A DNA stretch of 64,000 nt from Parcubacteria group bacterium (GTDB lineage: Bacteria; Patescibacteriota; Patescibacteriia; UBA2169): assembly GCA_016181765.1 (NCBI GenBank), contig JACOYR010000004.1, positions 201,853 through 265,852 on the forward strand, read 5' to 3'. Position 1 is the stretch's first letter, and each line of letters starts with the position of its first letter. The position numbers were made by a program, and so were the translations under genes. Positions 1-64,000 of this stretch are shown here, one piece after another. Under the pieces are notes generated by a model, which had not been told where the DNA came from, did not search any database, and was given only the letters and a program-made list of their open reading frames with translations.

Positions 1-1
1 C

Positions 2-1246
2 CTCACCAGGGAGAAGAGCGGCGCGCTCTGGAAGCTCATTGAGCCGTTCGCGGCCTACGGGTTCAACAAGGCGCACGCCTGCTCCTATGGCGTGGTCGCG
101 TACCAGACCGCGTATATGAAAGCCCACTACCCGGCCGAGTTCATGGCGGCCCTCATGAGCGCCGAGTCCGATGACATTGAGAAAGTCGCGGAAGCGGTCG
201 CGGAGTGCAAGGCCATGGCCATCACCGTGCTCCCCCCGGACGTGAATGAAAGCTTTGCGGACTTTACGGTGATTGACGACAAGACCATCCGCTTCGGGCT
301 CTCGGCCATCAAGAACATCGGCAGCCATATTGTTGACGTGATCATTGCCGAGCGCAAGCAGAACGGCGCGTACGCGGATGTTTCCAGTTTTTTAAGCCGC
401 GTAAAAGACCGGGACTTAAACCGCAAGTCCCTGGAGAGCTTCATTAAAGCCGGCGCCCTCTCAAGCCTGGAAAGCCGGGCCACGCTCTTTGCGAACATTG
501 ACAAGCTCCTGGATTTTGCGCGGGACAGCCACGAGGCAGCGGCCCGCAGCCAGGAGAGCTTGTTCGGCGGCGCGGAAACAAAAGGGCGCGGCCTCGCGCT
601 CGCGGAGGCCCAAGAGAACCAGGACCAGGAGCTTGCCTGGGAAAAAGAGCTCCTGGGCTTGTACCTCTCAAGCCACCCCCTGGAAAAGCACCGCGCCCTC
701 CTCGCCAAGAGCCCGAACCCTGTTGCAACCATCCAGCCCGAATCTACAACAAGCGCCACGTGCTTCGGGTACATCACGGGCGCCAAAGAAATCATCACCA
801 AAAAGGGAGACCCCATGGCCTTTGTCACGCTGGAGGATTTGACGGGCAGCCTTGAGCTCATCGTGTTCCCGCGGCTGTACCAGGAGCACCGCTTGCTCTG
901 GCAGGCGGATTCCCTGGTCGCGGTCACCGGAAAACCGGAAAACCGCCAGGGCAAACAGCAACTCATTGTGGACCGCGTGGAAGCCTTGGCAGAATCCGCG
1001 GCAACCGCAGGCCGGCGCGCCGAAGAGCGCGTCAGCGTGCACATCAGCCTCAATGAGCCCGCGGACCGCGCCCAGCTTGATAAAATCAAAAAAATATTGT
1101 ACCTTAAGAGTGGCGCCACGCCGGTCATTCTCCATGTCAACGGAACTGCCGCGCTCAAGCTCCCCCGCGGGGTGGACCTGAACGCGCACGCGCTCTTGGA
1201 GGAGCTCGCGACGCTCGTCGGAGACAGCCGCATCAGCATTAGGTAA
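2..1246 (+). CDS. dnaE: DNA polymerase III alpha subunit, C-terminal part (5' end lies outside the window)
   Basis: The frame is open from base 2. The translation (…FNKAHACSYGVVAYQTAYMKAHYPAEFMAAL…LPPDVNESFADF…) matches the DnaE C-terminal region including the OB-fold, and it is the continuous ORF in the track. Confidence 0.9.
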   Translation, partial: LTREKSGALWKLIEPFAAYGFNKAHACSYGVVAYQTAYMKAHYPAEFMAALMSAESDDIEKVAEAVAECKAMAITVLPPDVNESFADFTVIDDKTIRFGLSAIKNIGSHIVDVIIAERKQNGAYADVSSFLSRVKDRDLNRKSLESFIKAGALSSLESRATLFANIDKLLDFARDSHEAAARSQESLFGGAETKGRGLALAEAQENQDQELAWEKELLGLYLSSHPLEKHRALLAKSPNPVATIQPESTTSATCFGYITGAKEIITKKGDPMAFVTLEDLTGSLELIVFPRLYQEHRLLWQADSLVAVTGKPENRQGKQQLIVDRVEALAESAATAGRRAEERVSVHISLNEPADRAQLDKIKKILYLKSGATPVILHVNGTAALKLPRGVDLNAHALLEELATLVGDSRISIR

Positions 1247-1257
1247 CCAGTACTCAT

Positions 1258-2430
1258 ATGGCCATGGACATCGTCAAGAACACCAAGAAAAAGGTGGAAA
1301 CAACCAAAAAGAAGCTCGCCAAGACCATGGAACTCAAATCCTACCGCAAGCTCGCGGTTAACTTTTTGATTCTCACCGTAAATTTGATCATCATCATCCT
1401 GTACTTCTCCCTCTCCCAGGCAAAGGTGGTGGTGGTGCCGGCGCGGGACGTGGTATCGCACTCCGTGGCCATTGCCATTGCCCCGGACCCGGCAGCGAGC
1501 GAGGCTCCACTCGTCATTGCGGGCAGCGCCACCTCGGTTCCGGTTTCGCACACCCAGGAGTTTGCGGTTGATGAGTCCGCGACCGTTGATGCGCAGGCCC
1601 AGGGCATGATCACTGTTTTTAATACGACCGCGGACCGGGACCAGCTCCTGGTCGCGAACACGCGGTTCCAAAACGAGGCCGGCATACTGTTAAAGACGCG
1701 CGAGCAAATCACGGTCCCGCGCGGCAAGGAGCAAGCAGTAGCCGCGTACGCGGATAAGCCCGGAGCCGCGGGGAACGTGGGTACCTCCGCGGGGCGGTTC
1801 CAGATCGTGGCCCTGCCCCACCTCAAGGACAAAATTTACGCGGAAGTGTCCCGGGAGTTCGGAGGCGGCACGGTTGCGGCCCCATCCCTCACCCAGGGCG
1901 CCTACGACAGCGCGCGCGCTGATATGGAAAAAGCCCTGCGGGAAAAAGGGAGCGCCCTGCTCTCCGAAACCACGGGCGTTGATCCGGACAAGGTCGCGCT
2001 CGCGGTGGACGAGATCACCGCAAGCGCCAAAGTGGGCGACCGGAACATCAAAACATTTTCCTTAACCGCAAAGGGTACGGTAAGCGCATTTACTTATGAC
2101 GAGGCGCGGGCCCGGGAAATCATAAAGCAGGAGCTCGCGAAGCAGGTGCCCCCGGACAAGCTTTTGCTTGAATTTGATGAGAGCTCCTATGCCGCGGCCT
2201 TGTCCGAGGACGGCGCCTCGGTAACCGTCTCCATCAAAGCCGAGATCGCCCCCAAGATTCCGGACACCGTCCTCGCGCAGGAGGACATCATCGGCTTGAA
2301 CGAGGAGGAAGTCAGATTGCGCTTCACCAAGATCACCGGGATCCGGGACGTGCAGGTTGAGTTCTGGCCGTTCTGGGTGCGGAGCGTGCCGAATCTCAAA
2401 GACCACGTGAATATTGAGATAAAGCGGTAA
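1258..2430 (+). CDS. hypothetical membrane-anchored protein (one N-terminal TM helix, Ala/Val-rich ectodomain)
   Basis: It is a 390-aa ORF in the gene-dense + strand context with a hydrophobic segment LAVNFLILTVNLIIIILYF. A hairpin terminator follows it. No recognisable domain. Confidence 0.55.
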   Translation: MAMDIVKNTKKKVETTKKKLAKTMELKSYRKLAVNFLILTVNLIIIILYFSLSQAKVVVVPARDVVSHSVAIAIAPDPAASEAPLVIAGSATSVPVSHTQEFAVDESATVDAQAQGMITVFNTTADRDQLLVANTRFQNEAGILLKTREQITVPRGKEQAVAAYADKPGAAGNVGTSAGRFQIVALPHLKDKIYAEVSREFGGGTVAAPSLTQGAYDSARADMEKALREKGSALLSETTGVDPDKVALAVDEITASAKVGDRNIKTFSLTAKGTVSAFTYDEARAREIIKQELAKQVPPDKLLLEFDESSYAAALSEDGASVTVSIKAEIAPKIPDTVLAQEDIIGLNEEEVRLRFTKITGIRDVQVEFWPFWVRSVPNLKDHVNIEIKR

Positions 2431-2444
2431 GTTATAAAAAGATG

Positions 2445-2476
2445 AAGGGGCGGCTCGTGAGAGTCGCCCCTTTTCG
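2445..2476 (+). terminator. hairpin (ggggcggctc/gagtcgcccc) followed by TTTT after the 390-aa gene
   Basis: The inverted repeat with a 9/10 stem and the short T-run were read directly. Confidence 0.5.
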
Positions 2477-2512
2477 TGATGGCCTCTGCTGCGCAATCCG
2501 ACCCCGAGGGGG

Positions 2513-2920
2513 TTAGGACTCTGACGCAGCTCCGGTGTCCGGCAAAAGCCCAAGCTCATTGAGCAACGCGTCCAGCCACTCCTGCAGAGACGCGTCTCCT
2601 CCCGCCAGGGTCACCTGTATCGCGCCTGCAAAGGTGCGCTCCCCGACTGTGGTCTCCCAGGACTGCACCGTGTTGCCGGTACGCTGCCGCAACCCGGTGC
2701 AGATGGCATCCGCAACCTGGCTCACCGCACCCGTACCCCTGTGGTCCGACTGAACCGCACATTGCGCCATCCTGTCCGAGACTCGGCACACGCTCACCTG
2801 AACCTCGCACTGGACGCCCCCTGGGCCCGGTACCCAAACAGTGCGCTGCACGCGCGATGGAATGCTCCCGCCGCAGCACTCGCGCGTCTCGCTGGCTTCC
2901 TGCATCATCGGCATTGCCAA
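2513..2920 (-). CDS. hypothetical protein, possibly YkoF/MTH1187 (DUF77)-like
   Basis: It is a 135-aa ORF in the GC-rich gap between the 390-aa gene and thrS. The stretch HRGTGAVSQVADAICTGLRQRTGNTVQSWETTVGE weakly resembles the PLGTG…YVA.AI…G…PMGT.IEGE pattern. The start is uncertain. A 179-aa ORF overlaps it in another frame. Confidence 0.3.
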   Translation of the reverse strand: MAMPMMQEASETRECCGGSIPSRVQRTVWVPGPGGVQCEVQVSVCRVSDRMAQCAVQSDHRGTGAVSQVADAICTGLRQRTGNTVQSWETTVGERTFAGAIQVTLAGGDASLQEWLDALLNELGLLPDTGAASES

Positions 2921-3106
2921 CCCACATCCTCCTGGTTGCGTGGTGAGGGAAAACTACCGATGAACGCCACGATTGTGGCGCCGAAAGAACTGCACAAACT
3001 ATAGTAGCAATACTAACCAAACTACCAGACAACGGGCGCGCTGTCAATATGCGGCCGCGCCGCGCGAGCGCTTGTATTGCGCGCGAACAGCTCACTGTGC
3101 TACGAT

Positions 3107-4357
3107 ATGCGTATCATTCCTATGGCACACGGCGCGCCGCACGCACAATCCAATCAGGAGGAACAGGGCCGCGACCACAAGTCCTTGGGCACGCAGCTTG
3201 ATTTGTTCGTGTTCAATGATCTGGTGGGGCCCGGGCTGCCGCTATGGACGCCCAAGGGAACCATCCTGCGCGAGGAGCTGGATAATTTCGTGTGGAGCCT
3301 GCGCAAGAAGCACGGGTACCAGAAGGTGGAAATTCCGCACCTGGCCAAAAAAGATTTGTACGAAACCAGCGGGCACTGGGCAAAGTTCAAGGATGATTTG
3401 TTCCGCGTCAAAACGCGCGAGGGCCACGAGTTCGCCATCAAGCCCATGAACTGCCCGCACCACACGCAGATCTACAGCCGCCATCCCCAGAGCTACCGCA
3501 ACCTGCCGGTGCGCTACTGCAACACCACCATGTGCTACCGCGACGAGCAGACCGGCGAGCTCAACGGGCTCGCGCGCTTGCGCGCGTTCACGCAGGATGA
3601 TTCGCACGTGTTCTGCCGCACTAGCCAGGTGGAAGAAGAATTTTTGAAAATCTGGGACATTGTTGATGAGTTCTATTCCGCGTTCGGGTTTAAGCTCTCA
3701 CCCACGCTCTCGTTGTCCGACCCTAACAACATGGGCGCGTATCTGGGTGATGAAAAGCTTTGGAAGCAGGCAGAGGATGCATTGCGCAGCGTGGCAAAGA
3801 AGCGCAACGTGCAAGCTCCGGAAGTCCTCGGCGAGGCCGCGTTCTACGGACCGAAGATTGATTTTGCGGCAAAGGATTCGCTGGGCCGGGACTGGCAGGT
3901 GGCAACCATCCAGCTGGATATGAACATGCCCGAGCGCTTTAACTTGGCGTGCGTGAATGAGAAAGGCGAACCAGAGCGCATTGTGATGATCCACTACGCG
4001 GTGATGGGCGCCATTGAGCGGTTCCTCGCCATTTTACTGGAACACACGGCTGGCGTGTTCCCGGCGTGGCTCGCGCCCATCCAAATTAGCGTTGCCACGG
4101 TTTCCAACGAAAAGCACCTGGTGTACGCGCAAAAGCTTGCGAATGAACTTTCGGCCGCCGGAGCGCGCGTTTGGGTTGATGATTCAGATGAGTCAGTCGG
4201 CAAAAAGGTGCGAGCGAGCGAGCAGCAGAAAATCCCCTACACGCTCGTGATCGGGGACAAGGAAATGGCTGGCAAAAAACTCGCGGTCCGCGCTCACGGC
4301 GAACGAGACACGGTTGAAATGACGCCGGACGAGTTGGTTGCAAAACTCAAGCGATAA
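3107..4357 (+). CDS. thrS: threonyl-tRNA synthetase, catalytic core plus anticodon-binding domain only (no N-terminal TGS or editing domains)
   Basis: The motifs LDLF…KPMNCPHHTQIY…FTQDDSHVFC and a class II core followed by an anticodon-binding domain are present. The ORF opens at 3077, but the first Met at 3107 or 3122 is the more likely start. The protein is only about 415 aa. Confidence 0.9.
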   Translation: MRIIPMAHGAPHAQSNQEEQGRDHKSLGTQLDLFVFNDLVGPGLPLWTPKGTILREELDNFVWSLRKKHGYQKVEIPHLAKKDLYETSGHWAKFKDDLFRVKTREGHEFAIKPMNCPHHTQIYSRHPQSYRNLPVRYCNTTMCYRDEQTGELNGLARLRAFTQDDSHVFCRTSQVEEEFLKIWDIVDEFYSAFGFKLSPTLSLSDPNNMGAYLGDEKLWKQAEDALRSVAKKRNVQAPEVLGEAAFYGPKIDFAAKDSLGRDWQVATIQLDMNMPERFNLACVNEKGEPERIVMIHYAVMGAIERFLAILLEHTAGVFPAWLAPIQISVATVSNEKHLVYAQKLANELSAAGARVWVDDSDESVGKKVRASEQQKIPYTLVIGDKEMAGKKLAVRAHGERDTVEMTPDELVAKLKR

Positions 4358-4388
4358 TAGTTTTTTGTTATTTTTTTAACAAAAGAAA

Positions 4389-4420
4389 GAGGCCCGCGGA
4401 GCTTGCGCTCGTTGGGCCTC
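4389..4420 (-). terminator. GC hairpin (gaggcccgcggag…ttgggcctc) between convergent thrS and the 104-aa gene; the T-run lies on the minus-strand side
   Basis: The 7-bp stem is perfect. On the minus strand it is followed by tttcttttgtt. Confidence 0.5.
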
Positions 4421-4441
4421 GGTGAACGTGTCTGACGCTAT

Positions 4442-4756
4442 CTACAGCGTCGGGAGCACGGTGCGGACGAAGTGCCCGCCGTCGTTGCTGTGCGGCACGT
4501 ACGCACCATGCTGGACGTTGAACGTATAGTTCAGTGTCCAGAGAGCTCTGCGGACCTCGTCGGTGACGTCCCTCACCGACTTGATCCACGGCCGCCCCTC
4601 TTCATCGTAGATCACCACAACCCCATTGTTGCAGTCAAAGGTGTTTGGTGTTCCGTGTTTGACGTGCTGTTCCTCCTCGGAGTGTCCCGGGTGCTCGGAT
4701 GTGCCGAGCGCACAGAAGAGCCCGAGGTCCAACAGCCTGTGAGAGAGCTTACCCAT
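4442..4756 (-). CDS. small His-rich hypothetical protein (104 aa), probably highly expressed
   Basis: The ORF has an AAAGGAGG Shine-Dalgarno 8 nt upstream and a perfect consensus promoter (TTGACA-17-TATAAT with TGc extended -10). No recognisable domain. Confidence 0.6.
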   Translation of the reverse strand: MGKLSHRLLDLGLFCALGTSEHPGHSEEEQHVKHGTPNTFDCNNGVVVIYDEEGRPWIKSVRDVTDEVRRALWTLNYTFNVQHGAYVPHSNDGGHFVRTVLPTL

Positions 4757-4823
4757 CGCGCGCCTCCTTTGAAGGCATCATGCGGGTTTTTTACGCTAGG
4801 CACGCTTTGTACCTAACAATATA

Positions 4824-4852
4824 ATTATAGCATACTTCCTATTTCTTGTCAA
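4824..4852 (-). promoter_or_regulatory. consensus sigma70-type promoter: -35 TTGACA (4847-4852 rc), 17-bp spacer, extended -10 TGcTATAAT (4824-4829 rc)
   Basis: The minus strand reads agatatagTTGACAagaaataggaagtatgcTATAATtat. Confidence 0.7.
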
Positions 4853-4932
4853 CTATATCTAACATTAGCCAAAAAAGTGAAATGATTAAAAGTGCCGAAT
4901 TGACGTTTTGACTAGCGTAAATTCCCAATGAT

Positions 4933-5295
4933 ATGTATATCCAAGACCTGCAAAAATGCGACGAAATTATCGCGGGTGACGATTCCGTCCTCCGCGAACT
5001 TTTGCACCCAAACAAAGCGGACGTAGCATTCCGGTATAGTTTGGCGCACGCGATGGTTAAGAACGGCCTGTCATCTAAATCGCACAAACTAAAAACATCA
5101 GAGGTGTACTACATTCTGGAAGGCGAAGGCACCATGCATGTCAATGGCGAGGCTGCAAACGTTCGCGCGGGCCACGTTGTGTACATTCCCCCGAACGCAA
5201 CGCAATACATTGAAAACACCGGCAATGCGGATTTGAAATTTTTGTGCATTGTTGACCCGGCCTGGCGGCCAGAAGACGAAGCCGAAACGGAATAG
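4933..5295 (+). CDS. cupin-domain protein
   Basis: The 120-aa product carries a cupin 2 barrel motif (EVYYILEGEGTMHVNGE…GHVVYIPPNATQYIEN). Confidence 0.75.
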   Translation: MYIQDLQKCDEIIAGDDSVLRELLHPNKADVAFRYSLAHAMVKNGLSSKSHKLKTSEVYYILEGEGTMHVNGEAANVRAGHVVYIPPNATQYIENTGNADLKFLCIVDPAWRPEDEAETE

Positions 5296-5343
5296 GCAAA
5301 ACCAGCGGCTAGAGCCTGCCCCATACGTAATACGAGGGGCCGA

Positions 5344-6132
5344 TCACAGCGGGCTCTGAATCGCGGCCAGAGCAGATCGCGCCACCTTGGTGTACACCTG
5401 CGTGGTGGTAAGCCGCGCGTGGCCCAAGAGCTCCTGGATGTACCGAATGTCGGTGCCGTTCTCCAGCAAGTGCGTGGCAAACGAATGGCGCAAGCTGTGG
5501 CAGCTTGCCTGTTTTTTGATGCCCGAATCTTTGAGCGCGTGGGCAAATATCTTTTGAGCCGACCGTTCAGTCAGCTTCCCGCCGCGGCTGCTTTCAAACA
5601 CAAAATCGCGTGCGTCTTTTTTTGCAACATACCGCGCAAGCGGCGCGCTGACTTTTTCAGAAAACAAGGTAACCCGGTCTTTCCCTCCTTTGCCGCCGCG
5701 AACCATCACGGCTTGGTTATCAAAATCCAAATCCCCCACCTTGAGATTCACGGCTTCGGAAACCCGCAACCCGGCCGAGTACATCATCCCGAGCAGGAGC
5801 TTGTGCTTGGCGCTTTTGATGGTTCCGAGCAATAACCGCACTTCTTGTTTGGAGAGCACCACCGGAAGTTTTTTTGATGATTTGGCGCGCGGAATGGAAA
5901 CAAAAAATCTCCGCTTGAGCACGGAGCCAAAGTAAAACTTAAGGGCGCTGTACACGGTATTGAGTGTTGACGCGGACTTTCCCGCGTCCGCGAGCGCTTC
6001 CAGATACTTTCGGACATCAGCCGTAGTGGTTGCCCGGGGGCCTTTGCCCGCCGAGCGCAAAAAGCCTTTGACGTTCGTTATATACGAACTTTGGGTCATT
6101 GGGCTAAACCCCCGCAGTTTCATCTCCTGCAC
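5344..6132 (-). CDS. tyrosine site-specific recombinase (XerC/XerD/IntI branch)
   Basis: The C-terminal catalytic motifs HSLRHSFATHLLENGTDIRYIQELLGH…TTQVYTKV are present. The segment KKLPVVLSKQEV…GLRVSEAVNLKVGDLDFDNQAVMVRGGKGGKDR resembles XerD and IntI. At 262 aa it lacks the IntI-specific insertion. It is divergent from the adjacent AT-rich island. Confidence 0.9.
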   Translation of the reverse strand: MQEMKLRGFSPMTQSSYITNVKGFLRSAGKGPRATTTADVRKYLEALADAGKSASTLNTVYSALKFYFGSVLKRRFFVSIPRAKSSKKLPVVLSKQEVRLLLGTIKSAKHKLLLGMMYSAGLRVSEAVNLKVGDLDFDNQAVMVRGGKGGKDRVTLFSEKVSAPLARYVAKKDARDFVFESSRGGKLTERSAQKIFAHALKDSGIKKQASCHSLRHSFATHLLENGTDIRYIQELLGHARLTTTQVYTKVARSALAAIQSPL

Positions 6133-6179
6133 GAATTTCTCAAAGCCTTCCGTAAAAACAACCAGTTCGTATATAACTA

Positions 6180-6207
6180 GTTATAAGAAATTTAATTTGA
6201 AAGCCCT
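6180..6207. repeat. left copy of a 28-bp imperfect inverted repeat (gttataagaaatttaatttgaaagccct) flanking the deoxyribosyltransferase-like gene
   Basis: Its reverse complement pairs with 6633-6660 at 25 of 28 positions. Confidence 0.7.
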
Positions 6208-6237
6208 AAGAGGAATTAACAAGTAAATGCATGAAAT

Positions 6238-6630
6238 ATGAAAATAGTCATCTGCGGTTCTAGACGTTTCTTTGACGACATTCGCGACTTGGAACGCAAG
6301 TTGCGCGAGAACGGTCATATTGTCTTGGGACCCATACTCAACAGAAATAAATCTATCAGCGACCTGCCGAGTGATCTTAAAACATACGCTTTTTTAGGAT
6401 TGACGCTTCACCATTTTGAATTTATCCGCAAAGCCGACATCTGCTTCATGTACAACAAAGATGGTTATCTTGGCAACAGTGGTACTTTGGAGCTTGGTTT
6501 TGTGGTCGCCTGCGGTATTCCAATATACGCTCTGAATGAAGATAAAGACGAGGTTTGCAGGAATGTACTCTTTGACTTCGTGGTTAATGACATTGATGAA
6601 TTCGTTAAAATTGTTAATTCCAATAAATGA
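6238..6630 (+). CDS. nucleoside 2-deoxyribosyltransferase-like / SLOG-fold protein
   Basis: The 130-aa product starts MKIVICGS…, and the segment GYLGNSGTLELGFVVACGIPIYAL matches the catalytic-Glu region G.G.ELG(F/Y)A of the Nuc_deoxyrib_tr family. The gene is AT-rich (about 33% GC) and is bounded by inverted repeats. Confidence 0.65.
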   Translation: MKIVICGSRRFFDDIRDLERKLRENGHIVLGPILNRNKSISDLPSDLKTYAFLGLTLHHFEFIRKADICFMYNKDGYLGNSGTLELGFVVACGIPIYALNEDKDEVCRNVLFDFVVNDIDEFVKIVNSNK

Positions 6631-6632
6631 CA

Positions 6633-6660
6633 AGGGCTTTCAAATTAAACATCTTATAAC
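6633..6660. repeat. right copy of the 28-bp inverted repeat; it overlaps the start of palindromic element A copy 1
   Basis: The sequence agggctttcaaattaaacatcttataac is the reverse complement of the left copy at 6180-6207. Confidence 0.7.
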
Positions 6661-6839
6661 ACTGAATATGCGGTTCAAAAACATTGCCCATTAGATACGA
6701 TTGGTCGCAATGTTTTTTCACCCAAATGGCGCTTCTGATATCCGCGATTGATGTTGTCTATACTGTGCATCTGATGACCACACTCCTACTGATTAAGACG
6801 GCGCCACTTCGCATATTCAGGAACGTTGCGACGAAATAA
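6656..6839 (+). repeat. palindromic element A, copy 1 (about 184 bp): outer IR cactgaatatgcgg/cgcatattcag, inner perfect 11-bp hairpin aaaaacattgc/gcaatgttttt, 3' tail gaacgttgcgacgaaataa
   Basis: It is 5'-identical over about 68 bp to copy 2 at 11488, and it shares its architecture and 3' tail with copy 3 at 12786. Confidence 0.7.
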
Positions 6840-6980
6840 TTTTTTTTATAAGTTTTTCTCAATCGGCTTTTTAAGAAAAGGAATAAAATAAGTTTTTTAA
6901 GAATTAGGATTTTAGGAGGGGTAAAGCCAAGGTGGTTTTCTCCGCTTCGCTCCGAAAACGATTCATTAATTAATTTATGT

Positions 6981-7439
6981 ATGTCAAAAATTAATGTAGT
7001 TTATACGCCCAAAATTGATGAAGAAGAAAAAAGAATATTTGAAGAAGTATTCGGAAAAAATAAAGTAGTATTTGGGGAATATAAAATTAAAGGAATAACA
7101 TGGGGCGCATTTGACATTCAAATAATAATAGACGCCTTGAATGACCCCACCATAACAGCCTTACTACACGGCACAGAATTTGCGCGTTTAATTGCCGTAT
7201 TGGTTAAAAAATTATTTAGCAGAAATACTAAAAAAATAATGGATAATAAATCAAGACCCAGATACACGACTTTGGTTATAAGAAAAGAAACTAGTTCTGT
7301 CGTAGTATCAAATGTTAATCCCGGCAACAAAATTCTTATTTCTAAAATCACGGCTAATTTCGAGGAAATTAAAAAACAGTTTGAGAGCGGTGATGATAAA
7401 TATACAGATGAAAAACTTAATAACTACTTGGATAATTAA
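6981..7439 (+). CDS. hypothetical protein (152 aa)
   Basis: It is an AT-rich ORF in an operon-like arrangement with the next two ORFs, which are spaced 5 and 4 bp apart. Confidence 0.5.
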   Translation: MSKINVVYTPKIDEEEKRIFEEVFGKNKVVFGEYKIKGITWGAFDIQIIIDALNDPTITALLHGTEFARLIAVLVKKLFSRNTKKIMDNKSRPRYTTLVIRKETSSVVVSNVNPGNKILISKITANFEEIKKQFESGDDKYTDEKLNNYLDN

Positions 7440-7444
7440 AATTT

Positions 7445-7651
7445 ATGAAGTCAAAAATAATTAAAAGCAAACGACTAAAGGATCGCATAGTGGAGATAAT
7501 TGAGTATAAAGATGATTTTGGGAAAATTGTAAATTATTCTGTTATTAACGTAAACCATGGCGAAGGGGTCATTGCGGGTGCCGGTAAATTAGAAGAAAAT
7601 AATTTTTCTAATGAAGAGGAAGCAATGATATTTTTTAATAATCAAAATTAA
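7445..7651 (+). CDS. hypothetical small protein (68 aa)
   Basis: Its spacing to the neighbouring genes suggests translational coupling. Confidence 0.4.
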   Translation: MKSKIIKSKRLKDRIVEIIEYKDDFGKIVNYSVINVNHGEGVIAGAGKLEENNFSNEEEAMIFFNNQN

Positions 7652-7655
7652 ATCT

Positions 7656-10136
7656 ATGCAAAAACAGTTCACAATCTATTTTATTCTTATTTTTATTCTA
7701 GGATTAACTTCGCTTAATTTTATTCAAAAAGTAAAAGCGTCAGATATTCCTGTGCCTATTGCCTACTGGAACCTTAACGACCAGGATGCTATAAATGCTG
7801 GCTTAGCATCCGATCAAATGGGTAACTATAATATGCAAATAGTTGACGGTACTTGGGATAGTAATGCATATGATGGCGGTTCTGTTGTTTTTAGTTGCAT
7901 GAAAACTGATTATAATGCTTGCGGGGCAAAAATCAGTAACGCCCTGCCAGAATTGAGCAAGTTTACTATATTATACAGAGTAAAATTAAAAGGTCCTATT
8001 AACAATACTCTTCGCCGCATCGTTGATTCAACGGGAGGATTTCATACATATTTTGACGGAAACTCAATCATGATTTCAGGAAACGGCATGAAAAATAGTA
8101 TTGATGAACCAATCAGTGTCAGCGAAAATTGGTATCATTTCGCAGTTGTTTACGACAATGCCGATGGTTATTATTTTTATAAAAATGGAAATTTAGCTGA
8201 ATACTCTACGACATCAGGCAATAAGATAAGCAGTGGGATCTGGTCCTTTGGGTATGGTGGTGGTGTCCAGGGCGATGCGAGTGCAAATATTATCCAACTT
8301 GATGAAATAAAAATATATGACACAGCACTTACCTCAGATCAAATTTTAGAAGAAAATAATTACAACGAAATAAGGTGTAAAGCAGATATTTACCAATATG
8401 GTGAGTGGGGCTCATGTCAGCCTGACGGCACAAAAACCAGAACTGCGACCAAAACGTTTAACTGTCCTTATACAAATAATGAACCAGAAAATGCAACAAC
8501 AAGTTGTAGCTATATTCCGCCTACTTGTACTTCTTGGCAATACTCAAACTGGTCGCAGTGTTCGAATAGTGGCCAACAAATAAGAACTATTATTTCATCT
8601 TCGCCAAGTGGCTGTGTTGATGGAAAGCCAATTTTAAATCAAAGTTGTAATTATACTCCTGTTTGTACAGTCAATAATTGGTCGTGTGATAATTGGTCGG
8701 GTTGTTCTTCTGGTGGAACTCAAACCAGATCCTGTAATAAAATTTCAAATTGCGAGGGTGGAATTTCCGCCCCGACCACCTCTCAATCCTGTACCTACAC
8801 TCCGACTTGTTCGGCAGACACTTGGCAGTGTGAAAATTGGGGGTCTTGCTCGCCACAAGGAATACAGGCAAGAAGCTGTACCAGAACCTATGACTGCCCG
8901 TCCGCTGAAACAGCGGCCCCGGCGACATCGCAATATTGCGTAGCCCCAAACCAGCCCAAACAACAATCACCGACCGAGGATTTGGGCATAGTAAACCAAA
9001 GCACAATTATAAAATCCACAGTTAAGCTTGTTTGTCCCGTAAATAGCACCACCGCAAGCCAAGGTTCGGGCACAGTTATCAATTCAACCGGCTTAATTTT
9101 GACCAATAAACACGTCATTGACGATACAGCCGGATGTCTAGTCGGGTTTATTGATGATTATGGCGATGAACCGTATTTTGGCGACAGGCAGATCGCTGAT
9201 ATTTACAAAATATCCAGCGATGCTGATGTTGCTGTTTTGAAATTGAGAAATCCAAGCAACAAGCCGCTAACCTCGATCAGTATTTCTCAAAGCAACAGCA
9301 ACAACATCAAATTGGGAGAAATACTTACTACCTACGGCTATCCGGCAAAATTCGGCACAAAAATAACCTACACCAGCGGCGATTTTAGCGGCGTGGACGG
9401 CAATTATCTGAAAACAACCGCTATTATTGAGCACGGCAATTCCGGCGGAGGCGCGTATTTAAAAAATGGCGCGTTTATCGGCATTCCAACCGCCGTAGTA
9501 AAAGGCAGTTTAAACTCCTTGGGCTATTTACTGTCAATCAATAAAGTAAACAGCTGGCTTAATAATTCTATAGCATATAACTACAATAATAATGACAATA
9601 ATTATTCGCGGGTTTCGGCTTTGTTAGAAGATATAAATTTGAACACTCTTGATTCTTTGGGCCTGTTCTTGCCTGGAGATGAGAAAAATCTTAAAACCCA
9701 AACAGAAAGCCAAAGCGTAATAGCCGAAGAAAAATTGTTGACCACCAAAATTGACAGCAGTTTATCAAGAAGAGTGAGTGGAAATATTCTGTTGCAGGTG
9801 GAAAAGAAAGGCGAAGGGTGGTATGTATATCCGGATAATAAAAAGAAGTATTATTTAGGCCGTCCGGCAGACGCTTTTAGCATTATGCGGAATTTGGGAT
9901 TGGGAATCAAACACAGCGAACTTAGCATTTATCTCAATTCAAAATTTCCCAGCAGATTATCCGGGAAAATATTATTGGATGTTGAGCAAAAAGGCGAAGC
10001 GTATTATATCAATCCAAACGACTTAAAGGGCTACTACCTTAGCAAGCCAGCAGACGCATTCAGAATTATGCGAGAACTCGGGCTGGGAATCACTAATGAT
10101 GACATAAGGAAAATTGACGTTGGTGAGACAGAATAA
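7656..10136 (+). CDS. secreted multidomain protein with a signal peptide, a LamG/ConA-like lectin domain, three thrombospondin-type-1-like Cys repeats, a trypsin-like serine protease domain and two C-terminal repeats of about 60 aa
   Basis: The N-terminus has the hydrophobic segment MQKQFTIYFILIFILGLTSLNF. The LamG-like region reads NWYHFAVVYD…LDEIKIYDTAL. The WxxWxxCSxxGxQxR repeats are CTSWQYSNWSQCSNSGQQIR, WSCDNWSGCSSGGTQTR and WQCENWGSCSPQGIQAR. The TNKHVI segment (His) and the GNSGGGAY segment (Ser) indicate a trypsin-like protease. Tandem repeats at the C-terminus read GKILLDVEQKGEAYYINP… and SGNILLQVEKKGEGWYVYP…. Confidence 0.8.
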   Translation: MQKQFTIYFILIFILGLTSLNFIQKVKASDIPVPIAYWNLNDQDAINAGLASDQMGNYNMQIVDGTWDSNAYDGGSVVFSCMKTDYNACGAKISNALPELSKFTILYRVKLKGPINNTLRRIVDSTGGFHTYFDGNSIMISGNGMKNSIDEPISVSENWYHFAVVYDNADGYYFYKNGNLAEYSTTSGNKISSGIWSFGYGGGVQGDASANIIQLDEIKIYDTALTSDQILEENNYNEIRCKADIYQYGEWGSCQPDGTKTRTATKTFNCPYTNNEPENATTSCSYIPPTCTSWQYSNWSQCSNSGQQIRTIISSSPSGCVDGKPILNQSCNYTPVCTVNNWSCDNWSGCSSGGTQTRSCNKISNCEGGISAPTTSQSCTYTPTCSADTWQCENWGSCSPQGIQARSCTRTYDCPSAETAAPATSQYCVAPNQPKQQSPTEDLGIVNQSTIIKSTVKLVCPVNSTTASQGSGTVINSTGLILTNKHVIDDTAGCLVGFIDDYGDEPYFGDRQIADIYKISSDADVAVLKLRNPSNKPLTSISISQSNSNNIKLGEILTTYGYPAKFGTKITYTSGDFSGVDGNYLKTTAIIEHGNSGGGAYLKNGAFIGIPTAVVKGSLNSLGYLLSINKVNSWLNNSIAYNYNNNDNNYSRVSALLEDINLNTLDSLGLFLPGDEKNLKTQTESQSVIAEEKLLTTKIDSSLSRRVSGNILLQVEKKGEGWYVYPDNKKKYYLGRPADAFSIMRNLGLGIKHSELSIYLNSKFPSRLSGKILLDVEQKGEAYYINPNDLKGYYLSKPADAFRIMRELGLGITNDDIRKIDVGETE

Positions 10137-10259
10137 AAATATCCAATTATTTGTAGACATCTTTCTTGTCTTATTCTAATATATATGCTATTATTAGAAT
10201 AAGCTAATTCTTTATTATAACCGTTAGAATAACGAAACTCCTTATTCTAACCGCAAAAT

Positions 10260-11360
10260 ATGGCTAACCAACCCTTTAATCCGCCCGCCTTACCGCCAAA
10301 AATCAACTATGAGCCACTGATTGACCATATTATCAGGGCCCACCGCGCCCTGGCCGGGCTTGATTCCCTGCTTGGCGCTTTACCCAACCCGAACCTATTG
10401 GGCCGAACCATGCAAACCAAAGAAGCGGTGGAAAGTTCAAAAATAGAGGGTACCCAAGCCACGATCAACGAAGTCTTGGCGTATGAAGCGGAACCGGGGA
10501 AAAAGGAAGATGCCAAGAAAAAACAAGACATAAACGAGATTATAAATTACCGCCAGGCTTTGGACTTGGGAGTAAAAAGTTTAACCACACTGCCGTTGTC
10601 CGAAAACTTGATTAAAAAACTGCATGCCACCCTGCTTAAATCCGGCCGGGGCGCCAATAAAGCGCCGGGTGAATTTAGAAAAATACAGGTGTACATCGGC
10701 AAGCCCGGAGCCACTATTTCCGAAGCGTCATATATTCCCCCGGCTGCTAACGGCATAATCTCCTTATTCAGCAATTTGGAAAAATACCTTAATAGCGGCG
10801 ATGAAAAAGACAAATTAGTGCAAATCGCGGTGGCCCATTATCAATTTGAAGCTATCCACCCTTTTTTGGACGGCAACGGCCGGGTCGGCCGGCTGATTAT
10901 CTCTCTGTTTTTGTACGAGAAAAAATTATTATCGCACCCGTTTCTGTATTTGAGCGAATTTTTTGAGGAGCACCGCCGGGATTATTACGAATTATTGAGC
11001 AATGTGAGCGCCAAGCAGGATTGGGAAAGCTGGATAAAATTTTTCTTGAACGCCCTGGCCACCCAAGCCCAAAAAGCCGAAGCCATTGGCAAGGAAATTC
11101 TGAAACTCCACAGCGGCTATAAAGAAAAAATTATAGCCATCAACTCCATGTATGCCAATAACTTATTGGACGCGATTTTTATTCGGCCGATTTTTACCAC
11201 TGCCAGCCTGCGGCCGCACGTTAAAATGAAAAATACCCAGACATTTTTCAGCTTAGTGGCAAAATTCGCCGCCGCCGGAATTTTAGAAGAAGCCAACCCC
11301 AAAAAAAGACGCAATAAAGTTTATGTCTTCACGGAATTAATGAAGCTTTTGAATAAATAA
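10260..11360 (+). CDS. fic: Fic family AMPylase (Fido) with an N-terminal inhibitory motif
   Basis: The canonical HPFLDGNGRVGR motif is present. The upstream SSKIEG matches the (S/T)xxxE(G/N) auto-inhibition motif of class II Fic proteins. Confidence 0.9.
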   Translation: MANQPFNPPALPPKINYEPLIDHIIRAHRALAGLDSLLGALPNPNLLGRTMQTKEAVESSKIEGTQATINEVLAYEAEPGKKEDAKKKQDINEIINYRQALDLGVKSLTTLPLSENLIKKLHATLLKSGRGANKAPGEFRKIQVYIGKPGATISEASYIPPAANGIISLFSNLEKYLNSGDEKDKLVQIAVAHYQFEAIHPFLDGNGRVGRLIISLFLYEKKLLSHPFLYLSEFFEEHRRDYYELLSNVSAKQDWESWIKFFLNALATQAQKAEAIGKEILKLHSGYKEKIIAINSMYANNLLDAIFIRPIFTTASLRPHVKMKNTQTFFSLVAKFAAAGILEEANPKKRRNKVYVFTELMKLLNK

Positions 11361-11447
11361 AGAGTTTTGGGCAAAGGGCATTCACCCCTAACCCCTCTGC
11401 CCCTTGCCCAAAACAAAAAATAAATTTAAGATTTAAGAAAAAAAAGC
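11361..11447 (+). repeat. repeat B, copy 1: terminator-like hairpin ttttgggcaaagggca…tgccccttgcccaaaa plus an AT-rich tail, directly after fic
   Basis: It is about 90% identical over its first 53 bp to 12658-12745. Confidence 0.7.
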
Positions 11448-11487
11448 CTACCAAAAGACATCAAAAAAAATATTTTTAGAACAGCGT

Positions 11488-11605
11488 ATAACACTGAATA
11501 TGCGGTTCAAAAACATTGCCCCTTAGATATGATCGGTCGCAATGTTTTTTCACCCATATTTGCCTCCGCTACGCTTTGGCAAACATCGCATATTCAGGAA
11601 CGTTG
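11488..11605 (+). repeat. palindromic element A, copy 2
   Basis: The 5' 68 bp are near-identical to copy 1, and it ends with tcgcatattcaggaacgttg. Confidence 0.7.
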
Positions 11606-11943
11606 TAACCGCTCAACAAGACCGTAGAGACCAAAACGATTATTTCCATCAGCAAATAAACATATTCGTAAAAAATTTGAGTGACGGCAATGAGGTGCAA
11701 ATCCTGTCCACCCAAGGAGATGTAAGAGAAACGGGATGGGTTAGTGCAAGCTTTAGTCCTGACAGCAAATACGGCGTATACAATCTAAACAAGCAGCTCT
11801 GGATTCTTGACGCTGAAACTGGAGAAAAAACACAGCTTACAACCGAGTTGAGAGAGTACCGCGAACCTCGTTGGTCTACGGACGGAAATAAAATTATCTA
11901 TACTACGGGTGAAGAAGTAAGATTAATTAAACTGACATTTTGA
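11542..11943 (+). pseudogene. fragment of a TolB-like PD40 beta-propeller protein (probable gene remnant)
   Basis: The translation …SDGNEVQILSTQGDVRE…FSPDSKYGVYN…REPRWSTDGNKIIYTT contains PD40-type repeats. There are only about 100 aa of the domain, and the ORF's 5' end runs into repeat element A, so no credible start exists. Confidence 0.35.
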
Positions 11944-12032
11944 TTCTATCAAATACATATATTTCCCTTGAACCTGCCCATGAGGCGGGCAGACACCCCA
12001 TTAGTTCCCCTCCGCCCTTTACCTATCAATTC

Positions 12033-12563
12033 ATGAAACCAACACCAAACAACTTCGCCTACATTGACGCCGCCAACTTGCACCGGGGCGTTATTCAGCT
12101 TGGCTGGCAATTGGATTACAAGAAATTCCGGATCTGGCTGAAAGAGAAATACGGCGTTAGCCAGGCCTATCTTTTCATCGGTCTGGTGCCCAAGCACAAA
12201 GATTTATACACCAGCTTGCAGGAAGCCGGCTTTACCCTTGTCTATAAAGAAATAACCTATGACGGCGAGGGCAAGGTCAAAGGAAATTGCGACGCTGATT
12301 TGGTGCTTAAAACCACCCGCGACGCTTACGAAAACTCGTTTGCGCAAGCGATTTTGGTTTCCAGCGACGGCGATTACGCCGGCTTGGTTAAATTTTTGCT
12401 GGAAAGAAACAAGTTCATGGGCATTATTTCCCCGTCAGTTTCGGCCAAATGTTCGGTGCTATTGAAACGGACCGGCGCGCGCATAGCGTACATCAATGAC
12501 CAGAGGTCCATATTGGAAATTACAAAAGGCGGCCAAAAAGAAAAAGCCCCCGGCCGGGACTAA
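12033..12563 (+). CDS. NYN-domain (LabA-like) putative ribonuclease
   Basis: Conserved acidic residues of the NYN fold are seen in FAYIDAANL…GNCDADLV…VSSDGDYAGLV. The ORF opens at 11940, but the Met at 12033 is the likely start. Confidence 0.8.
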   Translation: MKPTPNNFAYIDAANLHRGVIQLGWQLDYKKFRIWLKEKYGVSQAYLFIGLVPKHKDLYTSLQEAGFTLVYKEITYDGEGKVKGNCDADLVLKTTRDAYENSFAQAILVSSDGDYAGLVKFLLERNKFMGIISPSVSAKCSVLLKRTGARIAYINDQRSILEITKGGQKEKAPGRD

Positions 12564-12657
12564 CCCCGGCAAGGGTCTTTTTCGTAGTGATAAATACAGT
12601 ATAGCAGTTTGAGGCAAAAAGTCAATATAACTTATAAACAGCCCAAAAACAGACAAA

Positions 12658-12745
12658 GAGTTTTGGGCAAAGGGCATTCACCCCTAACCCCTCTGCCCTT
12701 TGCCTAAAACGGAAAAAACTTATTTTAAAATTTAAGAAAAAGCCG
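12658..12745 (+). repeat. repeat B, copy 2 (after the NYN gene)
   Basis: It carries the same hairpin as copy 1 with one compensating mismatch, and the same aaatttaagaaaaagcc tail. Confidence 0.7.
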
Positions 12746-12785
12746 ATTGAAGAAAAATTCAAAGAAAAAAAATTACATCGCGCAA

Positions 12786-12910
12786 CAGCGCATATGAGGT
12801 TCGGGAAAAAGCGATAATTTGATATAATCAAGGTGTCGCCTTTCCCCTCTCCCAAACCCGCCAAGGAGGCGGGCTTCTCATATGCGCGAACGTTCTGCGA
12901 AATAAAATAA
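12786..12910 (+). repeat. palindromic element A, copy 3 (diverged): outer IR gcgcatatgag/ctcatatgcgc, 3' tail gaacgttctgcgaaataaaataa
   Basis: Its architecture and conserved 3' tail match copies 1 and 2. Confidence 0.55.
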
Positions 12911-12926
12911 TTTTATTCAATTTTTT

Positions 12927-13183
12927 ATGAGTATAGAAAGACCTGAAAACATACAAGAACAGCTTCGGGAAATTTTTTTAAAGGAAGAATATACCTGTCG
13001 CCGGAACAATTAAAAATCATTGATTTCTTGGACCAGATGGGGCGCATTGTCGTTAAAGACGCGGAAGAGATATTGTCCTGCCCGCGGCGCACGGCGCAAT
13101 TGCACTTGCAAAAATTAAAAAAGATTAAAATGATTAAAGCCACCGGCAAAGGCAAATCCACCGCCTATATCGCCAATAAATAA
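12927..13183 (+). pseudogene. winged-HTH regulator (…LSPEQLKIIDFLDQMGRIVVKDAEEILSCPRRTAQLHLQKLKKIKMIKATGKGKSTAYIANK) split by a frameshift in a T7 tract
   Basis: The ATG at 12927 gives MSIERPENIQEQLREIFLKEEYT and then a stop. Frame +2 (read relative to that ATG) continues from 12947 as an HTH with the typical GKG(K/R)ST.Y ending. The two frames join at aatttttttaaagg. Confidence 0.4.
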
Positions 13184-13213
13184 TAAGGGTGTTTAAGGCG
13201 CGCGGTATGTATG

Positions 13214-13813
13214 CTACGCCATAAGCACGTTCGCGCGCTGCGGCTTCCAGAGCACGGTGATGGCGCTCGCGAACGCGAGGCCGGACATCAACACAAACAG
13301 CGCGTCAAAGCCATACTTTGACGCAATCACGGCGCCGGCCACGGACCCGACTGCAGTGGTGTAGTAGGTCATGGCCTCCCACACGCCCCACTGGCGCGCC
13401 GGATGCCGGAAATCCAGGTGCTGGGAATACAACGCGGAAAACGGGGGCGCGTACACTGCCTGCCCGGCTCCGATCACCGCCTCAACGATAAGCAGGGTTG
13501 CGAACGAATCAACCAACGTGTACAAAGCAAACCCAAGTCCGATGATCGCGTACCCGATGCCCACGAACACCCTGCGCGAACCAGACCAGTCGCTCGCCTT
13601 CCCCACAACCAAGGTAAGGGTGCCCGCGACCACGGCGAACACCCCTCCGGCAATGCCCGCATTCAAAATAGAGCCGCCCACATCAGCGATAAACAGCGCG
13701 TAAATGGGCCCAAGCATTGCTTCGGCAAGGAAAATCAGCCCATTGGTGATGAGCAAAAACTGGCGGATTTTGTTGTGCTTCTTTGGTGCCATATCACGAT
13801 ACAAAAAACCCAC
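13214..13813 (-). CDS. MFS transporter, N-terminal six-TM half only (truncated?)
   Basis: Six hydrophobic helices and MFS motif A (GKASDWSGSRRV) are present. The protein is 199 aa, whereas a 12-TM MFS is about 400 aa. The stop lies about 15 bp from the AT-rich island boundary. Confidence 0.7.
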   Translation of the reverse strand: MGFLYRDMAPKKHNKIRQFLLITNGLIFLAEAMLGPIYALFIADVGGSILNAGIAGGVFAVVAGTLTLVVGKASDWSGSRRVFVGIGYAIIGLGFALYTLVDSFATLLIVEAVIGAGQAVYAPPFSALYSQHLDFRHPARQWGVWEAMTYYTTAVGSVAGAVIASKYGFDALFVLMSGLAFASAITVLWKPQRANVLMA

Positions 13814-13982
13814 ACGCTGACTAGCGCGAGCTTGATAATAATGAGGCCCCGGAAAGGTAGAAAATGATGTTTTGTCGGGGCATATATACTATACCACAGC
13901 TAATAAAAAAATACAAGCTTGTGCTCTTTCCGAAAAAATGTGATATAATAACACCGCATTTTTCATCACTTAAAAAACAGAT

Positions 13983-16712
13983 ATGCAACACAAACCATAC
14001 CTGGGCTTGATCATGGCGCTCGCGCTCGCGCTCGCATCCCCTGCCCTCGCGCAGGATGAAGCCACAACCGAGGAGGCTGCGGTGGACGCGGCCGTGCAGG
14101 AAGCAGCTGCTGAAGAAGCCGTGGACGCGGTCATTGAGGAAGTCGGGCTCTCTCCGGAAGCGCTGGAAGACGAAGTCGTCACCGAACAGGATCTGGAAGC
14201 CGAGACCCCGGGCAGGTTCCATTTCCTGACGAAAATCAAGCGCACGGTCCAGCGCACCATCACGCGCGATCCCATCAAAAAAGCCGAGTACCGCATTGAG
14301 GAGGCGCACGAGGAACTGTTGCGCGCCAAAAAGCTCGTGGAAGAGAACCCGGATGACGAGGGAGCGCAGGAGCGCGCCCAGGAAGCGCTCGGTGATTTTG
14401 AGCGCAATATAGAAAAGGTAAAAGACCAGGCAGCGGACATCAAAGAGAAAAAGGCGGACCAGGCCGGCGCGTTCTTGGAAAAAATAGCGGACTTCCAGAT
14501 CAAGCAGCAAAAAATGCTTGATAATTTGGAGGAGAAGCTTCCGGAGCAGGCCTTTGCAAAAGTGCAGGAAGCGCGCCAGCGGTCCATAGCGAACCAGTCC
14601 CAGGTCATGGCCCAGGTGGCCGAAAACCAACAGCAGATCGCAGAACGCTTCAGCGCGGCGTTTGAGAAGCAGCGCGGCAGTGAATTCCGGGACTTCAAAA
14701 ACATTGAAATGATGGAACAGATGTCCGAGTTCATTCCGGACGAAATGAAAACCGCCATTGAGCAGGCAAAAACAGAGGCCCGCGCCCGGTTTGAAACGCA
14801 GATCCAGTCCCTTTCTGGAGATGCGCGCAACCAGGGGTTCAAGCGGTACGTGGAAAACATTAGTGGAGATCCGGTCAGCCAGATGCGCGCCCTGGACAAC
14901 ATAAAATCCCAAGCCGACCTTCCGGACGAATTTTTCGCAAGCATGGAGGCCGCAAAGGAAAAAACCATCAATAAGTTTGAAGAGCGCTTCCGGAGGTTTG
15001 CGGATCCCGCAAACCGCGAAGCGTTCCTGAACGAGTTCTCAAACGGCAGCCCGGAAAATTTGCGCGCCATGCAGCAAATCCAGGAAAACGTGCCCCCGGA
15101 AATCAAGCAGGAAATAGAGCGCAAAGAAACCCAATCAATCCAGCGGTTCAAGGAGCGGTTTGTGGATGATCCGGATGCGCAGTCCCGCGCCGGCAAGTTC
15201 CAGGAGCTCGCCAAAAAAATGCGCGAAAACCCGGACCCCGCAACTTTCGCCGCCATCCAGCAGATTGAGCAGAACCTGCCCCCGGAACAGCGCGCGTTCG
15301 TAGAAGGCCTCAAGCAGGAAGCCCAGGCCGGGTTCCAAGAACAGTTCCGGCAAGACCAGGGCACGTTCCTCAAGCGCATCCAGAGCTTTGACCCGAACGC
15401 CATCCAGCAACTGCAACAGTTTGGCGGAGACGCTCCGGCAGAGTTCCAGGGGATCATCAGCCAGGCTGTAAACGGGCAAATTGATTTTACGCGCCAGCGG
15501 CTCCAGCAGTTTGACGATCCTGCAAGGTTTGAGCGGTTCAAACAGCAGATTGACCAGAACGCGGGCATCCGTCAGCAGATTGAGGCGCGGTACGCTGATT
15601 TCGGGAGCCAATTGCAGAACAAGGGCCAGGAAATAGAGGGCATCAAGCAGCAGATTGAACAGGGCTTCAGCCAGCGGATTGAACAGGAACGCCAGATGAG
15701 AACCGAGCAGGGCTTGCCTGACTTTTCGCAAGAGGAGCTTACAAACATCAAAGAGCGCTTCTTCCTGCGGCCCCAGCTCGGCATTGAACAGGGCGTGGCC
15801 GACCAGTTCCGCCAAGTGCAGGAACAACAGGTCCAGAGGGAGTTCCAAAACCAATTCCGCGAGCAAGCGGTACAGCAGGGCTTGCAGGGAGACCAGCTGA
15901 ATAATTTCCTGAAACAGCAGGGCATCAGCGAAGACGAACAGCGCTCGTTTGAGCAGGGCCCCCCGCAGGGCGGCCAGCAGTTCCGCGAGTTTCAGAATGT
16001 GCCGAGCGACATCCAGCAAAAGCTCCAGGAGCAGTTCCAGAACCGCGAGCAGGACCTCAAACAGCAGATCCAGCGCCAGGGCGCGGTTCCCCAGGAAATT
16101 CTGCAGAGGGTCCAGCAACAGCAGCAATTCCAGCAGTTCCGAGAGCAGAACCAAGGACAAAACAACCGAGAGCAAGGCGGCCAGCCTAATGAGGCCAGGA
16201 CCGAAAACAGCGGCCGCGCCATAGAAAACCAGCGCCAAGAGTCCGGGCGCTCCCTGGAGCAGCTGCGGGAAGACCTCAAGCAGAACAGCCCTTCCGGAAC
16301 CAAGATTAACGAGCAGCCGTTTGAGGATGCCAAACGCGCGGTGGAGCGCCAGGCCGAATTCCTAAAACAGCAGCAGGAAAACCAACGCGAAAGCCAGAAG
16401 CAGGAACAGCAATTCCAGCCGCCTTCTCAAAATTCTTTCCAGCCGCCCCGAACAGAGCAGCAACAACAGCCCCAGAGCTTCACCCAGCCGCAAGAGTTCA
16501 AACAGCCGGAGAACAGCGGACCATCATTCAATAGCGGCCCCTCATCTGGAGGTTCCGGGAGCTTTTCTCCCCCTCCGTCCGGCGGCAACTTCTCTTCGGG
16601 CGGCGGTGGCGGCAACACGCCGCCTCCTCCCCCGCCTTCCGGCGGCGGATCCTCAAGCGGGCCCGGCCCCTCGTCCGGCGGCGGCACTCCGCCTCCTCCC
16701 CCGCCGCAGTAA
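13983..16712 (+). CDS. secreted Gln/Glu-rich repeat protein (909 aa) with a signal peptide and a Gly/Ser/Pro-rich C-terminal tail
   Basis: The signal peptide is MALALALASPALAQD. There are about 50-aa internal repeats of the form (…DP…F…NxPPE…RF.E.F), and the protein ends …GGGGNTPPPPPPSGGGSSSGPGPSSGGGTPPPPPPQ. The antisense ORFs 13821-14912 and 13970-15568 are composition artefacts. Confidence 0.8.
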   Translation: MQHKPYLGLIMALALALASPALAQDEATTEEAAVDAAVQEAAAEEAVDAVIEEVGLSPEALEDEVVTEQDLEAETPGRFHFLTKIKRTVQRTITRDPIKKAEYRIEEAHEELLRAKKLVEENPDDEGAQERAQEALGDFERNIEKVKDQAADIKEKKADQAGAFLEKIADFQIKQQKMLDNLEEKLPEQAFAKVQEARQRSIANQSQVMAQVAENQQQIAERFSAAFEKQRGSEFRDFKNIEMMEQMSEFIPDEMKTAIEQAKTEARARFETQIQSLSGDARNQGFKRYVENISGDPVSQMRALDNIKSQADLPDEFFASMEAAKEKTINKFEERFRRFADPANREAFLNEFSNGSPENLRAMQQIQENVPPEIKQEIERKETQSIQRFKERFVDDPDAQSRAGKFQELAKKMRENPDPATFAAIQQIEQNLPPEQRAFVEGLKQEAQAGFQEQFRQDQGTFLKRIQSFDPNAIQQLQQFGGDAPAEFQGIISQAVNGQIDFTRQRLQQFDDPARFERFKQQIDQNAGIRQQIEARYADFGSQLQNKGQEIEGIKQQIEQGFSQRIEQERQMRTEQGLPDFSQEELTNIKERFFLRPQLGIEQGVADQFRQVQEQQVQREFQNQFREQAVQQGLQGDQLNNFLKQQGISEDEQRSFEQGPPQGGQQFREFQNVPSDIQQKLQEQFQNREQDLKQQIQRQGAVPQEILQRVQQQQQFQQFREQNQGQNNREQGGQPNEARTENSGRAIENQRQESGRSLEQLREDLKQNSPSGTKINEQPFEDAKRAVERQAEFLKQQQENQRESQKQEQQFQPPSQNSFQPPRTEQQQQPQSFTQPQEFKQPENSGPSFNSGPSSGGSGSFSPPPSGGNFSSGGGGGNTPPPPPPSGGGSSSGPGPSSGGGTPPPPPPQ

Positions 16713-16719
16713 CCCTTTC

Positions 16720-17595
16720 GTGGCCAAGCCAAAGCTGATAGCTATCTTAGGCCCGACCGCGAGCGGAAAATCAACGCTCGCTATTGGGCTTGCGCAAAAA
16801 TTTGGCGGCGAAATCATAAGCGCTGACTCGCGCCAGGTGTACCGCGGCTTGGACATTGGCGCCGGCAAAGTGACTATTGGCGAGCAGGCTGCGGTTCCGC
16901 ACCACTTGCTTGATATCGTTGAACCGGGTGATGACTTTAGCGTTGCCGGCTTCCAGCGCCTCGCGTGTGCCGCGATTGGCGATATTTTGGAACGCAACAA
17001 GATCCCCTTTCTGGCGGGCGGCACTGCCTTGTACGCGTACGCGGTGATTGATAACTACCAACTGGCGGACGTGCCACCGAATCCAAAACTCCGGAACGAG
17101 CTCGCAGCAAAATCCCTGGCAGAGCTCCAGGCAATGGTTCCGCCAGGCATACTGAATGAAGATGACTATCAAAACCCGCGCCGCCTCATCCGCGCCATAG
17201 AAAAGCTGCGCGCCGGCGCATCACTCGGTTCGGACAAATTGCCTCCGCGGTATGATGCGCTGATTCTTGGAATTGATGTGCCGCGAGAAGAGCTCTACAA
17301 AAAAATTGACCAGCGCGTTGATGAGCGCATTGAACAGGGCATGATTGAGGAGGTTGAGCGGCTGCGGCAAAATGGCGTGAGTGACGAATGGCTGGTTAAT
17401 CTCGGCCTTGAGTATGCGTGGATTACCGAGCATCTGCAGGGCGCCTGGCCAAAAGACAAAATGATTGAGCGCTTGAAAGGCGCCATCCACGCCTTTGCGC
17501 GCCGCCAGATGGCGTGGTTCAACCGCGACCAGCGCATCCACTGGGTGCAAAGTACAGAAGAAGCCCGAAGCGCGGTGCGCGAATTTCTTGCGTAA
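16720..17595 (+). CDS. miaA: tRNA dimethylallyltransferase
   Basis: The P-loop KLIAILGPTASGKST and the DSRQVYRGLDIGAGK segment are present. An in-frame GTG at 16720 avoids overlap with the upstream gene. The ORF as listed in the track starts at 16606. Confidence 0.9.
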   Translation: MAKPKLIAILGPTASGKSTLAIGLAQKFGGEIISADSRQVYRGLDIGAGKVTIGEQAAVPHHLLDIVEPGDDFSVAGFQRLACAAIGDILERNKIPFLAGGTALYAYAVIDNYQLADVPPNPKLRNELAAKSLAELQAMVPPGILNEDDYQNPRRLIRAIEKLRAGASLGSDKLPPRYDALILGIDVPREELYKKIDQRVDERIEQGMIEEVERLRQNGVSDEWLVNLGLEYAWITEHLQGAWPKDKMIERLKGAIHAFARRQMAWFNRDQRIHWVQSTEEARSAVREFLA

Positions 17596-17601
17596 AAAAA
17601 G

Positions 17602-17630
17602 AGGCCTGACTCGGAACATTGAGTCAGGCC
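17602..17630 (-). terminator. perfect 10-bp hairpin (aggcctgactc…gagtcaggcc) with a T7 run on the minus-strand side
   Basis: It is directly after the miaA stop. The A-run at 17590-17601 reads as a U-run for a minus-strand transcript. Confidence 0.45.
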
Positions 17631-17651
17631 GCGCCGCGAAACCAGGCGCGC

Positions 17652-18035
17652 CTAGCAGGCGCACAAGTTTCGGAAAGCGGCTTTGAGCGCGTGCGCGAGC
17701 GGCGCCACGGAAGGGGGCAGCTTATTCAGTGGCACATCCTGATGCTTCAACAACCACTGAATCCTCTCGCAGGTCTCTGCGTCAAAACTGCCGCAAGCGG
17801 CAAGGTAATCGTACGCATGCATCGCAGGCGATGCATGCTGCCACATGCGCAAACACGCGGTCAGAAGTTCTACTCTCTGTCCGTGCGTAAGCTCCCCGTT
17901 GAGACTACTGCGTCCCGGCATTCTACGAATCTCCCCGAATTCGTATGGTGAACGACTGGCCGCATGAGTATTGGGCGGCCAGGGCTTCGTACTGCGTACT
18001 CTGCTTGGCGTGCGTTCTCCGTTTTGAAAGGACAA
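17652..18035 (-). CDS. hypothetical protein (start uncertain)
   Basis: It is a 127-aa ORF between miaA and gatB. The 17602-17630 hairpin and U-run downstream of it on the minus strand lend some support. Its upstream edge abuts the gatB terminator, and an alternative + strand ORF exists. Confidence 0.3.
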   Translation of the reverse strand: MSFQNGERTPSRVRSTKPWPPNTHAASRSPYEFGEIRRMPGRSSLNGELTHGQRVELLTACLRMWQHASPAMHAYDYLAACGSFDAETCERIQWLLKHQDVPLNKLPPSVAPLAHALKAAFRNLCAC

Positions 18036-18061
18036 AAAACGGCTTCCCGTCAGGGAAGCCG
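18034..18061 (-). terminator. rho-independent terminator of gatB (cggcttccctgacgggaagccg followed by T6 on the minus strand)
   Basis: The perfect 9-bp stem and the U-run were read directly. Confidence 0.7.
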
Positions 18062-18230
18062 ATGTTCGTGAAATAATGAAATGCCGGTGTTGCCGGAGCA
18101 GAAACCCGGCTTGTTCGTCTTATGCTTTGTCTTGTTGTTCCGGGGCATTTCTACCAGTATACTCCCTGCCCCACTGCCGCGCAAATCCCGCTTGTGGACA
18201 ACTTTGACGCGGAGCATCTTCGCGATCCCG

Positions 18231-19775
18231 TCACTGCCGCTTGAGCGCTTTTTTGAGCAGTTTTGCCGCGAGAACCGGATCAGCCTTGCCGCGGGCCTCC
18301 TTCATCACCTGGCCCACAAAATACTGGAACACCGCCTTTTTGCCGGAGCCATACTCTGCCGCCTGCAAGGGGTTATTTTTGACGACCCCTGCGACAATGC
18401 CGGGAAGCGCACCCGAATCTCCCATGGCGCCCAAATCCTTTGACTCCAAAATATCCGTCGGGTCCCCGCCGGTTTTAACCATCTCCGAAAGTATGACCTG
18501 CGCGTTCGCTGCATTGACGCGCGACTGGTGCACCAGGGTGATGAGTTCAGCCATATTCTCGGGCGTGATCTTGATGTCCGCGATTGATGAACCGGCCGTG
18601 CGCAAAACGCCGAGCAGTTTGGACAAGAGCCAGCTTGAAACTAATCGCGCGAGTTTTTTCTTGTCCTGTTCCCATGCTTCTTCGCTGCTTTGGTCCGGGT
18701 CAAGCAAGGTAAGCCACACCTTGAGCTCGGAAATCACCTCCTCGCCGAAGCGTGCGAGCGCGCGATCAGACGCAAACGTCTTGGCATCAGCCGCGCTGAA
18801 TCCATACTCTTGGACAAACCGTTGGCGCAAATCACGCGGCAATTCAGGAATGCCTTTTTTGATGCGGGCAACCCAAGACTCATCAAAATCCAGCTCCGGA
18901 ATGTCCGGGTCAGGAAAGTACCGGTAATCAGCAGACCCCTCCTTGCCGCGCTGGACCACGGTTTTGGCGCTGTCCTCGTCCCAGCCACGCGTGCCCTGCT
19001 CGCCCGGCGCGTTGCCGGTCTCCTCCCACACTGCGGTTTGGCGCTTGATCTCGTAGACAAGAGCGCGCTCAACGGCCTTGAATGAATTCAAATTTTTGAT
19101 CTCAGTCTTGGGATACAGAACTTCCCCCTCCTTTACCAAGGAGGGGGTCGGGGGGTGGTTCTTGGAGTGCATAGGCCGCAAAGAAACATTGGCATCGCAC
19201 CGCAGATGCCCCTTTTCCATGTCCGCGTCCGACACCCCGAGGTAGCGCATAATCAAGCGGAGTTCGCGCAAAAACGCGCCCGCTTCTTCCGGAGACCGGA
19301 TGTCTGCTTCGGTCACGATTTCCATCAGGGGCGTGCCCCCGCGGTTGTAGTCCACGAATGAATCGCCTTTTTCGTTATGCAAAAGTTTTGCCGCGTCCTC
19401 TTCTAAATGCAGGCGGTGGATGCGGATCGCGCGCTCCTCCCCGCCTATGACGATGCTCATGGAGCCTTTCACGCCGATGGGCTCGTCAAACTGGGAAATC
19501 TGGTAGCCTTTGGGCAGGTCCGGGTAAAAGTAGTGCTTCCTGTCAAACTTGGAATGGGGGGGAATCTCGCACCCCAAAGCAAGCGCGGCCAACACGGCCC
19601 ACTCAATGGCCTGCTTGTTGGGAACCGGCAAGGTTCCCGGGTGCCCCAGGCACACCGGGCAGATAGTGGTGTTCGGGGCCTCGTTTTCGCCCTCATTTGA
19701 GCAACCGCAAAACATCTTGCTCTTGGTTTTGAGCTGCACGTGGATTTCCAGGCCAATGACCGGTTCAAGCTTCAT
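18231..19775 (-). CDS. gatB: Asp/Glu-tRNA amidotransferase subunit B
   Basis: MKLEPVIGLEIHVQLKTKSKMFCGCS… and the C-terminal GatB/YqeY domain are present. One GC palindromic mini-element (19124-19159) is inserted in frame and encodes …KNHPPTPSLVKEGE…. Confidence 0.95.
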   Translation of the reverse strand: MKLEPVIGLEIHVQLKTKSKMFCGCSNEGENEAPNTTICPVCLGHPGTLPVPNKQAIEWAVLAALALGCEIPPHSKFDRKHYFYPDLPKGYQISQFDEPIGVKGSMSIVIGGEERAIRIHRLHLEEDAAKLLHNEKGDSFVDYNRGGTPLMEIVTEADIRSPEEAGAFLRELRLIMRYLGVSDADMEKGHLRCDANVSLRPMHSKNHPPTPSLVKEGEVLYPKTEIKNLNSFKAVERALVYEIKRQTAVWEETGNAPGEQGTRGWDEDSAKTVVQRGKEGSADYRYFPDPDIPELDFDESWVARIKKGIPELPRDLRQRFVQEYGFSAADAKTFASDRALARFGEEVISELKVWLTLLDPDQSSEEAWEQDKKKLARLVSSWLLSKLLGVLRTAGSSIADIKITPENMAELITLVHQSRVNAANAQVILSEMVKTGGDPTDILESKDLGAMGDSGALPGIVAGVVKNNPLQAAEYGSGKKAVFQYFVGQVMKEARGKADPVLAAKLLKKALKRQ

Positions 19776-20263
19776 TTATCTAACTCCAAAAACGTTACGT
19801 GGTACTCATCCGTATCAAGTTCTTTCCTGCTTATCACTCTACCAAATTCTCCGTATTCTGGGAAGAATGTATCAGCTTCAAAATTGCCGTCTATGACGGT
19901 CAAATACAGCCGGTTGATGAGGTGCATGGCGAGCTTGAAAATCTCTGCTCCGCCGATGATAAAAATTTCTTGTTGATCATGTTTGCTCGCTTCTTCAATC
20001 GCGTCTTCAACGGATGATACGACAAGAGCGCCCTCGGCTTTGTAGTCCGGATTTCGGGTGATGACAATGTTCAAACGCCCGGGCAAAGGCTTGTGGATGC
20101 CGAGCGACTCAAAGGTCTTGCGCCCCATGATCACCGGGTGCCCCAGGGTGGTCTGTTTGAAGTGCTTCAAATCCTCCGGGACGTGCCAGGGGATGGTGCC
20201 GTTGGCCCCGAGCTCGCGGTTTTTGCCGATGGCCGCGATTGCGCTGATGACTGGCTTTTGCAT
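19772..20263 (-). CDS. folA: dihydrofolate reductase
   Basis: MQKPVISAIAAIGKNRELGANGTIPWHVPEDLKHFKQTTLGHPVIMGRKTF… matches DHFR. The ORF opens at 20281, and the Met at 20263 is the likely start. Confidence 0.9.
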   Translation of the reverse strand: MQKPVISAIAAIGKNRELGANGTIPWHVPEDLKHFKQTTLGHPVIMGRKTFESLGIHKPLPGRLNIVITRNPDYKAEGALVVSSVEDAIEEASKHDQQEIFIIGGAEIFKLAMHLINRLYLTVIDGNFEADTFFPEYGEFGRVISRKELDTDEYHVTFLELDK

Positions 20264-20270
20264 GCCTGTA

Positions 20271-21200
20271 TTATACCGCAATCGGCGCTTTTATGGCAGG
20301 GTGCGGGTCATAGCCAACCAGCTCAAAATCATCAAACTCAAAATCAAACACGTCTTTGACTTCTGGATTCAGCTTCACCTGCGGCAATAAGCGCGGCTCG
20401 CGGGAAAGCTGTTCCCCTGCCTGCTCAAGATGGTTCTTGTAGATGTGCGCGTCCCCGAACGTGTGCACAAAATCACCCAGCTTGAGGCCCGTGGTCTGGG
20501 CCATCATCATGGTCAAAAGCGCGTAGGACGCAATGTTGAACGGCACCCCAAGAAACATATCCGCAGTGCGCTGGTACATCTGGCACGAGAGTATTCCGCG
20601 GTTGACGTAAAACTGGAACATGGTGTGGCACGCGGGCGGGGAATTGGTTTTGCTTTTGACGAGCTCCTGGATATCAGCCACGTTCCACGCATTTACGATA
20701 ATGCGCCGCGAATCAGGGTTGTTGCGGATCATCTCCTGTGCCTGCGCAACTTGGTTAATGGTTGAGCCGTCCTTTGCTTCCCAACGGACCCACTGCTTGC
20801 CGTACACCGGCCCCAGATCACCCCACTCCTCGGCGAACGCCGCATCCTCTTTGATGCGCTCCACGAACTCTTTCATTTTCTCGTGCCACCCCTCCGTGTA
20901 CATGGGAAACTGTTCAGTGAGCCCCTGGGCTTTCAACCACGCCTGGAATGGCCACTCGTTCCAGATATTCACGCTATTGTCCACGAGGTACTTGATGTTG
21001 GTATCGCCCTTCAAAAACCACAAGAGCTCGTGCAGAATCAGGCGAATCGGCACTTTCTTTGTGGTCACCAGGGGGAATCCTTTGGACAGGTCAAACCGAA
21101 TCTGCCGGCCAAACACGCTGCGCGTGCCAATGCCGGTGCGGTCGCTCTTATCAATCCCGTTTTCCTTGATGTCGCGAAGAAGTTCTAAATACTGCTTCAT
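20271..21200 (-). CDS. thyA: thymidylate synthase
   Basis: The motifs [12 protein letters not shown]…[11 protein letters not shown]… are present. Confidence 0.95.
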
Positions 21201-21206
21201 ACGCCA

Positions 21207-22352
21207 TTATTGTAGCACGCGGCGCACCTGTTCCCAAATGAGCCCATGCACCTCCGGTATGGAGAGCAGGCGGCCGTCCGGCGCGCACTCAATGAGCTTG
21301 AAACCCGGAAACAGGGCGCACATTTCGCGGTAGGTCTGGGACGCAGCCTCAAGGTGGGAAACATCATCCTCGTGCACGTCGCGCGTGGCCCCGGACAAAT
21401 ACGCGCGCATCGCCTTTTGGTCAATGTTGAGCTGGCCGATCTGGGCCGGAACGTGCAGGACCACCGTGAGGTCGGGCCGCGGGATGCCGAACACCCCATA
21501 CTCGTATTGGTCCAACCACTCAAAGTACTGCTGGCGCGCCTCGCGCGTTCGGAACTTCGCGCCCTGGTGGCCCATGTTCGCGGACACGTACCGGTTCGCG
21601 ACCACCACCTTCCCCTGCTCAAGTTGTTCGGCCAGCCCGAAGCTCGCATCATACCGGTCCAGCATAAAAAAGAATGACGCAACATACGGGCTGACCTCGC
21701 CTCCGGTCCCGTACGCGCCGTTCAAATAGTTTTCAACCAAGCCCGCGGACTTTTTTCCGTACTGCGGAAAATCAGCTTTAACGGCAGCGTGCCCTTCCGC
21801 GCGCAAGCGCTCAATAAGCAGATCAGTCTGCGTCCCCTTGCCGCTCCCATCTATGCCATCTATGACAATAAATTTTCCACTTTCCTGCGGCGAGGCCGCT
21901 GATTGCGGAATTGACGAAACAGGCGCCCGATTGTCGGTTGACCCAAACCCTCCCCTGCCCGCATTGCCCGTGGCCAAAACCTCCTCCCACTCCGCCCGGC
22001 CGACCGGCAGAAACACGGCCTGGGCAACGCGGTCCCCGCGCTTGATGATGACGGGCGAATCGGTAGGGTTGTAGAACTGCAAAAGAATCTCGTCATTGTC
22101 CCCGCAAAAATCGCGGTCAATCACTCCCTCGGTGATAAGCAGTCCGGTCTTTTTCAAAGTGCTGGAGCGGTCCGTGACCCAGAGCATGTACCCCGCAGGA
22201 ATCTCCACCGCCACATTGGATGGCGCGCGTCCCATGCCGCGGGCGGGAATCACGGTATCCGTCCGCACCACAAAATCAAACGCAACCGCGCCCGAGGTCT
22301 CGTACTGCGGGAGCGGGAGCGATGGATCAATCCGTTTGATGCGCACCCGCAT
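21207..22352 (-). CDS. dut-tmk: bifunctional dUTPase-thymidylate kinase fusion protein
   Basis: The N-terminal about 150 aa carry dUTPase motifs (GVIDRDFCGD, RVAQ, RGGFGSTD). A Ser/Pro linker follows, then Tmk with the P-loop KFIVIDGIDGSGKGTQ and the DRY-type motif FFMLDRYD. It is a single 381-aa ORF. Confidence 0.85.
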   Translation of the reverse strand: MRVRIKRIDPSLPLPQYETSGAVAFDFVVRTDTVIPARGMGRAPSNVAVEIPAGYMLWVTDRSSTLKKTGLLITEGVIDRDFCGDNDEILLQFYNPTDSPVIIKRGDRVAQAVFLPVGRAEWEEVLATGNAGRGGFGSTDNRAPVSSIPQSAASPQESGKFIVIDGIDGSGKGTQTDLLIERLRAEGHAAVKADFPQYGKKSAGLVENYLNGAYGTGGEVSPYVASFFFMLDRYDASFGLAEQLEQGKVVVANRYVSANMGHQGAKFRTREARQQYFEWLDQYEYGVFGIPRPDLTVVLHVPAQIGQLNIDQKAMRAYLSGATRDVHEDDVSHLEAASQTYREMCALFPGFKLIECAPDGRLLSIPEVHGLIWEQVRRVLQ

Positions 22353-22354
22353 AC

Positions 22355-23473
22355 CTACTGCCAGGTCTGCTTAAAGTGCTTGGAGAGCTTGGGACCTGTG
22401 CCGGTGTAGGATGACCCGATTCCGGAACTGTACAAAACCTCCGGGACTTCCAGCATGTGCTCGTACACCATCTTGCAGATAATCTGCCCCCGCGTTAAGC
22501 GGAACGGCACGTTGTGCGCGCGCACCTCAAGCACCGCAGGCGTGCCCGCGCCCGCGCCGGCCTCGCCGAACCCCCAGCCCGGATCAAAGAATCCCGCATA
22601 GTGGGAACGCATCTCCCCGCTTGCGGTGTCGTAGGACGCCATTTCCCCGGCAAACGCCGGGGGGAACGTGATGCGCTCAATGCTCGCGAGCAAATAGAAG
22701 TTGTTGGGCACCAGAATCAGCTCCCCGTTCTTGGGGCGCAGGATGGGCTCCCAAAAATCACTGGGCTCATACTCGCCCACCAAGCCCAGGTCAATGGCCT
22801 TGGTGGTATCGTGCTTGGCGCGGAATCCGATCACCTCCCGGGTCTCAAGGTCAACGGTCAGCATCAAGCCCCCGCCATTGACGAGCAGCATGTTCTGCAT
22901 CACGGGCGTGCCGCTCTGGTTAAACAAAATCCCGTGCTTCGCGTGCGCGAGCCGCAAATCGCTCTCCCGCGCGAGGTAGGGCCCCGCGGTGCGGAACCGC
23001 ACCTGGTTTGCGGCAAGCCCGGGGTGGATCTTCACCACAAAATCCAAAGGGATCACCTCTAAATAGAGCTGGCCTTTGTACCCGGGGGGAATGTAGTCAA
23101 ACCGCGGCGTGTGGTCGCACAATAATCTGACAAACAAGCCCACGCGCCCGATGGAGCTCTTGGGGTTCGCATACGCGTACATGCCCGGCGCCAAATCCAC
23201 GTACTCGTTCAACGGGATGATGTAGGATGAGTTCGGCTCAAGAATGGTGCCGGGCTTGAGCTCAAAATCATAAAGCGTGCGCGCCTTCAAAATCTCCCAG
23301 ATGGTCTCATTGGGCTTGGGCAGAAAGCTGGAGCTGGTGCGGTACACGCGGTCAGAGAGCGTCAGGTCCAAGGACGCGGGCTGGATCTGTTTTTCCGCAA
23401 TCGCCCCTTTGGAAAAAATCATGGGGTTTGCCCCAAAAATGAGGTCTTTGATTTTTTGGTACGGCAGTGTCAT
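22355..23473 (-). CDS. dcd: 2'-deoxycytidine 5'-triphosphate deaminase, long (about 370 aa) DCD-family form
   Basis: The motif …KSSIGRVGLFV… and the overall length match the DCD family. It overlaps the dut-tmk start and is the first gene of the dTTP operon. Confidence 0.75.
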   Translation of the reverse strand: MTLPYQKIKDLIFGANPMIFSKGAIAEKQIQPASLDLTLSDRVYRTSSSFLPKPNETIWEILKARTLYDFELKPGTILEPNSSYIIPLNEYVDLAPGMYAYANPKSSIGRVGLFVRLLCDHTPRFDYIPPGYKGQLYLEVIPLDFVVKIHPGLAANQVRFRTAGPYLARESDLRLAHAKHGILFNQSGTPVMQNMLLVNGGGLMLTVDLETREVIGFRAKHDTTKAIDLGLVGEYEPSDFWEPILRPKNGELILVPNNFYLLASIERITFPPAFAGEMASYDTASGEMRSHYAGFFDPGWGFGEAGAGAGTPAVLEVRAHNVPFRLTRGQIICKMVYEHMLEVPEVLYSSGIGSSYTGTGPKLSKHFKQTWQ

Positions 23474-23474
23474 A

Positions 23475-23495
23475 CAAAAAAGGGGGCTCTCCCCC
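23475..23495 (-). terminator. hairpin gggggagagccccc plus a U6 run that ends 2 nt before the dcd start codon (rplA terminator or dcd leader attenuator)
   Basis: The + strand reads catacaaaaaagggggctctccccctcc. Confidence 0.5.
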
Positions 23496-23614
23496 TCCCT
23501 GGCCCTTTAGTGTACCAAAATACATTGTGATAAGACACTAGACAAAACCGCACGGCTGTTGGCTAATCCGTGATGTTCTCCACCACTTCTCCCCAGGAAC
23601 CTAAAAACCAGTGC

Positions 23615-24289
23615 TTACATCTGAACCGGAATGCCTGGACCCATAGTCGTGGCAAGGGTCACACTCTTGATGAACGTGCCTTTGGCTGCTGCGGGTTTTG
23701 CGGCTTTCACCGCGTCATACGCGGTCTGGATGTTCTCTTTGAGCTTGCCTGCGTCAAACGAAGCACGCCCCACCAGGATGTGGATGTTGCCCGTGTTGTC
23801 GTTCTTAAAGGAAATTTTTCCGCGGGAGAGCTCGTCAATGGCTTTTGCAATATCCGGGGAAACAGTGCCGTTCTTGGGAGAAGGCATCAAGCCGCGCGGC
23901 CCCAGGATTTTCGCAACCGGAGCAAGCTTTGGCATGAATGCGGGCTCCGCAACCAAGACGTCAAAATCCATCTTCCCGACCTGGATCTCTTTGATGAGCT
24001 CTTCCCCGCCCGCAATGTGCGCACCTGCGGCTTTGGCTGCGGCAGGGTTTGCGGTGATAGCAGCGATCTTCTGCTTCTTGCCCGTGCCGTGCGGCAGGCT
24101 CGCGGTTCCGCGCACCTGCTCGTCCGACTGCTTCACGTCTATGCCCGTGCGCACGTGGAGCTCCACGCCCGCGTCAAACTTAGTGTTGCCCGCATCTTCA
24201 AGCCGCGCCAACGCCTCGTCCAGGCTGTATGTTTTGCCAGCCTCAACTTTTTCTTTGAGCGCCCGGTAGCGCTTTGAATGTTTTGCCAT
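23615..24289 (-). CDS. rplA: 50S ribosomal protein L1
   Basis: MAKHSKRYRALKEKV…GPRGLMPSPKNGTV… matches L1. Confidence 0.95.
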   Translation of the reverse strand: MAKHSKRYRALKEKVEAGKTYSLDEALARLEDAGNTKFDAGVELHVRTGIDVKQSDEQVRGTASLPHGTGKKQKIAAITANPAAAKAAGAHIAGGEELIKEIQVGKMDFDVLVAEPAFMPKLAPVAKILGPRGLMPSPKNGTVSPDIAKAIDELSRGKISFKNDNTGNIHILVGRASFDAGKLKENIQTAYDAVKAAKPAAAKGTFIKSVTLATTMGPGIPVQM

Positions 24290-24376
24290 AGGTTCTTCAG
24301 CCGCTTACAACGGCCGGAGTGGTGCGAACGAACGGAGACGAATCCGCTCTCCCACATGCGAATGAATTAAATCAAC

Positions 24377-24805
24377 TTATTTTACCTCCAGCCCCATCTG
24401 CTTGGCCGTGCCCTCAATGGTCTTCATGGCGGCCTCAATGCCGTTGGCGTTCAGGTCAGGCATCTTCACCTCCGCGATCTCTCTGATCTGCGCCCGGGTC
24501 ACGGTGCCCACCTTTTTTGTGTTCGGCGTGCCGGACCCGCTCTTGATCTTCGCGGCTTTCTTCAATAATTCGGACGCGGGCGACGTTTTGAGGATGAACG
24601 AAAAGCTGCGGTCCGTGTAAATGGTAATCACCGCCGGAATCACCTCGCCTCTCTGGTCCTTGGTCTTGTCGTTGTACTGGGCGCAGAACTCGCCCATGTT
24701 CACGCCATGCGGCCCGAGCGCAGTTCCCACCGGAGGCGCCGGGTTTGCGGCTCCGGCCTGGAGCTGCAGCTTGACCACTGCTTTCACTTCTTTCTTTTTC
24801 GCCAT
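24377..24805 (-). CDS. rplK: 50S ribosomal protein L11
   Basis: [37 protein letters not shown]… matches L11. Confidence 0.95.
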
Positions 24806-24818
24806 ACGATTAAATCTT

Positions 24819-25364
24819 TTAAATCTTTTCTACCTGTAAAAAGTCCAGTTCAACCGGGGTTTCCCTGCCGAACATGGAGACCAGTACTTTAACTTTTCCG
24901 CGGGATTTGTCAACGTCGCTCACCTTGCCCTCAAATTCCTTGAACGGCCCGTCCACGATCTTCACCGGCTCGCCGGCCGAAAGGTCAACTTTGAACTCGG
25001 GCTCTTTCAGGCCCATGCGCTTCTGCATGGATGCGACTTCAGCCTCGGCAATGGGAGTCGGCGTGGTGCCGGTGCCAATGAACCCGGTCACGTTCGGGGT
25101 GTTGCGCACCACGTACCAGGAGTCGTCGGTCACGACCATCTCCACCAGCACGTAGCCGGGGTACACCTTTTCCGTCACCTGGGTGCGCTTGCCGTTCTTG
25201 ATCTTGATCTTGGTCTCGGTCGGCACCATCACGTCAAAAATTTTGTCCCCCATGTCCAGGGATTCAATGCGCTGCTTCAGGTTGCGCGCCACGTTCTCCT
25301 CATAGCCCGAGTACGTGTGCAGCACGTACCACCTCCGCCCTAAATTGCCGGTCTGCTTCGCCAT
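24819..25364 (-). CDS. nusG: transcription antitermination factor NusG
   Basis: The NGN domain starts at [16 protein letters not shown], and the KOW domain is at …[17 protein letters not shown]. The ATG at 25364 directly follows the secE stop. Confidence 0.9.
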
Positions 25365-25366
25365 AC

Positions 25367-25555
25367 TTAAAAGGCCGCGAGCGCGTACTCCAGAAGCCAG
25401 CTCAAGCCATAGTCTGCCCCGCCCAAAAATGCGGCAATGCCAACGGAAACTGCTATCACGAGGATCGTGGCATTCATGGTCTGCTGGCTTCCGGGCCACG
25501 TGACTTTGCGCAGTTCCTGGCGCGAATTCTTGAGGTATTGGATGATTGCGTTCAT
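25367..25555 (-). CDS. secE: preprotein translocase subunit SecE
   Basis: The 62-aa product (MNAIIQYLKNSRQELRKVTWPGSQQTMNATILVIAVSVGIAAF…) has a single C-terminal TM helix. Confidence 0.85.
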   Translation of the reverse strand: MNAIIQYLKNSRQELRKVTWPGSQQTMNATILVIAVSVGIAAFLGGADYGLSWLLEYALAAF

Positions 25556-25565
25556 GTTTTCTATC

Positions 25566-25588
25566 TAAAAATGCCCCCCAGGGGCACC
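25566..25588 (-). terminator. hairpin ggtgcccctggggggcat plus a U5 run, 10 nt upstream of the secE start (gyrB terminator or leader attenuator)
   Basis: The structure was read from the sequence. Confidence 0.45.
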
Positions 25589-25601
25589 AATTACTGCACC
25601 C

Positions 25602-25629
25602 ATTATACCATAATGGGAAAATAATGCAA
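25602..25629 (-). promoter_or_regulatory. candidate secE-nusG promoter: -35 TTGCAT, 16-bp spacer, extended -10 TGGTATAAT
   Basis: The minus strand reads cacTTGCATtattttcccattaTGGTATAATg. It lies, oddly, upstream of the hairpin and U-run. Confidence 0.4.
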
Positions 25630-25637
25630 GTGCCACG

Positions 25638-27647
<2,010 letters not shown>

Positions 27648-28085
27648 CTAGGCGTGCTTGTCTAAAAATGTGCTGTAAGAATCGGCAAACTGCTGAAAAA
27701 CATCAGGGGCTTTCTGCAAATACGCATACACTTTTTTAAAATCAACATCTGCATACTCATGAATAAGCAAATTTCTGAATTTTGTCATATCCTTATTCTC
27801 ATTGATTATTTGTTGCGGAACAACTCCGACTTCTCCCAAAAGGCGCACAATATCAGAGTAATCTTCGGCTGATTTTTGAAAAACAGTACTCAAAATATGA
27901 TTTCCCGCATCAGTTATAATCGCAATCCCAATCGCTAAATCAAACATAGCCGCCCCGTTCAACTTTTTGTCAGCGATAAAATCCTCTTGAGTTTGCGCCT
28001 CTTCGGCATATTCCCGCAAATCACTGATGAGATCTTGCAATTTCATCAATTTTTTTTGAATTGATTTTCTATCTAGTGGGGACAT
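27648..28085 (-). CDS. hepT: HepT-like (DUF86) toxin
   Basis: The Rx4HxY motif RNLLIHEY is present. The gene is AT-rich and overlaps the 3' end of the MNT gene. The start is uncertain (ORF to 28196; Met at 28085 or 28046). Confidence 0.75.
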   Translation of the reverse strand: MSPLDRKSIQKKLMKLQDLISDLREYAEEAQTQEDFIADKKLNGAAMFDLAIGIAIITDAGNHILSTVFQKSAEDYSDIVRLLGEVGVVPQQIINENKDMTKFRNLLIHEYADVDFKKVYAYLQKAPDVFQQFADSYSTFLDKHA

Positions 28086-28536
28086 ATATTTCCGGTTTGC
28101 CAAATGTTTTATGAACCAAATGTCGGCGCATGATTTGATACTGTGTTTCGCGGATGTGGTTTGTGTCTTCGTATTCTCTCCTGATTTTTTGCTCAATCAT
28201 AAATCGCTGTTCCTCATCAGTAACATACAGCGGCTTTGCGTAAAACACGGCGCGATGTTTCAACAGCGGGCTCTTGCATGTTTCCAAATTAACCACATCA
28301 ACGCGGTCAATCTTAAACACACTCCCAATATCGGACATCATGCTCAACTCCAAATCAAACTGCTTGTCTTTTGGTACTTTCTTGGAAAAAACCACGGCAA
28401 TGTCCACATCCGACAAAGGACCGACATTACCCCTGGCGCGCGAGCCAAACAAATACGCCAGCGCAACCTTGCGCTTTTCAAAAATCGGGGCCAGTTTTTG
28501 CTTGATTTCTTCAATGGTTTTGGTCATATAATCCAA
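28069..28536 (-). CDS. mnt: MNT (minimal nucleotidyltransferase) antitoxin
   Basis: The GSxxxG…DxD motif GSRARGNVGPLSDVDIAV is present. It lies upstream of, and overlaps, hepT. Confidence 0.8.
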   Translation of the reverse strand: MDYMTKTIEEIKQKLAPIFEKRKVALAYLFGSRARGNVGPLSDVDIAVVFSKKVPKDKQFDLELSMMSDIGSVFKIDRVDVVNLETCKSPLLKHRAVFYAKPLYVTDEEQRFMIEQKIRREYEDTNHIRETQYQIMRRHLVHKTFGKPEIYVPTR

Positions 28537-28663
28537 GTTTGGATGATGATGTCAGTATAACAGATATTTTTGATGAAATAAAGGGTTGATGATGCAGTTT
28601 TTGCGCTAATGTTGGGGAAAAATAAATGATGAAATATGGCTAATTTTAGCCTATCTTGTGCTA

Positions 28664-28692
28664 TTGACATTATTTTGTAGGTGTGGTATAAT
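28664..28692 (+). promoter_or_regulatory. consensus promoter TTGACA-17-TATAAT with extended -10 TGG (TGGTATAAT)
   Basis: The + strand reads ctaTTGACAttattttgtaggtgTGGTATAATagat. Confidence 0.7.
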
Positions 28693-28731
28693 AGATACAT
28701 AATCAAAAGCCAAAAAAACCGTTCTTTGATA

Positions 28732-28781
28732 GAGGTGTTGCGATGATTGCTTAAGCCCTTGAGCCATTATCGCAACACCTC
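28732..28781 (+). repeat. leader hairpin module, copy 1 (18-bp arms gaggtgttgcgatgattg / ccattatcgcaacacctc) in the 5'UTR
   Basis: The same architecture, with covarying arm sequence, is found at 29267-29322 and 30471-30528. Confidence 0.7.
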
Positions 28782-28881
28782 GCAAAATAAGGACTGCCCG
28801 CAGAGGGCGTATGGACACATTTCCGCAATTCCGCGGAGATGGTCCCACTCAATAACGCCCGACAGGGCAGGAGAAAAAACA

Positions 28882-29142
28882 ATGCGGTACCATTGGGCAA
28901 TCATGAATGAAGACGGCCGGCCCCTGGCGTACTGCCAGGAAGACACCCACATCGTCCCGCCAGAGGGACGACACCAAGAAGTTTGCATTCGGGGGTACTT
29001 CCTCCGGAGGATCGGGAAATCCTCCAGCCGCTTCGTCCGGACCATGGACGAGGCACTGGCCCTCGTACCCGGCGGGGTGAGGTACGAAGGCTGGTACCGC
29101 GGGGCTACCTGGCCCTGCGGTGACGGCGTGCCCGACTGGTGA
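28882..29142 (+). CDS. small Cys/Trp-rich hypothetical protein (86 aa)
   Basis: An AGGAG sits 8 nt upstream of the ATG. It is the first gene downstream of the strong promoter. The ORF is open from 28747. Confidence 0.5.
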   Translation: MRYHWAIMNEDGRPLAYCQEDTHIVPPEGRHQEVCIRGYFLRRIGKSSSRFVRTMDEALALVPGGVRYEGWYRGATWPCGDGVPDW

Positions 29143-29153
29143 CCCGTCACATC

Positions 29154-29322
29154 GGCAGTCGGACGAACTCAATGCAACCAATGCAACGAGTTTCGTCCGA
29201 CTGCCACCTTTCCCTGCCCTCAACCAAAGTTGAGGTTAGAGAAAAGATTAAAACCGCTCTTTAATTGGAAGGTGTTGCTATAATGGCTTAAAGTCATTTG
29301 AGAGATTATAGCAACATCTTCC
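29154..29322 (+). repeat. intergenic module, copy 2: perfect 17-bp hairpin ggcagtcggacgaactc…gagtttcgtccgactgcc, a small hairpin ctcaac…gttgag, and the long palindrome gaaggtgttgctataat…attatagcaacatcttcc
   Basis: It is near-identical to 30367-30528. There is no U-run after the first hairpin. Confidence 0.75.
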
Positions 29323-29361
29323 GTAGTTTTCACCCACCCTCGTACACAAGGAGATAAGACA

Positions 29362-30315
29362 GTGTTCACCCGTTTCGCAGTGCTCGCAGTAGCCGCGCTC
29401 GCGGCCATCACAGGGTGCGCGGGTCCTCGGACCCTCGCGCCCTCACACGTCGCTACCGACGACGGCGACTTCAACCACCCGCTCATCGAAGAGATGCAGG
29501 GGGTTGGTGCGGGCATCGCGCCCTCGCACAAAGAGCTGGCACGCATCACGGAGCTCGCCCGCGAAGCCGAAGCGTCGCTCAAGCAGGACCCCACCACAAT
29601 AGTGACGAGCCACACCAAGACGGCGCGGTTCTCAACCGGCGCCATTGCCACGTTCGCATGGGATCTGGATACCGGCGGCGATGCGGAGCTCACCGGAAGG
29701 ATGCTCATCAGCAGCAACACGGACACGGCAAACGATGAGCGCGATAGCGTGTTCACCTCGGTGCAGATCAAAGAGATGCGGACCACCCTCTTGGACGGCA
29801 GCGGACGGAGCAGTCGCACGGTCATCATATCCGTGTGGGCCAGCCGGATCGGCTGCGAGCCGCGCGAATCCAAACAGGAGCTCGCAAAGCTCCTCAAGGG
29901 GTTCGTCGGTTACTCAAGCAGCTATGTGGATATGGCGGAAGCCAACATCCACACCATCGCGTCTTGGCTCCGCGACGGCATGCCGGCCGCGGAAAACGTC
30001 AGTGTCCGGTTCACCGAGGAGAACGAACTCCGTCAGGCAGTCACGCGCGTGGCGCGCAACTGGCACACCTCGGTCCGCCGCGACAGCGTGTTCTATCGCG
30101 TGGTGAACGAGCTCTCGCGCGACGGCACGCGGCTCGTGCTTCCGTCCCACGTCAGCGAGCTCTCCCATGACCTGGAGGAGCTCAACGTCATCAGCGTGGC
30201 GGAAGAGCAGTGGGGCGCCGATGCCTGGCGCAAGCTCATCAAGTACCACGATGAGCAGGCGTTCGCCGCCGAGAAAGAGCGGCTCCTCGCCCTGGTGGAA
30301 CGGCTGAAGGGATAG
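29362..30315 (+). CDS. lipoprotein (lipobox LAAITGC), 317 aa, hypothetical
   Basis: The GTG start has AAGGAG 8 nt upstream. The signal peptide is followed by a Cys. Confidence 0.7.
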   Translation: MFTRFAVLAVAALAAITGCAGPRTLAPSHVATDDGDFNHPLIEEMQGVGAGIAPSHKELARITELAREAEASLKQDPTTIVTSHTKTARFSTGAIATFAWDLDTGGDAELTGRMLISSNTDTANDERDSVFTSVQIKEMRTTLLDGSGRSSRTVIISVWASRIGCEPRESKQELAKLLKGFVGYSSSYVDMAEANIHTIASWLRDGMPAAENVSVRFTEENELRQAVTRVARNWHTSVRRDSVFYRVVNELSRDGTRLVLPSHVSELSHDLEELNVISVAEEQWGADAWRKLIKYHDEQAFAAEKERLLALVERLKG

Positions 30316-30366
30316 CCGAACCACCACCCCCCCCCCGCTCCCGCGACCGCGCAGCAGTAGCGCACC

Positions 30367-30528
30367 GGCAGTCGGACGAACTCAAACCAACGAGTTTCGT
30401 CCGACTGCCACTATTCCCTGCCCTCAACGAAAGTTGAGGTTAGAGAAAAGATTAAAACCGCTCTTTTATCCGAAGGTGTTGCTATAATGACTTAACAAAT
30501 TGTTTGAGAGATTATAGCAACACCTTCG
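30367..30528 (+). repeat. intergenic module, copy 3 (same two hairpins plus the palindrome cgaaggtgttgctataat…attatagcaacaccttcg)
   Basis: It is a direct repeat of copy 2 and is preceded by a C10 homopolymer at 30327-30336. Confidence 0.75.
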
Positions 30529-30564
30529 TAGTATTCACCCCACCCTCCCACAAGGAGAAAACAG

Positions 30565-31158
30565 ATGTACCGATTCCGCTTCATCCTCGCGCTCGTGGCC
30601 GCCATGGCCATCGCAGTCGTGGCCTGCAGAGACAAGGCCGTGACCACGCTCAACGACATCGTCACCGACACGGTGATTGAGGTCGCCGTTGCCTCCCTCG
30701 CCCAGGACATCAAGGCGGGAGACGCGGGAAACTGGTCGTACGCCGACTCGTACGGCCCGACCTGGACCGCGAACACAAAGGCCCGGCACGCAATCTTCGC
30801 CGATCACCTCGGTGAGGATTGGTTCGACCTCGTGTACGACAACAAGACCGACTACCGGGAGCGGGCTATGCGCATCGCCCGCGAATCCCTGGACACGCCC
30901 GAGGAGCTGTGGGCCGCGTACCTTCGCCACAAGGCGAAGGTCATCGCCGAGATCCGAAAGCACGGCATCCAGGACGATGTCGTCAGATACTCAACCGCCG
31001 CCCTGCCCTACTTCTCGCCGCCGGGCGGCGAAGAGCTCACCGACCCCCACGGCGACCACGGAGCCAAGGAGTGGGCCGAACGTCGGCGAACCGAAGGCGG
31101 CGACGCCCTAGTCGTTGCCTGGGGCGAGGTCATCGCAGATCTCGCCAGTTCACTGTAG
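30565..31158 (+). CDS. lipoprotein (lipobox AVVAC), 197 aa, hypothetical
   Basis: The ATG has AAGGAGA upstream, and a signal peptide is present. Confidence 0.7.
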   Translation: MYRFRFILALVAAMAIAVVACRDKAVTTLNDIVTDTVIEVAVASLAQDIKAGDAGNWSYADSYGPTWTANTKARHAIFADHLGEDWFDLVYDNKTDYRERAMRIARESLDTPEELWAAYLRHKAKVIAEIRKHGIQDDVVRYSTAALPYFSPPGGEELTDPHGDHGAKEWAERRRTEGGDALVVAWGEVIADLASSL

Positions 31159-31188
31159 TCGCCCGCCCCCAACGGCGGCCGCATCATC

Positions 31189-31236
31189 GGCCCGCTGCCA
31201 AGCTAGAAGTTATAGCAAGGCAGCGGGTCTTTTTTT
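31189..31236 (+). terminator. rho-independent terminator (stem ggcccgctgcc/ggcagcgggtc, 19-nt loop, T7 run). Its loop-to-T-run part is duplicated at 32384-32422
   Basis: The structure was read from the sequence. Confidence 0.75.
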
Positions 31237-31246
31237 ATGCGCGGGC

Positions 31247-32335
31247 TTATTTCACCGCATAATTTTTCGCGGCAAACACGTACTGCTCTATGAAGATAGC
31301 CTTAAATGGAATAATTGAATTAACCTCGTAAAACACGAGGGTCGCTTCGCGGTAGTCTTTCTCCTTTACGCTCCGATAGGATAGAGGCGCGCAGTTGTGC
31401 GCCAGCAATATCGCGTTTGCCATAATGCGCGCGGTGCGCTTATTGCCGTCATTAAACGGCTGAATGTAGCTGATGCCGAGCAAGGCCAAGAGGGCTTTGG
31501 CATAGGGGGTTTTCGCCCTTGCCATGGCGGCCGCCAGCGCCTCTACCGCCTCTCTAATCTGATGCGCGTTGTCCAGCGGCCGATACTTGGAACCGGTTAC
31601 GCCGACCGGTTTTTGGCGCAATCCCGCGCCCACGCTTAAATCTTTCACTACCATGCCATGCAGTTGTTCAAGATTAGGGCGCGTCAGAACGCGAAACTCT
31701 TTCTTATGTTCGTACACAAACTCAAACGCGTCCTTGTGATTGAGAATCATGCGGGCTTCTTTTTTATCATGCCCAAGAGCTTCCTTGCGCTCTAAAATAA
31801 GCTTCTCCGTGTCAAGAAGCGTATACGTATTCCCCTCAATCTTTGATGATTTCCAGGACAGTTCTATGATGAGCCGTTCTAATTCTTTCTTTTGAATGGC
31901 CCGCGGTAACCGCGCCGTCCGCGCATGATATTCGTCGGTTGCCTTTTCAAGAGCGGCTTGTTCGGCCGGAGTGAAGATATCGGAGAGGAACGACGGCAGC
32001 AGATCAAAATTAAAACGCGCGAGCCCAAAGCGCTCGTCCGGTTCCGTGGCGCAGTAACGGTTCGCGTCCACCTCGCTCCAGATGCGCCCTAAAACGCTGA
32101 TGCCGTACGCGCGCGACCGGCCGCGGCCAAAAGCGGCCAAAAGCCCCGCCGCGGCCATGCGGGATAGTTCTCGCTTAATGGTTACCAGCGAGGTTTCTTG
32201 GCCTTCTCTGGCCAGGCGGCTGTGAACCTCTGAAGAACTTATGAAATCTTGGCGTAGAAATAAATCCAGTATTTTTTGCTGCTTTGAACTGATTATGGTC
32301 ATAATCGTATCATTTATACTAATTAATCGTATCAA
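31247..32335 (-). CDS. HTH-Fic family protein with a degenerate Fic motif (QPFNDGNKRTAR instead of HPFx[D/E]GNGR)
   Basis: An N-terminal winged HTH is followed by a Fic fold. The catalytic His is replaced by Gln and the second Gly by Lys. Confidence 0.75.
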   Translation of the reverse strand: MIRLISINDTIMTIISSKQQKILDLFLRQDFISSSEVHSRLAREGQETSLVTIKRELSRMAAAGLLAAFGRGRSRAYGISVLGRIWSEVDANRYCATEPDERFGLARFNFDLLPSFLSDIFTPAEQAALEKATDEYHARTARLPRAIQKKELERLIIELSWKSSKIEGNTYTLLDTEKLILERKEALGHDKKEARMILNHKDAFEFVYEHKKEFRVLTRPNLEQLHGMVVKDLSVGAGLRQKPVGVTGSKYRPLDNAHQIREAVEALAAAMARAKTPYAKALLALLGISYIQPFNDGNKRTARIMANAILLAHNCAPLSYRSVKEKDYREATLVFYEVNSIIPFKAIFIEQYVFAAKNYAVK

Positions 32336-32383
32336 AATGATACGATTATGTCAAACATATCGCCCGTAACCACTCACAATGGT

Positions 32384-32422
32384 AAGCTAGAAGTTATAGC
32401 AAGGTAGCGGGCCATTTTTTTT
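32384..32422 (+). repeat. direct repeat of 31200-31236 (aagctagaagttatagcaagg[c/t]agcggg…ttttttt) lacking the left stem arm
   Basis: About 34 of 37 positions are identical. Together with 31200-31236 it brackets the HTH-Fic gene. Confidence 0.7.
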
Positions 32423-32473
32423 GACTAAAATAGCTTGTAGTGTTAATCTAGTAGTATAGAGAATCCAATACAT

Positions 32474-32680
32474 ATGGAAACAGCAACAATGCCTAAAAAA
32501 ATAAGCTCCGCATCATTACACGAGCTTAAACCGTTTATTGTGCAGACAATTTCCGAAGTCTTGAACGACCCTGATTTTGGTTTAGAGCTAAGCGATCGGG
32601 CGCAGGCAAGGCTGCGGCAATCCAGAGAATCTTCGGATAAAACAATCTCGTTCAATGATGTCAAAAGAAAGTATCATTAA
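32474..32680 (+). CDS. putative antitoxin (68 aa) of the ParE-like toxin
   Basis: It is a small ORF 7 bp upstream of a ParE/RelE-family gene, in an AT-rich islet. The family is not recognised. Confidence 0.5.
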   Translation: METATMPKKISSASLHELKPFIVQTISEVLNDPDFGLELSDRAQARLRQSRESSDKTISFNDVKRKYH

Positions 32681-32686
32681 ACCCAT

Positions 32687-32956
32687 ATGGGGGAATGGGA
32701 GTTGGAATTTTCCGTTGCGGCCGAGGATGACCTCGCCGCGCTTGATAACGAACTGCGGCAGAGAATCATCAATAAGCTTGATTGGTTTTTGGAAAATTTT
32801 GATTCGCTTTCTCCTGAATCATTAACCGGCGAGTACAGGGAATTTTATAAATTGAGAGCGGGCCAGTGGAGAATATTCTATAAGGTCAACTGGCAACAAA
32901 AGACAATCACGGTCCACTATATTGACCCGAGAGACAAAGCGTACAGGAAAAGATAG
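32687..32956 (+). CDS. ParE/RelE-superfamily type II toxin
   Basis: The C-terminus …LRAGQWRIFYKVNWQQKTITVHYIDPRDKAY is characteristic of RelE/ParE. Confidence 0.75.
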   Translation: MGEWELEFSVAAEDDLAALDNELRQRIINKLDWFLENFDSLSPESLTGEYREFYKLRAGQWRIFYKVNWQQKTITVHYIDPRDKAYRKR

Positions 32957-33022
32957 CGAGTGATGCGCACGCGGAAAACAACGCCATATTTTTATGCCGT
33001 TTTTTTATTCGCCGCCGTTTTT

Positions 33023-33051
33023 TTGACAATTCCGTGTTTTTGTAGTAATAC
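33023..33051 (+). promoter_or_regulatory. candidate promoter TTGACA-17-TAATAC
   Basis: The + strand reads tttTTGACAattccgtgtttttgtagTAATACaaag. It lies upstream of the 78-aa ORF and STAS operon. Confidence 0.4.
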
Positions 33052-33169
33052 AAAGAAACACGCTGCCCGCAAAAACAGCGCAACGCAACAAAAATTGACC
33101 TTTACATAACCACAAAGTGTAGAACGATTCATCAAACCCTTCCCCGAAAGGGAGAAAGAGCATAGGCTC

Positions 33170-33406
33170 ATGAGCGGCGCAGGCACCGAAGAGGTCCCTT
33201 GGGCAAGTGCCGTAGTTGTCGTTACGGTCAGCGACAGCAACAACGACTTGGAGTGCGTACGGAAATTCGTGCGCGGGATATCCGCGCCCGATGCAGACCC
33301 GGCCGACTGTTGTGTGGATGTGGATGAGGTGCGGCAGTACAAAAACCGCCGGGGTGAACAGTGCACCGAGCTTTACCTGTTCCGCCCCCAAACCCCAAAA
33401 CCCTAA
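33170..33406 (+). CDS. small Cys-rich hypothetical protein (78 aa)
   Basis: It is an ORF with a weak GGGAG upstream. No similarity was recognised. Confidence 0.3.
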   Translation: MSGAGTEEVPWASAVVVVTVSDSNNDLECVRKFVRGISAPDADPADCCVDVDEVRQYKNRRGEQCTELYLFRPQTPKP

Positions 33407-33417
33407 GGAGGCAAGGC

Positions 33418-33777
33418 ATGAACCTCACCCAGGAACAGCACGGAAATGTGGTTGTGGTCACGTTCCACGGCGATGTACTGGATGCGCGCAACGTCAAGGA
33501 ATTCCGCCAGGCCATGGACCCCATCCTTGAGCAGCACGACACCATGATCCTGGACATGTCCGAGATTACATTCGTGGACTCCTCGGGTCTGGGCAGCCTC
33601 TTGGACTGCCTGCGCAAGCTCACTACTGACCGCGACGGCAGATTTGATCTCTGCAGCCTCACGAGGCCAGTGCGCACGCTCTTTGAGATGGTGCGCATAC
33701 ACCGCATTTTTGAGATCCATAACACCCGCGAAGATGCACTTCAGAGGCGCCAAAAAAAAGGCGCAGACACAGAGTAG
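33418..33777 (+). CDS. STAS-domain anti-sigma-factor antagonist (SpoIIAA-like)
   Basis: The motif …ITFVDSSGLGSLL… is present, and AAGGAGG sits 8 nt upstream of the ATG at 33418. Confidence 0.8.
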   Translation: MNLTQEQHGNVVVVTFHGDVLDARNVKEFRQAMDPILEQHDTMILDMSEITFVDSSGLGSLLDCLRKLTTDRDGRFDLCSLTRPVRTLFEMVRIHRIFEIHNTREDALQRRQKKGADTE

Positions 33778-33810
33778 TGTTTTTCCATCACGCACAAGGA
33801 GAGAAAAGGC

Positions 33811-34809
33811 ATGAACATGGGTCGCACGGTGTTCGGGTACCACGCGGGCCGGGCAGGCTTGGACGCGGCCGGAGGAACTGCCGGGCCGCCGGTTGGCCTG
33901 GATGACCTCCGCAAGAGCGCGTACACGCATGTGGGCGTTCCCATGGACCACGCGGATTCCTACGTCCAAACACTCATCAGTGTTGCCGGAGTGAGAGTCA
34001 TCCGCACCATGGAAGCGCAGTGGAACCCGGGCCTGAACAAGAGAGACCTCGGCCGCATCATCCTGGACTTTGTTGATGTGCACCAGCCGGGCCCGTTCCT
34101 CTCTACCTGGCTCATCAACATTCAGGAGCCGTGCCACGGGTTTGCCTGGAATCTGGAGCACGACATCACGGACGCGAGCCTGTACCCCATCACCGCGGCG
34201 GACATGCATCTCGCCAGGCTCTGGAAGTTCAACCTCGCGGTTCCTGCCCAGTACGTCGCGTTCCGGTGCCAGCAGTTTACAATCATCGCCCGGCTCATGA
34301 AAAAGCTGGGCGCCGCGCACTGGGGCGAGTTTACGGTCATCATCTACTCCGAGTACGGGGAGGGGGCGCGCGAACGGTACGGCTGTGACTGGAACCAGCT
34401 CTCAAACCCGTTCCTCAAGCTGGGCGCAGAGGCCTTGCCGCTCATTGACTACGCCCACTGCGCCTACTTCGGCGGGGTAAAGCTCTCTCCCGAGTACCGG
34501 AACTGGCTTGCGAGCCTGCCCGAGAACGGGCTCAAGGTCCTGCACAACACCCAACTGCCGCATCCCTTAAACACCCCGGAGGGCCACCGCGGCCAGGTCG
34601 CGGACAGGCTCGGGCTGATGGCAAACCGCCCGGGAGACGGGTTCGGAAGCTGCGACGCCGAGGCGGGAAAAGGCCAGCTGCACCTCTGGGACGACCCGGA
34701 CCGGGACGTGAGCCGCGCCATCACCCAGGGCATGCGCCTTGCCAAGGACCCGGGCCTCGCCGTGCTGCAAAGCATGAGCTGGGGCCAGATCAAGGCGAGC
34801 ATGGCGTAA
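33811..34809 (+). CDS. hypothetical protein (332 aa) co-operonic with the STAS protein
   Basis: AAGGAGAG precedes the ATG, and a terminator follows the gene. No kinase, phosphatase or other known domain was recognised. Confidence 0.6.
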   Translation: MNMGRTVFGYHAGRAGLDAAGGTAGPPVGLDDLRKSAYTHVGVPMDHADSYVQTLISVAGVRVIRTMEAQWNPGLNKRDLGRIILDFVDVHQPGPFLSTWLINIQEPCHGFAWNLEHDITDASLYPITAADMHLARLWKFNLAVPAQYVAFRCQQFTIIARLMKKLGAAHWGEFTVIIYSEYGEGARERYGCDWNQLSNPFLKLGAEALPLIDYAHCAYFGGVKLSPEYRNWLASLPENGLKVLHNTQLPHPLNTPEGHRGQVADRLGLMANRPGDGFGSCDAEAGKGQLHLWDDPDRDVSRAITQGMRLAKDPGLAVLQSMSWGQIKASMA

Positions 34810-34837
34810 CGCGCGCCGCGCTCGCAGTACAACAAAC

Positions 34838-34876
34838 GGACTCCCTGCCGCTCTGGCCGGGAGTCCAATTTTTTTT
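34838..34876 (+). terminator. rho-independent terminator (ggactccc…gggagtcc plus T8) between convergent genes
   Basis: The structure was read from the sequence. Confidence 0.75.
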
Positions 34877-34886
34877 AAGGGCGAGG

Positions 34887-35846
34887 TTATCCCCAAAACT
34901 TGACGCTGTACACCGCGTACAAGAGGTACCCCATCACCAAGACCGCGCCCTCAAACCGCGTCAGCGTGTGGTGGGACTTGAAGAGTGCGGCAACCAGGAT
35001 CGCGGCAAAGATGAACGCCGGAAAGTCAAAAATCAAAAGGTCCGGGTTGATGGCAATGGGCGAAATGAGCGCGGCAACGCCCACCACCAAATGGATGTTC
35101 ATCACGTTGGAGCCGATCACATTGCCGATGCCGATGCCGGGCTGGTGCTTGGCAGCGGACACCAGGGTTACCACGAGCTCGGGGATGGACGCGCCGATTG
35201 CGATCACGAGAATGCCCACCAAGAGCTCGGACACGTTAAACTGCACGGCAAGCGCAAGGCTTGAATCAACAAACAATTTTGCGCCGAGGATGATGAGGAC
35301 AAGCCCGAGTACAATCCGCACCCAGGCCCTGCCGGTTTTGAGCGCTTCCTTCTTGCGGCGCCGGTGCTTGTGCGCGCCCAGTTCCTTGCGCATCTCCGCG
35401 TGGGACGTGCGGATGGAGTACCACTGGAACGCAATGCCGAGGAGTATGAGGATGATGGCGTCCCCGCGGCTGACCGTAAGGTCAAACGCCAGAAAGTAGA
35501 TGAGCACTGCGGCAAGCATGACCCAGGGAAACTCGTGCTTGAGGGTGCTTGCGTGGATGCGCAAAGGGGCTATCACCGCGGCCAAGCCGAACACGAGCGC
35601 GAGCTTGAGCACCGAGGAGCCGATGGCATTGCCGATGATGAGGTCATTCGCCCCGGAGAGCGAGGCCGTGATAGCGATGGACGTCTCGGGCATGATGCCC
35701 CCGAGCGTGACCACGGACAATCCCACCACCGCGGTTGAGACGCCCATTTTCGCGGCAAGCGCGGACGCGTGCGACACGAGCAAGTCAGCGCCCTTGTACA
35801 GGGCAAGTATGCCGATGCCAAAAAACAGGATTACGAAAAACATCAT
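34887..35846 (-). CDS. Na+/Ca2+ exchanger (CaCA family, YrbG-like)
   Basis: There are two alpha-repeat motifs (…GNAIGSSVLKLALVFG… and …GNVIGSNVMNIHLVVG…) and about 10 TM helices. Confidence 0.85.
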   Translation of the reverse strand: MMFFVILFFGIGILALYKGADLLVSHASALAAKMGVSTAVVGLSVVTLGGIMPETSIAITASLSGANDLIIGNAIGSSVLKLALVFGLAAVIAPLRIHASTLKHEFPWVMLAAVLIYFLAFDLTVSRGDAIILILLGIAFQWYSIRTSHAEMRKELGAHKHRRRKKEALKTGRAWVRIVLGLVLIILGAKLFVDSSLALAVQFNVSELLVGILVIAIGASIPELVVTLVSAAKHQPGIGIGNVIGSNVMNIHLVVGVAALISPIAINPDLLIFDFPAFIFAAILVAALFKSHHTLTRFEGAVLVMGYLLYAVYSVKFWG

Positions 35847-35890
35847 TGCAAACGTAGGTTAGTTTCTGTTTTGGTTTTGCGGAACTGCGG

Positions 35891-36202
35891 CTATGATGCG
35901 GCCGGTGGCGCTTCTTTTTCTTTCTTTTCCGCGGGCTCTGCGTCTTCCAGCAAGCGGAAATCCAGGTGGAATCCGCCCCAGCGCTTGGACGAAAAGTTGT
36001 ACGCCCACGCCACAACGGCGCCCACAACGGCCCCGATGATCCCGAAGAGCACAATGCCGATAACGAGCGACACCGCGCCCGTGCCGAACGCCGTGGTTCC
36101 GGTTGCCAGGGAAATGATCGCAAAGATCACGTACACCACCACCGCGAGAAAGCCAGCCACGCGGGCTGATGATTTTAGGGAAACTGTTTTTAGTTCATAC
36201 AT
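35891..36202 (-). CDS. small membrane protein (103 aa, 2 TM), hypothetical
   Basis: It is an ORF with two hydrophobic helices and a Lys/Glu-rich tail. Confidence 0.45.
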   Translation of the reverse strand: MYELKTVSLKSSARVAGFLAVVVYVIFAIISLATGTTAFGTGAVSLVIGIVLFGIIGAVVGAVVAWAYNFSSKRWGGFHLDFRLLEDAEPAEKKEKEAPPAAS

Positions 36203-36211
36203 ATGTTTTAC

Positions 36212-38581
36212 TTACCTAAACGAAACGTTGTATTTTTTTGCGAGTACTGACCGCAGTTTTTCCATAATCACATCAACTTCTTTTGATTCTAACGTCCGGT
36301 CCGTGGAGAAACAGGTGAGGCGCACGGTCAGGCTCGCGCTTGTTTCCAGGCCGTGGTAGGAATCAAACAACTCAACCTTTTTTATGAGCGGATTAAAATG
36401 GGAAATCGTAGCCTCAAGCTCCCTGTATTCTACCACAGAAGGCACGGAAAGCGAAAGGTCGCGCTCCACAACCGGGTAAAACGGAATAGGGGCGTATACT
36501 GCTTTTCCCTTTGCGCGGGCACCGGAGAGCGCCTCCACGTCAAGGAATGAGATTGCGCACGAGCTCCGAAACCGCAGTCCCGGAACCGTTCCTCTGGGAT
36601 GGATGGTGATGAATCCAATGGGACGCTTGCGGACGCCTATGCGGTACGTGCCGCGCTCCTTTTCCATGGTCAGCTGCTCACCCGTGAATGACGCGATGAT
36701 TCCGACTAAGGTGCGGAACAGTTCCTCGTCTGACTGTTTCGTGTTGATGAGCCCAATGGCCGCTTTCCAGGACTCGCCTTTTGTTTTGCGGAACACCTTG
36801 CCGATCTCAAACAAGCGGAACGCATCGCGCGAGAGCAGTGATGAATTCTTGGAAAGTTTTTCCAGCATCCACGGCCCAAGCGAAGTTCGCAGGTACGGAA
36901 ATTCATCGTTGACCGGGTTGGTAAGCTTGATGTGCTCCGCCTTTGCGTGGCCCGAAAGTTTGATGGCGCTTTCCTGGTAGAACGAGTACGTCAAAAGCTC
37001 CGTGAATCCGAGGCCCGCCAAAAAGTGGCGCAACGCATGCCGCAGCTCGTGCAAGGGTAGAACCCTCGGGCTTGCAAGCGTTGCCATGGGCAAGGTCTTG
37101 GGGAGCTTGTTGTAATCAAGCATCCTGCCGATTTCTTCTATGAGGTCAGCTTCCTCACGTGTGTCATGCATCCGCCATGACGGAATCTTGACCTCTAATT
37201 TCCCCCCTTTGCCAAGGGGGGGACGAAGGGGGGGTCTTGACGTGCCAGCCACGACAAATCCCAGTGATTGCAGGATTGACTTGATTTTTGATGCCGGAAC
37301 CGCAACTCCGAGCAAGCGATGCGCTTCAGCCACTGACAATTTGATGGAGCGCTTGGGAACTTCCGCGCTTCCGGATGACACAATGCCTTTGAGCACCACG
37401 CCGCCTGCCAGGTCGCGGATAGAGGCGGCGGCGCGGTCAATCGCCTCTTCTACGATACTTGGGTCCACGCCTTTTTCAAATCTGCTGGATGATTCACTGC
37501 GCAATCCAAGAGCTTTTGACGTTGCGCGCACAGATGCGCTATTGAACACCGCAGCCTCCAGGATGATGTTCTGGGTGCCGTTATTGATGCCGGATTCTTT
37601 ACCCCCCATAACCCCGGCAATTGCCGCGGCGCGCTTCTCATCAGCCACCACGAGCATGCTTTCCGTGAGCGTGTAGGTTGCATCGTCCAAGGCAATGATT
37701 TTTTCCCCGCGCTTTGCGCGCCTAACAGTTATCGTGTCCCCTGCCATCTTGTTCGCGTCAAATGCGTGCAAGGGGTGGCCCAACTCGTACATCACGTAGT
37801 TTGTCGCGTCAACCACGTTGTTGATGGATGCAATGCCAGCCTGGGCGAGCCGGTTGGAAAGCCACAGCGGAGACGGCGCGACTGAAACGCCCTGGATCAC
37901 GCGGGCGCAATAGAGCGGGCAGAGCTTCTTGTCCGCGATTTTAACGGTGAGAGATGATGATGCGCTGGTGCCGCTTTCCTTTATTCCCCCTCCTTTATTA
38001 AGGAGGGGGCGAGGGGGTGGTTTGAGCTTGAGCCCATACAGCGCCGCAACCTCCCTCGCAAGCCCGCGTATGGAAAAACAGTCGCTGCGGTTCGGGGTAA
38101 TGGCAAGCTCCAGCACAGCCTCATCTAATCCAAGAAATTTGACCGCGTCAGCCCCTATTTTCGCGTCTTTGGGAAGAATAAAAATGCCGGAGTGGTCATC
38201 GTTTATGCCCAGTTCTCTTGGTGAGGCCAACATGCCGTGTGATTTGATGCCGCGCACGGATCTAGCCTCTATCTTCAAGCCCGGAACGCTTCCGCCAACC
38301 AAAACGCAGGGAACCTTTTGGCCGACCGCAATGTTCGGGGCGCCGCACACAATTTCCAGCAATGACTTGTTGCCCACATCAACGTACGCGATCTGCAACT
38401 TGTCCGCGTTCGGGTGCGGCTTAATGTTTTTGATCTGGCCCACCACGATTTTTGACAAACCATTGGCATTGTCCGTAATCTTCTCAACTTCTGAACCGGA
38501 CAGCGTTAAGCGCTCCGCAATCTCGTGCGGTTTCGCTTTCACGTTCACAAATTCTTTCAGCCAACTGATTGGTAGATTCAT
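36212..38581 (-). CDS. pheT: phenylalanyl-tRNA synthetase beta subunit
   Basis: The N-terminal tRNA-binding domain (MNLPISWLKEFVNVKAKPHEIAERLTLSGSEVEKI), the B3/4, B5 and FDX-ACB regions are present. Two GC palindromic elements (37201-37236 and 37986-38022) are inserted in frame. Confidence 0.95.
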   Translation of the reverse strand: MNLPISWLKEFVNVKAKPHEIAERLTLSGSEVEKITDNANGLSKIVVGQIKNIKPHPNADKLQIAYVDVGNKSLLEIVCGAPNIAVGQKVPCVLVGGSVPGLKIEARSVRGIKSHGMLASPRELGINDDHSGIFILPKDAKIGADAVKFLGLDEAVLELAITPNRSDCFSIRGLAREVAALYGLKLKPPPRPLLNKGGGIKESGTSASSSLTVKIADKKLCPLYCARVIQGVSVAPSPLWLSNRLAQAGIASINNVVDATNYVMYELGHPLHAFDANKMAGDTITVRRAKRGEKIIALDDATYTLTESMLVVADEKRAAAIAGVMGGKESGINNGTQNIILEAAVFNSASVRATSKALGLRSESSSRFEKGVDPSIVEEAIDRAAASIRDLAGGVVLKGIVSSGSAEVPKRSIKLSVAEAHRLLGVAVPASKIKSILQSLGFVVAGTSRPPLRPPLGKGGKLEVKIPSWRMHDTREEADLIEEIGRMLDYNKLPKTLPMATLASPRVLPLHELRHALRHFLAGLGFTELLTYSFYQESAIKLSGHAKAEHIKLTNPVNDEFPYLRTSLGPWMLEKLSKNSSLLSRDAFRLFEIGKVFRKTKGESWKAAIGLINTKQSDEELFRTLVGIIASFTGEQLTMEKERGTYRIGVRKRPIGFITIHPRGTVPGLRFRSSCAISFLDVEALSGARAKGKAVYAPIPFYPVVERDLSLSVPSVVEYRELEATISHFNPLIKKVELFDSYHGLETSASLTVRLTCFSTDRTLESKEVDVIMEKLRSVLAKKYNVSFR

Positions 38582-38582
38582 A

Positions 38583-39608
38583 TTAAAACTGCTCAATAAA
38601 CCGCAAATCCCCGCCGTATGAGAGGCGGATGTCATCAACCCCGTAATACAGCATCATCAAGCGGTCAATGCCCAGGCCGAACGCAAAGCCGGACCACTGT
38701 GCGGGGTCAACCCCCATATTAGCCAATACATTCGGGTGCACCATGCCCGAGCCGAGCGTCTCTATCCAGCCTGACTGCTTGCAGAACGAACAGCCCTTTC
38801 CCCTGCACAGTAAACAGCTCATATCAATGTCCATGGACGGCTCCGTAAACGGGTAAAAGTGCGGGCGCACACGGATTTTGACCGCATCTCCGTACAAGCG
38901 TTTGAGGAAGAGTTCCAGGGTTCCCATGAGGTCGGTCACGCTGATGGCGCGGTCAATCACCAGGCCCTCCACTTGGTAGAACGTGGTTTCGTGCCCCGCA
39001 TCCGTTCGCTCGTTGCGGAACACGCGCCCCGGAACCAGTAATCGCACCGGCGGCTTACGCGTCTTCATGGCGCGGATTTGCACGGGAGACGTGTGTGTGC
39101 GCAGCACTAAGGGGCGGCCGCGCTTGTCAGCCTTGCCAACGTAAAACGTGTCCTGGATGTCGCGCGAGGGGTGGTCGCGCGGCACGTTCAGCAAATCAAA
39201 ATTATACTCCTGGGTCTCCATCTCCGGGCCCTCCACCACCTCATACCCCATCGGAACGAAAATAGCTTCTATCTTTTCCAAAAAAAGGGTGATGGGGTGC
39301 ACATGCCCGACTGCGGGCGCAATTCCCGGAAGCGTGTGGTCAAACTTACGTGACGTTGATGTGCCTGCTGGCGAAACAGATTTCTTTTTTTGGATGATGT
39401 CCAAAATGTCTTTTTTGACGTCATTGATGAGCTTCCCGACTGCCGGGCGTTCCGCGTCAGCCAAAGATTTCATTTCCTTGGAGATGCGCGCGAGCTCTGC
39501 TTTGCGCCCCAAAAACTGCGTGTACAGCTTTTCAATGGCTGCCGCGTCAGTTGCTTTCTCAAACGCAGCCATTGCGTCCTTCCGCAGTTGTTCCAGGCGC
39601 TTCTTCAT
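38583..39608 (-). CDS. pheS: phenylalanyl-tRNA synthetase alpha subunit
   Basis: Class II motifs …FYQVEGLVID… and …FTEPSMDID… are present. Confidence 0.95.
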   Translation of the reverse strand: MKKRLEQLRKDAMAAFEKATDAAAIEKLYTQFLGRKAELARISKEMKSLADAERPAVGKLINDVKKDILDIIQKKKSVSPAGTSTSRKFDHTLPGIAPAVGHVHPITLFLEKIEAIFVPMGYEVVEGPEMETQEYNFDLLNVPRDHPSRDIQDTFYVGKADKRGRPLVLRTHTSPVQIRAMKTRKPPVRLLVPGRVFRNERTDAGHETTFYQVEGLVIDRAISVTDLMGTLELFLKRLYGDAVKIRVRPHFYPFTEPSMDIDMSCLLCRGKGCSFCKQSGWIETLGSGMVHPNVLANMGVDPAQWSGFAFGLGIDRLMMLYYGVDDIRLSYGGDLRFIEQF

Positions 39609-39979
39609 AGCCCCTGCGCCTCCTCCTTGCCGATGAAGAACACCTCAATCAGCACCACCGCAATAATGAGGATCCCTGCGTTCCACCAGGTGAGCAGTTC
39701 AAAGCGCGAGAGATACAAAGCCAGCACCACCACGATTGACAAAAATGACGCTTGGCGCAGGCTTACGGCGACTGGCCGATCTTTCTTGCGCAAGCGGCGT
39801 GTTGCGAGCATGAGCGTGCCGAGCAAGCCCCATAAAAACAAAAACAGAGATGCGGTCACAAACACAAACCCGGTCCACGCCGCTGACCTCGGATCAACAT
39901 TGGTGAGGCCGAAAAACAAGAGCCCCGCAAAAACGAGGGTCGTAACCAACATGCCGATGATGGCGTTTTTGTGTTCCAT
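39605..39979 (-). CDS. hypothetical membrane protein (about 125 aa, 4 TM)
   Basis: The ORF opens at 40120, and the Met at 39979 (MEHKNAIIGMLVTTLVF…) is the likely start. It is translationally coupled to pheS. Confidence 0.5.
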   Translation of the reverse strand: MEHKNAIIGMLVTTLVFAGLLFFGLTNVDPRSAAWTGFVFVTASLFLFLWGLLGTLMLATRRLRKKDRPVAVSLRQASFLSIVVVLALYLSRFELLTWWNAGILIIAVVLIEVFFIGKEEAQGL

Positions 39980-40028
39980 ACAGCCTGTATTGTAATAGAA
40001 ACACGCCCTTTTGACAATACGGGGCGCC

Positions 40029-43000
40029 CTAGATGATGCCCGCCTCCCCCAAATCACGGAGGTACTCCACGTCTTCGGACGGGAAAAACCGGTCCTCGGA
40101 AGGGCTAAAGTCGCTCTCATGGATGCGCTTGATCACGCCTAATATCCAGTCTTTCACTTCCTGCTTGTCTTTGTCCGTCCCGATGAATGGCACGAGATTT
40201 TCTCCAGACTTAATGTTCTCGGCATCAATATAGTGGTACGCCAGCTCGCCAATTTTTTCCCTGAACACCTCTTCCGCCGCAATCTGGTAGATGAGGAGCT
40301 GGAACTTGTCCTCTTTGGAGAGCGCTTTTTTGGGCGTGCCGGTCTTGTAGTCAACGATCCTAATGGAGCCGTCAGCCAGCTGGTCGCAGCGGTCCATCCT
40401 GCCCACAATGGTATACTCCCCGACTTTGATGCTGAATCCGCGCTCAAGCGCTTTTACCTGCGGGACAACGCCGGATTGAGAGAGGTGTTCGTAAAAATCC
40501 TTGAGCCGGCTTGCGCCTTGCTTGCGGTATTTTTCTTTCTGCTCCGCGTCCTCGTACCAGTCATCAATCCAGCTCTTTTCATAGATGTCCAACAGCTCAT
40601 CAAGCGCCACGCTTAATCCGTTTTTTGGCGATTCAGTGCGGTTGCCGAACAAATCAGTCTGCCCTGCCCGCTGCTTCTGCGAAACCAGCTGGAAAAACTG
40701 CTGCAAGGCGGCGTGCATGGTGGAGCCGTAGCTGAACACGTACTTCCCTTTCATAGGCACCTTGTAGATGAACTGCAGTTTGTACTCAAACGGGTCAGCG
40801 TCAAAAATTTTAAGCTGGGTGAACGAAAAGCGCGTGGGAATCGGGAGCTTGAACGGCGCTGTCGGGCCGCGGCGGGCGCGGGGCAAAAAGCTCGTGTGGT
40901 CTCCGGCCAGGGCCTTAACGCTCGGCGCAAACGGCTTGTGCGCTTCTCCAAGTTCAACCAAAAAACGCGATAATTTTTTCTTCTGCGTTCCGCCGTAGCT
41001 CTCGGCAGAGGTAAAAAAGAGCCCACTCTTCGCGCGCGTCATGGCCACGTAAAACAACCGTCGCTCTTCCTCCAGGTGGTGGTCCCCCTCGGGAATCACT
41101 TCTTTGATGAGCGCATCCGGAATCTCAATAGCCTCGCGGCGTTCAATGGTCGGAAACCTCCGGTCCACCAGGTTGGTGACGAATACATATTTGAATTCCA
41201 AGCCTTTGGCGCTGTGTATGGTCATGACCCGCACCATTTCCGGCCCGCTTTCCGCATCCGGCGGCAGGGACCCGGAATCCCCGGAATCGCGTTCCTGTTT
41301 GATGATGCTGACGATATCTTTGACGCGGCCGTCCCCGATCGCGGCCTCAATTTCCTTGAGATGCTCCCAAAAGTAGCGCAAGTACCGGTATTCGCGCATT
41401 GAATCCGCATCCGGCATAGCGTTCAGATAATCAAAGTACCCCTCATCCTGCATCCAATCAAATAATAGTGAGGTTGGCTTTTGGGTCTTGGCTGCATCCC
41501 CGTACTTTTCAATCCAGGACCGCACGCGTTGCATCTCAAGCAGCGCGTCACTGTCCGAAATACCGGCCCGCTGGGGCGCGCGCAAAAGCTCGTACAAGGC
41601 AACATTCTTTTTTGATGCGTAGTGCGTAAGCTTGATGATATCCTCAATCGGGATAGTTAAAAACAGAAGATTCAGCAAGCGGAATATGGCGCGCGACTCG
41701 TGGTAATCGTCCAACACGTCAAAAAACGCGAGAATGTTCGCCACAATGGTGGTTTTGTACAGCCCGGATGCCGCATAATTTTGGTGCGGGATGTTGATTG
41801 ATGCGAGCGCATCTTCAAAAATCGCGGCTTGACTGTTTGCGCGGACCAAAACCGCAAAATCGTTCCAGGTAGCATCCTTGTCCCGCTTTTTTAATTCGGC
41901 GATTGTTTCCGCCACAACGCGCGCCTCGTCCGGCGCTGACGCGCAGTGCAAGTGCTCAACTTTCGCAATTTCCTTGGTCTGTGATACAAGCTTTTTATTT
42001 AGATCAAACTGCTTGGCAGCCTCCAGGCGGTTCGGGTTGTTGAGCTGGATAAAGTCGTACGCCGCGTCCAGAATGGCCTGGCCGCTGCGGTAATTTTTTA
42101 CGAGCGCCACCGTGGCCACATCCTTATAGTCTTTTGAAAATTGAATGACATTGGACATGCTTGCCCCGCGGAACCGGTAAATGGACTGGTCATCATCCGC
42201 CACCACCGTAAGATTGTCCTGGGGCTTGGCCAGCATTTTCACCAATTCATACTGCGCCCAGTTCGTGTCCTGGAACTCGTCAACCAGCACGTGCTTGAAC
42301 TGCTCCTGGTACTTTTTGAGCACGCCCGGGCGCTCGCGGAACAGCTTCAAGGTATAGTTGATGAGATCCCCGAAATCCATCTTGTTATTATCCAGCAAGA
42401 GCTGCTGGTAGGCGTGATACGCATTCGCCATTTCCACGACGCGACACGCCTCCTCCGAATCCCTCTTCTCTGTCTTTGAACTTTGAGCTTTGAACTTTGA
42501 ACTTTTGCCGCCGCTCGCCTCCATGTCATCAGATGATGCCCGCAAAGATTCCGCATATTCTAAATACGCCTCCGGCGTTATCTCTTCATCTTTCAAACGC
42601 GAAAAGTGCGAGAGCATGGAGCGGATGAACTTGGTGGGATTGTTCGTGGGCTGGTAGTAGTCCAAATTAAATTTCTGCAAGTGCGCGCGCACCAAGAGCC
42701 ACTGGCCCGTGCCATCCAAGAGCTCAACATCCCCGGGCAAGCCAATGTCCAGGGCATGGCTGTCCAAAATACGCTGGCAGAACGTGTGGAACGTGGACAC
42801 CCACAAATCCACGTACCCGTACGGCAGAAGCTTATCGCAGCGCTCAATCATTTCATCAGCCGCCTTGTTGGTGAAGGTCAAGGCCAATATCTCGTCCGGC
42901 TTGATGCCTTGCTCCATAATCAACCAGGCAATCCTACGGGTGATAACCGTGGTTTTGCCGGTGCCGGCTCCGGCCACAATCAAAAGTGGCTTGCCTTTGT

Positions 43001-43091
43001 GCTCAACCGCCTTTTTCTGTTCCGGATTGAGCCCTTCTAATATCTCCCCTACTCGCTGAGGAGGGGGCGAGGAGGTGATTTCTGTTTCCAT
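40029..43091 (-). CDS. UvrD/PcrA-family helicase fused to a C-terminal PD-(D/E)xK (RecB/Cas4-like) nuclease domain
   Basis: The Walker A segment is LLIVAGAGTGKTTVI, and UvrD motifs follow. The C-terminus …GRMDRCDQLADGSIRIVDYKTG… matches the nuclease. The product is 1020 aa. Confidence 0.85.
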   Translation of the reverse strand: METEITSSPPPQRVGEILEGLNPEQKKAVEHKGKPLLIVAGAGTGKTTVITRRIAWLIMEQGIKPDEILALTFTNKAADEMIERCDKLLPYGYVDLWVSTFHTFCQRILDSHALDIGLPGDVELLDGTGQWLLVRAHLQKFNLDYYQPTNNPTKFIRSMLSHFSRLKDEEITPEAYLEYAESLRASSDDMEASGGKSSKFKAQSSKTEKRDSEEACRVVEMANAYHAYQQLLLDNNKMDFGDLINYTLKLFRERPGVLKKYQEQFKHVLVDEFQDTNWAQYELVKMLAKPQDNLTVVADDDQSIYRFRGASMSNVIQFSKDYKDVATVALVKNYRSGQAILDAAYDFIQLNNPNRLEAAKQFDLNKKLVSQTKEIAKVEHLHCASAPDEARVVAETIAELKKRDKDATWNDFAVLVRANSQAAIFEDALASINIPHQNYAASGLYKTTIVANILAFFDVLDDYHESRAIFRLLNLLFLTIPIEDIIKLTHYASKKNVALYELLRAPQRAGISDSDALLEMQRVRSWIEKYGDAAKTQKPTSLLFDWMQDEGYFDYLNAMPDADSMREYRYLRYFWEHLKEIEAAIGDGRVKDIVSIIKQERDSGDSGSLPPDAESGPEMVRVMTIHSAKGLEFKYVFVTNLVDRRFPTIERREAIEIPDALIKEVIPEGDHHLEEERRLFYVAMTRAKSGLFFTSAESYGGTQKKKLSRFLVELGEAHKPFAPSVKALAGDHTSFLPRARRGPTAPFKLPIPTRFSFTQLKIFDADPFEYKLQFIYKVPMKGKYVFSYGSTMHAALQQFFQLVSQKQRAGQTDLFGNRTESPKNGLSVALDELLDIYEKSWIDDWYEDAEQKEKYRKQGASRLKDFYEHLSQSGVVPQVKALERGFSIKVGEYTIVGRMDRCDQLADGSIRIVDYKTGTPKKALSKEDKFQLLIYQIAAEEVFREKIGELAYHYIDAENIKSGENLVPFIGTDKDKQEVKDWILGVIKRIHESDFSPSEDRFFPSEDVEYLRDLGEAGII

Positions 43092-43184
43092 AGCTCTATT
43101 GTATCACAACCTTGCGAATTTACAGCCATATTAGCGAAAAATCATTATTTTAGGCTAATTAAAGCCCTATTTTACTACCGGTAT

Positions 43185-43213
43185 TTGACTATTTTCTATG
43201 GGTATGGTATAAT
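43185..43213 (+). promoter_or_regulatory. near-consensus promoter TTGACT-17-TATAAT with extended -10 TGGTATAAT
   Basis: The + strand reads gtatTTGACTattttctatgggtaTGGTATAATtat. Confidence 0.65.
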
Positions 43214-43302
43214 TATATAGTGAATTGAGGGCTTGAGAGAACAAATAGAGATTCTTGTTCCATATTCCGCCAGAAAGGCGGACACATTTGGGGAGGTGTG
43301 AT

Positions 43303-43638
43303 ATGCAACGTCTTGCAGGAGCGGTGTTGCTCGCCATCGTGGCGGGCGTTGTGATGTACAGCATGCACGTGGACCGCCAGTACGAGGTCATGGCGGCCCG
43401 CGCGGCGTGGGAGGAAGCCGCGACACTCAACCGGCCGAGCGCCACAGCGCAAACCCTCCTGTGCCGCATAGAGCGGCACAAGGACACCATCATCGCGGAT
43501 GGCATTGCGTCCGCAGACTCGTTTCAGGCCGTCCAGAGCCGCCTGGATATGCTGTGGGAGGCCTACTGCTGGCTGGAAGACGAGCGGCTCGCGGCATCGC
43601 CAGCCGCAGGGGGCGAGGTCACGCTCGGCAACGAGTAA
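43303..43638 (+). CDS. small membrane-anchored hypothetical protein (111 aa)
   Basis: GGGGAGG sits 7 nt upstream of the ATG at 43303, and there is an N-terminal TM helix (LAGAVLLAIVAGVVMY). The ORF is open from 43255. Confidence 0.5.
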   Translation: MQRLAGAVLLAIVAGVVMYSMHVDRQYEVMAARAAWEEAATLNRPSATAQTLLCRIERHKDTIIADGIASADSFQAVQSRLDMLWEAYCWLEDERLAASPAAGGEVTLGNE

Positions 43639-43885
43639 CACCGCGGGCGCCGCGCCAACACTGGACTGACCCCCCTCCCCCGAAGCCCGACTGGACTCAC
43701 GTCCGCCGGGCTTCTTTATTTTTGTGTGAATGGCCCTATTGCTTAATCTTCCTTATAAACTCCTCGGGCGCAACAACAGTTGTAGGGCTCTCACTCGCGC
43801 TTGCAACAAGGTAGGGTGTATTGTTGTATTCTTCGTACATTATTGCTATAATGCAATTATTGATAACTCCTTACCTTTCAAACCT

Positions 43886-44167
43886 ATGAATAACGATGAA
43901 GAACTAATTAAAAAAGCCGATATTCAGAGGATAGCAGAAGAAGGGGCGAAGATTTACGACCAGATTAAGGTCAATTATGACCCCAAAGAAAGGGGCAAGT
44001 TTTTGGCTATTGATATTGATAGCAAAAAGGCATATCTCGGCAACACAAGTGCTGAAGCGTTGGAGCTGGCAAGACAAAATCATCCCAATAAGGTCTTTTA
44101 TGTTGTGAAGATAGGATTTGATGTTGCCGAAACAATGGCGAAAACATTTACTGACAGCTTTAAGTAA
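43886..44167 (+). CDS. hypothetical small protein (94 aa)
   Basis: It lies in an AT-rich islet, and the Met at 43886 is the likely start. It is paired with the downstream aspartic-protease-like gene. Confidence 0.45.
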   Translation: MNNDEELIKKADIQRIAEEGAKIYDQIKVNYDPKERGKFLAIDIDSKKAYLGNTSAEALELARQNHPNKVFYVVKIGFDVAETMAKTFTDSFK

Positions 44168-44175
44168 TTTGTAAA

Positions 44176-44544
44176 ATGATTAGCGGCGTATTTGTAGAAA
44201 ACATACCCTTAATAAAAGTTGTAGTGGCTTGGGGGCAATCAGTGCAAGCCCCTTTTGTTATTTTGGACACTGGTTTTACTGGTGATTTTCAAGTAACACC
44301 CAAGATAGCAGGAGAACTCGGTCTCCAAGTTGCTGGTGTTACAAAAACACAAATTGCCAATGGCGATGTTATTGAAGTTCCCGTAGCTCTCGCAGTTGCG
44401 GCGATGGAAGGGGCGGTAAATTACATTCAAGTTTTAATATCTGAAAGTATGCCGTTAGCTGGTATCAGCTTTTTGTCTAAATTTGGCTATAAGGCAAGTA
44501 TAGATTGTAAATACAGAACTGTGGCATTGGAGAGAATGATATAG
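44176..44544 (+). CDS. retropepsin-like (clan AA) aspartic peptidase domain protein
   Basis: The ILDTGFTGDF segment carries a D-T-G active-site signature typical of A2 retropepsin-like proteases. The product is 122 aa. Confidence 0.6.
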   Translation: MISGVFVENIPLIKVVVAWGQSVQAPFVILDTGFTGDFQVTPKIAGELGLQVAGVTKTQIANGDVIEVPVALAVAAMEGAVNYIQVLISESMPLAGISFLSKFGYKASIDCKYRTVALERMI

Positions 44545-44646
44545 TGACTAGTGCGGTGGGTTTAAGTTGCCGAGGACGTGATGCAAAAATCCATGCACCG
44601 GAACACTAATCATGAGCAGTGGCGGTTCCCCATAACTAGAGAGCGC

Positions 44647-45075
44647 CTACGGCTTCGGCAGCTTGCGGTACTTGTTAGCCACGCGCACGCGGGCAAATTC
44701 CTTTTCCAGCTTTGCTTGCAAGGCCGCGTAATCAACGTCTTCGTGGTGGCGCGCCTCGGACATCAGTTTCTCGGCGCGCTCATGCGCTTCCTTGGCGCGC
44801 GCCACGTCAATTTCTTCGGCGCGCTCGGCCGTGTCCGCCAGCACCACCAAAGAATTGTCCGGCCGCACCTCGCAAAATCCGCCGGAGACGGCCAGGGCGT
44901 ATTCTTCCTCCCCTTTCTTGCAGCGCAATTCACCGCTTTGCAAAACCGTAACCAACGGTATATGCCCGGGTAAAACAGTAATTTCGCCGGACGTGGTCAT
45001 CATGGTAACTTGGTCAATCTGGTCTTCAAAAACCACGCGCTCCGGAGTGATAATTTTGAAGTTAATCGTGCCCAT
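44647..45075 (-). CDS. atpC: ATP synthase F1 epsilon subunit
   Basis: A conserved N-terminal beta-sandwich (…ITPERVVFEDQ…) is present, and the gene follows atpD. Confidence 0.9.
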   Translation of the reverse strand: MGTINFKIITPERVVFEDQIDQVTMMTTSGEITVLPGHIPLVTVLQSGELRCKKGEEEYALAVSGGFCEVRPDNSLVVLADTAERAEEIDVARAKEAHERAEKLMSEARHHEDVDYAALQAKLEKEFARVRVANKYRKLPKP

Positions 45076-45077
45076 GG

Positions 45078-47324
<2,247 letters not shown>

Positions 47325-47335
<11 letters not shown>

Positions 47336-48812
47336 AGTCCTCGCACGCAGTCTTTAATTCGCCTTCTATGGAATCGTCCCACTCGCCTTTCCCAATCTTA
47401 TCAAGCAAATGCTTATGGGTTTTATTCATGTGGCTGTGAAACTTTTCTTCCCAAACGCGGATATCCGGCACCCCTACGTTATTGGCAAAGCCGTTGGAGA
47501 TGGCGTAAATCACGGCCACTTGGTTGGCCGCGGGCAGGGGCGCAAACTGCGGCTGTTTTAGAATTTCAACCAGGCGCTGACCCAAATCAATCTGCTTTTT
47601 GGTTTCCGGATCCAAATCGCTTGAGAACTGGGCAAAGGCTTCCAGCTCGCGGAACTGGGCCATGGCAAGCTTCATCTTGCCGGCCACTTTCTTCATGGGT
47701 TTAATCTGCGCGGCCGCGCCCACGCGGGACACGGAAATGCCGATATTAAGAGCCGGTCGGATGCCGCGGTAGAACAAATCGGTTTCCAGGAAAATCTGGC
47801 CGTCCGTAATGGAAATGACGTTGGTCGGGATGTAGGCGGTCACGTCCCCGGCTTGGGTTTCAATAATCGGCAAAGCCGTGATGGAGCCGCCGCCCGACTC
47901 CTTATTACGACGACAAGCCCGCTCCAGCAGGCGGGAATGTAAATAAAATACATCCCCCGGATAAGCCTCGCGGCCCGGCGGGCGGCGCAGCAAGAGCGAA
48001 ATTTCGCGATAGGCCCAGGCCTGCTTGGATAAATCGTCGTAAATCACCAGCACGTCTTTCCCTTGATCCATAAAATATTCGGCCATAGCCACGCCCGCGT
48101 ACGGCGCAATATAGAGGAGCGAGGCCGGATCCGAAGCGCCGGCCGAAACCACAATCGTATAATCCATGGCCCCGGTTTCTTTAAGTTTCGCCACCAAGCG
48201 CGCCACCTTGGATTCTTTCTGCCCGATGGCCACGTACACGCACACCATGTCCTGGCCTTTTTGGTTGATGATCGTGTCAATCGCCACCGCGGTTTTGCCG
48301 GTCTGCCTGTCGCCGATGATGAGCTCGCGCTGGCCGCGGCCGATCGGAATCATGGCGTCAATGGCCTTGATGCCGGTCTGAACCGGTTGCGACACGCCCT
48401 GGCGGGTCGCAACTCCGGGCGCGATCCGTTCAATAGGATAGAATTTTTTTGATTTGATGGGAGATCCCCCGTCAATGGGCGCGCCCAGGGGATTGACGAC
48501 GCGGCCGATCAGCTCTTCGCCCACGGGCACGGACAAGATGCGGCCCGTGCGCTTAACCGTATCCCCTTCTTTAATATGGGCATATTCGCCCAAGAGCACG
48601 GCGCCGATGGTTTCTTCTTCCAGGTTCAGAGCCACGCCAAAGGTAGCGCCGGGAAACTCCAACATTTCATTAAACTGGCAGCGCGTTAAGCCTGACAAGC
48701 GGGCAATGCCGTCCCCGACTTCAATCACCGCGCCCACCTCCTCAACGTGGACCGCGCTCTCAAAGCCCTCTATCTGTTTTTTTAGTTGTTCAACAATGGC
48801 ATTGATTGACAT
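47325..48812 (-). CDS. atpA: ATP synthase F1 alpha subunit
   Basis: The P-loop GDRQTGKTA and its overall similarity support the call. Confidence 0.97.
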
Positions 48813-48816
48813 AGGT

Positions 48817-49206
48817 TTAAGAAGCTAGCTTCATCGTTAAGTTGCGTAATTGGGTGGCCGCACTGGCGTCAAAAATGGTATCCCGGCTCCGCACCACCAC
48901 ACCGCCCAGGAGGCGCGCGTTGCGCGTGGTTGTGGCCTCCGCTTTTTCGCCGAAAATTTTTTTTATGCGGCCCACTGTTGCCCCATCCAGCAGAAAGGCG
49001 CTCTCTATGTGAATCTCCGCAATCCCTTCTTGGGCCTTGGCGTAATGGATGAATGCGCCGATGATCCTGTCCGCGCGCCGGAGCGCGCGCTCGCGCGCCA
49101 GGAGCGCCGCAAAATGCCGAATGGCTTTTTCCAAGGCCGCGCCGCGCTTATTGGCCGTGATTTCGTACAGGGCGCGCGCATAGGTTTGGGGAGTTCTGGT
49201 ATCCAT
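48817..49206 (-). CDS. atpH: ATP synthase delta (OSCP) subunit, short form
   Basis: The 129-aa product lies between atpF and atpA and has an OSCP-like helical N-terminus. Confidence 0.75.
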
Positions 49207-49207
49207 A

Positions 49208-49705
49208 CTACGCTTTGAGCTTGCTGATGATGCCCGCGATCAGCTTCTTGTCTTTTTCTGCGGTCATCTTTTCGCCAATGAGCTTCTCTAAAGCCGCGCC
49301 CACCACCCCTGCCGCCTCTTCCTTGAAAGCCGCCATCATCTCTTCTTTTTCCGCCTGGACCGTGCGCTTGGCTTGCGCAACCAGGCGCTCTATCTCCACG
49401 CGCGCCTTGGCTTTCAGCTCCTCGGATACTGCCCCGGCCTCGTTCGCCGCAGCAATCAGCACTTTTTCCGCTTCCACTCTGGCCGCGTGCATGCGTTTTT
49501 TGTAGTCAGCCTCGGACGCGGCCAGGCGGCCCTGGATCTTCTCGGCGTTGTCCAGGCTCTGGTCAATGACGTTTTTCCGTTCCTCAAGTTTTTTTGCGAG
49601 CGGCTTTAAAATCAGCCACCACAGTATGGCCGCCACCAAAACGAAGTTCCCAAGCTGGAATAAAAACAGGCGCACATCAAGCCCGAACGAGGCTAAAATA
49701 TCCAT
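49208..49705 (-). CDS. atpF: ATP synthase F0 B subunit
   Basis: An N-terminal TM helix is followed by a long charged helix. Confidence 0.8.
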   Translation of the reverse strand: MDILASFGLDVRLFLFQLGNFVLVAAILWWLILKPLAKKLEERKNVIDQSLDNAEKIQGRLAASEADYKKRMHAARVEAEKVLIAAANEAGAVSEELKAKARVEIERLVAQAKRTVQAEKEEMMAAFKEEAAGVVGAALEKLIGEKMTAEKDKKLIAGIISKLKA

Positions 49706-49755
49706 AAAAAAATAATCTTATTCGGGCTGTCCAGCAAGTGAACGGCCCAATAAAA

Positions 49756-49977
49756 CTACTTCAAAGTGAACACCACCACCAACGCGTAAATGGCGATGGA
49801 CTCGGCAAACGCCGCGCCCAAGAGCATGGGCACAAACACCTTGCCCGATGCCTCGGGGTTGCGGCCGATTGACTCCAGGGCTTTGGCCACCAGGCGGCCG
49901 ATGGCGAGCGCGGGCCCCAGGCCGCCGATCGCTATGGCAAAGGCCTTGGCCAGGACCACGACTGATTCATGTTCCAT
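49756..49977 (-). CDS. atpE: ATP synthase F0 C subunit
   Basis: The 73-aa helical hairpin carries the conserved Glu (…AAFAESIAIYALVVVF). Confidence 0.9.
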   Translation of the reverse strand: MEHESVVVLAKAFAIAIGGLGPALAIGRLVAKALESIGRNPEASGKVFVPMLLGAAFAESIAIYALVVVFTLK

Positions 49978-50058
49978 ATCATTTCCTTTCTTACGGGCGC
50001 GTCCGGCCGAGGGGAAGTATGTTTAACCTCGCCGCGGCGCCCACTCTGATAAGTAATG

Positions 50059-50841
50059 CTAATGCGCCTCTTCGTGGACCGGCGCGGTGGTTGCAACCGT
50101 CAGGTACATCAACGCGAGCATCGCGAATACTCCGGCCTGGACCACGCCCACCAAAAGCTCCAGCAGCATAAACGGCGCCGGCACCGCCACACCAACCAAA
50201 CTCGCCATCACCGAGAGCAGCACCTCGCCCGCGAACACGTTGCCAAAGAGCCGCAAGGACAAGGAGAGCACCTTGGCAAGCTCGCTCACTATCTCAATCA
50301 GGCCCACGCCCAGCTCAATGATGGCCGTAAAAATAGCCACCGGCCCTTTTCTTAAGCTCTTGATGAAGCTGCCGATTTGGATAAATTTGTTCAGATGGGT
50401 GAACACGCCAACTGTGATGAATCCGTACGCGTGCGACAGCGCCACCGCCGAAATGGCCATGGCAGCCGTTAAATTCAAGTCCGTATTGGCCGGGCGCAGG
50501 ACAAACTCGTGGTTCCAGGTTAAGCTGCCGGTGCCGGGCAAAAGGCCGAGCCAATTGGAGAGCAGGATGAAAAAAAACACGCTGCCCGCGATAGGCAAGA
50601 AGGTGAGCGTTTTCTTCCGGTCGCCCGTCACCTGGTCAAAATACCCAAGCATGGTCTCCAAAAAAAACTCCAGGGCGTTCTGCAATCCAGCCGGCCGCAG
50701 GGAGAGGCGCACGCGGACCGCGATGCCGAGCGCCAAAAAAATCACGATCGCGAGCCACGCGTTGATGATGGTGTTGGTAATGCCAAAACTGCCGAGGTGG
50801 AAAACAACATCAGGAGCCAATGTGGGGATATGGAATTCCAT
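50059..50841 (-). CDS. atpB: ATP synthase F0 A subunit
   Basis: The 260-aa polytopic product carries a conserved Arg region (…LSLRLFGNVFAGEVLL…). Confidence 0.9.
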   Translation of the reverse strand: MEFHIPTLAPDVVFHLGSFGITNTIINAWLAIVIFLALGIAVRVRLSLRPAGLQNALEFFLETMLGYFDQVTGDRKKTLTFLPIAGSVFFFILLSNWLGLLPGTGSLTWNHEFVLRPANTDLNLTAAMAISAVALSHAYGFITVGVFTHLNKFIQIGSFIKSLRKGPVAIFTAIIELGVGLIEIVSELAKVLSLSLRLFGNVFAGEVLLSVMASLVGVAVPAPFMLLELLVGVVQAGVFAMLALMYLTVATTAPVHEEAH

Positions 50842-50847
50842 GGGTAA

Positions 50848-51111
50848 TTACTTGCTCGTGCCTAACTTCTGGTACTCCGCGCCGTAGCGCTTGGCTTTGC
50901 GGTAGATAACCGTGCCGGACAAGAAAGCCGCCAGGATGAAAGCCAGAACCGTAAAAAGCCAGCCCCCCTGGTACCGCTCATCAAGCCATCTGCCTGCGAG
51001 CACGAACAGGACCACGGGCACGGCAATGGCGGCGCCAAAATCGCCTATGATGCGGAACGCGAGCAGGTGGTAGCTCCGGTCGGGCGATGAAGAGAGTTTC
51101 GGCTCGTTCAT
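50848..51111 (-). CDS. AtpI/AtpZ-like small membrane protein upstream of atpB
   Basis: It is an 87-aa, 2-TM protein in the usual atpI position. Confidence 0.5.
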   Translation of the reverse strand: MNEPKLSSSPDRSYHLLAFRIIGDFGAAIAVPVVLFVLAGRWLDERYQGGWLFTVLAFILAAFLSGTVIYRKAKRYGAEYQKLGTSK

Positions 51112-51142
51112 AACTAAAAAAAGTAGGTAACTGTGTACGGTG

Positions 51143-51171
51143 CCCTAACCACATTAAGAACCCTTTCCGCG
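51143..51171 (-). promoter_or_regulatory. candidate atp operon promoter: -35 TTGACA, 17-bp spacer, -10 CTTAAT
   Basis: The minus strand reads gcaTTGACAcagccgcggaaagggttCTTAATgtgg. Confidence 0.3.
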
Positions 51172-51211
51172 GCTGTGTCAATGCTCCTTAGCCCTTGATT
51201 TTTTTCCGAAA

Positions 51212-51670
51212 CTATAGTATATGGAGCACCCCCAGGCTCGCGAGCGCCACCGCCAAACCGGCAAGGAGCACTCCCGAAAAAATGAGCCCGAGCGAACGCC
51301 AGAACGGCAACCCGAGCAAATAGGCCGCAACAGAGCCGCTCCAGGCTCCGGTCAGGGGCAGCGGAATCGCCACAAACACCACAAGCGCAATGGAGCCGTA
51401 CACTTCCCACTTCCCGGTAATTTTGCGGCGCGTGCGGCTGAACACCCACGCAAAAAAACGCTCCCAGAGCCGGGAGCGGCTCGCGAGGAACGTGGACACC
51501 GCATCCAAAAAAAGCAGTAAAAAAACGACCGGCACCATGTTTCCCAGTACCGAGAGCGCGTAGGCTTCGGCTATGGAGAGGCCGAGCGATCCCAATGCCA
51601 GGGGAATAGCCAAACGCAGTTCCCCGATTGGGGTCATAGCCGCGAGCGCTGTTTGTAGGTATGGATCCAT
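51212..51670 (-). CDS. small multidrug-export-like membrane protein (COG2426-like)
   Basis: The 4-TM product has Met 51670 (MDPYLQTALAAMTPIGELRLAIPLAL…) as its likely start. The ORF is open to 51820. Confidence 0.45.
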   Translation of the reverse strand: MDPYLQTALAAMTPIGELRLAIPLALGSLGLSIAEAYALSVLGNMVPVVFLLLFLDAVSTFLASRSRLWERFFAWVFSRTRRKITGKWEVYGSIALVVFVAIPLPLTGAWSGSVAAYLLGLPFWRSLGLIFSGVLLAGLAVALASLGVLHIL

Positions 51671-51759
51671 GGTGTACTCTGCTTCCGCGGCTGCAAAGCC
51701 AGAAAAATGGGGCCAGGACCCATTTTTCCTTGCATGAAAAATCTTTTCTCGGCGCGCTA

Positions 51760-51936
51760 TCCCTTGCTCATCTCGCCGGCGACCAAGACCACGCCAAACG
51801 CGACCAAGACCACGGGCCACACCGGAAAGTCAATATCCACAAATCCCATCTGGCGCGCGTAGAGCAGAATCCCGAGGATGATCAAAAATACGCCGAACGT
51901 GATCTGCGCGGAGTGTGCCATCAACTTTTTTGCCAT
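51760..51936 (-). CDS. small membrane protein (59 aa), hypothetical
   Basis: The ORF translates as MAKKLMAHSAQITFGVFLIILGILLYARQMGFVDIDFPVWPVVLVAFGVVLVAGEMSKG and is below the track's 60-aa cut-off. Confidence 0.3.
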
Positions 51937-52015
51937 AGTTTTATTTTATTTTTTTAGTGCCCGGGTACGACTTTTCCACAGGCGGTTATAGTATAGCACA
52001 TTTTGCGCCATCCGG

Positions 52016-52979
52016 CTACTCATCAACTTTTTCCGGCCCCTCAATCAGTTCAGGCATAACCCCGGATTCAGTGCGGCCCGTGATTTTCATCACGTCCTTA
52101 TCTATCTTCCCGAGCTCCCGGAACGACGTATTGTACGCATTGACCGTGGTTGCGAGGTGCCCGCCGAGCTTGCGGACGTACTCCTCGTAATTCACGATGT
52201 GCTTTCCCAAAGCCTCCACCTGCGTGCGGATCGCCTGGGCGTCCTTTTCTATCTGCAAGGCTTTCAAGCCCTGGAGCACGGTCTGCAGGTACGCGAGAAA
52301 CGACGTGGGGGACACAATGATGACGTGCTTCCGCTTGAACGCGTACTCAATCAAATCTTCGGTTGAGATTTTTACGGCCCCAACTTTGTTGATGAGCAGG
52401 TCATAGTAAATGCCCTCGCTCGGGATGAACATGAACGCAAAATCCATGGTCCCCTCGCTCGGGCGGATGTACTTTGCGGTCTCGTCAATCCTGTTCTTGA
52501 GGTCGTTCTTGAACACCTTCTCGTGCCGGTTCCGGTCCTCTTCTGTGTCCGCGGCAATCACGCGGTTGTAGTTTTCCAGGGAAAATTTTGAATCAACAGG
52601 CACGATCTTCTCGTCAATGAACACGGCCGCGTCAACGATTTCCCCGTCCTTGAATTTGTACTGCATCTGGTAGCTGCCTGTTGGTCTCGTCCAACTTGGT
52701 GAGGCGCTCGGTCACGTCTTTCAGGATCTGGTGGGACTGGCCCGTGATCCCCTGGATGATTTTTGAGGACTGCCCGAATTGCGCTTGCATCATCTTGGTT
52801 GATTCCCCGAGCTTGGAATCCAGGGTGCGCGTAAGCTCATTAAGCTGGTTCTGCAGCAATTGCAGGCCTTGTGTGTCCGGCGGCTTTTGCATTTCGCGGA
52901 TGCGCCCGATCAGCACAAATACAAGCGCGCTAAAGCCCGCCAAAAGGATGATGATAATGATTAAAAATGTTACATCCAT
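52016..52979 (-). pseudogene. rmuC: DNA recombination protein RmuC, split into two overlapping ORFs by a frameshift near 52650
   Basis: The N-terminal part (52632-52979) carries a TM helix and a coiled coil. The C-terminal part (52016-52666) carries the RmuC domain. The frames overlap by 35 bp. Confidence 0.7.
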
Positions 52980-53061
52980 AATGTCATTGCGAGGGAGCGA
53001 TAGCTCCCGCGGCAATCCTTGGTCCCGAGCGAAGCGTGGGGATCATCAACGCGCTAAGGCT

Positions 53062-54246
53062 CTAGATTCCAAAAAAGCGTCTAGCGTTCTCCGTAGTTTG
53101 GGAAGCCACTGTATCATAGTCCTGCCCCCGAATGAACGCAATACCCCTGGCCACATATTCAACATATGACGGTTCATTTTGCTTTCCGCGGTAGGGCTCG
53201 GGCGCCAAATAAGGTGAATCAGTCTCAATCATCATCCGATCCATGGGAATATTGCGTACTACCTCCTTTAATGTTTCGCTGGCGTTTTTGAATGTCACAA
53301 TGCCGGTAAAGGAAAGCATCAGCCCCAAATCCAAAAACTTTTTAGCCATCGCCCAGTCCCCGCCATAGCAGTGCAGAACGCACTTGAAATACCCGAAGTC
53401 TTTGATGATATTATAGAGATGTTCGTAAGCCGTAAGACCACCCCCCAGTCCCCTCTGTCGTGCCGGAATGGGAATCTCCTCTGATACCATTCCCCCTCCT
53501 GTAACCAGGAGGGGGTTAGGGGGTGGTGCTTTGGATTCTGTTTTACTATCACGCGAATGCAGTATGACAGGCAGTTTTTTATCCCGCGCAATGGTTAAAT
53601 GCGCCCGCAATAAATCTTCCTGTTTTTTTAAGATAACTTCGCGCTGATTCTCGTCAATATGGAAATGGTCAATCCCGGTCTCCCCGATTGCCACAACTTT
53701 TGGATGATCAGCCGCTTTGTTAAACCAGTCAAAATCGAACTCCTCATCCGTGTGCGTCGGATGCACGCCCAAGGCGGCAAAAACGCCATCGCTGGATTCC
53801 GCGATGGCGATGGATTTTTCACTCGTGGCCTTAGCCGCGCCCACGGCAATCATCTGAATATCTTTCTCCCGGGCGCGTTTGACCACCTCGGGCCAGGAAT
53901 CGTCAAAAGCTTTAAACGCTAAATGGCAATGGGTGTCGATGAGCATAATTAATTGAGGAAAGTGAACAGGGAGTCCTAATTCCGTTGAACCAGTTAATTT
54001 TGTTGCTACAATGCCATTGAGGTCGTACTTCTCTGACTGATAAATGGAACTGACTTGTTGGCCGCCGATAATTCCGTCTTTATTGTATTTCTGAATAAAG
54101 TCGTCAAGCTTAACATTCCCTACTGATATTCCAAAACTTGCTGTATATAACTTCTCTTCTCTTAGACCTGTATATGTTACCCCTCTAGACTCATCGGACG
54201 AACCAGTTACCTCCCAATCAACGGTTGGAGCTAACTTCTTGTTCAT
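53062..54246 (-). CDS. tatD: TatD-family metal-dependent DNase with an about 100-aa N-terminal extension and an internal Pro/Gly-rich insertion
   Basis: TatD motifs MLIDTHCHL… and …GETGIDHF… are present. The insertion KAPPPNPLLVTGGGMVSEEIPIPARQRGLGGG is encoded by GC palindromic elements at 53442-53527. Confidence 0.85.
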   Translation of the reverse strand: MNKKLAPTVDWEVTGSSDESRGVTYTGLREEKLYTASFGISVGNVKLDDFIQKYNKDGIIGGQQVSSIYQSEKYDLNGIVATKLTGSTELGLPVHFPQLIMLIDTHCHLAFKAFDDSWPEVVKRAREKDIQMIAVGAAKATSEKSIAIAESSDGVFAALGVHPTHTDEEFDFDWFNKAADHPKVVAIGETGIDHFHIDENQREVILKKQEDLLRAHLTIARDKKLPVILHSRDSKTESKAPPPNPLLVTGGGMVSEEIPIPARQRGLGGGLTAYEHLYNIIKDFGYFKCVLHCYGGDWAMAKKFLDLGLMLSFTGIVTFKNASETLKEVVRNIPMDRMMIETDSPYLAPEPYRGKQNEPSYVEYVARGIAFIRGQDYDTVASQTTENARRFFGI

Positions 54247-54343
54247 ACGGTCGGTTTTAGGTAATAGAAATCTTAAGTTTGCCGTCCAACGCCTTGGCGA
54301 CTTTGCGCAACAAGCGACGGGCTTGGAAACTGGTCATCCGAAG

Positions 54344-54559
54344 CTAATTAATCTTTTCCAACTGCCCAAAATCCACGGGCACGCCGGTTTTTTCAGCTAT
54401 GGCCTTAACCCACTGGGCGATCAGCGCATCACGGTGTTTGAGCTCAAAATACCGTTTATCGGAAAGGTATGAAATATCCAAACTATCCAAGGTCATTTGT
54501 TTTTTACTGATATCTTCCATAGACTCGCCTATCATACCACGCGGCCGCGCAAAAAACAA
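54344..54559 (-). CDS. hypothetical small protein
   Basis: It is a 58-71-aa ORF between cvpA and tatD. Confidence 0.3.
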   Translation of the reverse strand: MFFARPRGMIGESMEDISKKQMTLDSLDISYLSDKRYFELKHRDALIAQWVKAIAEKTGVPVDFGQLEKIN

Positions 54560-54580
54560 CCCCGCAACAAGCCGCTCACA

Positions 54581-55099
54581 CTATATCAAAGACTGGATCT
54601 GCTTGATGGCGTCCGGCAGAAGCGGCTGGACGATTCCCGCAATCCCGAGAAGAATGGGCGCAACCCGGGAACCGTCAAAAAAATTTTCCACCAAGCCCCC
54701 GAACGGAAACCGCGCCGCAAAATAGAGCACCAAGCCAAGGAGGATGGAGGACTGCAAGAGCCCTAAGGCCGCGCCGAGCAAGCGGTTGCCGAACTGCATG
54801 AACGGCAGCACCGCGACTGACGTGTACACGCGCTCCGCGAGCGAAACGATGAAGCCCACAAGGTAGTTGACCGCGATCAAAAGCGCCACAAACGCGATCA
54901 TGCGCGCCAGGTTGAGGTTGTGGTCAAACCCGATAATCGGCGCGATGAACTCCGCAGCTGGCTCATAGTACCGGCTCGCGAGCGCCACGGCGCCGACCAA
55001 ACCCACAATGCCCCCCACGGACCGGATAAGGCCTTTCCGAAACCCCCAGACCGTGGACCAACCCACCATGGCGAGTAAAATGTAGTCAACGACAAGCAT
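54581..55099 (-). CDS. cvpA: CvpA-family membrane protein
   Basis: The 172-aa, 4-TM product (MLVVDYILLAMVGWSTVWGFRKGLIRSV…) matches CvpA. Confidence 0.8.
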   Translation of the reverse strand: MLVVDYILLAMVGWSTVWGFRKGLIRSVGGIVGLVGAVALASRYYEPAAEFIAPIIGFDHNLNLARMIAFVALLIAVNYLVGFIVSLAERVYTSVAVLPFMQFGNRLLGAALGLLQSSILLGLVLYFAARFPFGGLVENFFDGSRVAPILLGIAGIVQPLLPDAIKQIQSLI

Positions 55100-55119
55100 G
55101 GGAATAGTGTACCAAATAT

Positions 55120-56461
55120 TTACTTCCGGGGGAACAATGGTTTTGCCTTTTTGACCGGCGAACTGCTGAACTGCTCCATAATATATTCCGCGGTTTCAGG
55201 CAAGAACGGCTGCAGGAGAACGGCAATATTCAGAATCTGCTGGCTCACCGGCTCAAGCACTTGCTTTTTCTCGCCTGCTGATTCCATCTCCCAGGGCTTT
55301 GATTCGGCAAGCGTTTCATCAACCCTTGAGAGCTCCCGCCAGAGCACGGCGAGCGCTTCGTTGAACTGGTAGCGCTCCATTGCGGATGAGACGGCCGTAG
55401 CGAGCTTCTTGTCGCTGCCCGGCGCGATGGAAACCGTGATTGCGTCTTTTTCCAAAAGCGTTGAAACGCGGGAGATAACATTCCCCAGGCCATTGGCGAG
55501 GTCTCCGTTGTAGCGCTGTTCAAATTTTTCAATGGTGGTCTATGACCGCACCGCTTGACTTGGACATCTTTTTGCCTTCGCTCGTGATGAATCCGTGGAT
55601 CAGGATCTGTTTGGAATTCGGCAGCCCGGCGGACAAGAGCATTGCCTGCCACATGGATGCCTGCTGGCGCAAATTGTCCTTGCCCGCGATTTGCACGCCC
55701 GGCCAGAACTTTTTGAACATTGCCTCATCGCTTGGCCAGCCGAGCGTGGAAATATAGTTGACCAAGGCATCAAACCACACGTACATCACCTGGCGCTCAT
55801 CCCCGGGAACCGGAACGCCCCAGGGCATTTTCTCCCGCAACCGCGAGACGCTGAAATCTTCCAGCCCGGATTTCACGAACTCCGTAATCTCTTTTAGCCG
55901 GTGCGGGGGCAGCACAAAATCGCTCTGCGATTCATACAGCTTCAAAAGCGGCTCCTGGTACTTTGAAAAACGGAAAAAATAATTTTCCTCGTCTATAGTT
56001 TCAAGGGCTGTATCCGGGTGCAGAGGGCACTTCCCATCCGCAAGTTCTGATTCAGTCTTTTCCAGTTCGCACCCAACGCAGTATTTGACCTTGTAATTTT
56101 TCTTGTAGATGTCCCCTGCCGCCTCGCACCGCTTCCAGAACTCCTGGGCCGCGGCTTTGTGGGCCGGATCAGTGGTGCGGATGAACGCGTTATAGCTCAA
56201 GTTCAGAGCAGCCTTAAGATCATCAAACCGTTGCGCGTGCTTGTCTGTGTACGCCTGCGGATCCTCGTGGGCCTCCTGGGCCTTGCGGTAGATTTTGAGG
56301 CCATGCTCGTCCGTGCCCGTGTTGAAAAACACCTCATCCCCCTGCAAGCGGCGGTAGCGCGCAATGGCGTCCGCCTGCGCGATTTCCAGCGCAAACCCGA
56401 TGTGCGGGCTCGCGTTTACGTACGGAAGGGTGGTGGTGATGTAGAATGGCTTTGCCATCAA
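55120..56461 (-). pseudogene. metG: methionyl-tRNA synthetase (minimal form) interrupted by a frameshift and stop just after the KMSKS motif
   Basis: The 5' ORF (55529-56461) has HIGH-type P-loop PHIGFALE and KMSKS. The 3' ORF (55120-55455) has the anticodon-binding helices FEQRYNGDLANGLGNVISRV. About 30 aa expected between KMSKS and this helix are absent. Confidence 0.8.
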
Positions 56462-57519
56462 GAAGATTTTTCGCCCCTAATCTCCTCAACCATCACCCCA
56501 AACCAGTCGCCTGCAATGGTCATCACCGCAACCGCAACCGGAATGGAGAGGATGGCGCCCAAAATCCCGGCAAGTTTCGCGCCGAGCAGAATGACGACAA
56601 TCACCACAATCGGGTTCATGCCCACGGCGCGCTGCATGACCTTGGGCACAATGATGTTGCCTTCAAGCTGCTGGATCACGAGGTACAGAATGACGACCAA
56701 GAGCGCTTTAATCGGGGACTGCAAAAACGCGAGGAGCACGGCGGGTATGGCGCCGATAATAGGGCCCAAAAACGGAATGACCTCGGTGATGCCCGCAATC
56801 AAGGCAAGCACCAGCGAGTACTTGACCCCGAGCGCCAAGAGCCCGATCCAGGTGACCGCAAAAATAATTCCGGAAAGCAGGAGCTGGCCGCGCAGCCACA
56901 GCCCGAGCTTGTCCTGGATGCGGACAAACATGCTTTCCACATACTTCTGGTGGCTCGCGGGCGTCACGGAGCGGATGAAATACTTGAGGCCGTCGCGGCG
57001 GGCGGAAAAGTAAAACGTAAGCACCAGCACTAGGATGAGGGTGGTGAGCCCACCGAAGATGCCGGAGAGGGTTGCCACCACCGAACCGGTGTACGAGGAC
57101 AGGGTCTGGCCAATGGAGCGCAAGTTGCTCTGGAACGCCTCGCCGAAATCGCTCTGGATCTGCAAATTCCCGAACAGGTTTATCAGCCGCTCGTAGTAGA
57201 ACGGGAACGTGGCAGCCAGCTGGTCAATCTGCTCCGTGATTGGGGGGATGAGGAGCACAATCACCAGGCTCAACACGAACACCAGAGCCACGTAGATGAG
57301 GAGGATACCGGCTCCCCGCGGAACGCGCTTCTTCTCCAGCCAGTCAATGGACGGGCCGAGTGATGCGGCAAACACGAGCGACACGAACAAGAGCACCACA
57401 ATGTCCCACACCAGGTAAAAAAACGTAAGCACCGCGAGCACCGCCAGGATTTTGACGATGCTCAACGTTGAGAGGTGTATGGTGGTTGAGTCTTTTGGGT
57501 CTGAAAACGGATTTGCCAT
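56458..57519 (-). CDS. AI-2E family transporter (PerM/UPF0118)
   Basis: The 353-aa, 8-TM product has the typical AI-2E topology. Confidence 0.85.
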   Translation of the reverse strand: MANPFSDPKDSTTIHLSTLSIVKILAVLAVLTFFYLVWDIVVLLFVSLVFAASLGPSIDWLEKKRVPRGAGILLIYVALVFVLSLVIVLLIPPITEQIDQLAATFPFYYERLINLFGNLQIQSDFGEAFQSNLRSIGQTLSSYTGSVVATLSGIFGGLTTLILVLVLTFYFSARRDGLKYFIRSVTPASHQKYVESMFVRIQDKLGLWLRGQLLLSGIIFAVTWIGLLALGVKYSLVLALIAGITEVIPFLGPIIGAIPAVLLAFLQSPIKALLVVILYLVIQQLEGNIIVPKVMQRAVGMNPIVVIVVILLGAKLAGILGAILSIPVAVAVMTIAGDWFGVMVEEIRGEKSS

Positions 57520-57531
57520 ACGCTGATTATA

Positions 57532-58697
57532 CTAGAATTGCAAAAAACGAGCAAACTGCTTTACGGACTTGAACGGGCTTAAGGTGGTGAGGTGCAGTTT
57601 TTTGCGCTGGATAATTTTGTTCGCAACTGCTTTGACGTCGGCAAGCTTGACCTTGTCAATTCTGCGAAACACCTCCTCCGGAGTTTTAATTTTTTTGGCA
57701 AACAGCGCTTGGGACCCGTAGAATGACGCCACGTCCAGAGAATCTTCCTGGCTCAAAGCCATCTTGCCTTTGATGTACTCCTTTGCGCTCGCAAGCTCGT
57801 CTCCCTTGACCCCATTGGCTTTGATGTCCGCAAGCTCAATGCTGATTGCCTCAAGCGCCTTATCAAATTTTTTGAGGTCCAAGCCCGCCTGGATGGTGAA
57901 CGTGCCCGTGTCCTCCAGTGTATCGGATGAGGAGCGGATGAAGTAGCACAGCCCCAAGCGCTCGCGCACCTGGATGAAGAGCCTTGAGCTCATGTTGCCG
58001 CCGAGGATTATGGAAAGCAATCCCAGGGCGTACTTGTCCTTGTGCTCGCCCGCGACCCCCGGAAACCCGAGCACGGCATGAGCCTGGCTCGTCTCTTTGC
58101 GGTGCGCGCTAAATGATTGCTTGTTGATTTCGCGCGAGAGCGGAGCAACGCGGTTGCGGCTGCCGCGTCTGATTGAGCCGAACTGCTTTTGCAGGAGTGA
58201 TAAAACGCGGGCCTTTTGGAAGTTGCCGGCAATGCTTATGGCGATATTGTTGGCGTGGTAGTGCTTCTGCCAGTAATTGACGAGTTGCGAACGCTTCATC
58301 TGCGTGATGGTGTGCGGCGTGCCAATCACGTGCTGGCCAAGTTTTGAACCGCTGCCGAACAAATCCTCTTCAAACAGGTCCTCAACCTTTGCCATGGGAT
58401 TATGGGAAGATGGGTATTCTCGGCCTTGATGTAGTACCCGGTGCTCTCCTTGCCGGTCCAGGCATTGTAGTCCGCGCCGATTGAATCCAGCTCCTTGGAG
58501 ATGATGAGCGTGCTCGGCCGCTTGGCAGTGCCCTTGAACAAGAGGTGCTCCACAAAGTGCGAAATGCCGTTGATGGGATTGGCCTCAAACCGCGAACCCA
58601 CTTTAATCAACACCAAAATGGAAACCGCCCGGGTGGCGGTATTCGGCGAAAGAATTACCTTAATGCCGTTCTTGAGTTTGGTTTGATGAAATGCCAT
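57532..58697 (-). pseudogene. M16-family (insulinase-like) metallopeptidase split by a frameshift near 58330-58395
   Basis: The N-terminal ORF carries the HxxEH zinc motif (HFVEHLLFKGT). The C-terminal ORF (57532-58395) overlaps it by 70 bp in another frame. Confidence 0.7.
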
Positions 58698-58737
58698 GCT
58701 GAAATAGTATCGTTTTTGGGGTAAAATTGCAATGCCC

Positions 58738-59256
58738 TCAAACAACAACAAACCGATACTTCCTTTTCGCCCACACAGGTCCCGCATAGTCCACGCCAAT
58801 GCGCGGAAGGCGCTTGATATCGCTTTTTTTGACGACAACTCCCCTGTCCTCAATCCATAATCCAGTAATGCGGCTCGCGGGCTTTGCGTTGAATGTTTTG
58901 GTGATGGAGAGCGCCTTGGTGAGTTTAGCCGGGCCATTGATACTACCTGCGCCACGGATGAGTATTGCGGCTGGATACTCGCGAGCGCCAGTGACGATAT
59001 TCAGCATCCAGTGCATGCCATACACCAAATACACATACCAAAACCCGGCATCCCCGAACATGGGCGCGTTCCGGAGGGTATTCCCCCTGCTCGCGTGGGA
59101 CGCTTTGTCGTTAAAACCATCATATGCCTCCACTTCCGTAATAGGCAGGCTGATTTCCCTGCTCCCGATTCTGCGGACAAGAAACATGCCCAAAAGCTCT
59201 TCTGCAACTTTGAGCGTGGGGCGGTTGAAAAATACTTGCTTCACTATCGCTCCCAT
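58738..59256 (-). CDS. mpg: DNA-3-methyladenine glycosylase (AAG/Mpg family)
   Basis: The segment …EVEAYDGFNDKASHASRG… matches the family over all 172 aa. Confidence 0.85.
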   Translation of the reverse strand: MGAIVKQVFFNRPTLKVAEELLGMFLVRRIGSREISLPITEVEAYDGFNDKASHASRGNTLRNAPMFGDAGFWYVYLVYGMHWMLNIVTGAREYPAAILIRGAGSINGPAKLTKALSITKTFNAKPASRITGLWIEDRGVVVKKSDIKRLPRIGVDYAGPVWAKRKYRFVVV

Positions 59257-59276
59257 AGAAACAATCAGAATTCAAA

Positions 59277-59621
59277 CTATAGTAACAAACGCTCTTTTAT
59301 TATGGCAATCAACTCTTTCTCATGCTTGTAAATTCCATGCCGCGAAAAGACCAGCAGTGTGGCCGCTTGAGGTGACGCCATTTGAAACGCAAGGCGGTAG
59401 CCGTGCGACTTGCCCACGTTCTCCCCGAGCGGCACGACCCGCGCTTTGTACACGCGCTCATTGCCGAACTCGTTGAACTGCTCAATGCCGGGTGTCTCGG
59501 CTAAACCCTTAACGCAAAACAAGCGCACCCACGCCTGGAGCGATTCTTCCGGAGCTGGGTAGCGCTTGAGTTTTTTAAAATCTTTCTTGATGCCATCGTG
59601 CCGCTCCACCTCCATACTCAC
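59277..59621 (-). CDS. putative toxin partner of the Panacea-domain antitoxin (RelE/ParE-like fold suspected)
   Basis: The 114-aa ORF overlaps the stop of the upstream Panacea gene by 4 bp. Its C-terminus reads YRLAFQM…LLVFSRHGIYKHEKEL. Confidence 0.45.
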   Translation of the reverse strand: MSMEVERHDGIKKDFKKLKRYPAPEESLQAWVRLFCVKGLAETPGIEQFNEFGNERVYKARVVPLGENVGKSHGYRLAFQMASPQAATLLVFSRHGIYKHEKELIAIIKERLLL

Positions 59622-60124
59622 ACCTTCGCCATCTCTCCATACGTATTGCGATAGTAGGACAAATTGTAATCAATCACGCCGTCCGGCTTGGTGGCAATCC
59701 AGGGCGCCTCGCCGTGGCTCGCGTTCTTCATTTCGGCGCCGGAAAACTTTTCCCATTTGCCAGCAATCTCCTCAAGCATCAAGAGTTCTTCTCTGCTGAA
59801 CGCGGAAACGTCAAACGGCTTGAGGGGTTCTATGAGCTGCTGCTCCCGGTATCCGTCCACAACAGCGCGCCTGCTGATTTTGATGTCCCGGCCATCCATC
59901 TTCTTGAGCATCTTTTCCGCCATGCGCGGCACCGGCCCGTTCTCAAACCGCAGGTACTGGTCGCCGGTAACTGACCTACCGTATTTCTCAAAAAAATCAA
60001 AATCCAAAAAGTAGAGCAGCTTCATGAGTTTGAGCTTCCCTAGTGTCCCGTTGCGAACTTTATTAGCAAAAAAAAGTACTGCGTTGCGGTACTTTTTCTC
60101 ATTGATTCGGAATCGTGCGGTCAT
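59618..60124 (-). CDS. Panacea-domain (DUF4065, SocA/GepA-like) antitoxin
   Basis: The segment KLMKLLYFLDFDFFEKYGRSVTGDQYLRFENGPV matches the Panacea/DUF4065 core. The ORF is open to 60154. Confidence 0.65.
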   Translation of the reverse strand: MTARFRINEKKYRNAVLFFANKVRNGTLGKLKLMKLLYFLDFDFFEKYGRSVTGDQYLRFENGPVPRMAEKMLKKMDGRDIKISRRAVVDGYREQQLIEPLKPFDVSAFSREELLMLEEIAGKWEKFSGAEMKNASHGEAPWIATKPDGVIDYNLSYYRNTYGEMAKV

Positions 60125-60254
60125 AGCGCTTACAGTATATAACAAAAACGGCATGGCCGCAACACAGCCCTATTCCGCTGCTAAGCGCCACCTACTCACG
60201 CTCGCCCACGCCCGGCTGGAACCGCCAATAGCAATGATGTATTTTTTTGGCATG

Positions 60255-61574
60255 TCAATTAAGTTTCTCCCGCACATACCCCGCAAGTTCCCCAACCTTG
60301 ACGCGCACTTGCTGCATAGTGTCGCGGTCCCGGATGGTGGCTGTGTCGTCCTCAAGCGTGGTAAAGTCTATGGTGATGCAGTAGGGCGTGCCGATCTGGT
60401 CCTGGGAGTAGTAGCGCTTGCCCACATTGCCCCTATCATCCCAGACAGCCATGAACTTCTGGCGCAGGTCCTGGTAGATACTTTGCGCTTTTGCAACGAG
60501 CTCGGGCTTGTTGCGCATGAGCGGAAACACCGCAACTTTGTAGGGCGCGAGCTTTGGAGCGAGTTTGAGCACTTCCCTATCACCCTCTTGGCTGTAGCTG
60601 CTTGCGAGGATAGCAAGCAAGGTGCGGTCAACGCCCAATGATGGCTCTATCACGTGCGGCCAAAAATCTTCGCCTGATGCAGGGTCTTTGTACGGAGCTT
60701 CCTTAAAGTGGTTTTTGAGGTCAAAGTCCGTGCGGTACGCAAGCCCGTACAACTCGTCTTTTCCGAACGGAAAATCAAACTGGAAATCAACAGTCTTTTT
60801 TGAGTAGTGCGCCAACTCATCCTTGGGCACGTCAAACTCATGCACCTTGCCGGAATTGATGCCGCAAGCTTTGATCCATTCATGCATTTCTTTTACCCAC
60901 ATTGCAAACGGCTCCTCCCAATCCTTGTCGTCTTTTGGCGCGGGAATAAAGTACTCAATCTCCATCTGCTCAAACTCGCGCGTGCGGAAAATGAAGTTGC
61001 CTGGAGTGATTTCGTTGCGGAACGCTTTTCCGATTTGCGCAATGCCGAACGGCAATGTCTTGCGCGAAGTTTGCAGTACGTTTTTAAAATCAACAAAAAT
61101 CGCCTGCGCGGTTTCCGGGCGCAGGTACACAACATTGCTCTCATCCTCAACCGGCCCCAAGTGCGTGCGGAACATCATGTTAAACTGCGCTGGCGCAGTG
61201 AGTTCCCCCGCGCACTCCGGACAAGAACCACCCCCTGACCCCCTCCTCGTTTGAGGAGGGGGAAGTTTATCGGCGCGGAAACGCGAGTGGCACTTTTTGC
61301 ACTCAACCATGGGGTCATTGAACTCGGAAACATGGCCGCTCGCCTCCCACACTTTTGGGTTCATAATCAATGCCGCGTCCAAGCCCACCATGTCATCCCG
61401 CCTGCGCACAAACAGGTCCCACCAGAGCGCTTTGATGTTGTTTTTGAGCTCAACCCCCAAGGGGCCATAGTCCCAGGAGTTGGCAAGGCCCCCGTAAATT
61501 TCGCTTCCCGGGTAGATAAATCCCCGCTGCTTGGCCAGAGAAATAATTTTTTCCATGAGGTCTTGTTTTTGCAT
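60255..61574 (-). CDS. glyQS: glycyl-tRNA synthetase (dimeric GlyQS type)
   Basis: …GGLANSWDYGPLGVELKNNI… and class II motifs are present. A GC palindromic element (61227-61262) is inserted in frame and encodes ADKLPPPQTRRGSGGGS. Confidence 0.95.
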   Translation of the reverse strand: MQKQDLMEKIISLAKQRGFIYPGSEIYGGLANSWDYGPLGVELKNNIKALWWDLFVRRRDDMVGLDAALIMNPKVWEASGHVSEFNDPMVECKKCHSRFRADKLPPPQTRRGSGGGSCPECAGELTAPAQFNMMFRTHLGPVEDESNVVYLRPETAQAIFVDFKNVLQTSRKTLPFGIAQIGKAFRNEITPGNFIFRTREFEQMEIEYFIPAPKDDKDWEEPFAMWVKEMHEWIKACGINSGKVHEFDVPKDELAHYSKKTVDFQFDFPFGKDELYGLAYRTDFDLKNHFKEAPYKDPASGEDFWPHVIEPSLGVDRTLLAILASSYSQEGDREVLKLAPKLAPYKVAVFPLMRNKPELVAKAQSIYQDLRQKFMAVWDDRGNVGKRYYSQDQIGTPYCITIDFTTLEDDTATIRDRDTMQQVRVKVGELAGYVREKLN

Positions 61575-61639
61575 ACAATAGCTCTATGATAGCACGAAAG
61601 CTTGACAAAAATCAATCAATGTGCAAGTATACACGTACT

Positions 61640-62190
61640 TTCGCGATTCCCCGCTCCTTAACACGCCAGGCTAGCCCCCTCTCTTCAGAGAGCCTGGCCG
61701 GCCCGGCAGGCCTCGCCCTGCGGACGCACGTCCGTGCCTGTCCGGGCCACTGTACTTCGGCCTCGTTGCAATCAGCTGCCTTGGCTGCCCCCCAGCCAGT
61801 GCTTTGTCCGCTGATTGAGGCCGGAAGCCCAGCTTCTTTGCTCGCAACACCCCTCCGCGAGCACGGCGACAAGAAGCTGGCGCTGCGCGGAGGGTGCGGC
61901 GCTAGACGCACCCTCCGCGCTCATCTGCTCTTCTTAAAAAACCCACGTCGGTTGCCGCCGCGCGAGCAGATCGCCATCTGCTTTCTCCCTTGGCAGCCGA
62001 CACGCCGGCGGGCGTTTCTCATCTCGTCGCCCGCCGGCACCTTCCGCCGACCCGCTCCTCGGGCCCCAGCCGCAAAACGGCGGGAAAAGAATGGGTCGGC
62101 CGCCATGGCAGGCCTTCATCCTGGCATGGCAAGCCCGGCGGGTGGTGCTTTGCGGCTTCGGTCGCATTGCATCACCCCCGGGTCTTTTTT
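61640..62190 (+). other. about 550-bp, about 70% GC, hairpin-dense non-coding region ending in a T7 run (candidate structured RNA or decayed element)
   Basis: There are several perfect 8-14-bp stems (gcgcggagggtgcg…cgcaccctccgcgc, gccggcgggcg…cgcccgccggc, caatcagc…gctgattg). Only Arg/Ala/Pro-rich junk ORFs are found here. Confidence 0.3.
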
Positions 62191-62193
62191 TAC

Positions 62194-63285
62194 TTACAGT
62201 TTTCCCTTGCTGACGGCAGTGCGGATGCGGCGCATCAATTCAAGGTAAAAATCCACGTTATTGAGCGTGGCGAGCCGCACTGCGAGCGGCTCTTGTGTTT
62301 TGAAAAGGTGGTGCAGGTACGCGCGCGAATACGTTTGCAGCTCTTTGATGTGTGATTGCGCGTTGATGGGAACAAAGGACTTTGCGAATCGCGCGTTGGT
62401 GATGGATGCGGCTTCGTACCCGAATCCCGCGCCTTTCCAAAAGTACAGCCGAGCGTGCCTGGCTTCGCGCGTGGGAATCACGCAGTCAAACAAATCAATG
62501 CCGCGTTTTACGGCCGCAACAATCTGTTCCGGCTTGCCCACGCCCATAAGGTAGCGCGGCTTTTCGGCCGGAAGTTCGGGGACCGTGTACTCAAGGACTT
62601 TGAACATGTCGCTTGCCGGCTCGCCGACCGCCAAACCGCCGATGGCATACCCGTCAAAATCCAGATTGACCAATTCGCGCGCTGATTTAAGGCGCAAGTC
62701 CGGATGGATTGAACCCTGTACAATTGCAAACAACAGTGCGTTATTAAGATTGCCGCGTCGCTTCGCTCCTCGCAATGACATAGTAGCCCACTTCGTCGTC
62801 AACTCTACTGCGCGTTCCGCTTCTTTGCGGGAGCAGGGGTACGCCGGGCACACGTCAAGGACCATGCGGATGTCCGAACCGATCACTTCCTGGATCTCCA
62901 GGGCTTTTTTCGGAGTCAGCAAAAACTCTCTGCCGTCTCTGTGCGACCGAAACCGGACGCCTTCCGGGAGAATCTTGCGGATCTTTGCCAGTGAAAAAAC
63001 CTGGAACCCGCCCGAGTCCGTAAGCAACGGGCCGTGCCAATCCATGAACTTGTGCAAGCCTCCTGCCTTTTTCAAAATTAACAGCCCGGGCTGCAACAGC
63101 TGGTGATACGTATTTGAGAGGATGATCTGCGCTTTGAGATTGCGCATATCATCTCCGGTCAAAGATTTGACCGCGCCCTTGGTTGCGATGGGGCAAAAAA
63201 ACGGCGTCTGGATAGAGCCGTGCGGCGTCTTGAGCGTGCCGAGCCGCGCCAGTGAGCGCCTGGATTGTTTGCGGATAGCGAACAT
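62194..63285 (-). CDS. tgt: queuine tRNA-ribosyltransferase
   Basis: The motif …GSIQTPFFCPIATKGAVK… and the zinc-binding C-terminus are present. Confidence 0.95.
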   Translation of the reverse strand: MFAIRKQSRRSLARLGTLKTPHGSIQTPFFCPIATKGAVKSLTGDDMRNLKAQIILSNTYHQLLQPGLLILKKAGGLHKFMDWHGPLLTDSGGFQVFSLAKIRKILPEGVRFRSHRDGREFLLTPKKALEIQEVIGSDIRMVLDVCPAYPCSRKEAERAVELTTKWATMSLRGAKRRGNLNNALLFAIVQGSIHPDLRLKSARELVNLDFDGYAIGGLAVGEPASDMFKVLEYTVPELPAEKPRYLMGVGKPEQIVAAVKRGIDLFDCVIPTREARHARLYFWKGAGFGYEAASITNARFAKSFVPINAQSHIKELQTYSRAYLHHLFKTQEPLAVRLATLNNVDFYLELMRRIRTAVSKGKL

Positions 63286-63932
63286 TACTCAATGTTTCCC
63301 AATGTCACGCCGTTCAGAAACAGCTCCATTGCCTCCCCGGCCGCATCATCAACCACTTTGAATTCACTGCGCTCAAGGAGGGCCGCGGAATCCGAAAGCG
63401 CGGACGTTGGAGTAACGCCGATCTTGAAGCGCACCTCAATGGGCAGCTCAAGCGCTGGCACGCGTGATGCCTTCCACACAACGTTCCGCGTGCCTGGGTC
63501 AAAGCTGATTTCGCCGACCGCGAGGCTTGTATCGTCTTTCCACGAAACAGGGCTCGGCAGCCGTACTGCGAGCGTAAGGTCGCGCAAGCCGGACGTGGTT
63601 GGCCCAATGTTCCACTGCATGACGTACACCGTCTCCTGGCCCGGGAGCGGCGGGTGCGGGCCCGATCCCAGAACCGCGCCTTCAGGGCTCGTATACAAGC
63701 CCATGATGTCAAAATCAATATCCGCGAGAATGTTGATGAGATGCTCTTCGCTTACGACAGAAACCTCCTGGTCCCCGAGCTTGGCTTTAACCTCTGCCCC
63801 GGCAACCAAGCGAGGCACTCCGGCAAATCCGCGCGGCGGCCGCTTGGCTGTGGTGAGGCTCAAGCGCAGCGCGGCACTTGCGTCCGGGCGCAACGAATCC
63901 AGAGCCGGCGTTGTGGCGGTGTCCCAGAACAC
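63285..63932 (-). CDS. hypothetical protein (215 aa; may extend upstream beyond the listed start)
   Basis: The GC-rich ORF overlaps the tgt start by 1 bp. No domain was recognised. Confidence 0.45.
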   Translation of the reverse strand: MFWDTATTPALDSLRPDASAALRLSLTTAKRPPRGFAGVPRLVAGAEVKAKLGDQEVSVVSEEHLINILADIDFDIMGLYTSPEGAVLGSGPHPPLPGQETVYVMQWNIGPTTSGLRDLTLAVRLPSPVSWKDDTSLAVGEISFDPGTRNVVWKASRVPALELPIEVRFKIGVTPTSALSDSAALLERSEFKVVDDAAGEAMELFLNGVTLGNIE

Positions 63933-64000
63933 GCTGCCGGATTCGTAGAACCCCCCGTTCTGAATGTTGAGGGATGCGGAGTCCCACAGGCTCTCGCTGG

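Follow-up and report, generated by a model that had tools for sequence, protein, structure and literature searches.

The 64-kb window, by which we mean the whole stretch of DNA that was analysed, contains a gene-free gap of 620 nt (61575–62193) bounded by two genes of the minus strand. One of them, glyQS (60255–61574), encodes a protein with the Pfam domains tRNA-synt_2b and HGTP_anticodon that is 100% identical to the NCBI entry 'glycine--tRNA ligase [Parcubacteria group bacterium]'; the other is tgt (62194–63285; Pfam TGT, E = 9e-135). An exact look-up of the window GlyRS and Tgt sequences with the start codons chosen here returned no record. An earlier note on this DNA had described the stretch 61640–62190 between glyQS and tgt as non-coding, and its coordinates and content proved correct. 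The GC content given there, about 70%, was too high, the measured value being 66.6% against 53.2% in glyQS and 55.4% in tgt; the excess over the flanking genes, put at about 10 points in the note, is indeed of that order (about 11–13 points).

The predicted promoter of glyQS lies at 61586–61615 on the minus strand, with the −35 element TTGATT at 61615–61610 and a TGc-TATCAT −10 element at 61591–61586, which is 11 nt upstream of the start codon (ATG at 61574). The same −10 element is also found in relatives that lack the feature described below, as in the L088 gap.

Predicted promoter, terminator and transcript

On the plus strand, opposite to both glyQS and tgt, the gap carries a predicted promoter and a predicted intrinsic terminator. 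The −35 hexamer TTGACA (61602–61607) is invariant in 6/6 homologues and is situated in the spacer of the divergent, overlapping glyQS promoter, where constraint would not be expected. It is followed by a TG-extended −10 element, TGcAAGTAT (61622–61630), of which the hexamer AAGTAT (61625–61630) is weak, having 3/6 consensus matches, and gave no call in the promoter scan of the window. In the related loci L082, L086 and L087 the scan called TTGACA-17-AAGAAT with the TG on the same strand (10/12 matches). The TG and the positions A2 and T6 of the −10 hexamer are conserved, and by consensus match the arrangement TTGACA-17-TG-extended −10 is common to all six homologues.

The predicted terminator (62133–62191, plus strand) is composed of a two-tier 51-nt hairpin (62133–62183) with a C(UUCG)G loop, followed by C and U7 (62184–62191). 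The plus-strand terminal sequence that had been pointed out before, ...CACCCCCGGGTCTTTTTTT, was located at 62172–62191 as the end of this hairpin and the T7 tract, 2 nt from the tgt stop codon. A simple terminator scan misses it because of the internal loops in the stem. A terminal hairpin with a T-rich tract is present on the plus strand in 6/6 homologues, the tract being T7 in the five long forms; the terminator is 88% identical in L086 and L087, compared with 59–66% at four-fold degenerate sites, and there are five compensatory pairs among five sequences. With the 5' end inferred from the promoter and the 3' end placed at the end of the U-tract, the predicted primary transcript would span 61637–62191 (about 555 nt, plus strand). 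Judged from these elements, the locus would possess both a promoter and an intrinsic terminator of its own, two marks of an independent sRNA/ncRNA gene.

Folding and hairpin inventory

The plus strand of the region has a minimum free energy (MFE) of −305 kcal/mol, compared with −229±6.5 kcal/mol in 100 dinucleotide shuffles (z = −11.7), none of which equalled it, while a GC-rich control from the same window (1660–2075; 416 nt, 64% GC) gave z = −0.6 and −0.9. The four stems named in the earlier note were all found in the sequence: a perfect 14-nt stem (61885–61898/61907–61920), a perfect 11-nt stem (62004–62014/62028–62038), caatcagc/gctgattg (61769–61776/61810–61817) and gcagat/atctgc (61966–61971/61976–61981).

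All the modules described here are on the plus strand. The predicted transcript begins with a pyrimidine-rich 5' leader (61637–61664), the conserved core of which, CGCUCCUU, occupies 61652–61659. A GCUCCU-type motif occurs in the leader of 6/6 homologues, including the 165-nt short form (L083-85), and among the homologues 4–12 starts of CUCC, CCUC or UCCU fall within the first 95 nt. Hairpin B (61665–61698), taken from the MFE structure, has the basal stem GCCAGG/CCUGGC; the length of this module is too variable for MAFFT/RNAalifold, and its counterparts, GUCAGG/CUUGAC in L082 and GGUCAG/CUGACC in L086, were recognised by reading the sequences. Hairpin C (61700–61748) was obtained by RNAalifold on a plain MAFFT alignment and comprises 11 pairs with 100% of the cells paired, three of these pairs being changed on both sides. 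The three-tier hairpin D (61756–61825) contains helices 2–4 of the alignment (28 pairs, 82–95% of the cells paired, four pairs with double changes) and has an apical loop that is C-rich in three of the four homologues. In hairpin E (61826–61884), helix 5 has nine pairs, 97% paired, with two double changes, and the inner part varies among the homologues. Hairpin F (61885–61920), found by inverted-repeat search and corresponding to helix 6, is the perfect 14-bp stem; in it GGAGGG/CCCUCC of the window and L082 is replaced by GGGGGG/CCCCCC in L081 and L087.

Downstream of hairpin F, the conserved linker UCAUCUGCUCUUCUUAAAAAACCCAC (61921–61946) is unpaired in the MFE structure, and its core GCUCUUC[A/U]UAA is kept in L082 and L087 as in the window, and in L081 in part. 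Hairpin G (61947–62001), with the inner stem GCAGAU..AUCUGC followed by CUUUCUCC, shows four compensatory pairs between the window/L082 and L087 and lies in a block of 166 nt with 88% identity to L082, as against 71% at four-fold sites. Hairpin H (62004–62038), the perfect 11-bp stem, has homologous hairpins in L082, L081 and L086. The segment 62046–62130 forms two window-specific hairpins in the MFE structure (62046–62099 and 62102–62130); the relatives have no counterpart of these and carry other lineage-specific hairpins in that place. Over all homologues, pyrimidines make up 70% of the unpaired positions and G 10%. The architecture is a plain chain of hairpins, in which neither multi-stem junctions nor pseudoknots found support, and an apparent internal duplication (three repeats about 401 nt apart) was not significant, with a local score of 21 against 20.5±2.9 in shuffles.

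Homologues, distribution and origin

Homologous inserts of about 160–715 nt occupy the tgt–glyQS position, with synteny kept, in five relatives (L081, L082, L086, L087 and the short form L083-85). The shortest natural form, about 165 nt in L083-85, consists of the leader, one hairpin and the terminator only, a set that we regard as the functional core. Outgroups and sister lineages show at this position either a tgt–glyQS spacer of 43–66 nt or an unrelated small gene; the gap of the outgroup L096-99, for instance, is an unrelated 101-aa gene with genome-typical GC. A scan of the genome collection with GlyRS yielded 80 loci at ≤66% identity, in which neither nhmmer nor a covariance model detected a homologous RNA. 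In a metagenome scan with the promoter pattern, the sole true match was a contig already among the homologues. Phage and plasmid blastn searches gave no match to the region, and pattern scans of viral contigs produced 82 chance matches to a 16-mer without extended similarity and none to the terminator pattern. A search for other copies by BLASTN had been suggested in the earlier note; neither blastn nor nhmmer found any within the 64-kb window, and the covariance model matched the syntenic site only.

The candidate RNA gene arose by insertion into the ancestral 43–79 nt spacer in one clade of Parcubacteria, and hairpins have been gained and lost since then. Its hairpin content turns over fast among relatives and the core sequence drifts at an approximately neutral rate, with blocks conserved at 88–91% compared with 59–71% at neutral sites. 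Of the notion of a decayed GC-rich insertion, entertained in the earlier note, the lineage-specific insertion is thus retained, but the decay is not, as 92% of the pairing is kept despite this nearly neutral drift. Since the sister lineages live without the RNA it is dispensable, and the 165-nt natural form together with the absence from sister lineages excludes an essential housekeeping RNA.

Covariation and strand asymmetry

Six distinct homologues are known, and four of these were usable in a covariation test of hairpins C–F, based on an alignment made without structural guidance. In the 62 pairs of these hairpins, 91.7% of 241 cells are paired, compared with 36–48% when the partners are slid. 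Pairs changed on both sides number 10, against 3.8±1.5 in shuffles (0/500 reach 10, kinship being uncorrected) and 0–2 in the slid controls. The conservation and covariation that the earlier note had proposed to look for in related genomes were therefore found, with homologues in five lineages and compensatory changes above the controls, and the base pairs appear to be maintained by compensatory substitutions, a conclusion to which the four sequences lend moderate support. The conserved helices contain about 13 G·U cells and at most 3 A·C cells on the plus strand; A·C 1x1 mismatches in the six homologues amount to 6 in plus-strand folds and 21 in minus-strand folds.

A 38-nt palindromic element in the same clade

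The clade that bears the candidate RNA, and only that clade, also carries a 38-nt palindromic element situated in frame inside housekeeping genes. The consensus of this element is CCCCCTCCT-N6-AGGAGGGGG-NN-RGGGGGTGG, and its hosts are the genes for GlyRS, GatB, PheRS-beta, TatD and a UvrD-like helicase, in which it is found in either orientation. One copy is in glyQS, 370 nt from the RNA region. A profile of six copies recovered seven sites in coding genes; its best match in the RNA region had E = 29, which is at chance level, and the hairpins were accordingly not regarded as copies of the element.

Discussion

The locus is probably an independent gene for a structured, plus-strand non-coding RNA. 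The earlier note had listed an unclassified structured RNA among its options, and this option is the one favoured by the lack of any Rfam match, by the promoter and terminator conserved in six homologues and by the compensatory changes in excess of the controls. The most likely product is an RNA of about 555 nt with about ten hairpins, specific to a narrow clade of Parcubacteria (CPR) and belonging to no described family. In the scheme that we propose, the TTGACA/TG-extended −10 promoter, back-to-back with the glyQS promoter and overlapping it, would drive plus-strand transcription of an RNA antisense to both neighbours, consisting of the leader and then a chain of about ten GC-rich hairpins separated by G-poor, C/U-rich linkers; the UUCG-capped terminator hairpin and U7 would end the transcript 2 nt from the tgt stop codon.

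As to what such an RNA might do, we can offer a tentative suggestion. It may act in trans as a stable regulatory or scaffold RNA, its exposed C/U-rich segments either base-pairing to purine-rich RNA of the GGAG type or serving as binding sites for a protein, while stability and spacing would come from the hairpins; regulatory RNAs that combine many hairpins with C-rich loops, Staphylococcus RNAIII for one, would offer a parallel. Pairing with GGAG-type sites, or a role as an anti-Shine-Dalgarno sponge, is weakened by the background frequency of Shine-Dalgarno motifs, which were found in 11/60 window genes as compared with a background of 16%. In cis, the promoter could possibly compete with that of glyQS, and convergent transcription could oppose read-through from tgt. 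The leader is complementary to codons 15–18 of glyQS, but only an 8-nt core of this match, with a central mismatch, is shared among the relatives, and we treat it as chance.

It is unlikely that the region is a non-functional pile-up of GC-rich palindromes generated by a DNA-level process (a selfish hairpin or template-switch repair) in a tolerant intergenic site, in which case the compensatory changes would reflect arm-to-arm DNA correction rather than selection on an RNA. Since the clade does harbour a palindrome-spreading element, inserted into housekeeping genes including glyQS only 370 nt away, hairpins may be made or repaired at the DNA level, a point against the RNA gene; the perfection of several stems over 10–14 bp, the gain and loss of hairpins between close relatives at an approximately neutral sequence rate and the absence of the region from sister lineages also fit such a process. 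The hairpins, however, do not match the profile of the 38-nt element (best E = 29), and no hairpin is repeated elsewhere in the 64-kb window or in the flanks of the relatives. As they are also mutually dissimilar, the cluster of REP-like elements considered in the earlier note is not borne out within the window and those flanks. Correction at the DNA level would give G·U no advantage over A·C, and yet this bias is seen on the plus strand both in the conserved helices (about 13 against 3) and in the mismatches (6 in plus-strand folds against 21 in minus-strand folds). The invariant TTGACA/TG −10 and the hairpin with U7 on one strand in all homologues would be left unexplained by the accumulation of palindromes, as would the blocks at 88–91% versus 59–71% at neutral sites.

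We likewise consider it improbable that the region is a structured intercistronic spacer of a tgt–glyQS transcript, the functional RNA being the minus strand; its hairpins would then protect the 3' end of the tgt mRNA or signal processing or termination, like enterobacterial REP/BIME. Most of the stems come close to being palindromes and can form on either strand (z = −6.1 for the minus strand), the MFEs of the two strands are nearly equal, and in two of the six homologues (L083 and L087) that of the minus strand is the lower. Moreover, tgt has no minus-strand terminator of its own in the gap, which makes read-through likely, and the ancestral spacer of 43–79 nt suggests co-transcription. Against these points, in every homologue it is on the plus strand alone that a U-tract comes after the terminal hairpin; read on the minus strand, this hairpin has A7 in front of it and CUUGCC behind it. 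In addition, the conserved promoter points in the plus direction, glyQS still has a −10 element at a distance of 11 nt from its start codon, and the G·U/A·C asymmetry favours the plus strand.

Quite improbable, in our estimate, is a further possibility that the hairpin RNA and the 38-nt element are two parts of one lineage-specific system. The two are confined to the same clade, and the exposed CUCC, CCUCC and GCUCCUU segments of the RNA are complementary to the AAGGAGGGGG arm of the element. In such a system the targets of the RNA would be the mRNAs that bear the element, or the DNA of the element itself; the RNA might be a guide or an antidote, for instance, or might feed a mechanism that propagates hairpins in a CPR bacterium.

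We see very little chance that a known class has been overlooked in a divergent form, be it RNase P RNA, tmRNA, SRP, 6S, a T-box leader of glyQS or a TIGR-type array, although the size and GC enrichment are like those of housekeeping RNAs, regulation by a T-box is classic for glyQS, and TIGR arrays of tandem hairpins with a terminator are found in parasitic bacteria (PMC12045711). The Infernal cmscan against Rfam that had been proposed in the earlier note matched no family: Rfam 15 (4227 models) gave 0 matches in the whole window at gathering thresholds, only hairpin-level noise on both strands at E ≤ 10 (15–24 bits, with thresholds of 35–89), and nothing at E ≤ 1 when six related loci were searched. 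ARAGORN found no tRNA or tmRNA, and the absence of RNase P RNA and tmRNA signatures recorded in that note is upheld by both programs. The 165-nt natural form and the absence from sister lineages speak against a housekeeping RNA here too. A T-box leader of glyQS was rejected, there being no RF00230 match on either strand, the RNA and its U-tract being on the wrong strand and the glyQS −10 element lying 11 nt before the ATG. TIGR arrays are defined by an adjacent Nop-domain Tas gene and by two 8–12 nt spacers with box C/D-like motifs (PMC12045711). Pfam searches of the ~65 window ORFs and the recorded neighbour families of the relatives revealed no Nop domain, and no Tas, Cas, reverse transcriptase or Y1-transposase gene was present in these neighbourhoods. 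The hairpin loops of 4–13 nt are too small for two such spacers, there is no periodic motif or box C/D-like repeat, and, unlike spacers, the sequence is conserved between species; this candidate was rejected as well.

A protein-coding origin, in the form of the 220-aa Arg/Ala/Pro-rich plus-strand ORF (61586–62248), which a gene caller took identically on 7 Logan contigs (P0121), or of a minus-strand ORF such as the antisense 194-aa one called in L087, can be practically dismissed: the ORFs of the gap have no Pfam match, the 220-aa product matches only itself among 5.8 billion proteins, there are many indels between homologues, and the stop-free frames of the homologues agree in neither frame, strand nor position and are 33–45% similar when the neighbouring GlyRS is 83–90% identical, so that the view of these ORFs as compositional artefacts, with no homologue and no conserved frame, is sustained.

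If the non-coding RNA gene is accepted, the locus is a concrete candidate whose ends are predicted at defined positions and of which nature offers a minimal version of 165 nt, and the series of deletions and expansions in close relatives points to the parts that matter. It provides an example of how an RNA gene can originate between two genes that used to be closely spaced and can later enlarge by acquiring hairpins. Bacterial structured RNAs longer than 500 nt are uncommon, and the literature that we searched describes none of this kind in CPR/Patescibacteria, structured or otherwise non-coding. A functional RNA would offer an entry to RNA-based regulation in organisms whose messages are apparently mostly of the leaderless type; a non-functional region would bear witness to mutation that generates hairpins in a reduced genome. 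Its general importance is limited by the narrow distribution and the simple architecture.

Comparison with known systems

The RNAIII of Staphylococcus aureus is a 514-nt RNA with 14 hairpins, the C-rich loops of which pair with ribosome-binding sites. RNAs of this type share with the Parcubacteria RNA a length of about 0.5 kb, a promoter and an intrinsic terminator of their own (predicted in our case), a chain of hairpins, exposed C/U-rich loops and linkers, and lineage restriction. The two are not related in sequence, however; the Parcubacteria RNA has no embedded peptide gene, ranges from 2 to about 14 hairpins among close relatives and belongs to a genome that uses few Shine-Dalgarno sites.

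The large RNAs OLE, ROOL, GOLLD and HEARO all have Rfam families. Like them, our candidate exceeds 500 nt, is GC-rich relative to the genome and occupies a long GC-rich intergenic region, but it matches no Rfam family, has no supported junctions or pseudoknots, is much narrower in distribution and varies greatly in length, down to the 165-nt form. With TIGR arrays it has in common the tandem stem-loops ending in a rho-independent terminator and the occurrence in parasitic bacteria (PMC12045711). It differs from them by having no nearby Tas gene, dual-spacer loops or box C/D periodicity and by its sequence conservation between species.

The 38-nt element, rather than the RNA, recalls the Rickettsia palindromic elements (RPEs), selfish DNA that resides within protein-coding genes, in that it is inserted in frame into housekeeping genes in either orientation. 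Its length is about a quarter of theirs, and in sequence it is unrelated to the hairpins of the candidate RNA. Clustered, GC-rich, imperfect palindromes in intergenic DNA near the 3' end of a gene are also the hallmark of REP/BIME. These, however, are many genome-wide copies of one consensus, whereas the RNA locus is made up of hairpins that are unique within the 64-kb window and the flanks of the relatives, placed between a predicted promoter and a predicted terminator of its own.

Results

The window comes from a CPR metagenome-assembled genome (Parcubacteria group), and its GlyRS is 100% identical to the NCBI entry 'MAG: glycine--tRNA ligase [Parcubacteria group bacterium]' of a 281-kb contig. 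The genes glyQS (60255..61574) and tgt (62194..63285), both assigned by Pfam and both on the - strand, are separated by a gap of 620 nt. Positions 61640-62190 have a GC content of 66.6% against 53.2% in glyQS and 55.4% in tgt; the excess of about 10 points reported in the earlier note holds, and its figure of about 70% was slightly high. All the stems quoted there were found, as was the + strand 3' end, a long hairpin followed by C and T7 that stops 2 nt short of the tgt stop codon. The original observation is confirmed. The minimum free energy (MFE) fold of the + strand is a chain of about 10 hairpins at -305 kcal/mol, compared with -229±6.5 kcal/mol for its dinucleotide shuffles (z = -11.7). 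Since a 416-nt control stretch of 64% GC elsewhere in the window gave z = -0.6 and -0.9, the structure is unexplained by GC content alone.

The comparison set consisted of the contigs encoding the closest GlyRS relatives, among which the tgt->glyQS order is kept and the spacer length is variable. Homology to the window spacer was detected by nhmmer in the long spacers (720 nt in L081, 796 nt in L082, 600 nt in L087 and 489 nt in L086) and in the short ones of 229-247 nt (L083-85). The spacers of other lineages measure 43-54 nt (L088-90), 66 nt (L100) and about 575 nt (L096-99), the last holding an unrelated 101-aa gene whose GC content is genome-typical. The tgt-glyQS junction has been filled independently in different lineages. 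L096-L099 are marine relatives with 77% identical GlyRS, and the 101-aa ORF in their gap has no Pfam family. On the GlyRS tree the carriers of the insert form one clade (P0001-P0007), with a sister pair and outgroups lacking it; in distant Patescibacteria with the same gene order the spacer is short or filled by unrelated sequence, and when 80 distant GlyRS loci were searched, by nhmmer and with a covariance model built on four of the hairpins (C-F), no copy of the RNA was detected. It follows from this distribution that the element was inserted, in one lineage, between two genes that used to lie close together. Being nested among long forms on the tree, the short form is probably a reduction.

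The homologues have a common order of modules: a leader, hairpins B-C-D-E-F, a linker, G, H, lineage-specific hairpins and a terminator, the linker between F and G being conserved as GCUCUUC[A/U]UAA. When C-F of four sequences were aligned by plain MAFFT, RNAalifold recovered all four hairpins. In the test of conservation and covariation that the earlier note had proposed, 91.7% of 241 cells are paired (36-48% with slid partners), and in 10 pairs both partners have changed; shuffles, which ignore relatedness, give 3.8±1.5 such pairs (0/500 reach 10) and slid controls 0-2. Hairpin G adds 4 compensatory pairs and the terminator 5, in a small sample of four to six sequences. The overall C-F identity between the window and the other homologues (61-66%) is about the neutral level at 4-fold sites (59-71%), although loops have changed more than stems. 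In the F-G-H block the identity to L082 is 88%. The alternative reading as a decayed GC-rich insertion was unsupported. Some internal repeats were also noticed. As CAUCUGCU is present twice (61921-61930 vs 61964-61982), the segment GAGCAGAU could pair either inside hairpin G or with the linker upstream of it; the alternative pairing is identical in L082 and is not preserved in L087. The 9-mer CCCGCTCCT occurs both in the leader (61650-61658) and in a window-specific hairpin (62051-62059).

All six homologues have in common the motif GCTTGACAAA[A/C]ATCAA[T/C]CAAT[G/A]TG[C/A]AA[G/A][A/T]AT. The promoter scan listed, on the RNA strand of L082, L086 and L087, TTGACA-17-AAGAAT preceded by TG (10/12 matches) and, on the opposite strand, a divergent glyQS promoter, TTGAT[T/G]-17/18-TAT[C/T]AT. 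TTGACA falls within the glyQS promoter spacer, a position at which its invariance has no other explanation, and it is missing from the relatives that lack the RNA. The -10 hexamer of the window, AAGTAT, has 3/6 consensus positions and was unlisted by the scan, which counts against the predicted promoter in the window itself. Every homologue ends, on the same strand as the promoter, in a two-tier hairpin and a T-rich tract; the five long forms have a terminal loop C(UUCG)G followed by [U]CU7, and the short form has another loop and a more broken tail. The identity of the terminator block to L086 and L087 is 88%, compared with only 59-66% at the 4-fold degenerate sites of glyQS. The predicted RNA would thus extend from about 61637 to 62191, roughly 555 nt, its homologues measuring about 160-715 nt.

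A pile-up of palindromes produced at the DNA level is an unlikely explanation of the region, to which the presence of another palindromic element in this clade adds some weight. Perfect hairpins number 17 in the window (0-4 in shuffles), and four of them are copies of one GC-rich element of roughly 38 nt, TT-CCCCCTCCT-N6-AGGAGGGGG-NN-RGGGGGTGG, with 0.03 perfect copies expected by chance. The perfect copies (19124-19147, 37986-38009, 53492-53515 and 61239-61262) lie in frame, in either orientation, inside the housekeeping genes for GatB, PheRS-beta, TatD and GlyRS; three degraded ones, at 43033-43080, 37196-37237 and 53434-53475, are spread over a UvrD-like helicase, PheRS-beta and TatD. The element adds PPP..GGG-type peptides to its host proteins, in GlyRS a 9-aa insertion, PPPQTRRGS, missing in all other 119 GlyRS homologues retrieved. 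Its tenth stem pair varies between copies with complementarity kept (T-A, G-C, C-G). Further copies occur inside tgt and ileS of same-clade relatives (L082:1681, L086:3929, L086:292) and none in the 80 distant loci or sister lineages; the element is restricted to the clade that also carries the hairpin RNA. It resembles the Rickettsia palindromic elements and is much shorter. The best match of its profile at the RNA locus had E = 29, so the RNA is not built from it. The reading as a REP-like cluster is unsupported, no second copy of the region being found in the 64-kb window by nhmmer or blastn.

It is rather improbable that the region is an intercistronic spacer of the - strand. The + strand has the lower MFE in 4/6 homologues, which is undecisive alone. 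Read on the + strand, the conserved helices have about 13 G·U cells and no more than 3 A·C cells, and A·C 1x1 mismatches number 21 in the - strand folds and 6 in those of the + strand. This asymmetry favours the + strand, as do the promoter and the U-tract, and we consider an independent + strand RNA likely. A role of the terminal hairpin as tgt terminator was ruled out, because on the - strand A7 precedes it and CUUGCC follows.

Membership of a known RNA class, including TIGR stem-loop arrays, is very improbable. Infernal cmscan against Rfam 15, the check proposed earlier, gave no match above a gathering threshold anywhere in the window, none in six related loci and hairpin-level noise only at E <= 10 in the RNA region; ARAGORN reported neither tRNA nor tmRNA. 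The window ORFs, about 65 in number, include no Nop/Tas, Cas, reverse transcriptase or Y1 transposase, the locus departs from the TIGR array criteria of PMC12045711, and phage, plasmid and viral-contig collections contained no match to the region. A protein-coding gene is hardly credible: the ORFs of the region, which the earlier note had judged to be Arg/Ala/Pro-rich artefacts, have no Pfam matches, the Arg/Ala/Pro-rich 220-aa + strand ORF matched only itself among 5.8 billion proteins, and the open frames of the homologues lie on different strands, in different frames and at different positions and are 33-45% similar, against an identity of 83-90% for neighbouring GlyRS.

Other features were seen in the window. 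An AT-rich island at about 5347-13200 (30-45% GC vs 54% for the window), adjoining a tyrosine recombinase/phage integrase gene (5347-6132) and encoding a Fic/DOC protein, an NYN-domain protein and an 826-aa trypsin-like/LamG protein, was probably acquired horizontally. Toxin-antitoxin-type genes occupy variable lower-GC patches (59277-60154 on the - strand, 27651-28196 and 31250-32953). A SocA/Panacea-domain protein and an unknown 114-aa gene separate glyQS from the MPG glycosylase gene, a place taken in relatives by dnstrm_HI1420 or other small genes; a HepT-like RNase, a second Fic protein and a ParE toxin are encoded as well. The MetRS-like gene (55123-56461, - strand), a single protein of 474-483 aa in relatives, is split by a frameshift near 55456-55531 into a 310-aa catalytic and a 111-aa anticodon-domain ORF, through either an assembly error or pseudogenization.

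Discussion

The absence of Rfam matches, the conserved pairing and the promoter and U-tract on the + strand support the reading of the region as an unclassified structured RNA. Its unpaired positions are 70% pyrimidine and just 10% G across all homologues, the leader combines a conserved core, CGCUCCUU, with 4-12 CUCC/CCUC/UCCU starts within the first 95 nt, and in 3/4 homologues hairpin D has a C-rich apical loop. Tentatively, it may be a stable regulatory or scaffold RNA, whose exposed segments, rich in C and U, would either base-pair with purine-rich RNA or serve as binding sites for a protein; the hairpins would provide stability and spacing. Effects in cis are also possible, as the overlapping divergent promoters of the RNA and glyQS may compete and transcription of the RNA may run convergently against tgt read-through.

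A simple anti-Shine-Dalgarno role is disfavoured by the background frequency of SD-like motifs upstream of the window genes (11/60 genes vs 16%). In many genes a TG-extended -10 box (TATCAT, TACAAT, TATAAT, CATAAT) ends about 10-12 nt upstream of the ATG, which suggests that the mRNAs of this organism may be mostly leaderless or near-leaderless; glyQS (61575-61594) is one example of such a box close to the ATG.

We regard the predicted RNA as a real and new candidate from a phylum that has been little explored; its importance is limited by its narrow distribution and its simple architecture. It appears to represent a new, clade-restricted family of predicted non-coding RNA, the general kind of which is familiar. 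Its natural 165-nt form, which retains only leader, terminator and a single hairpin, has a layout like that of a classic trans-acting sRNA.
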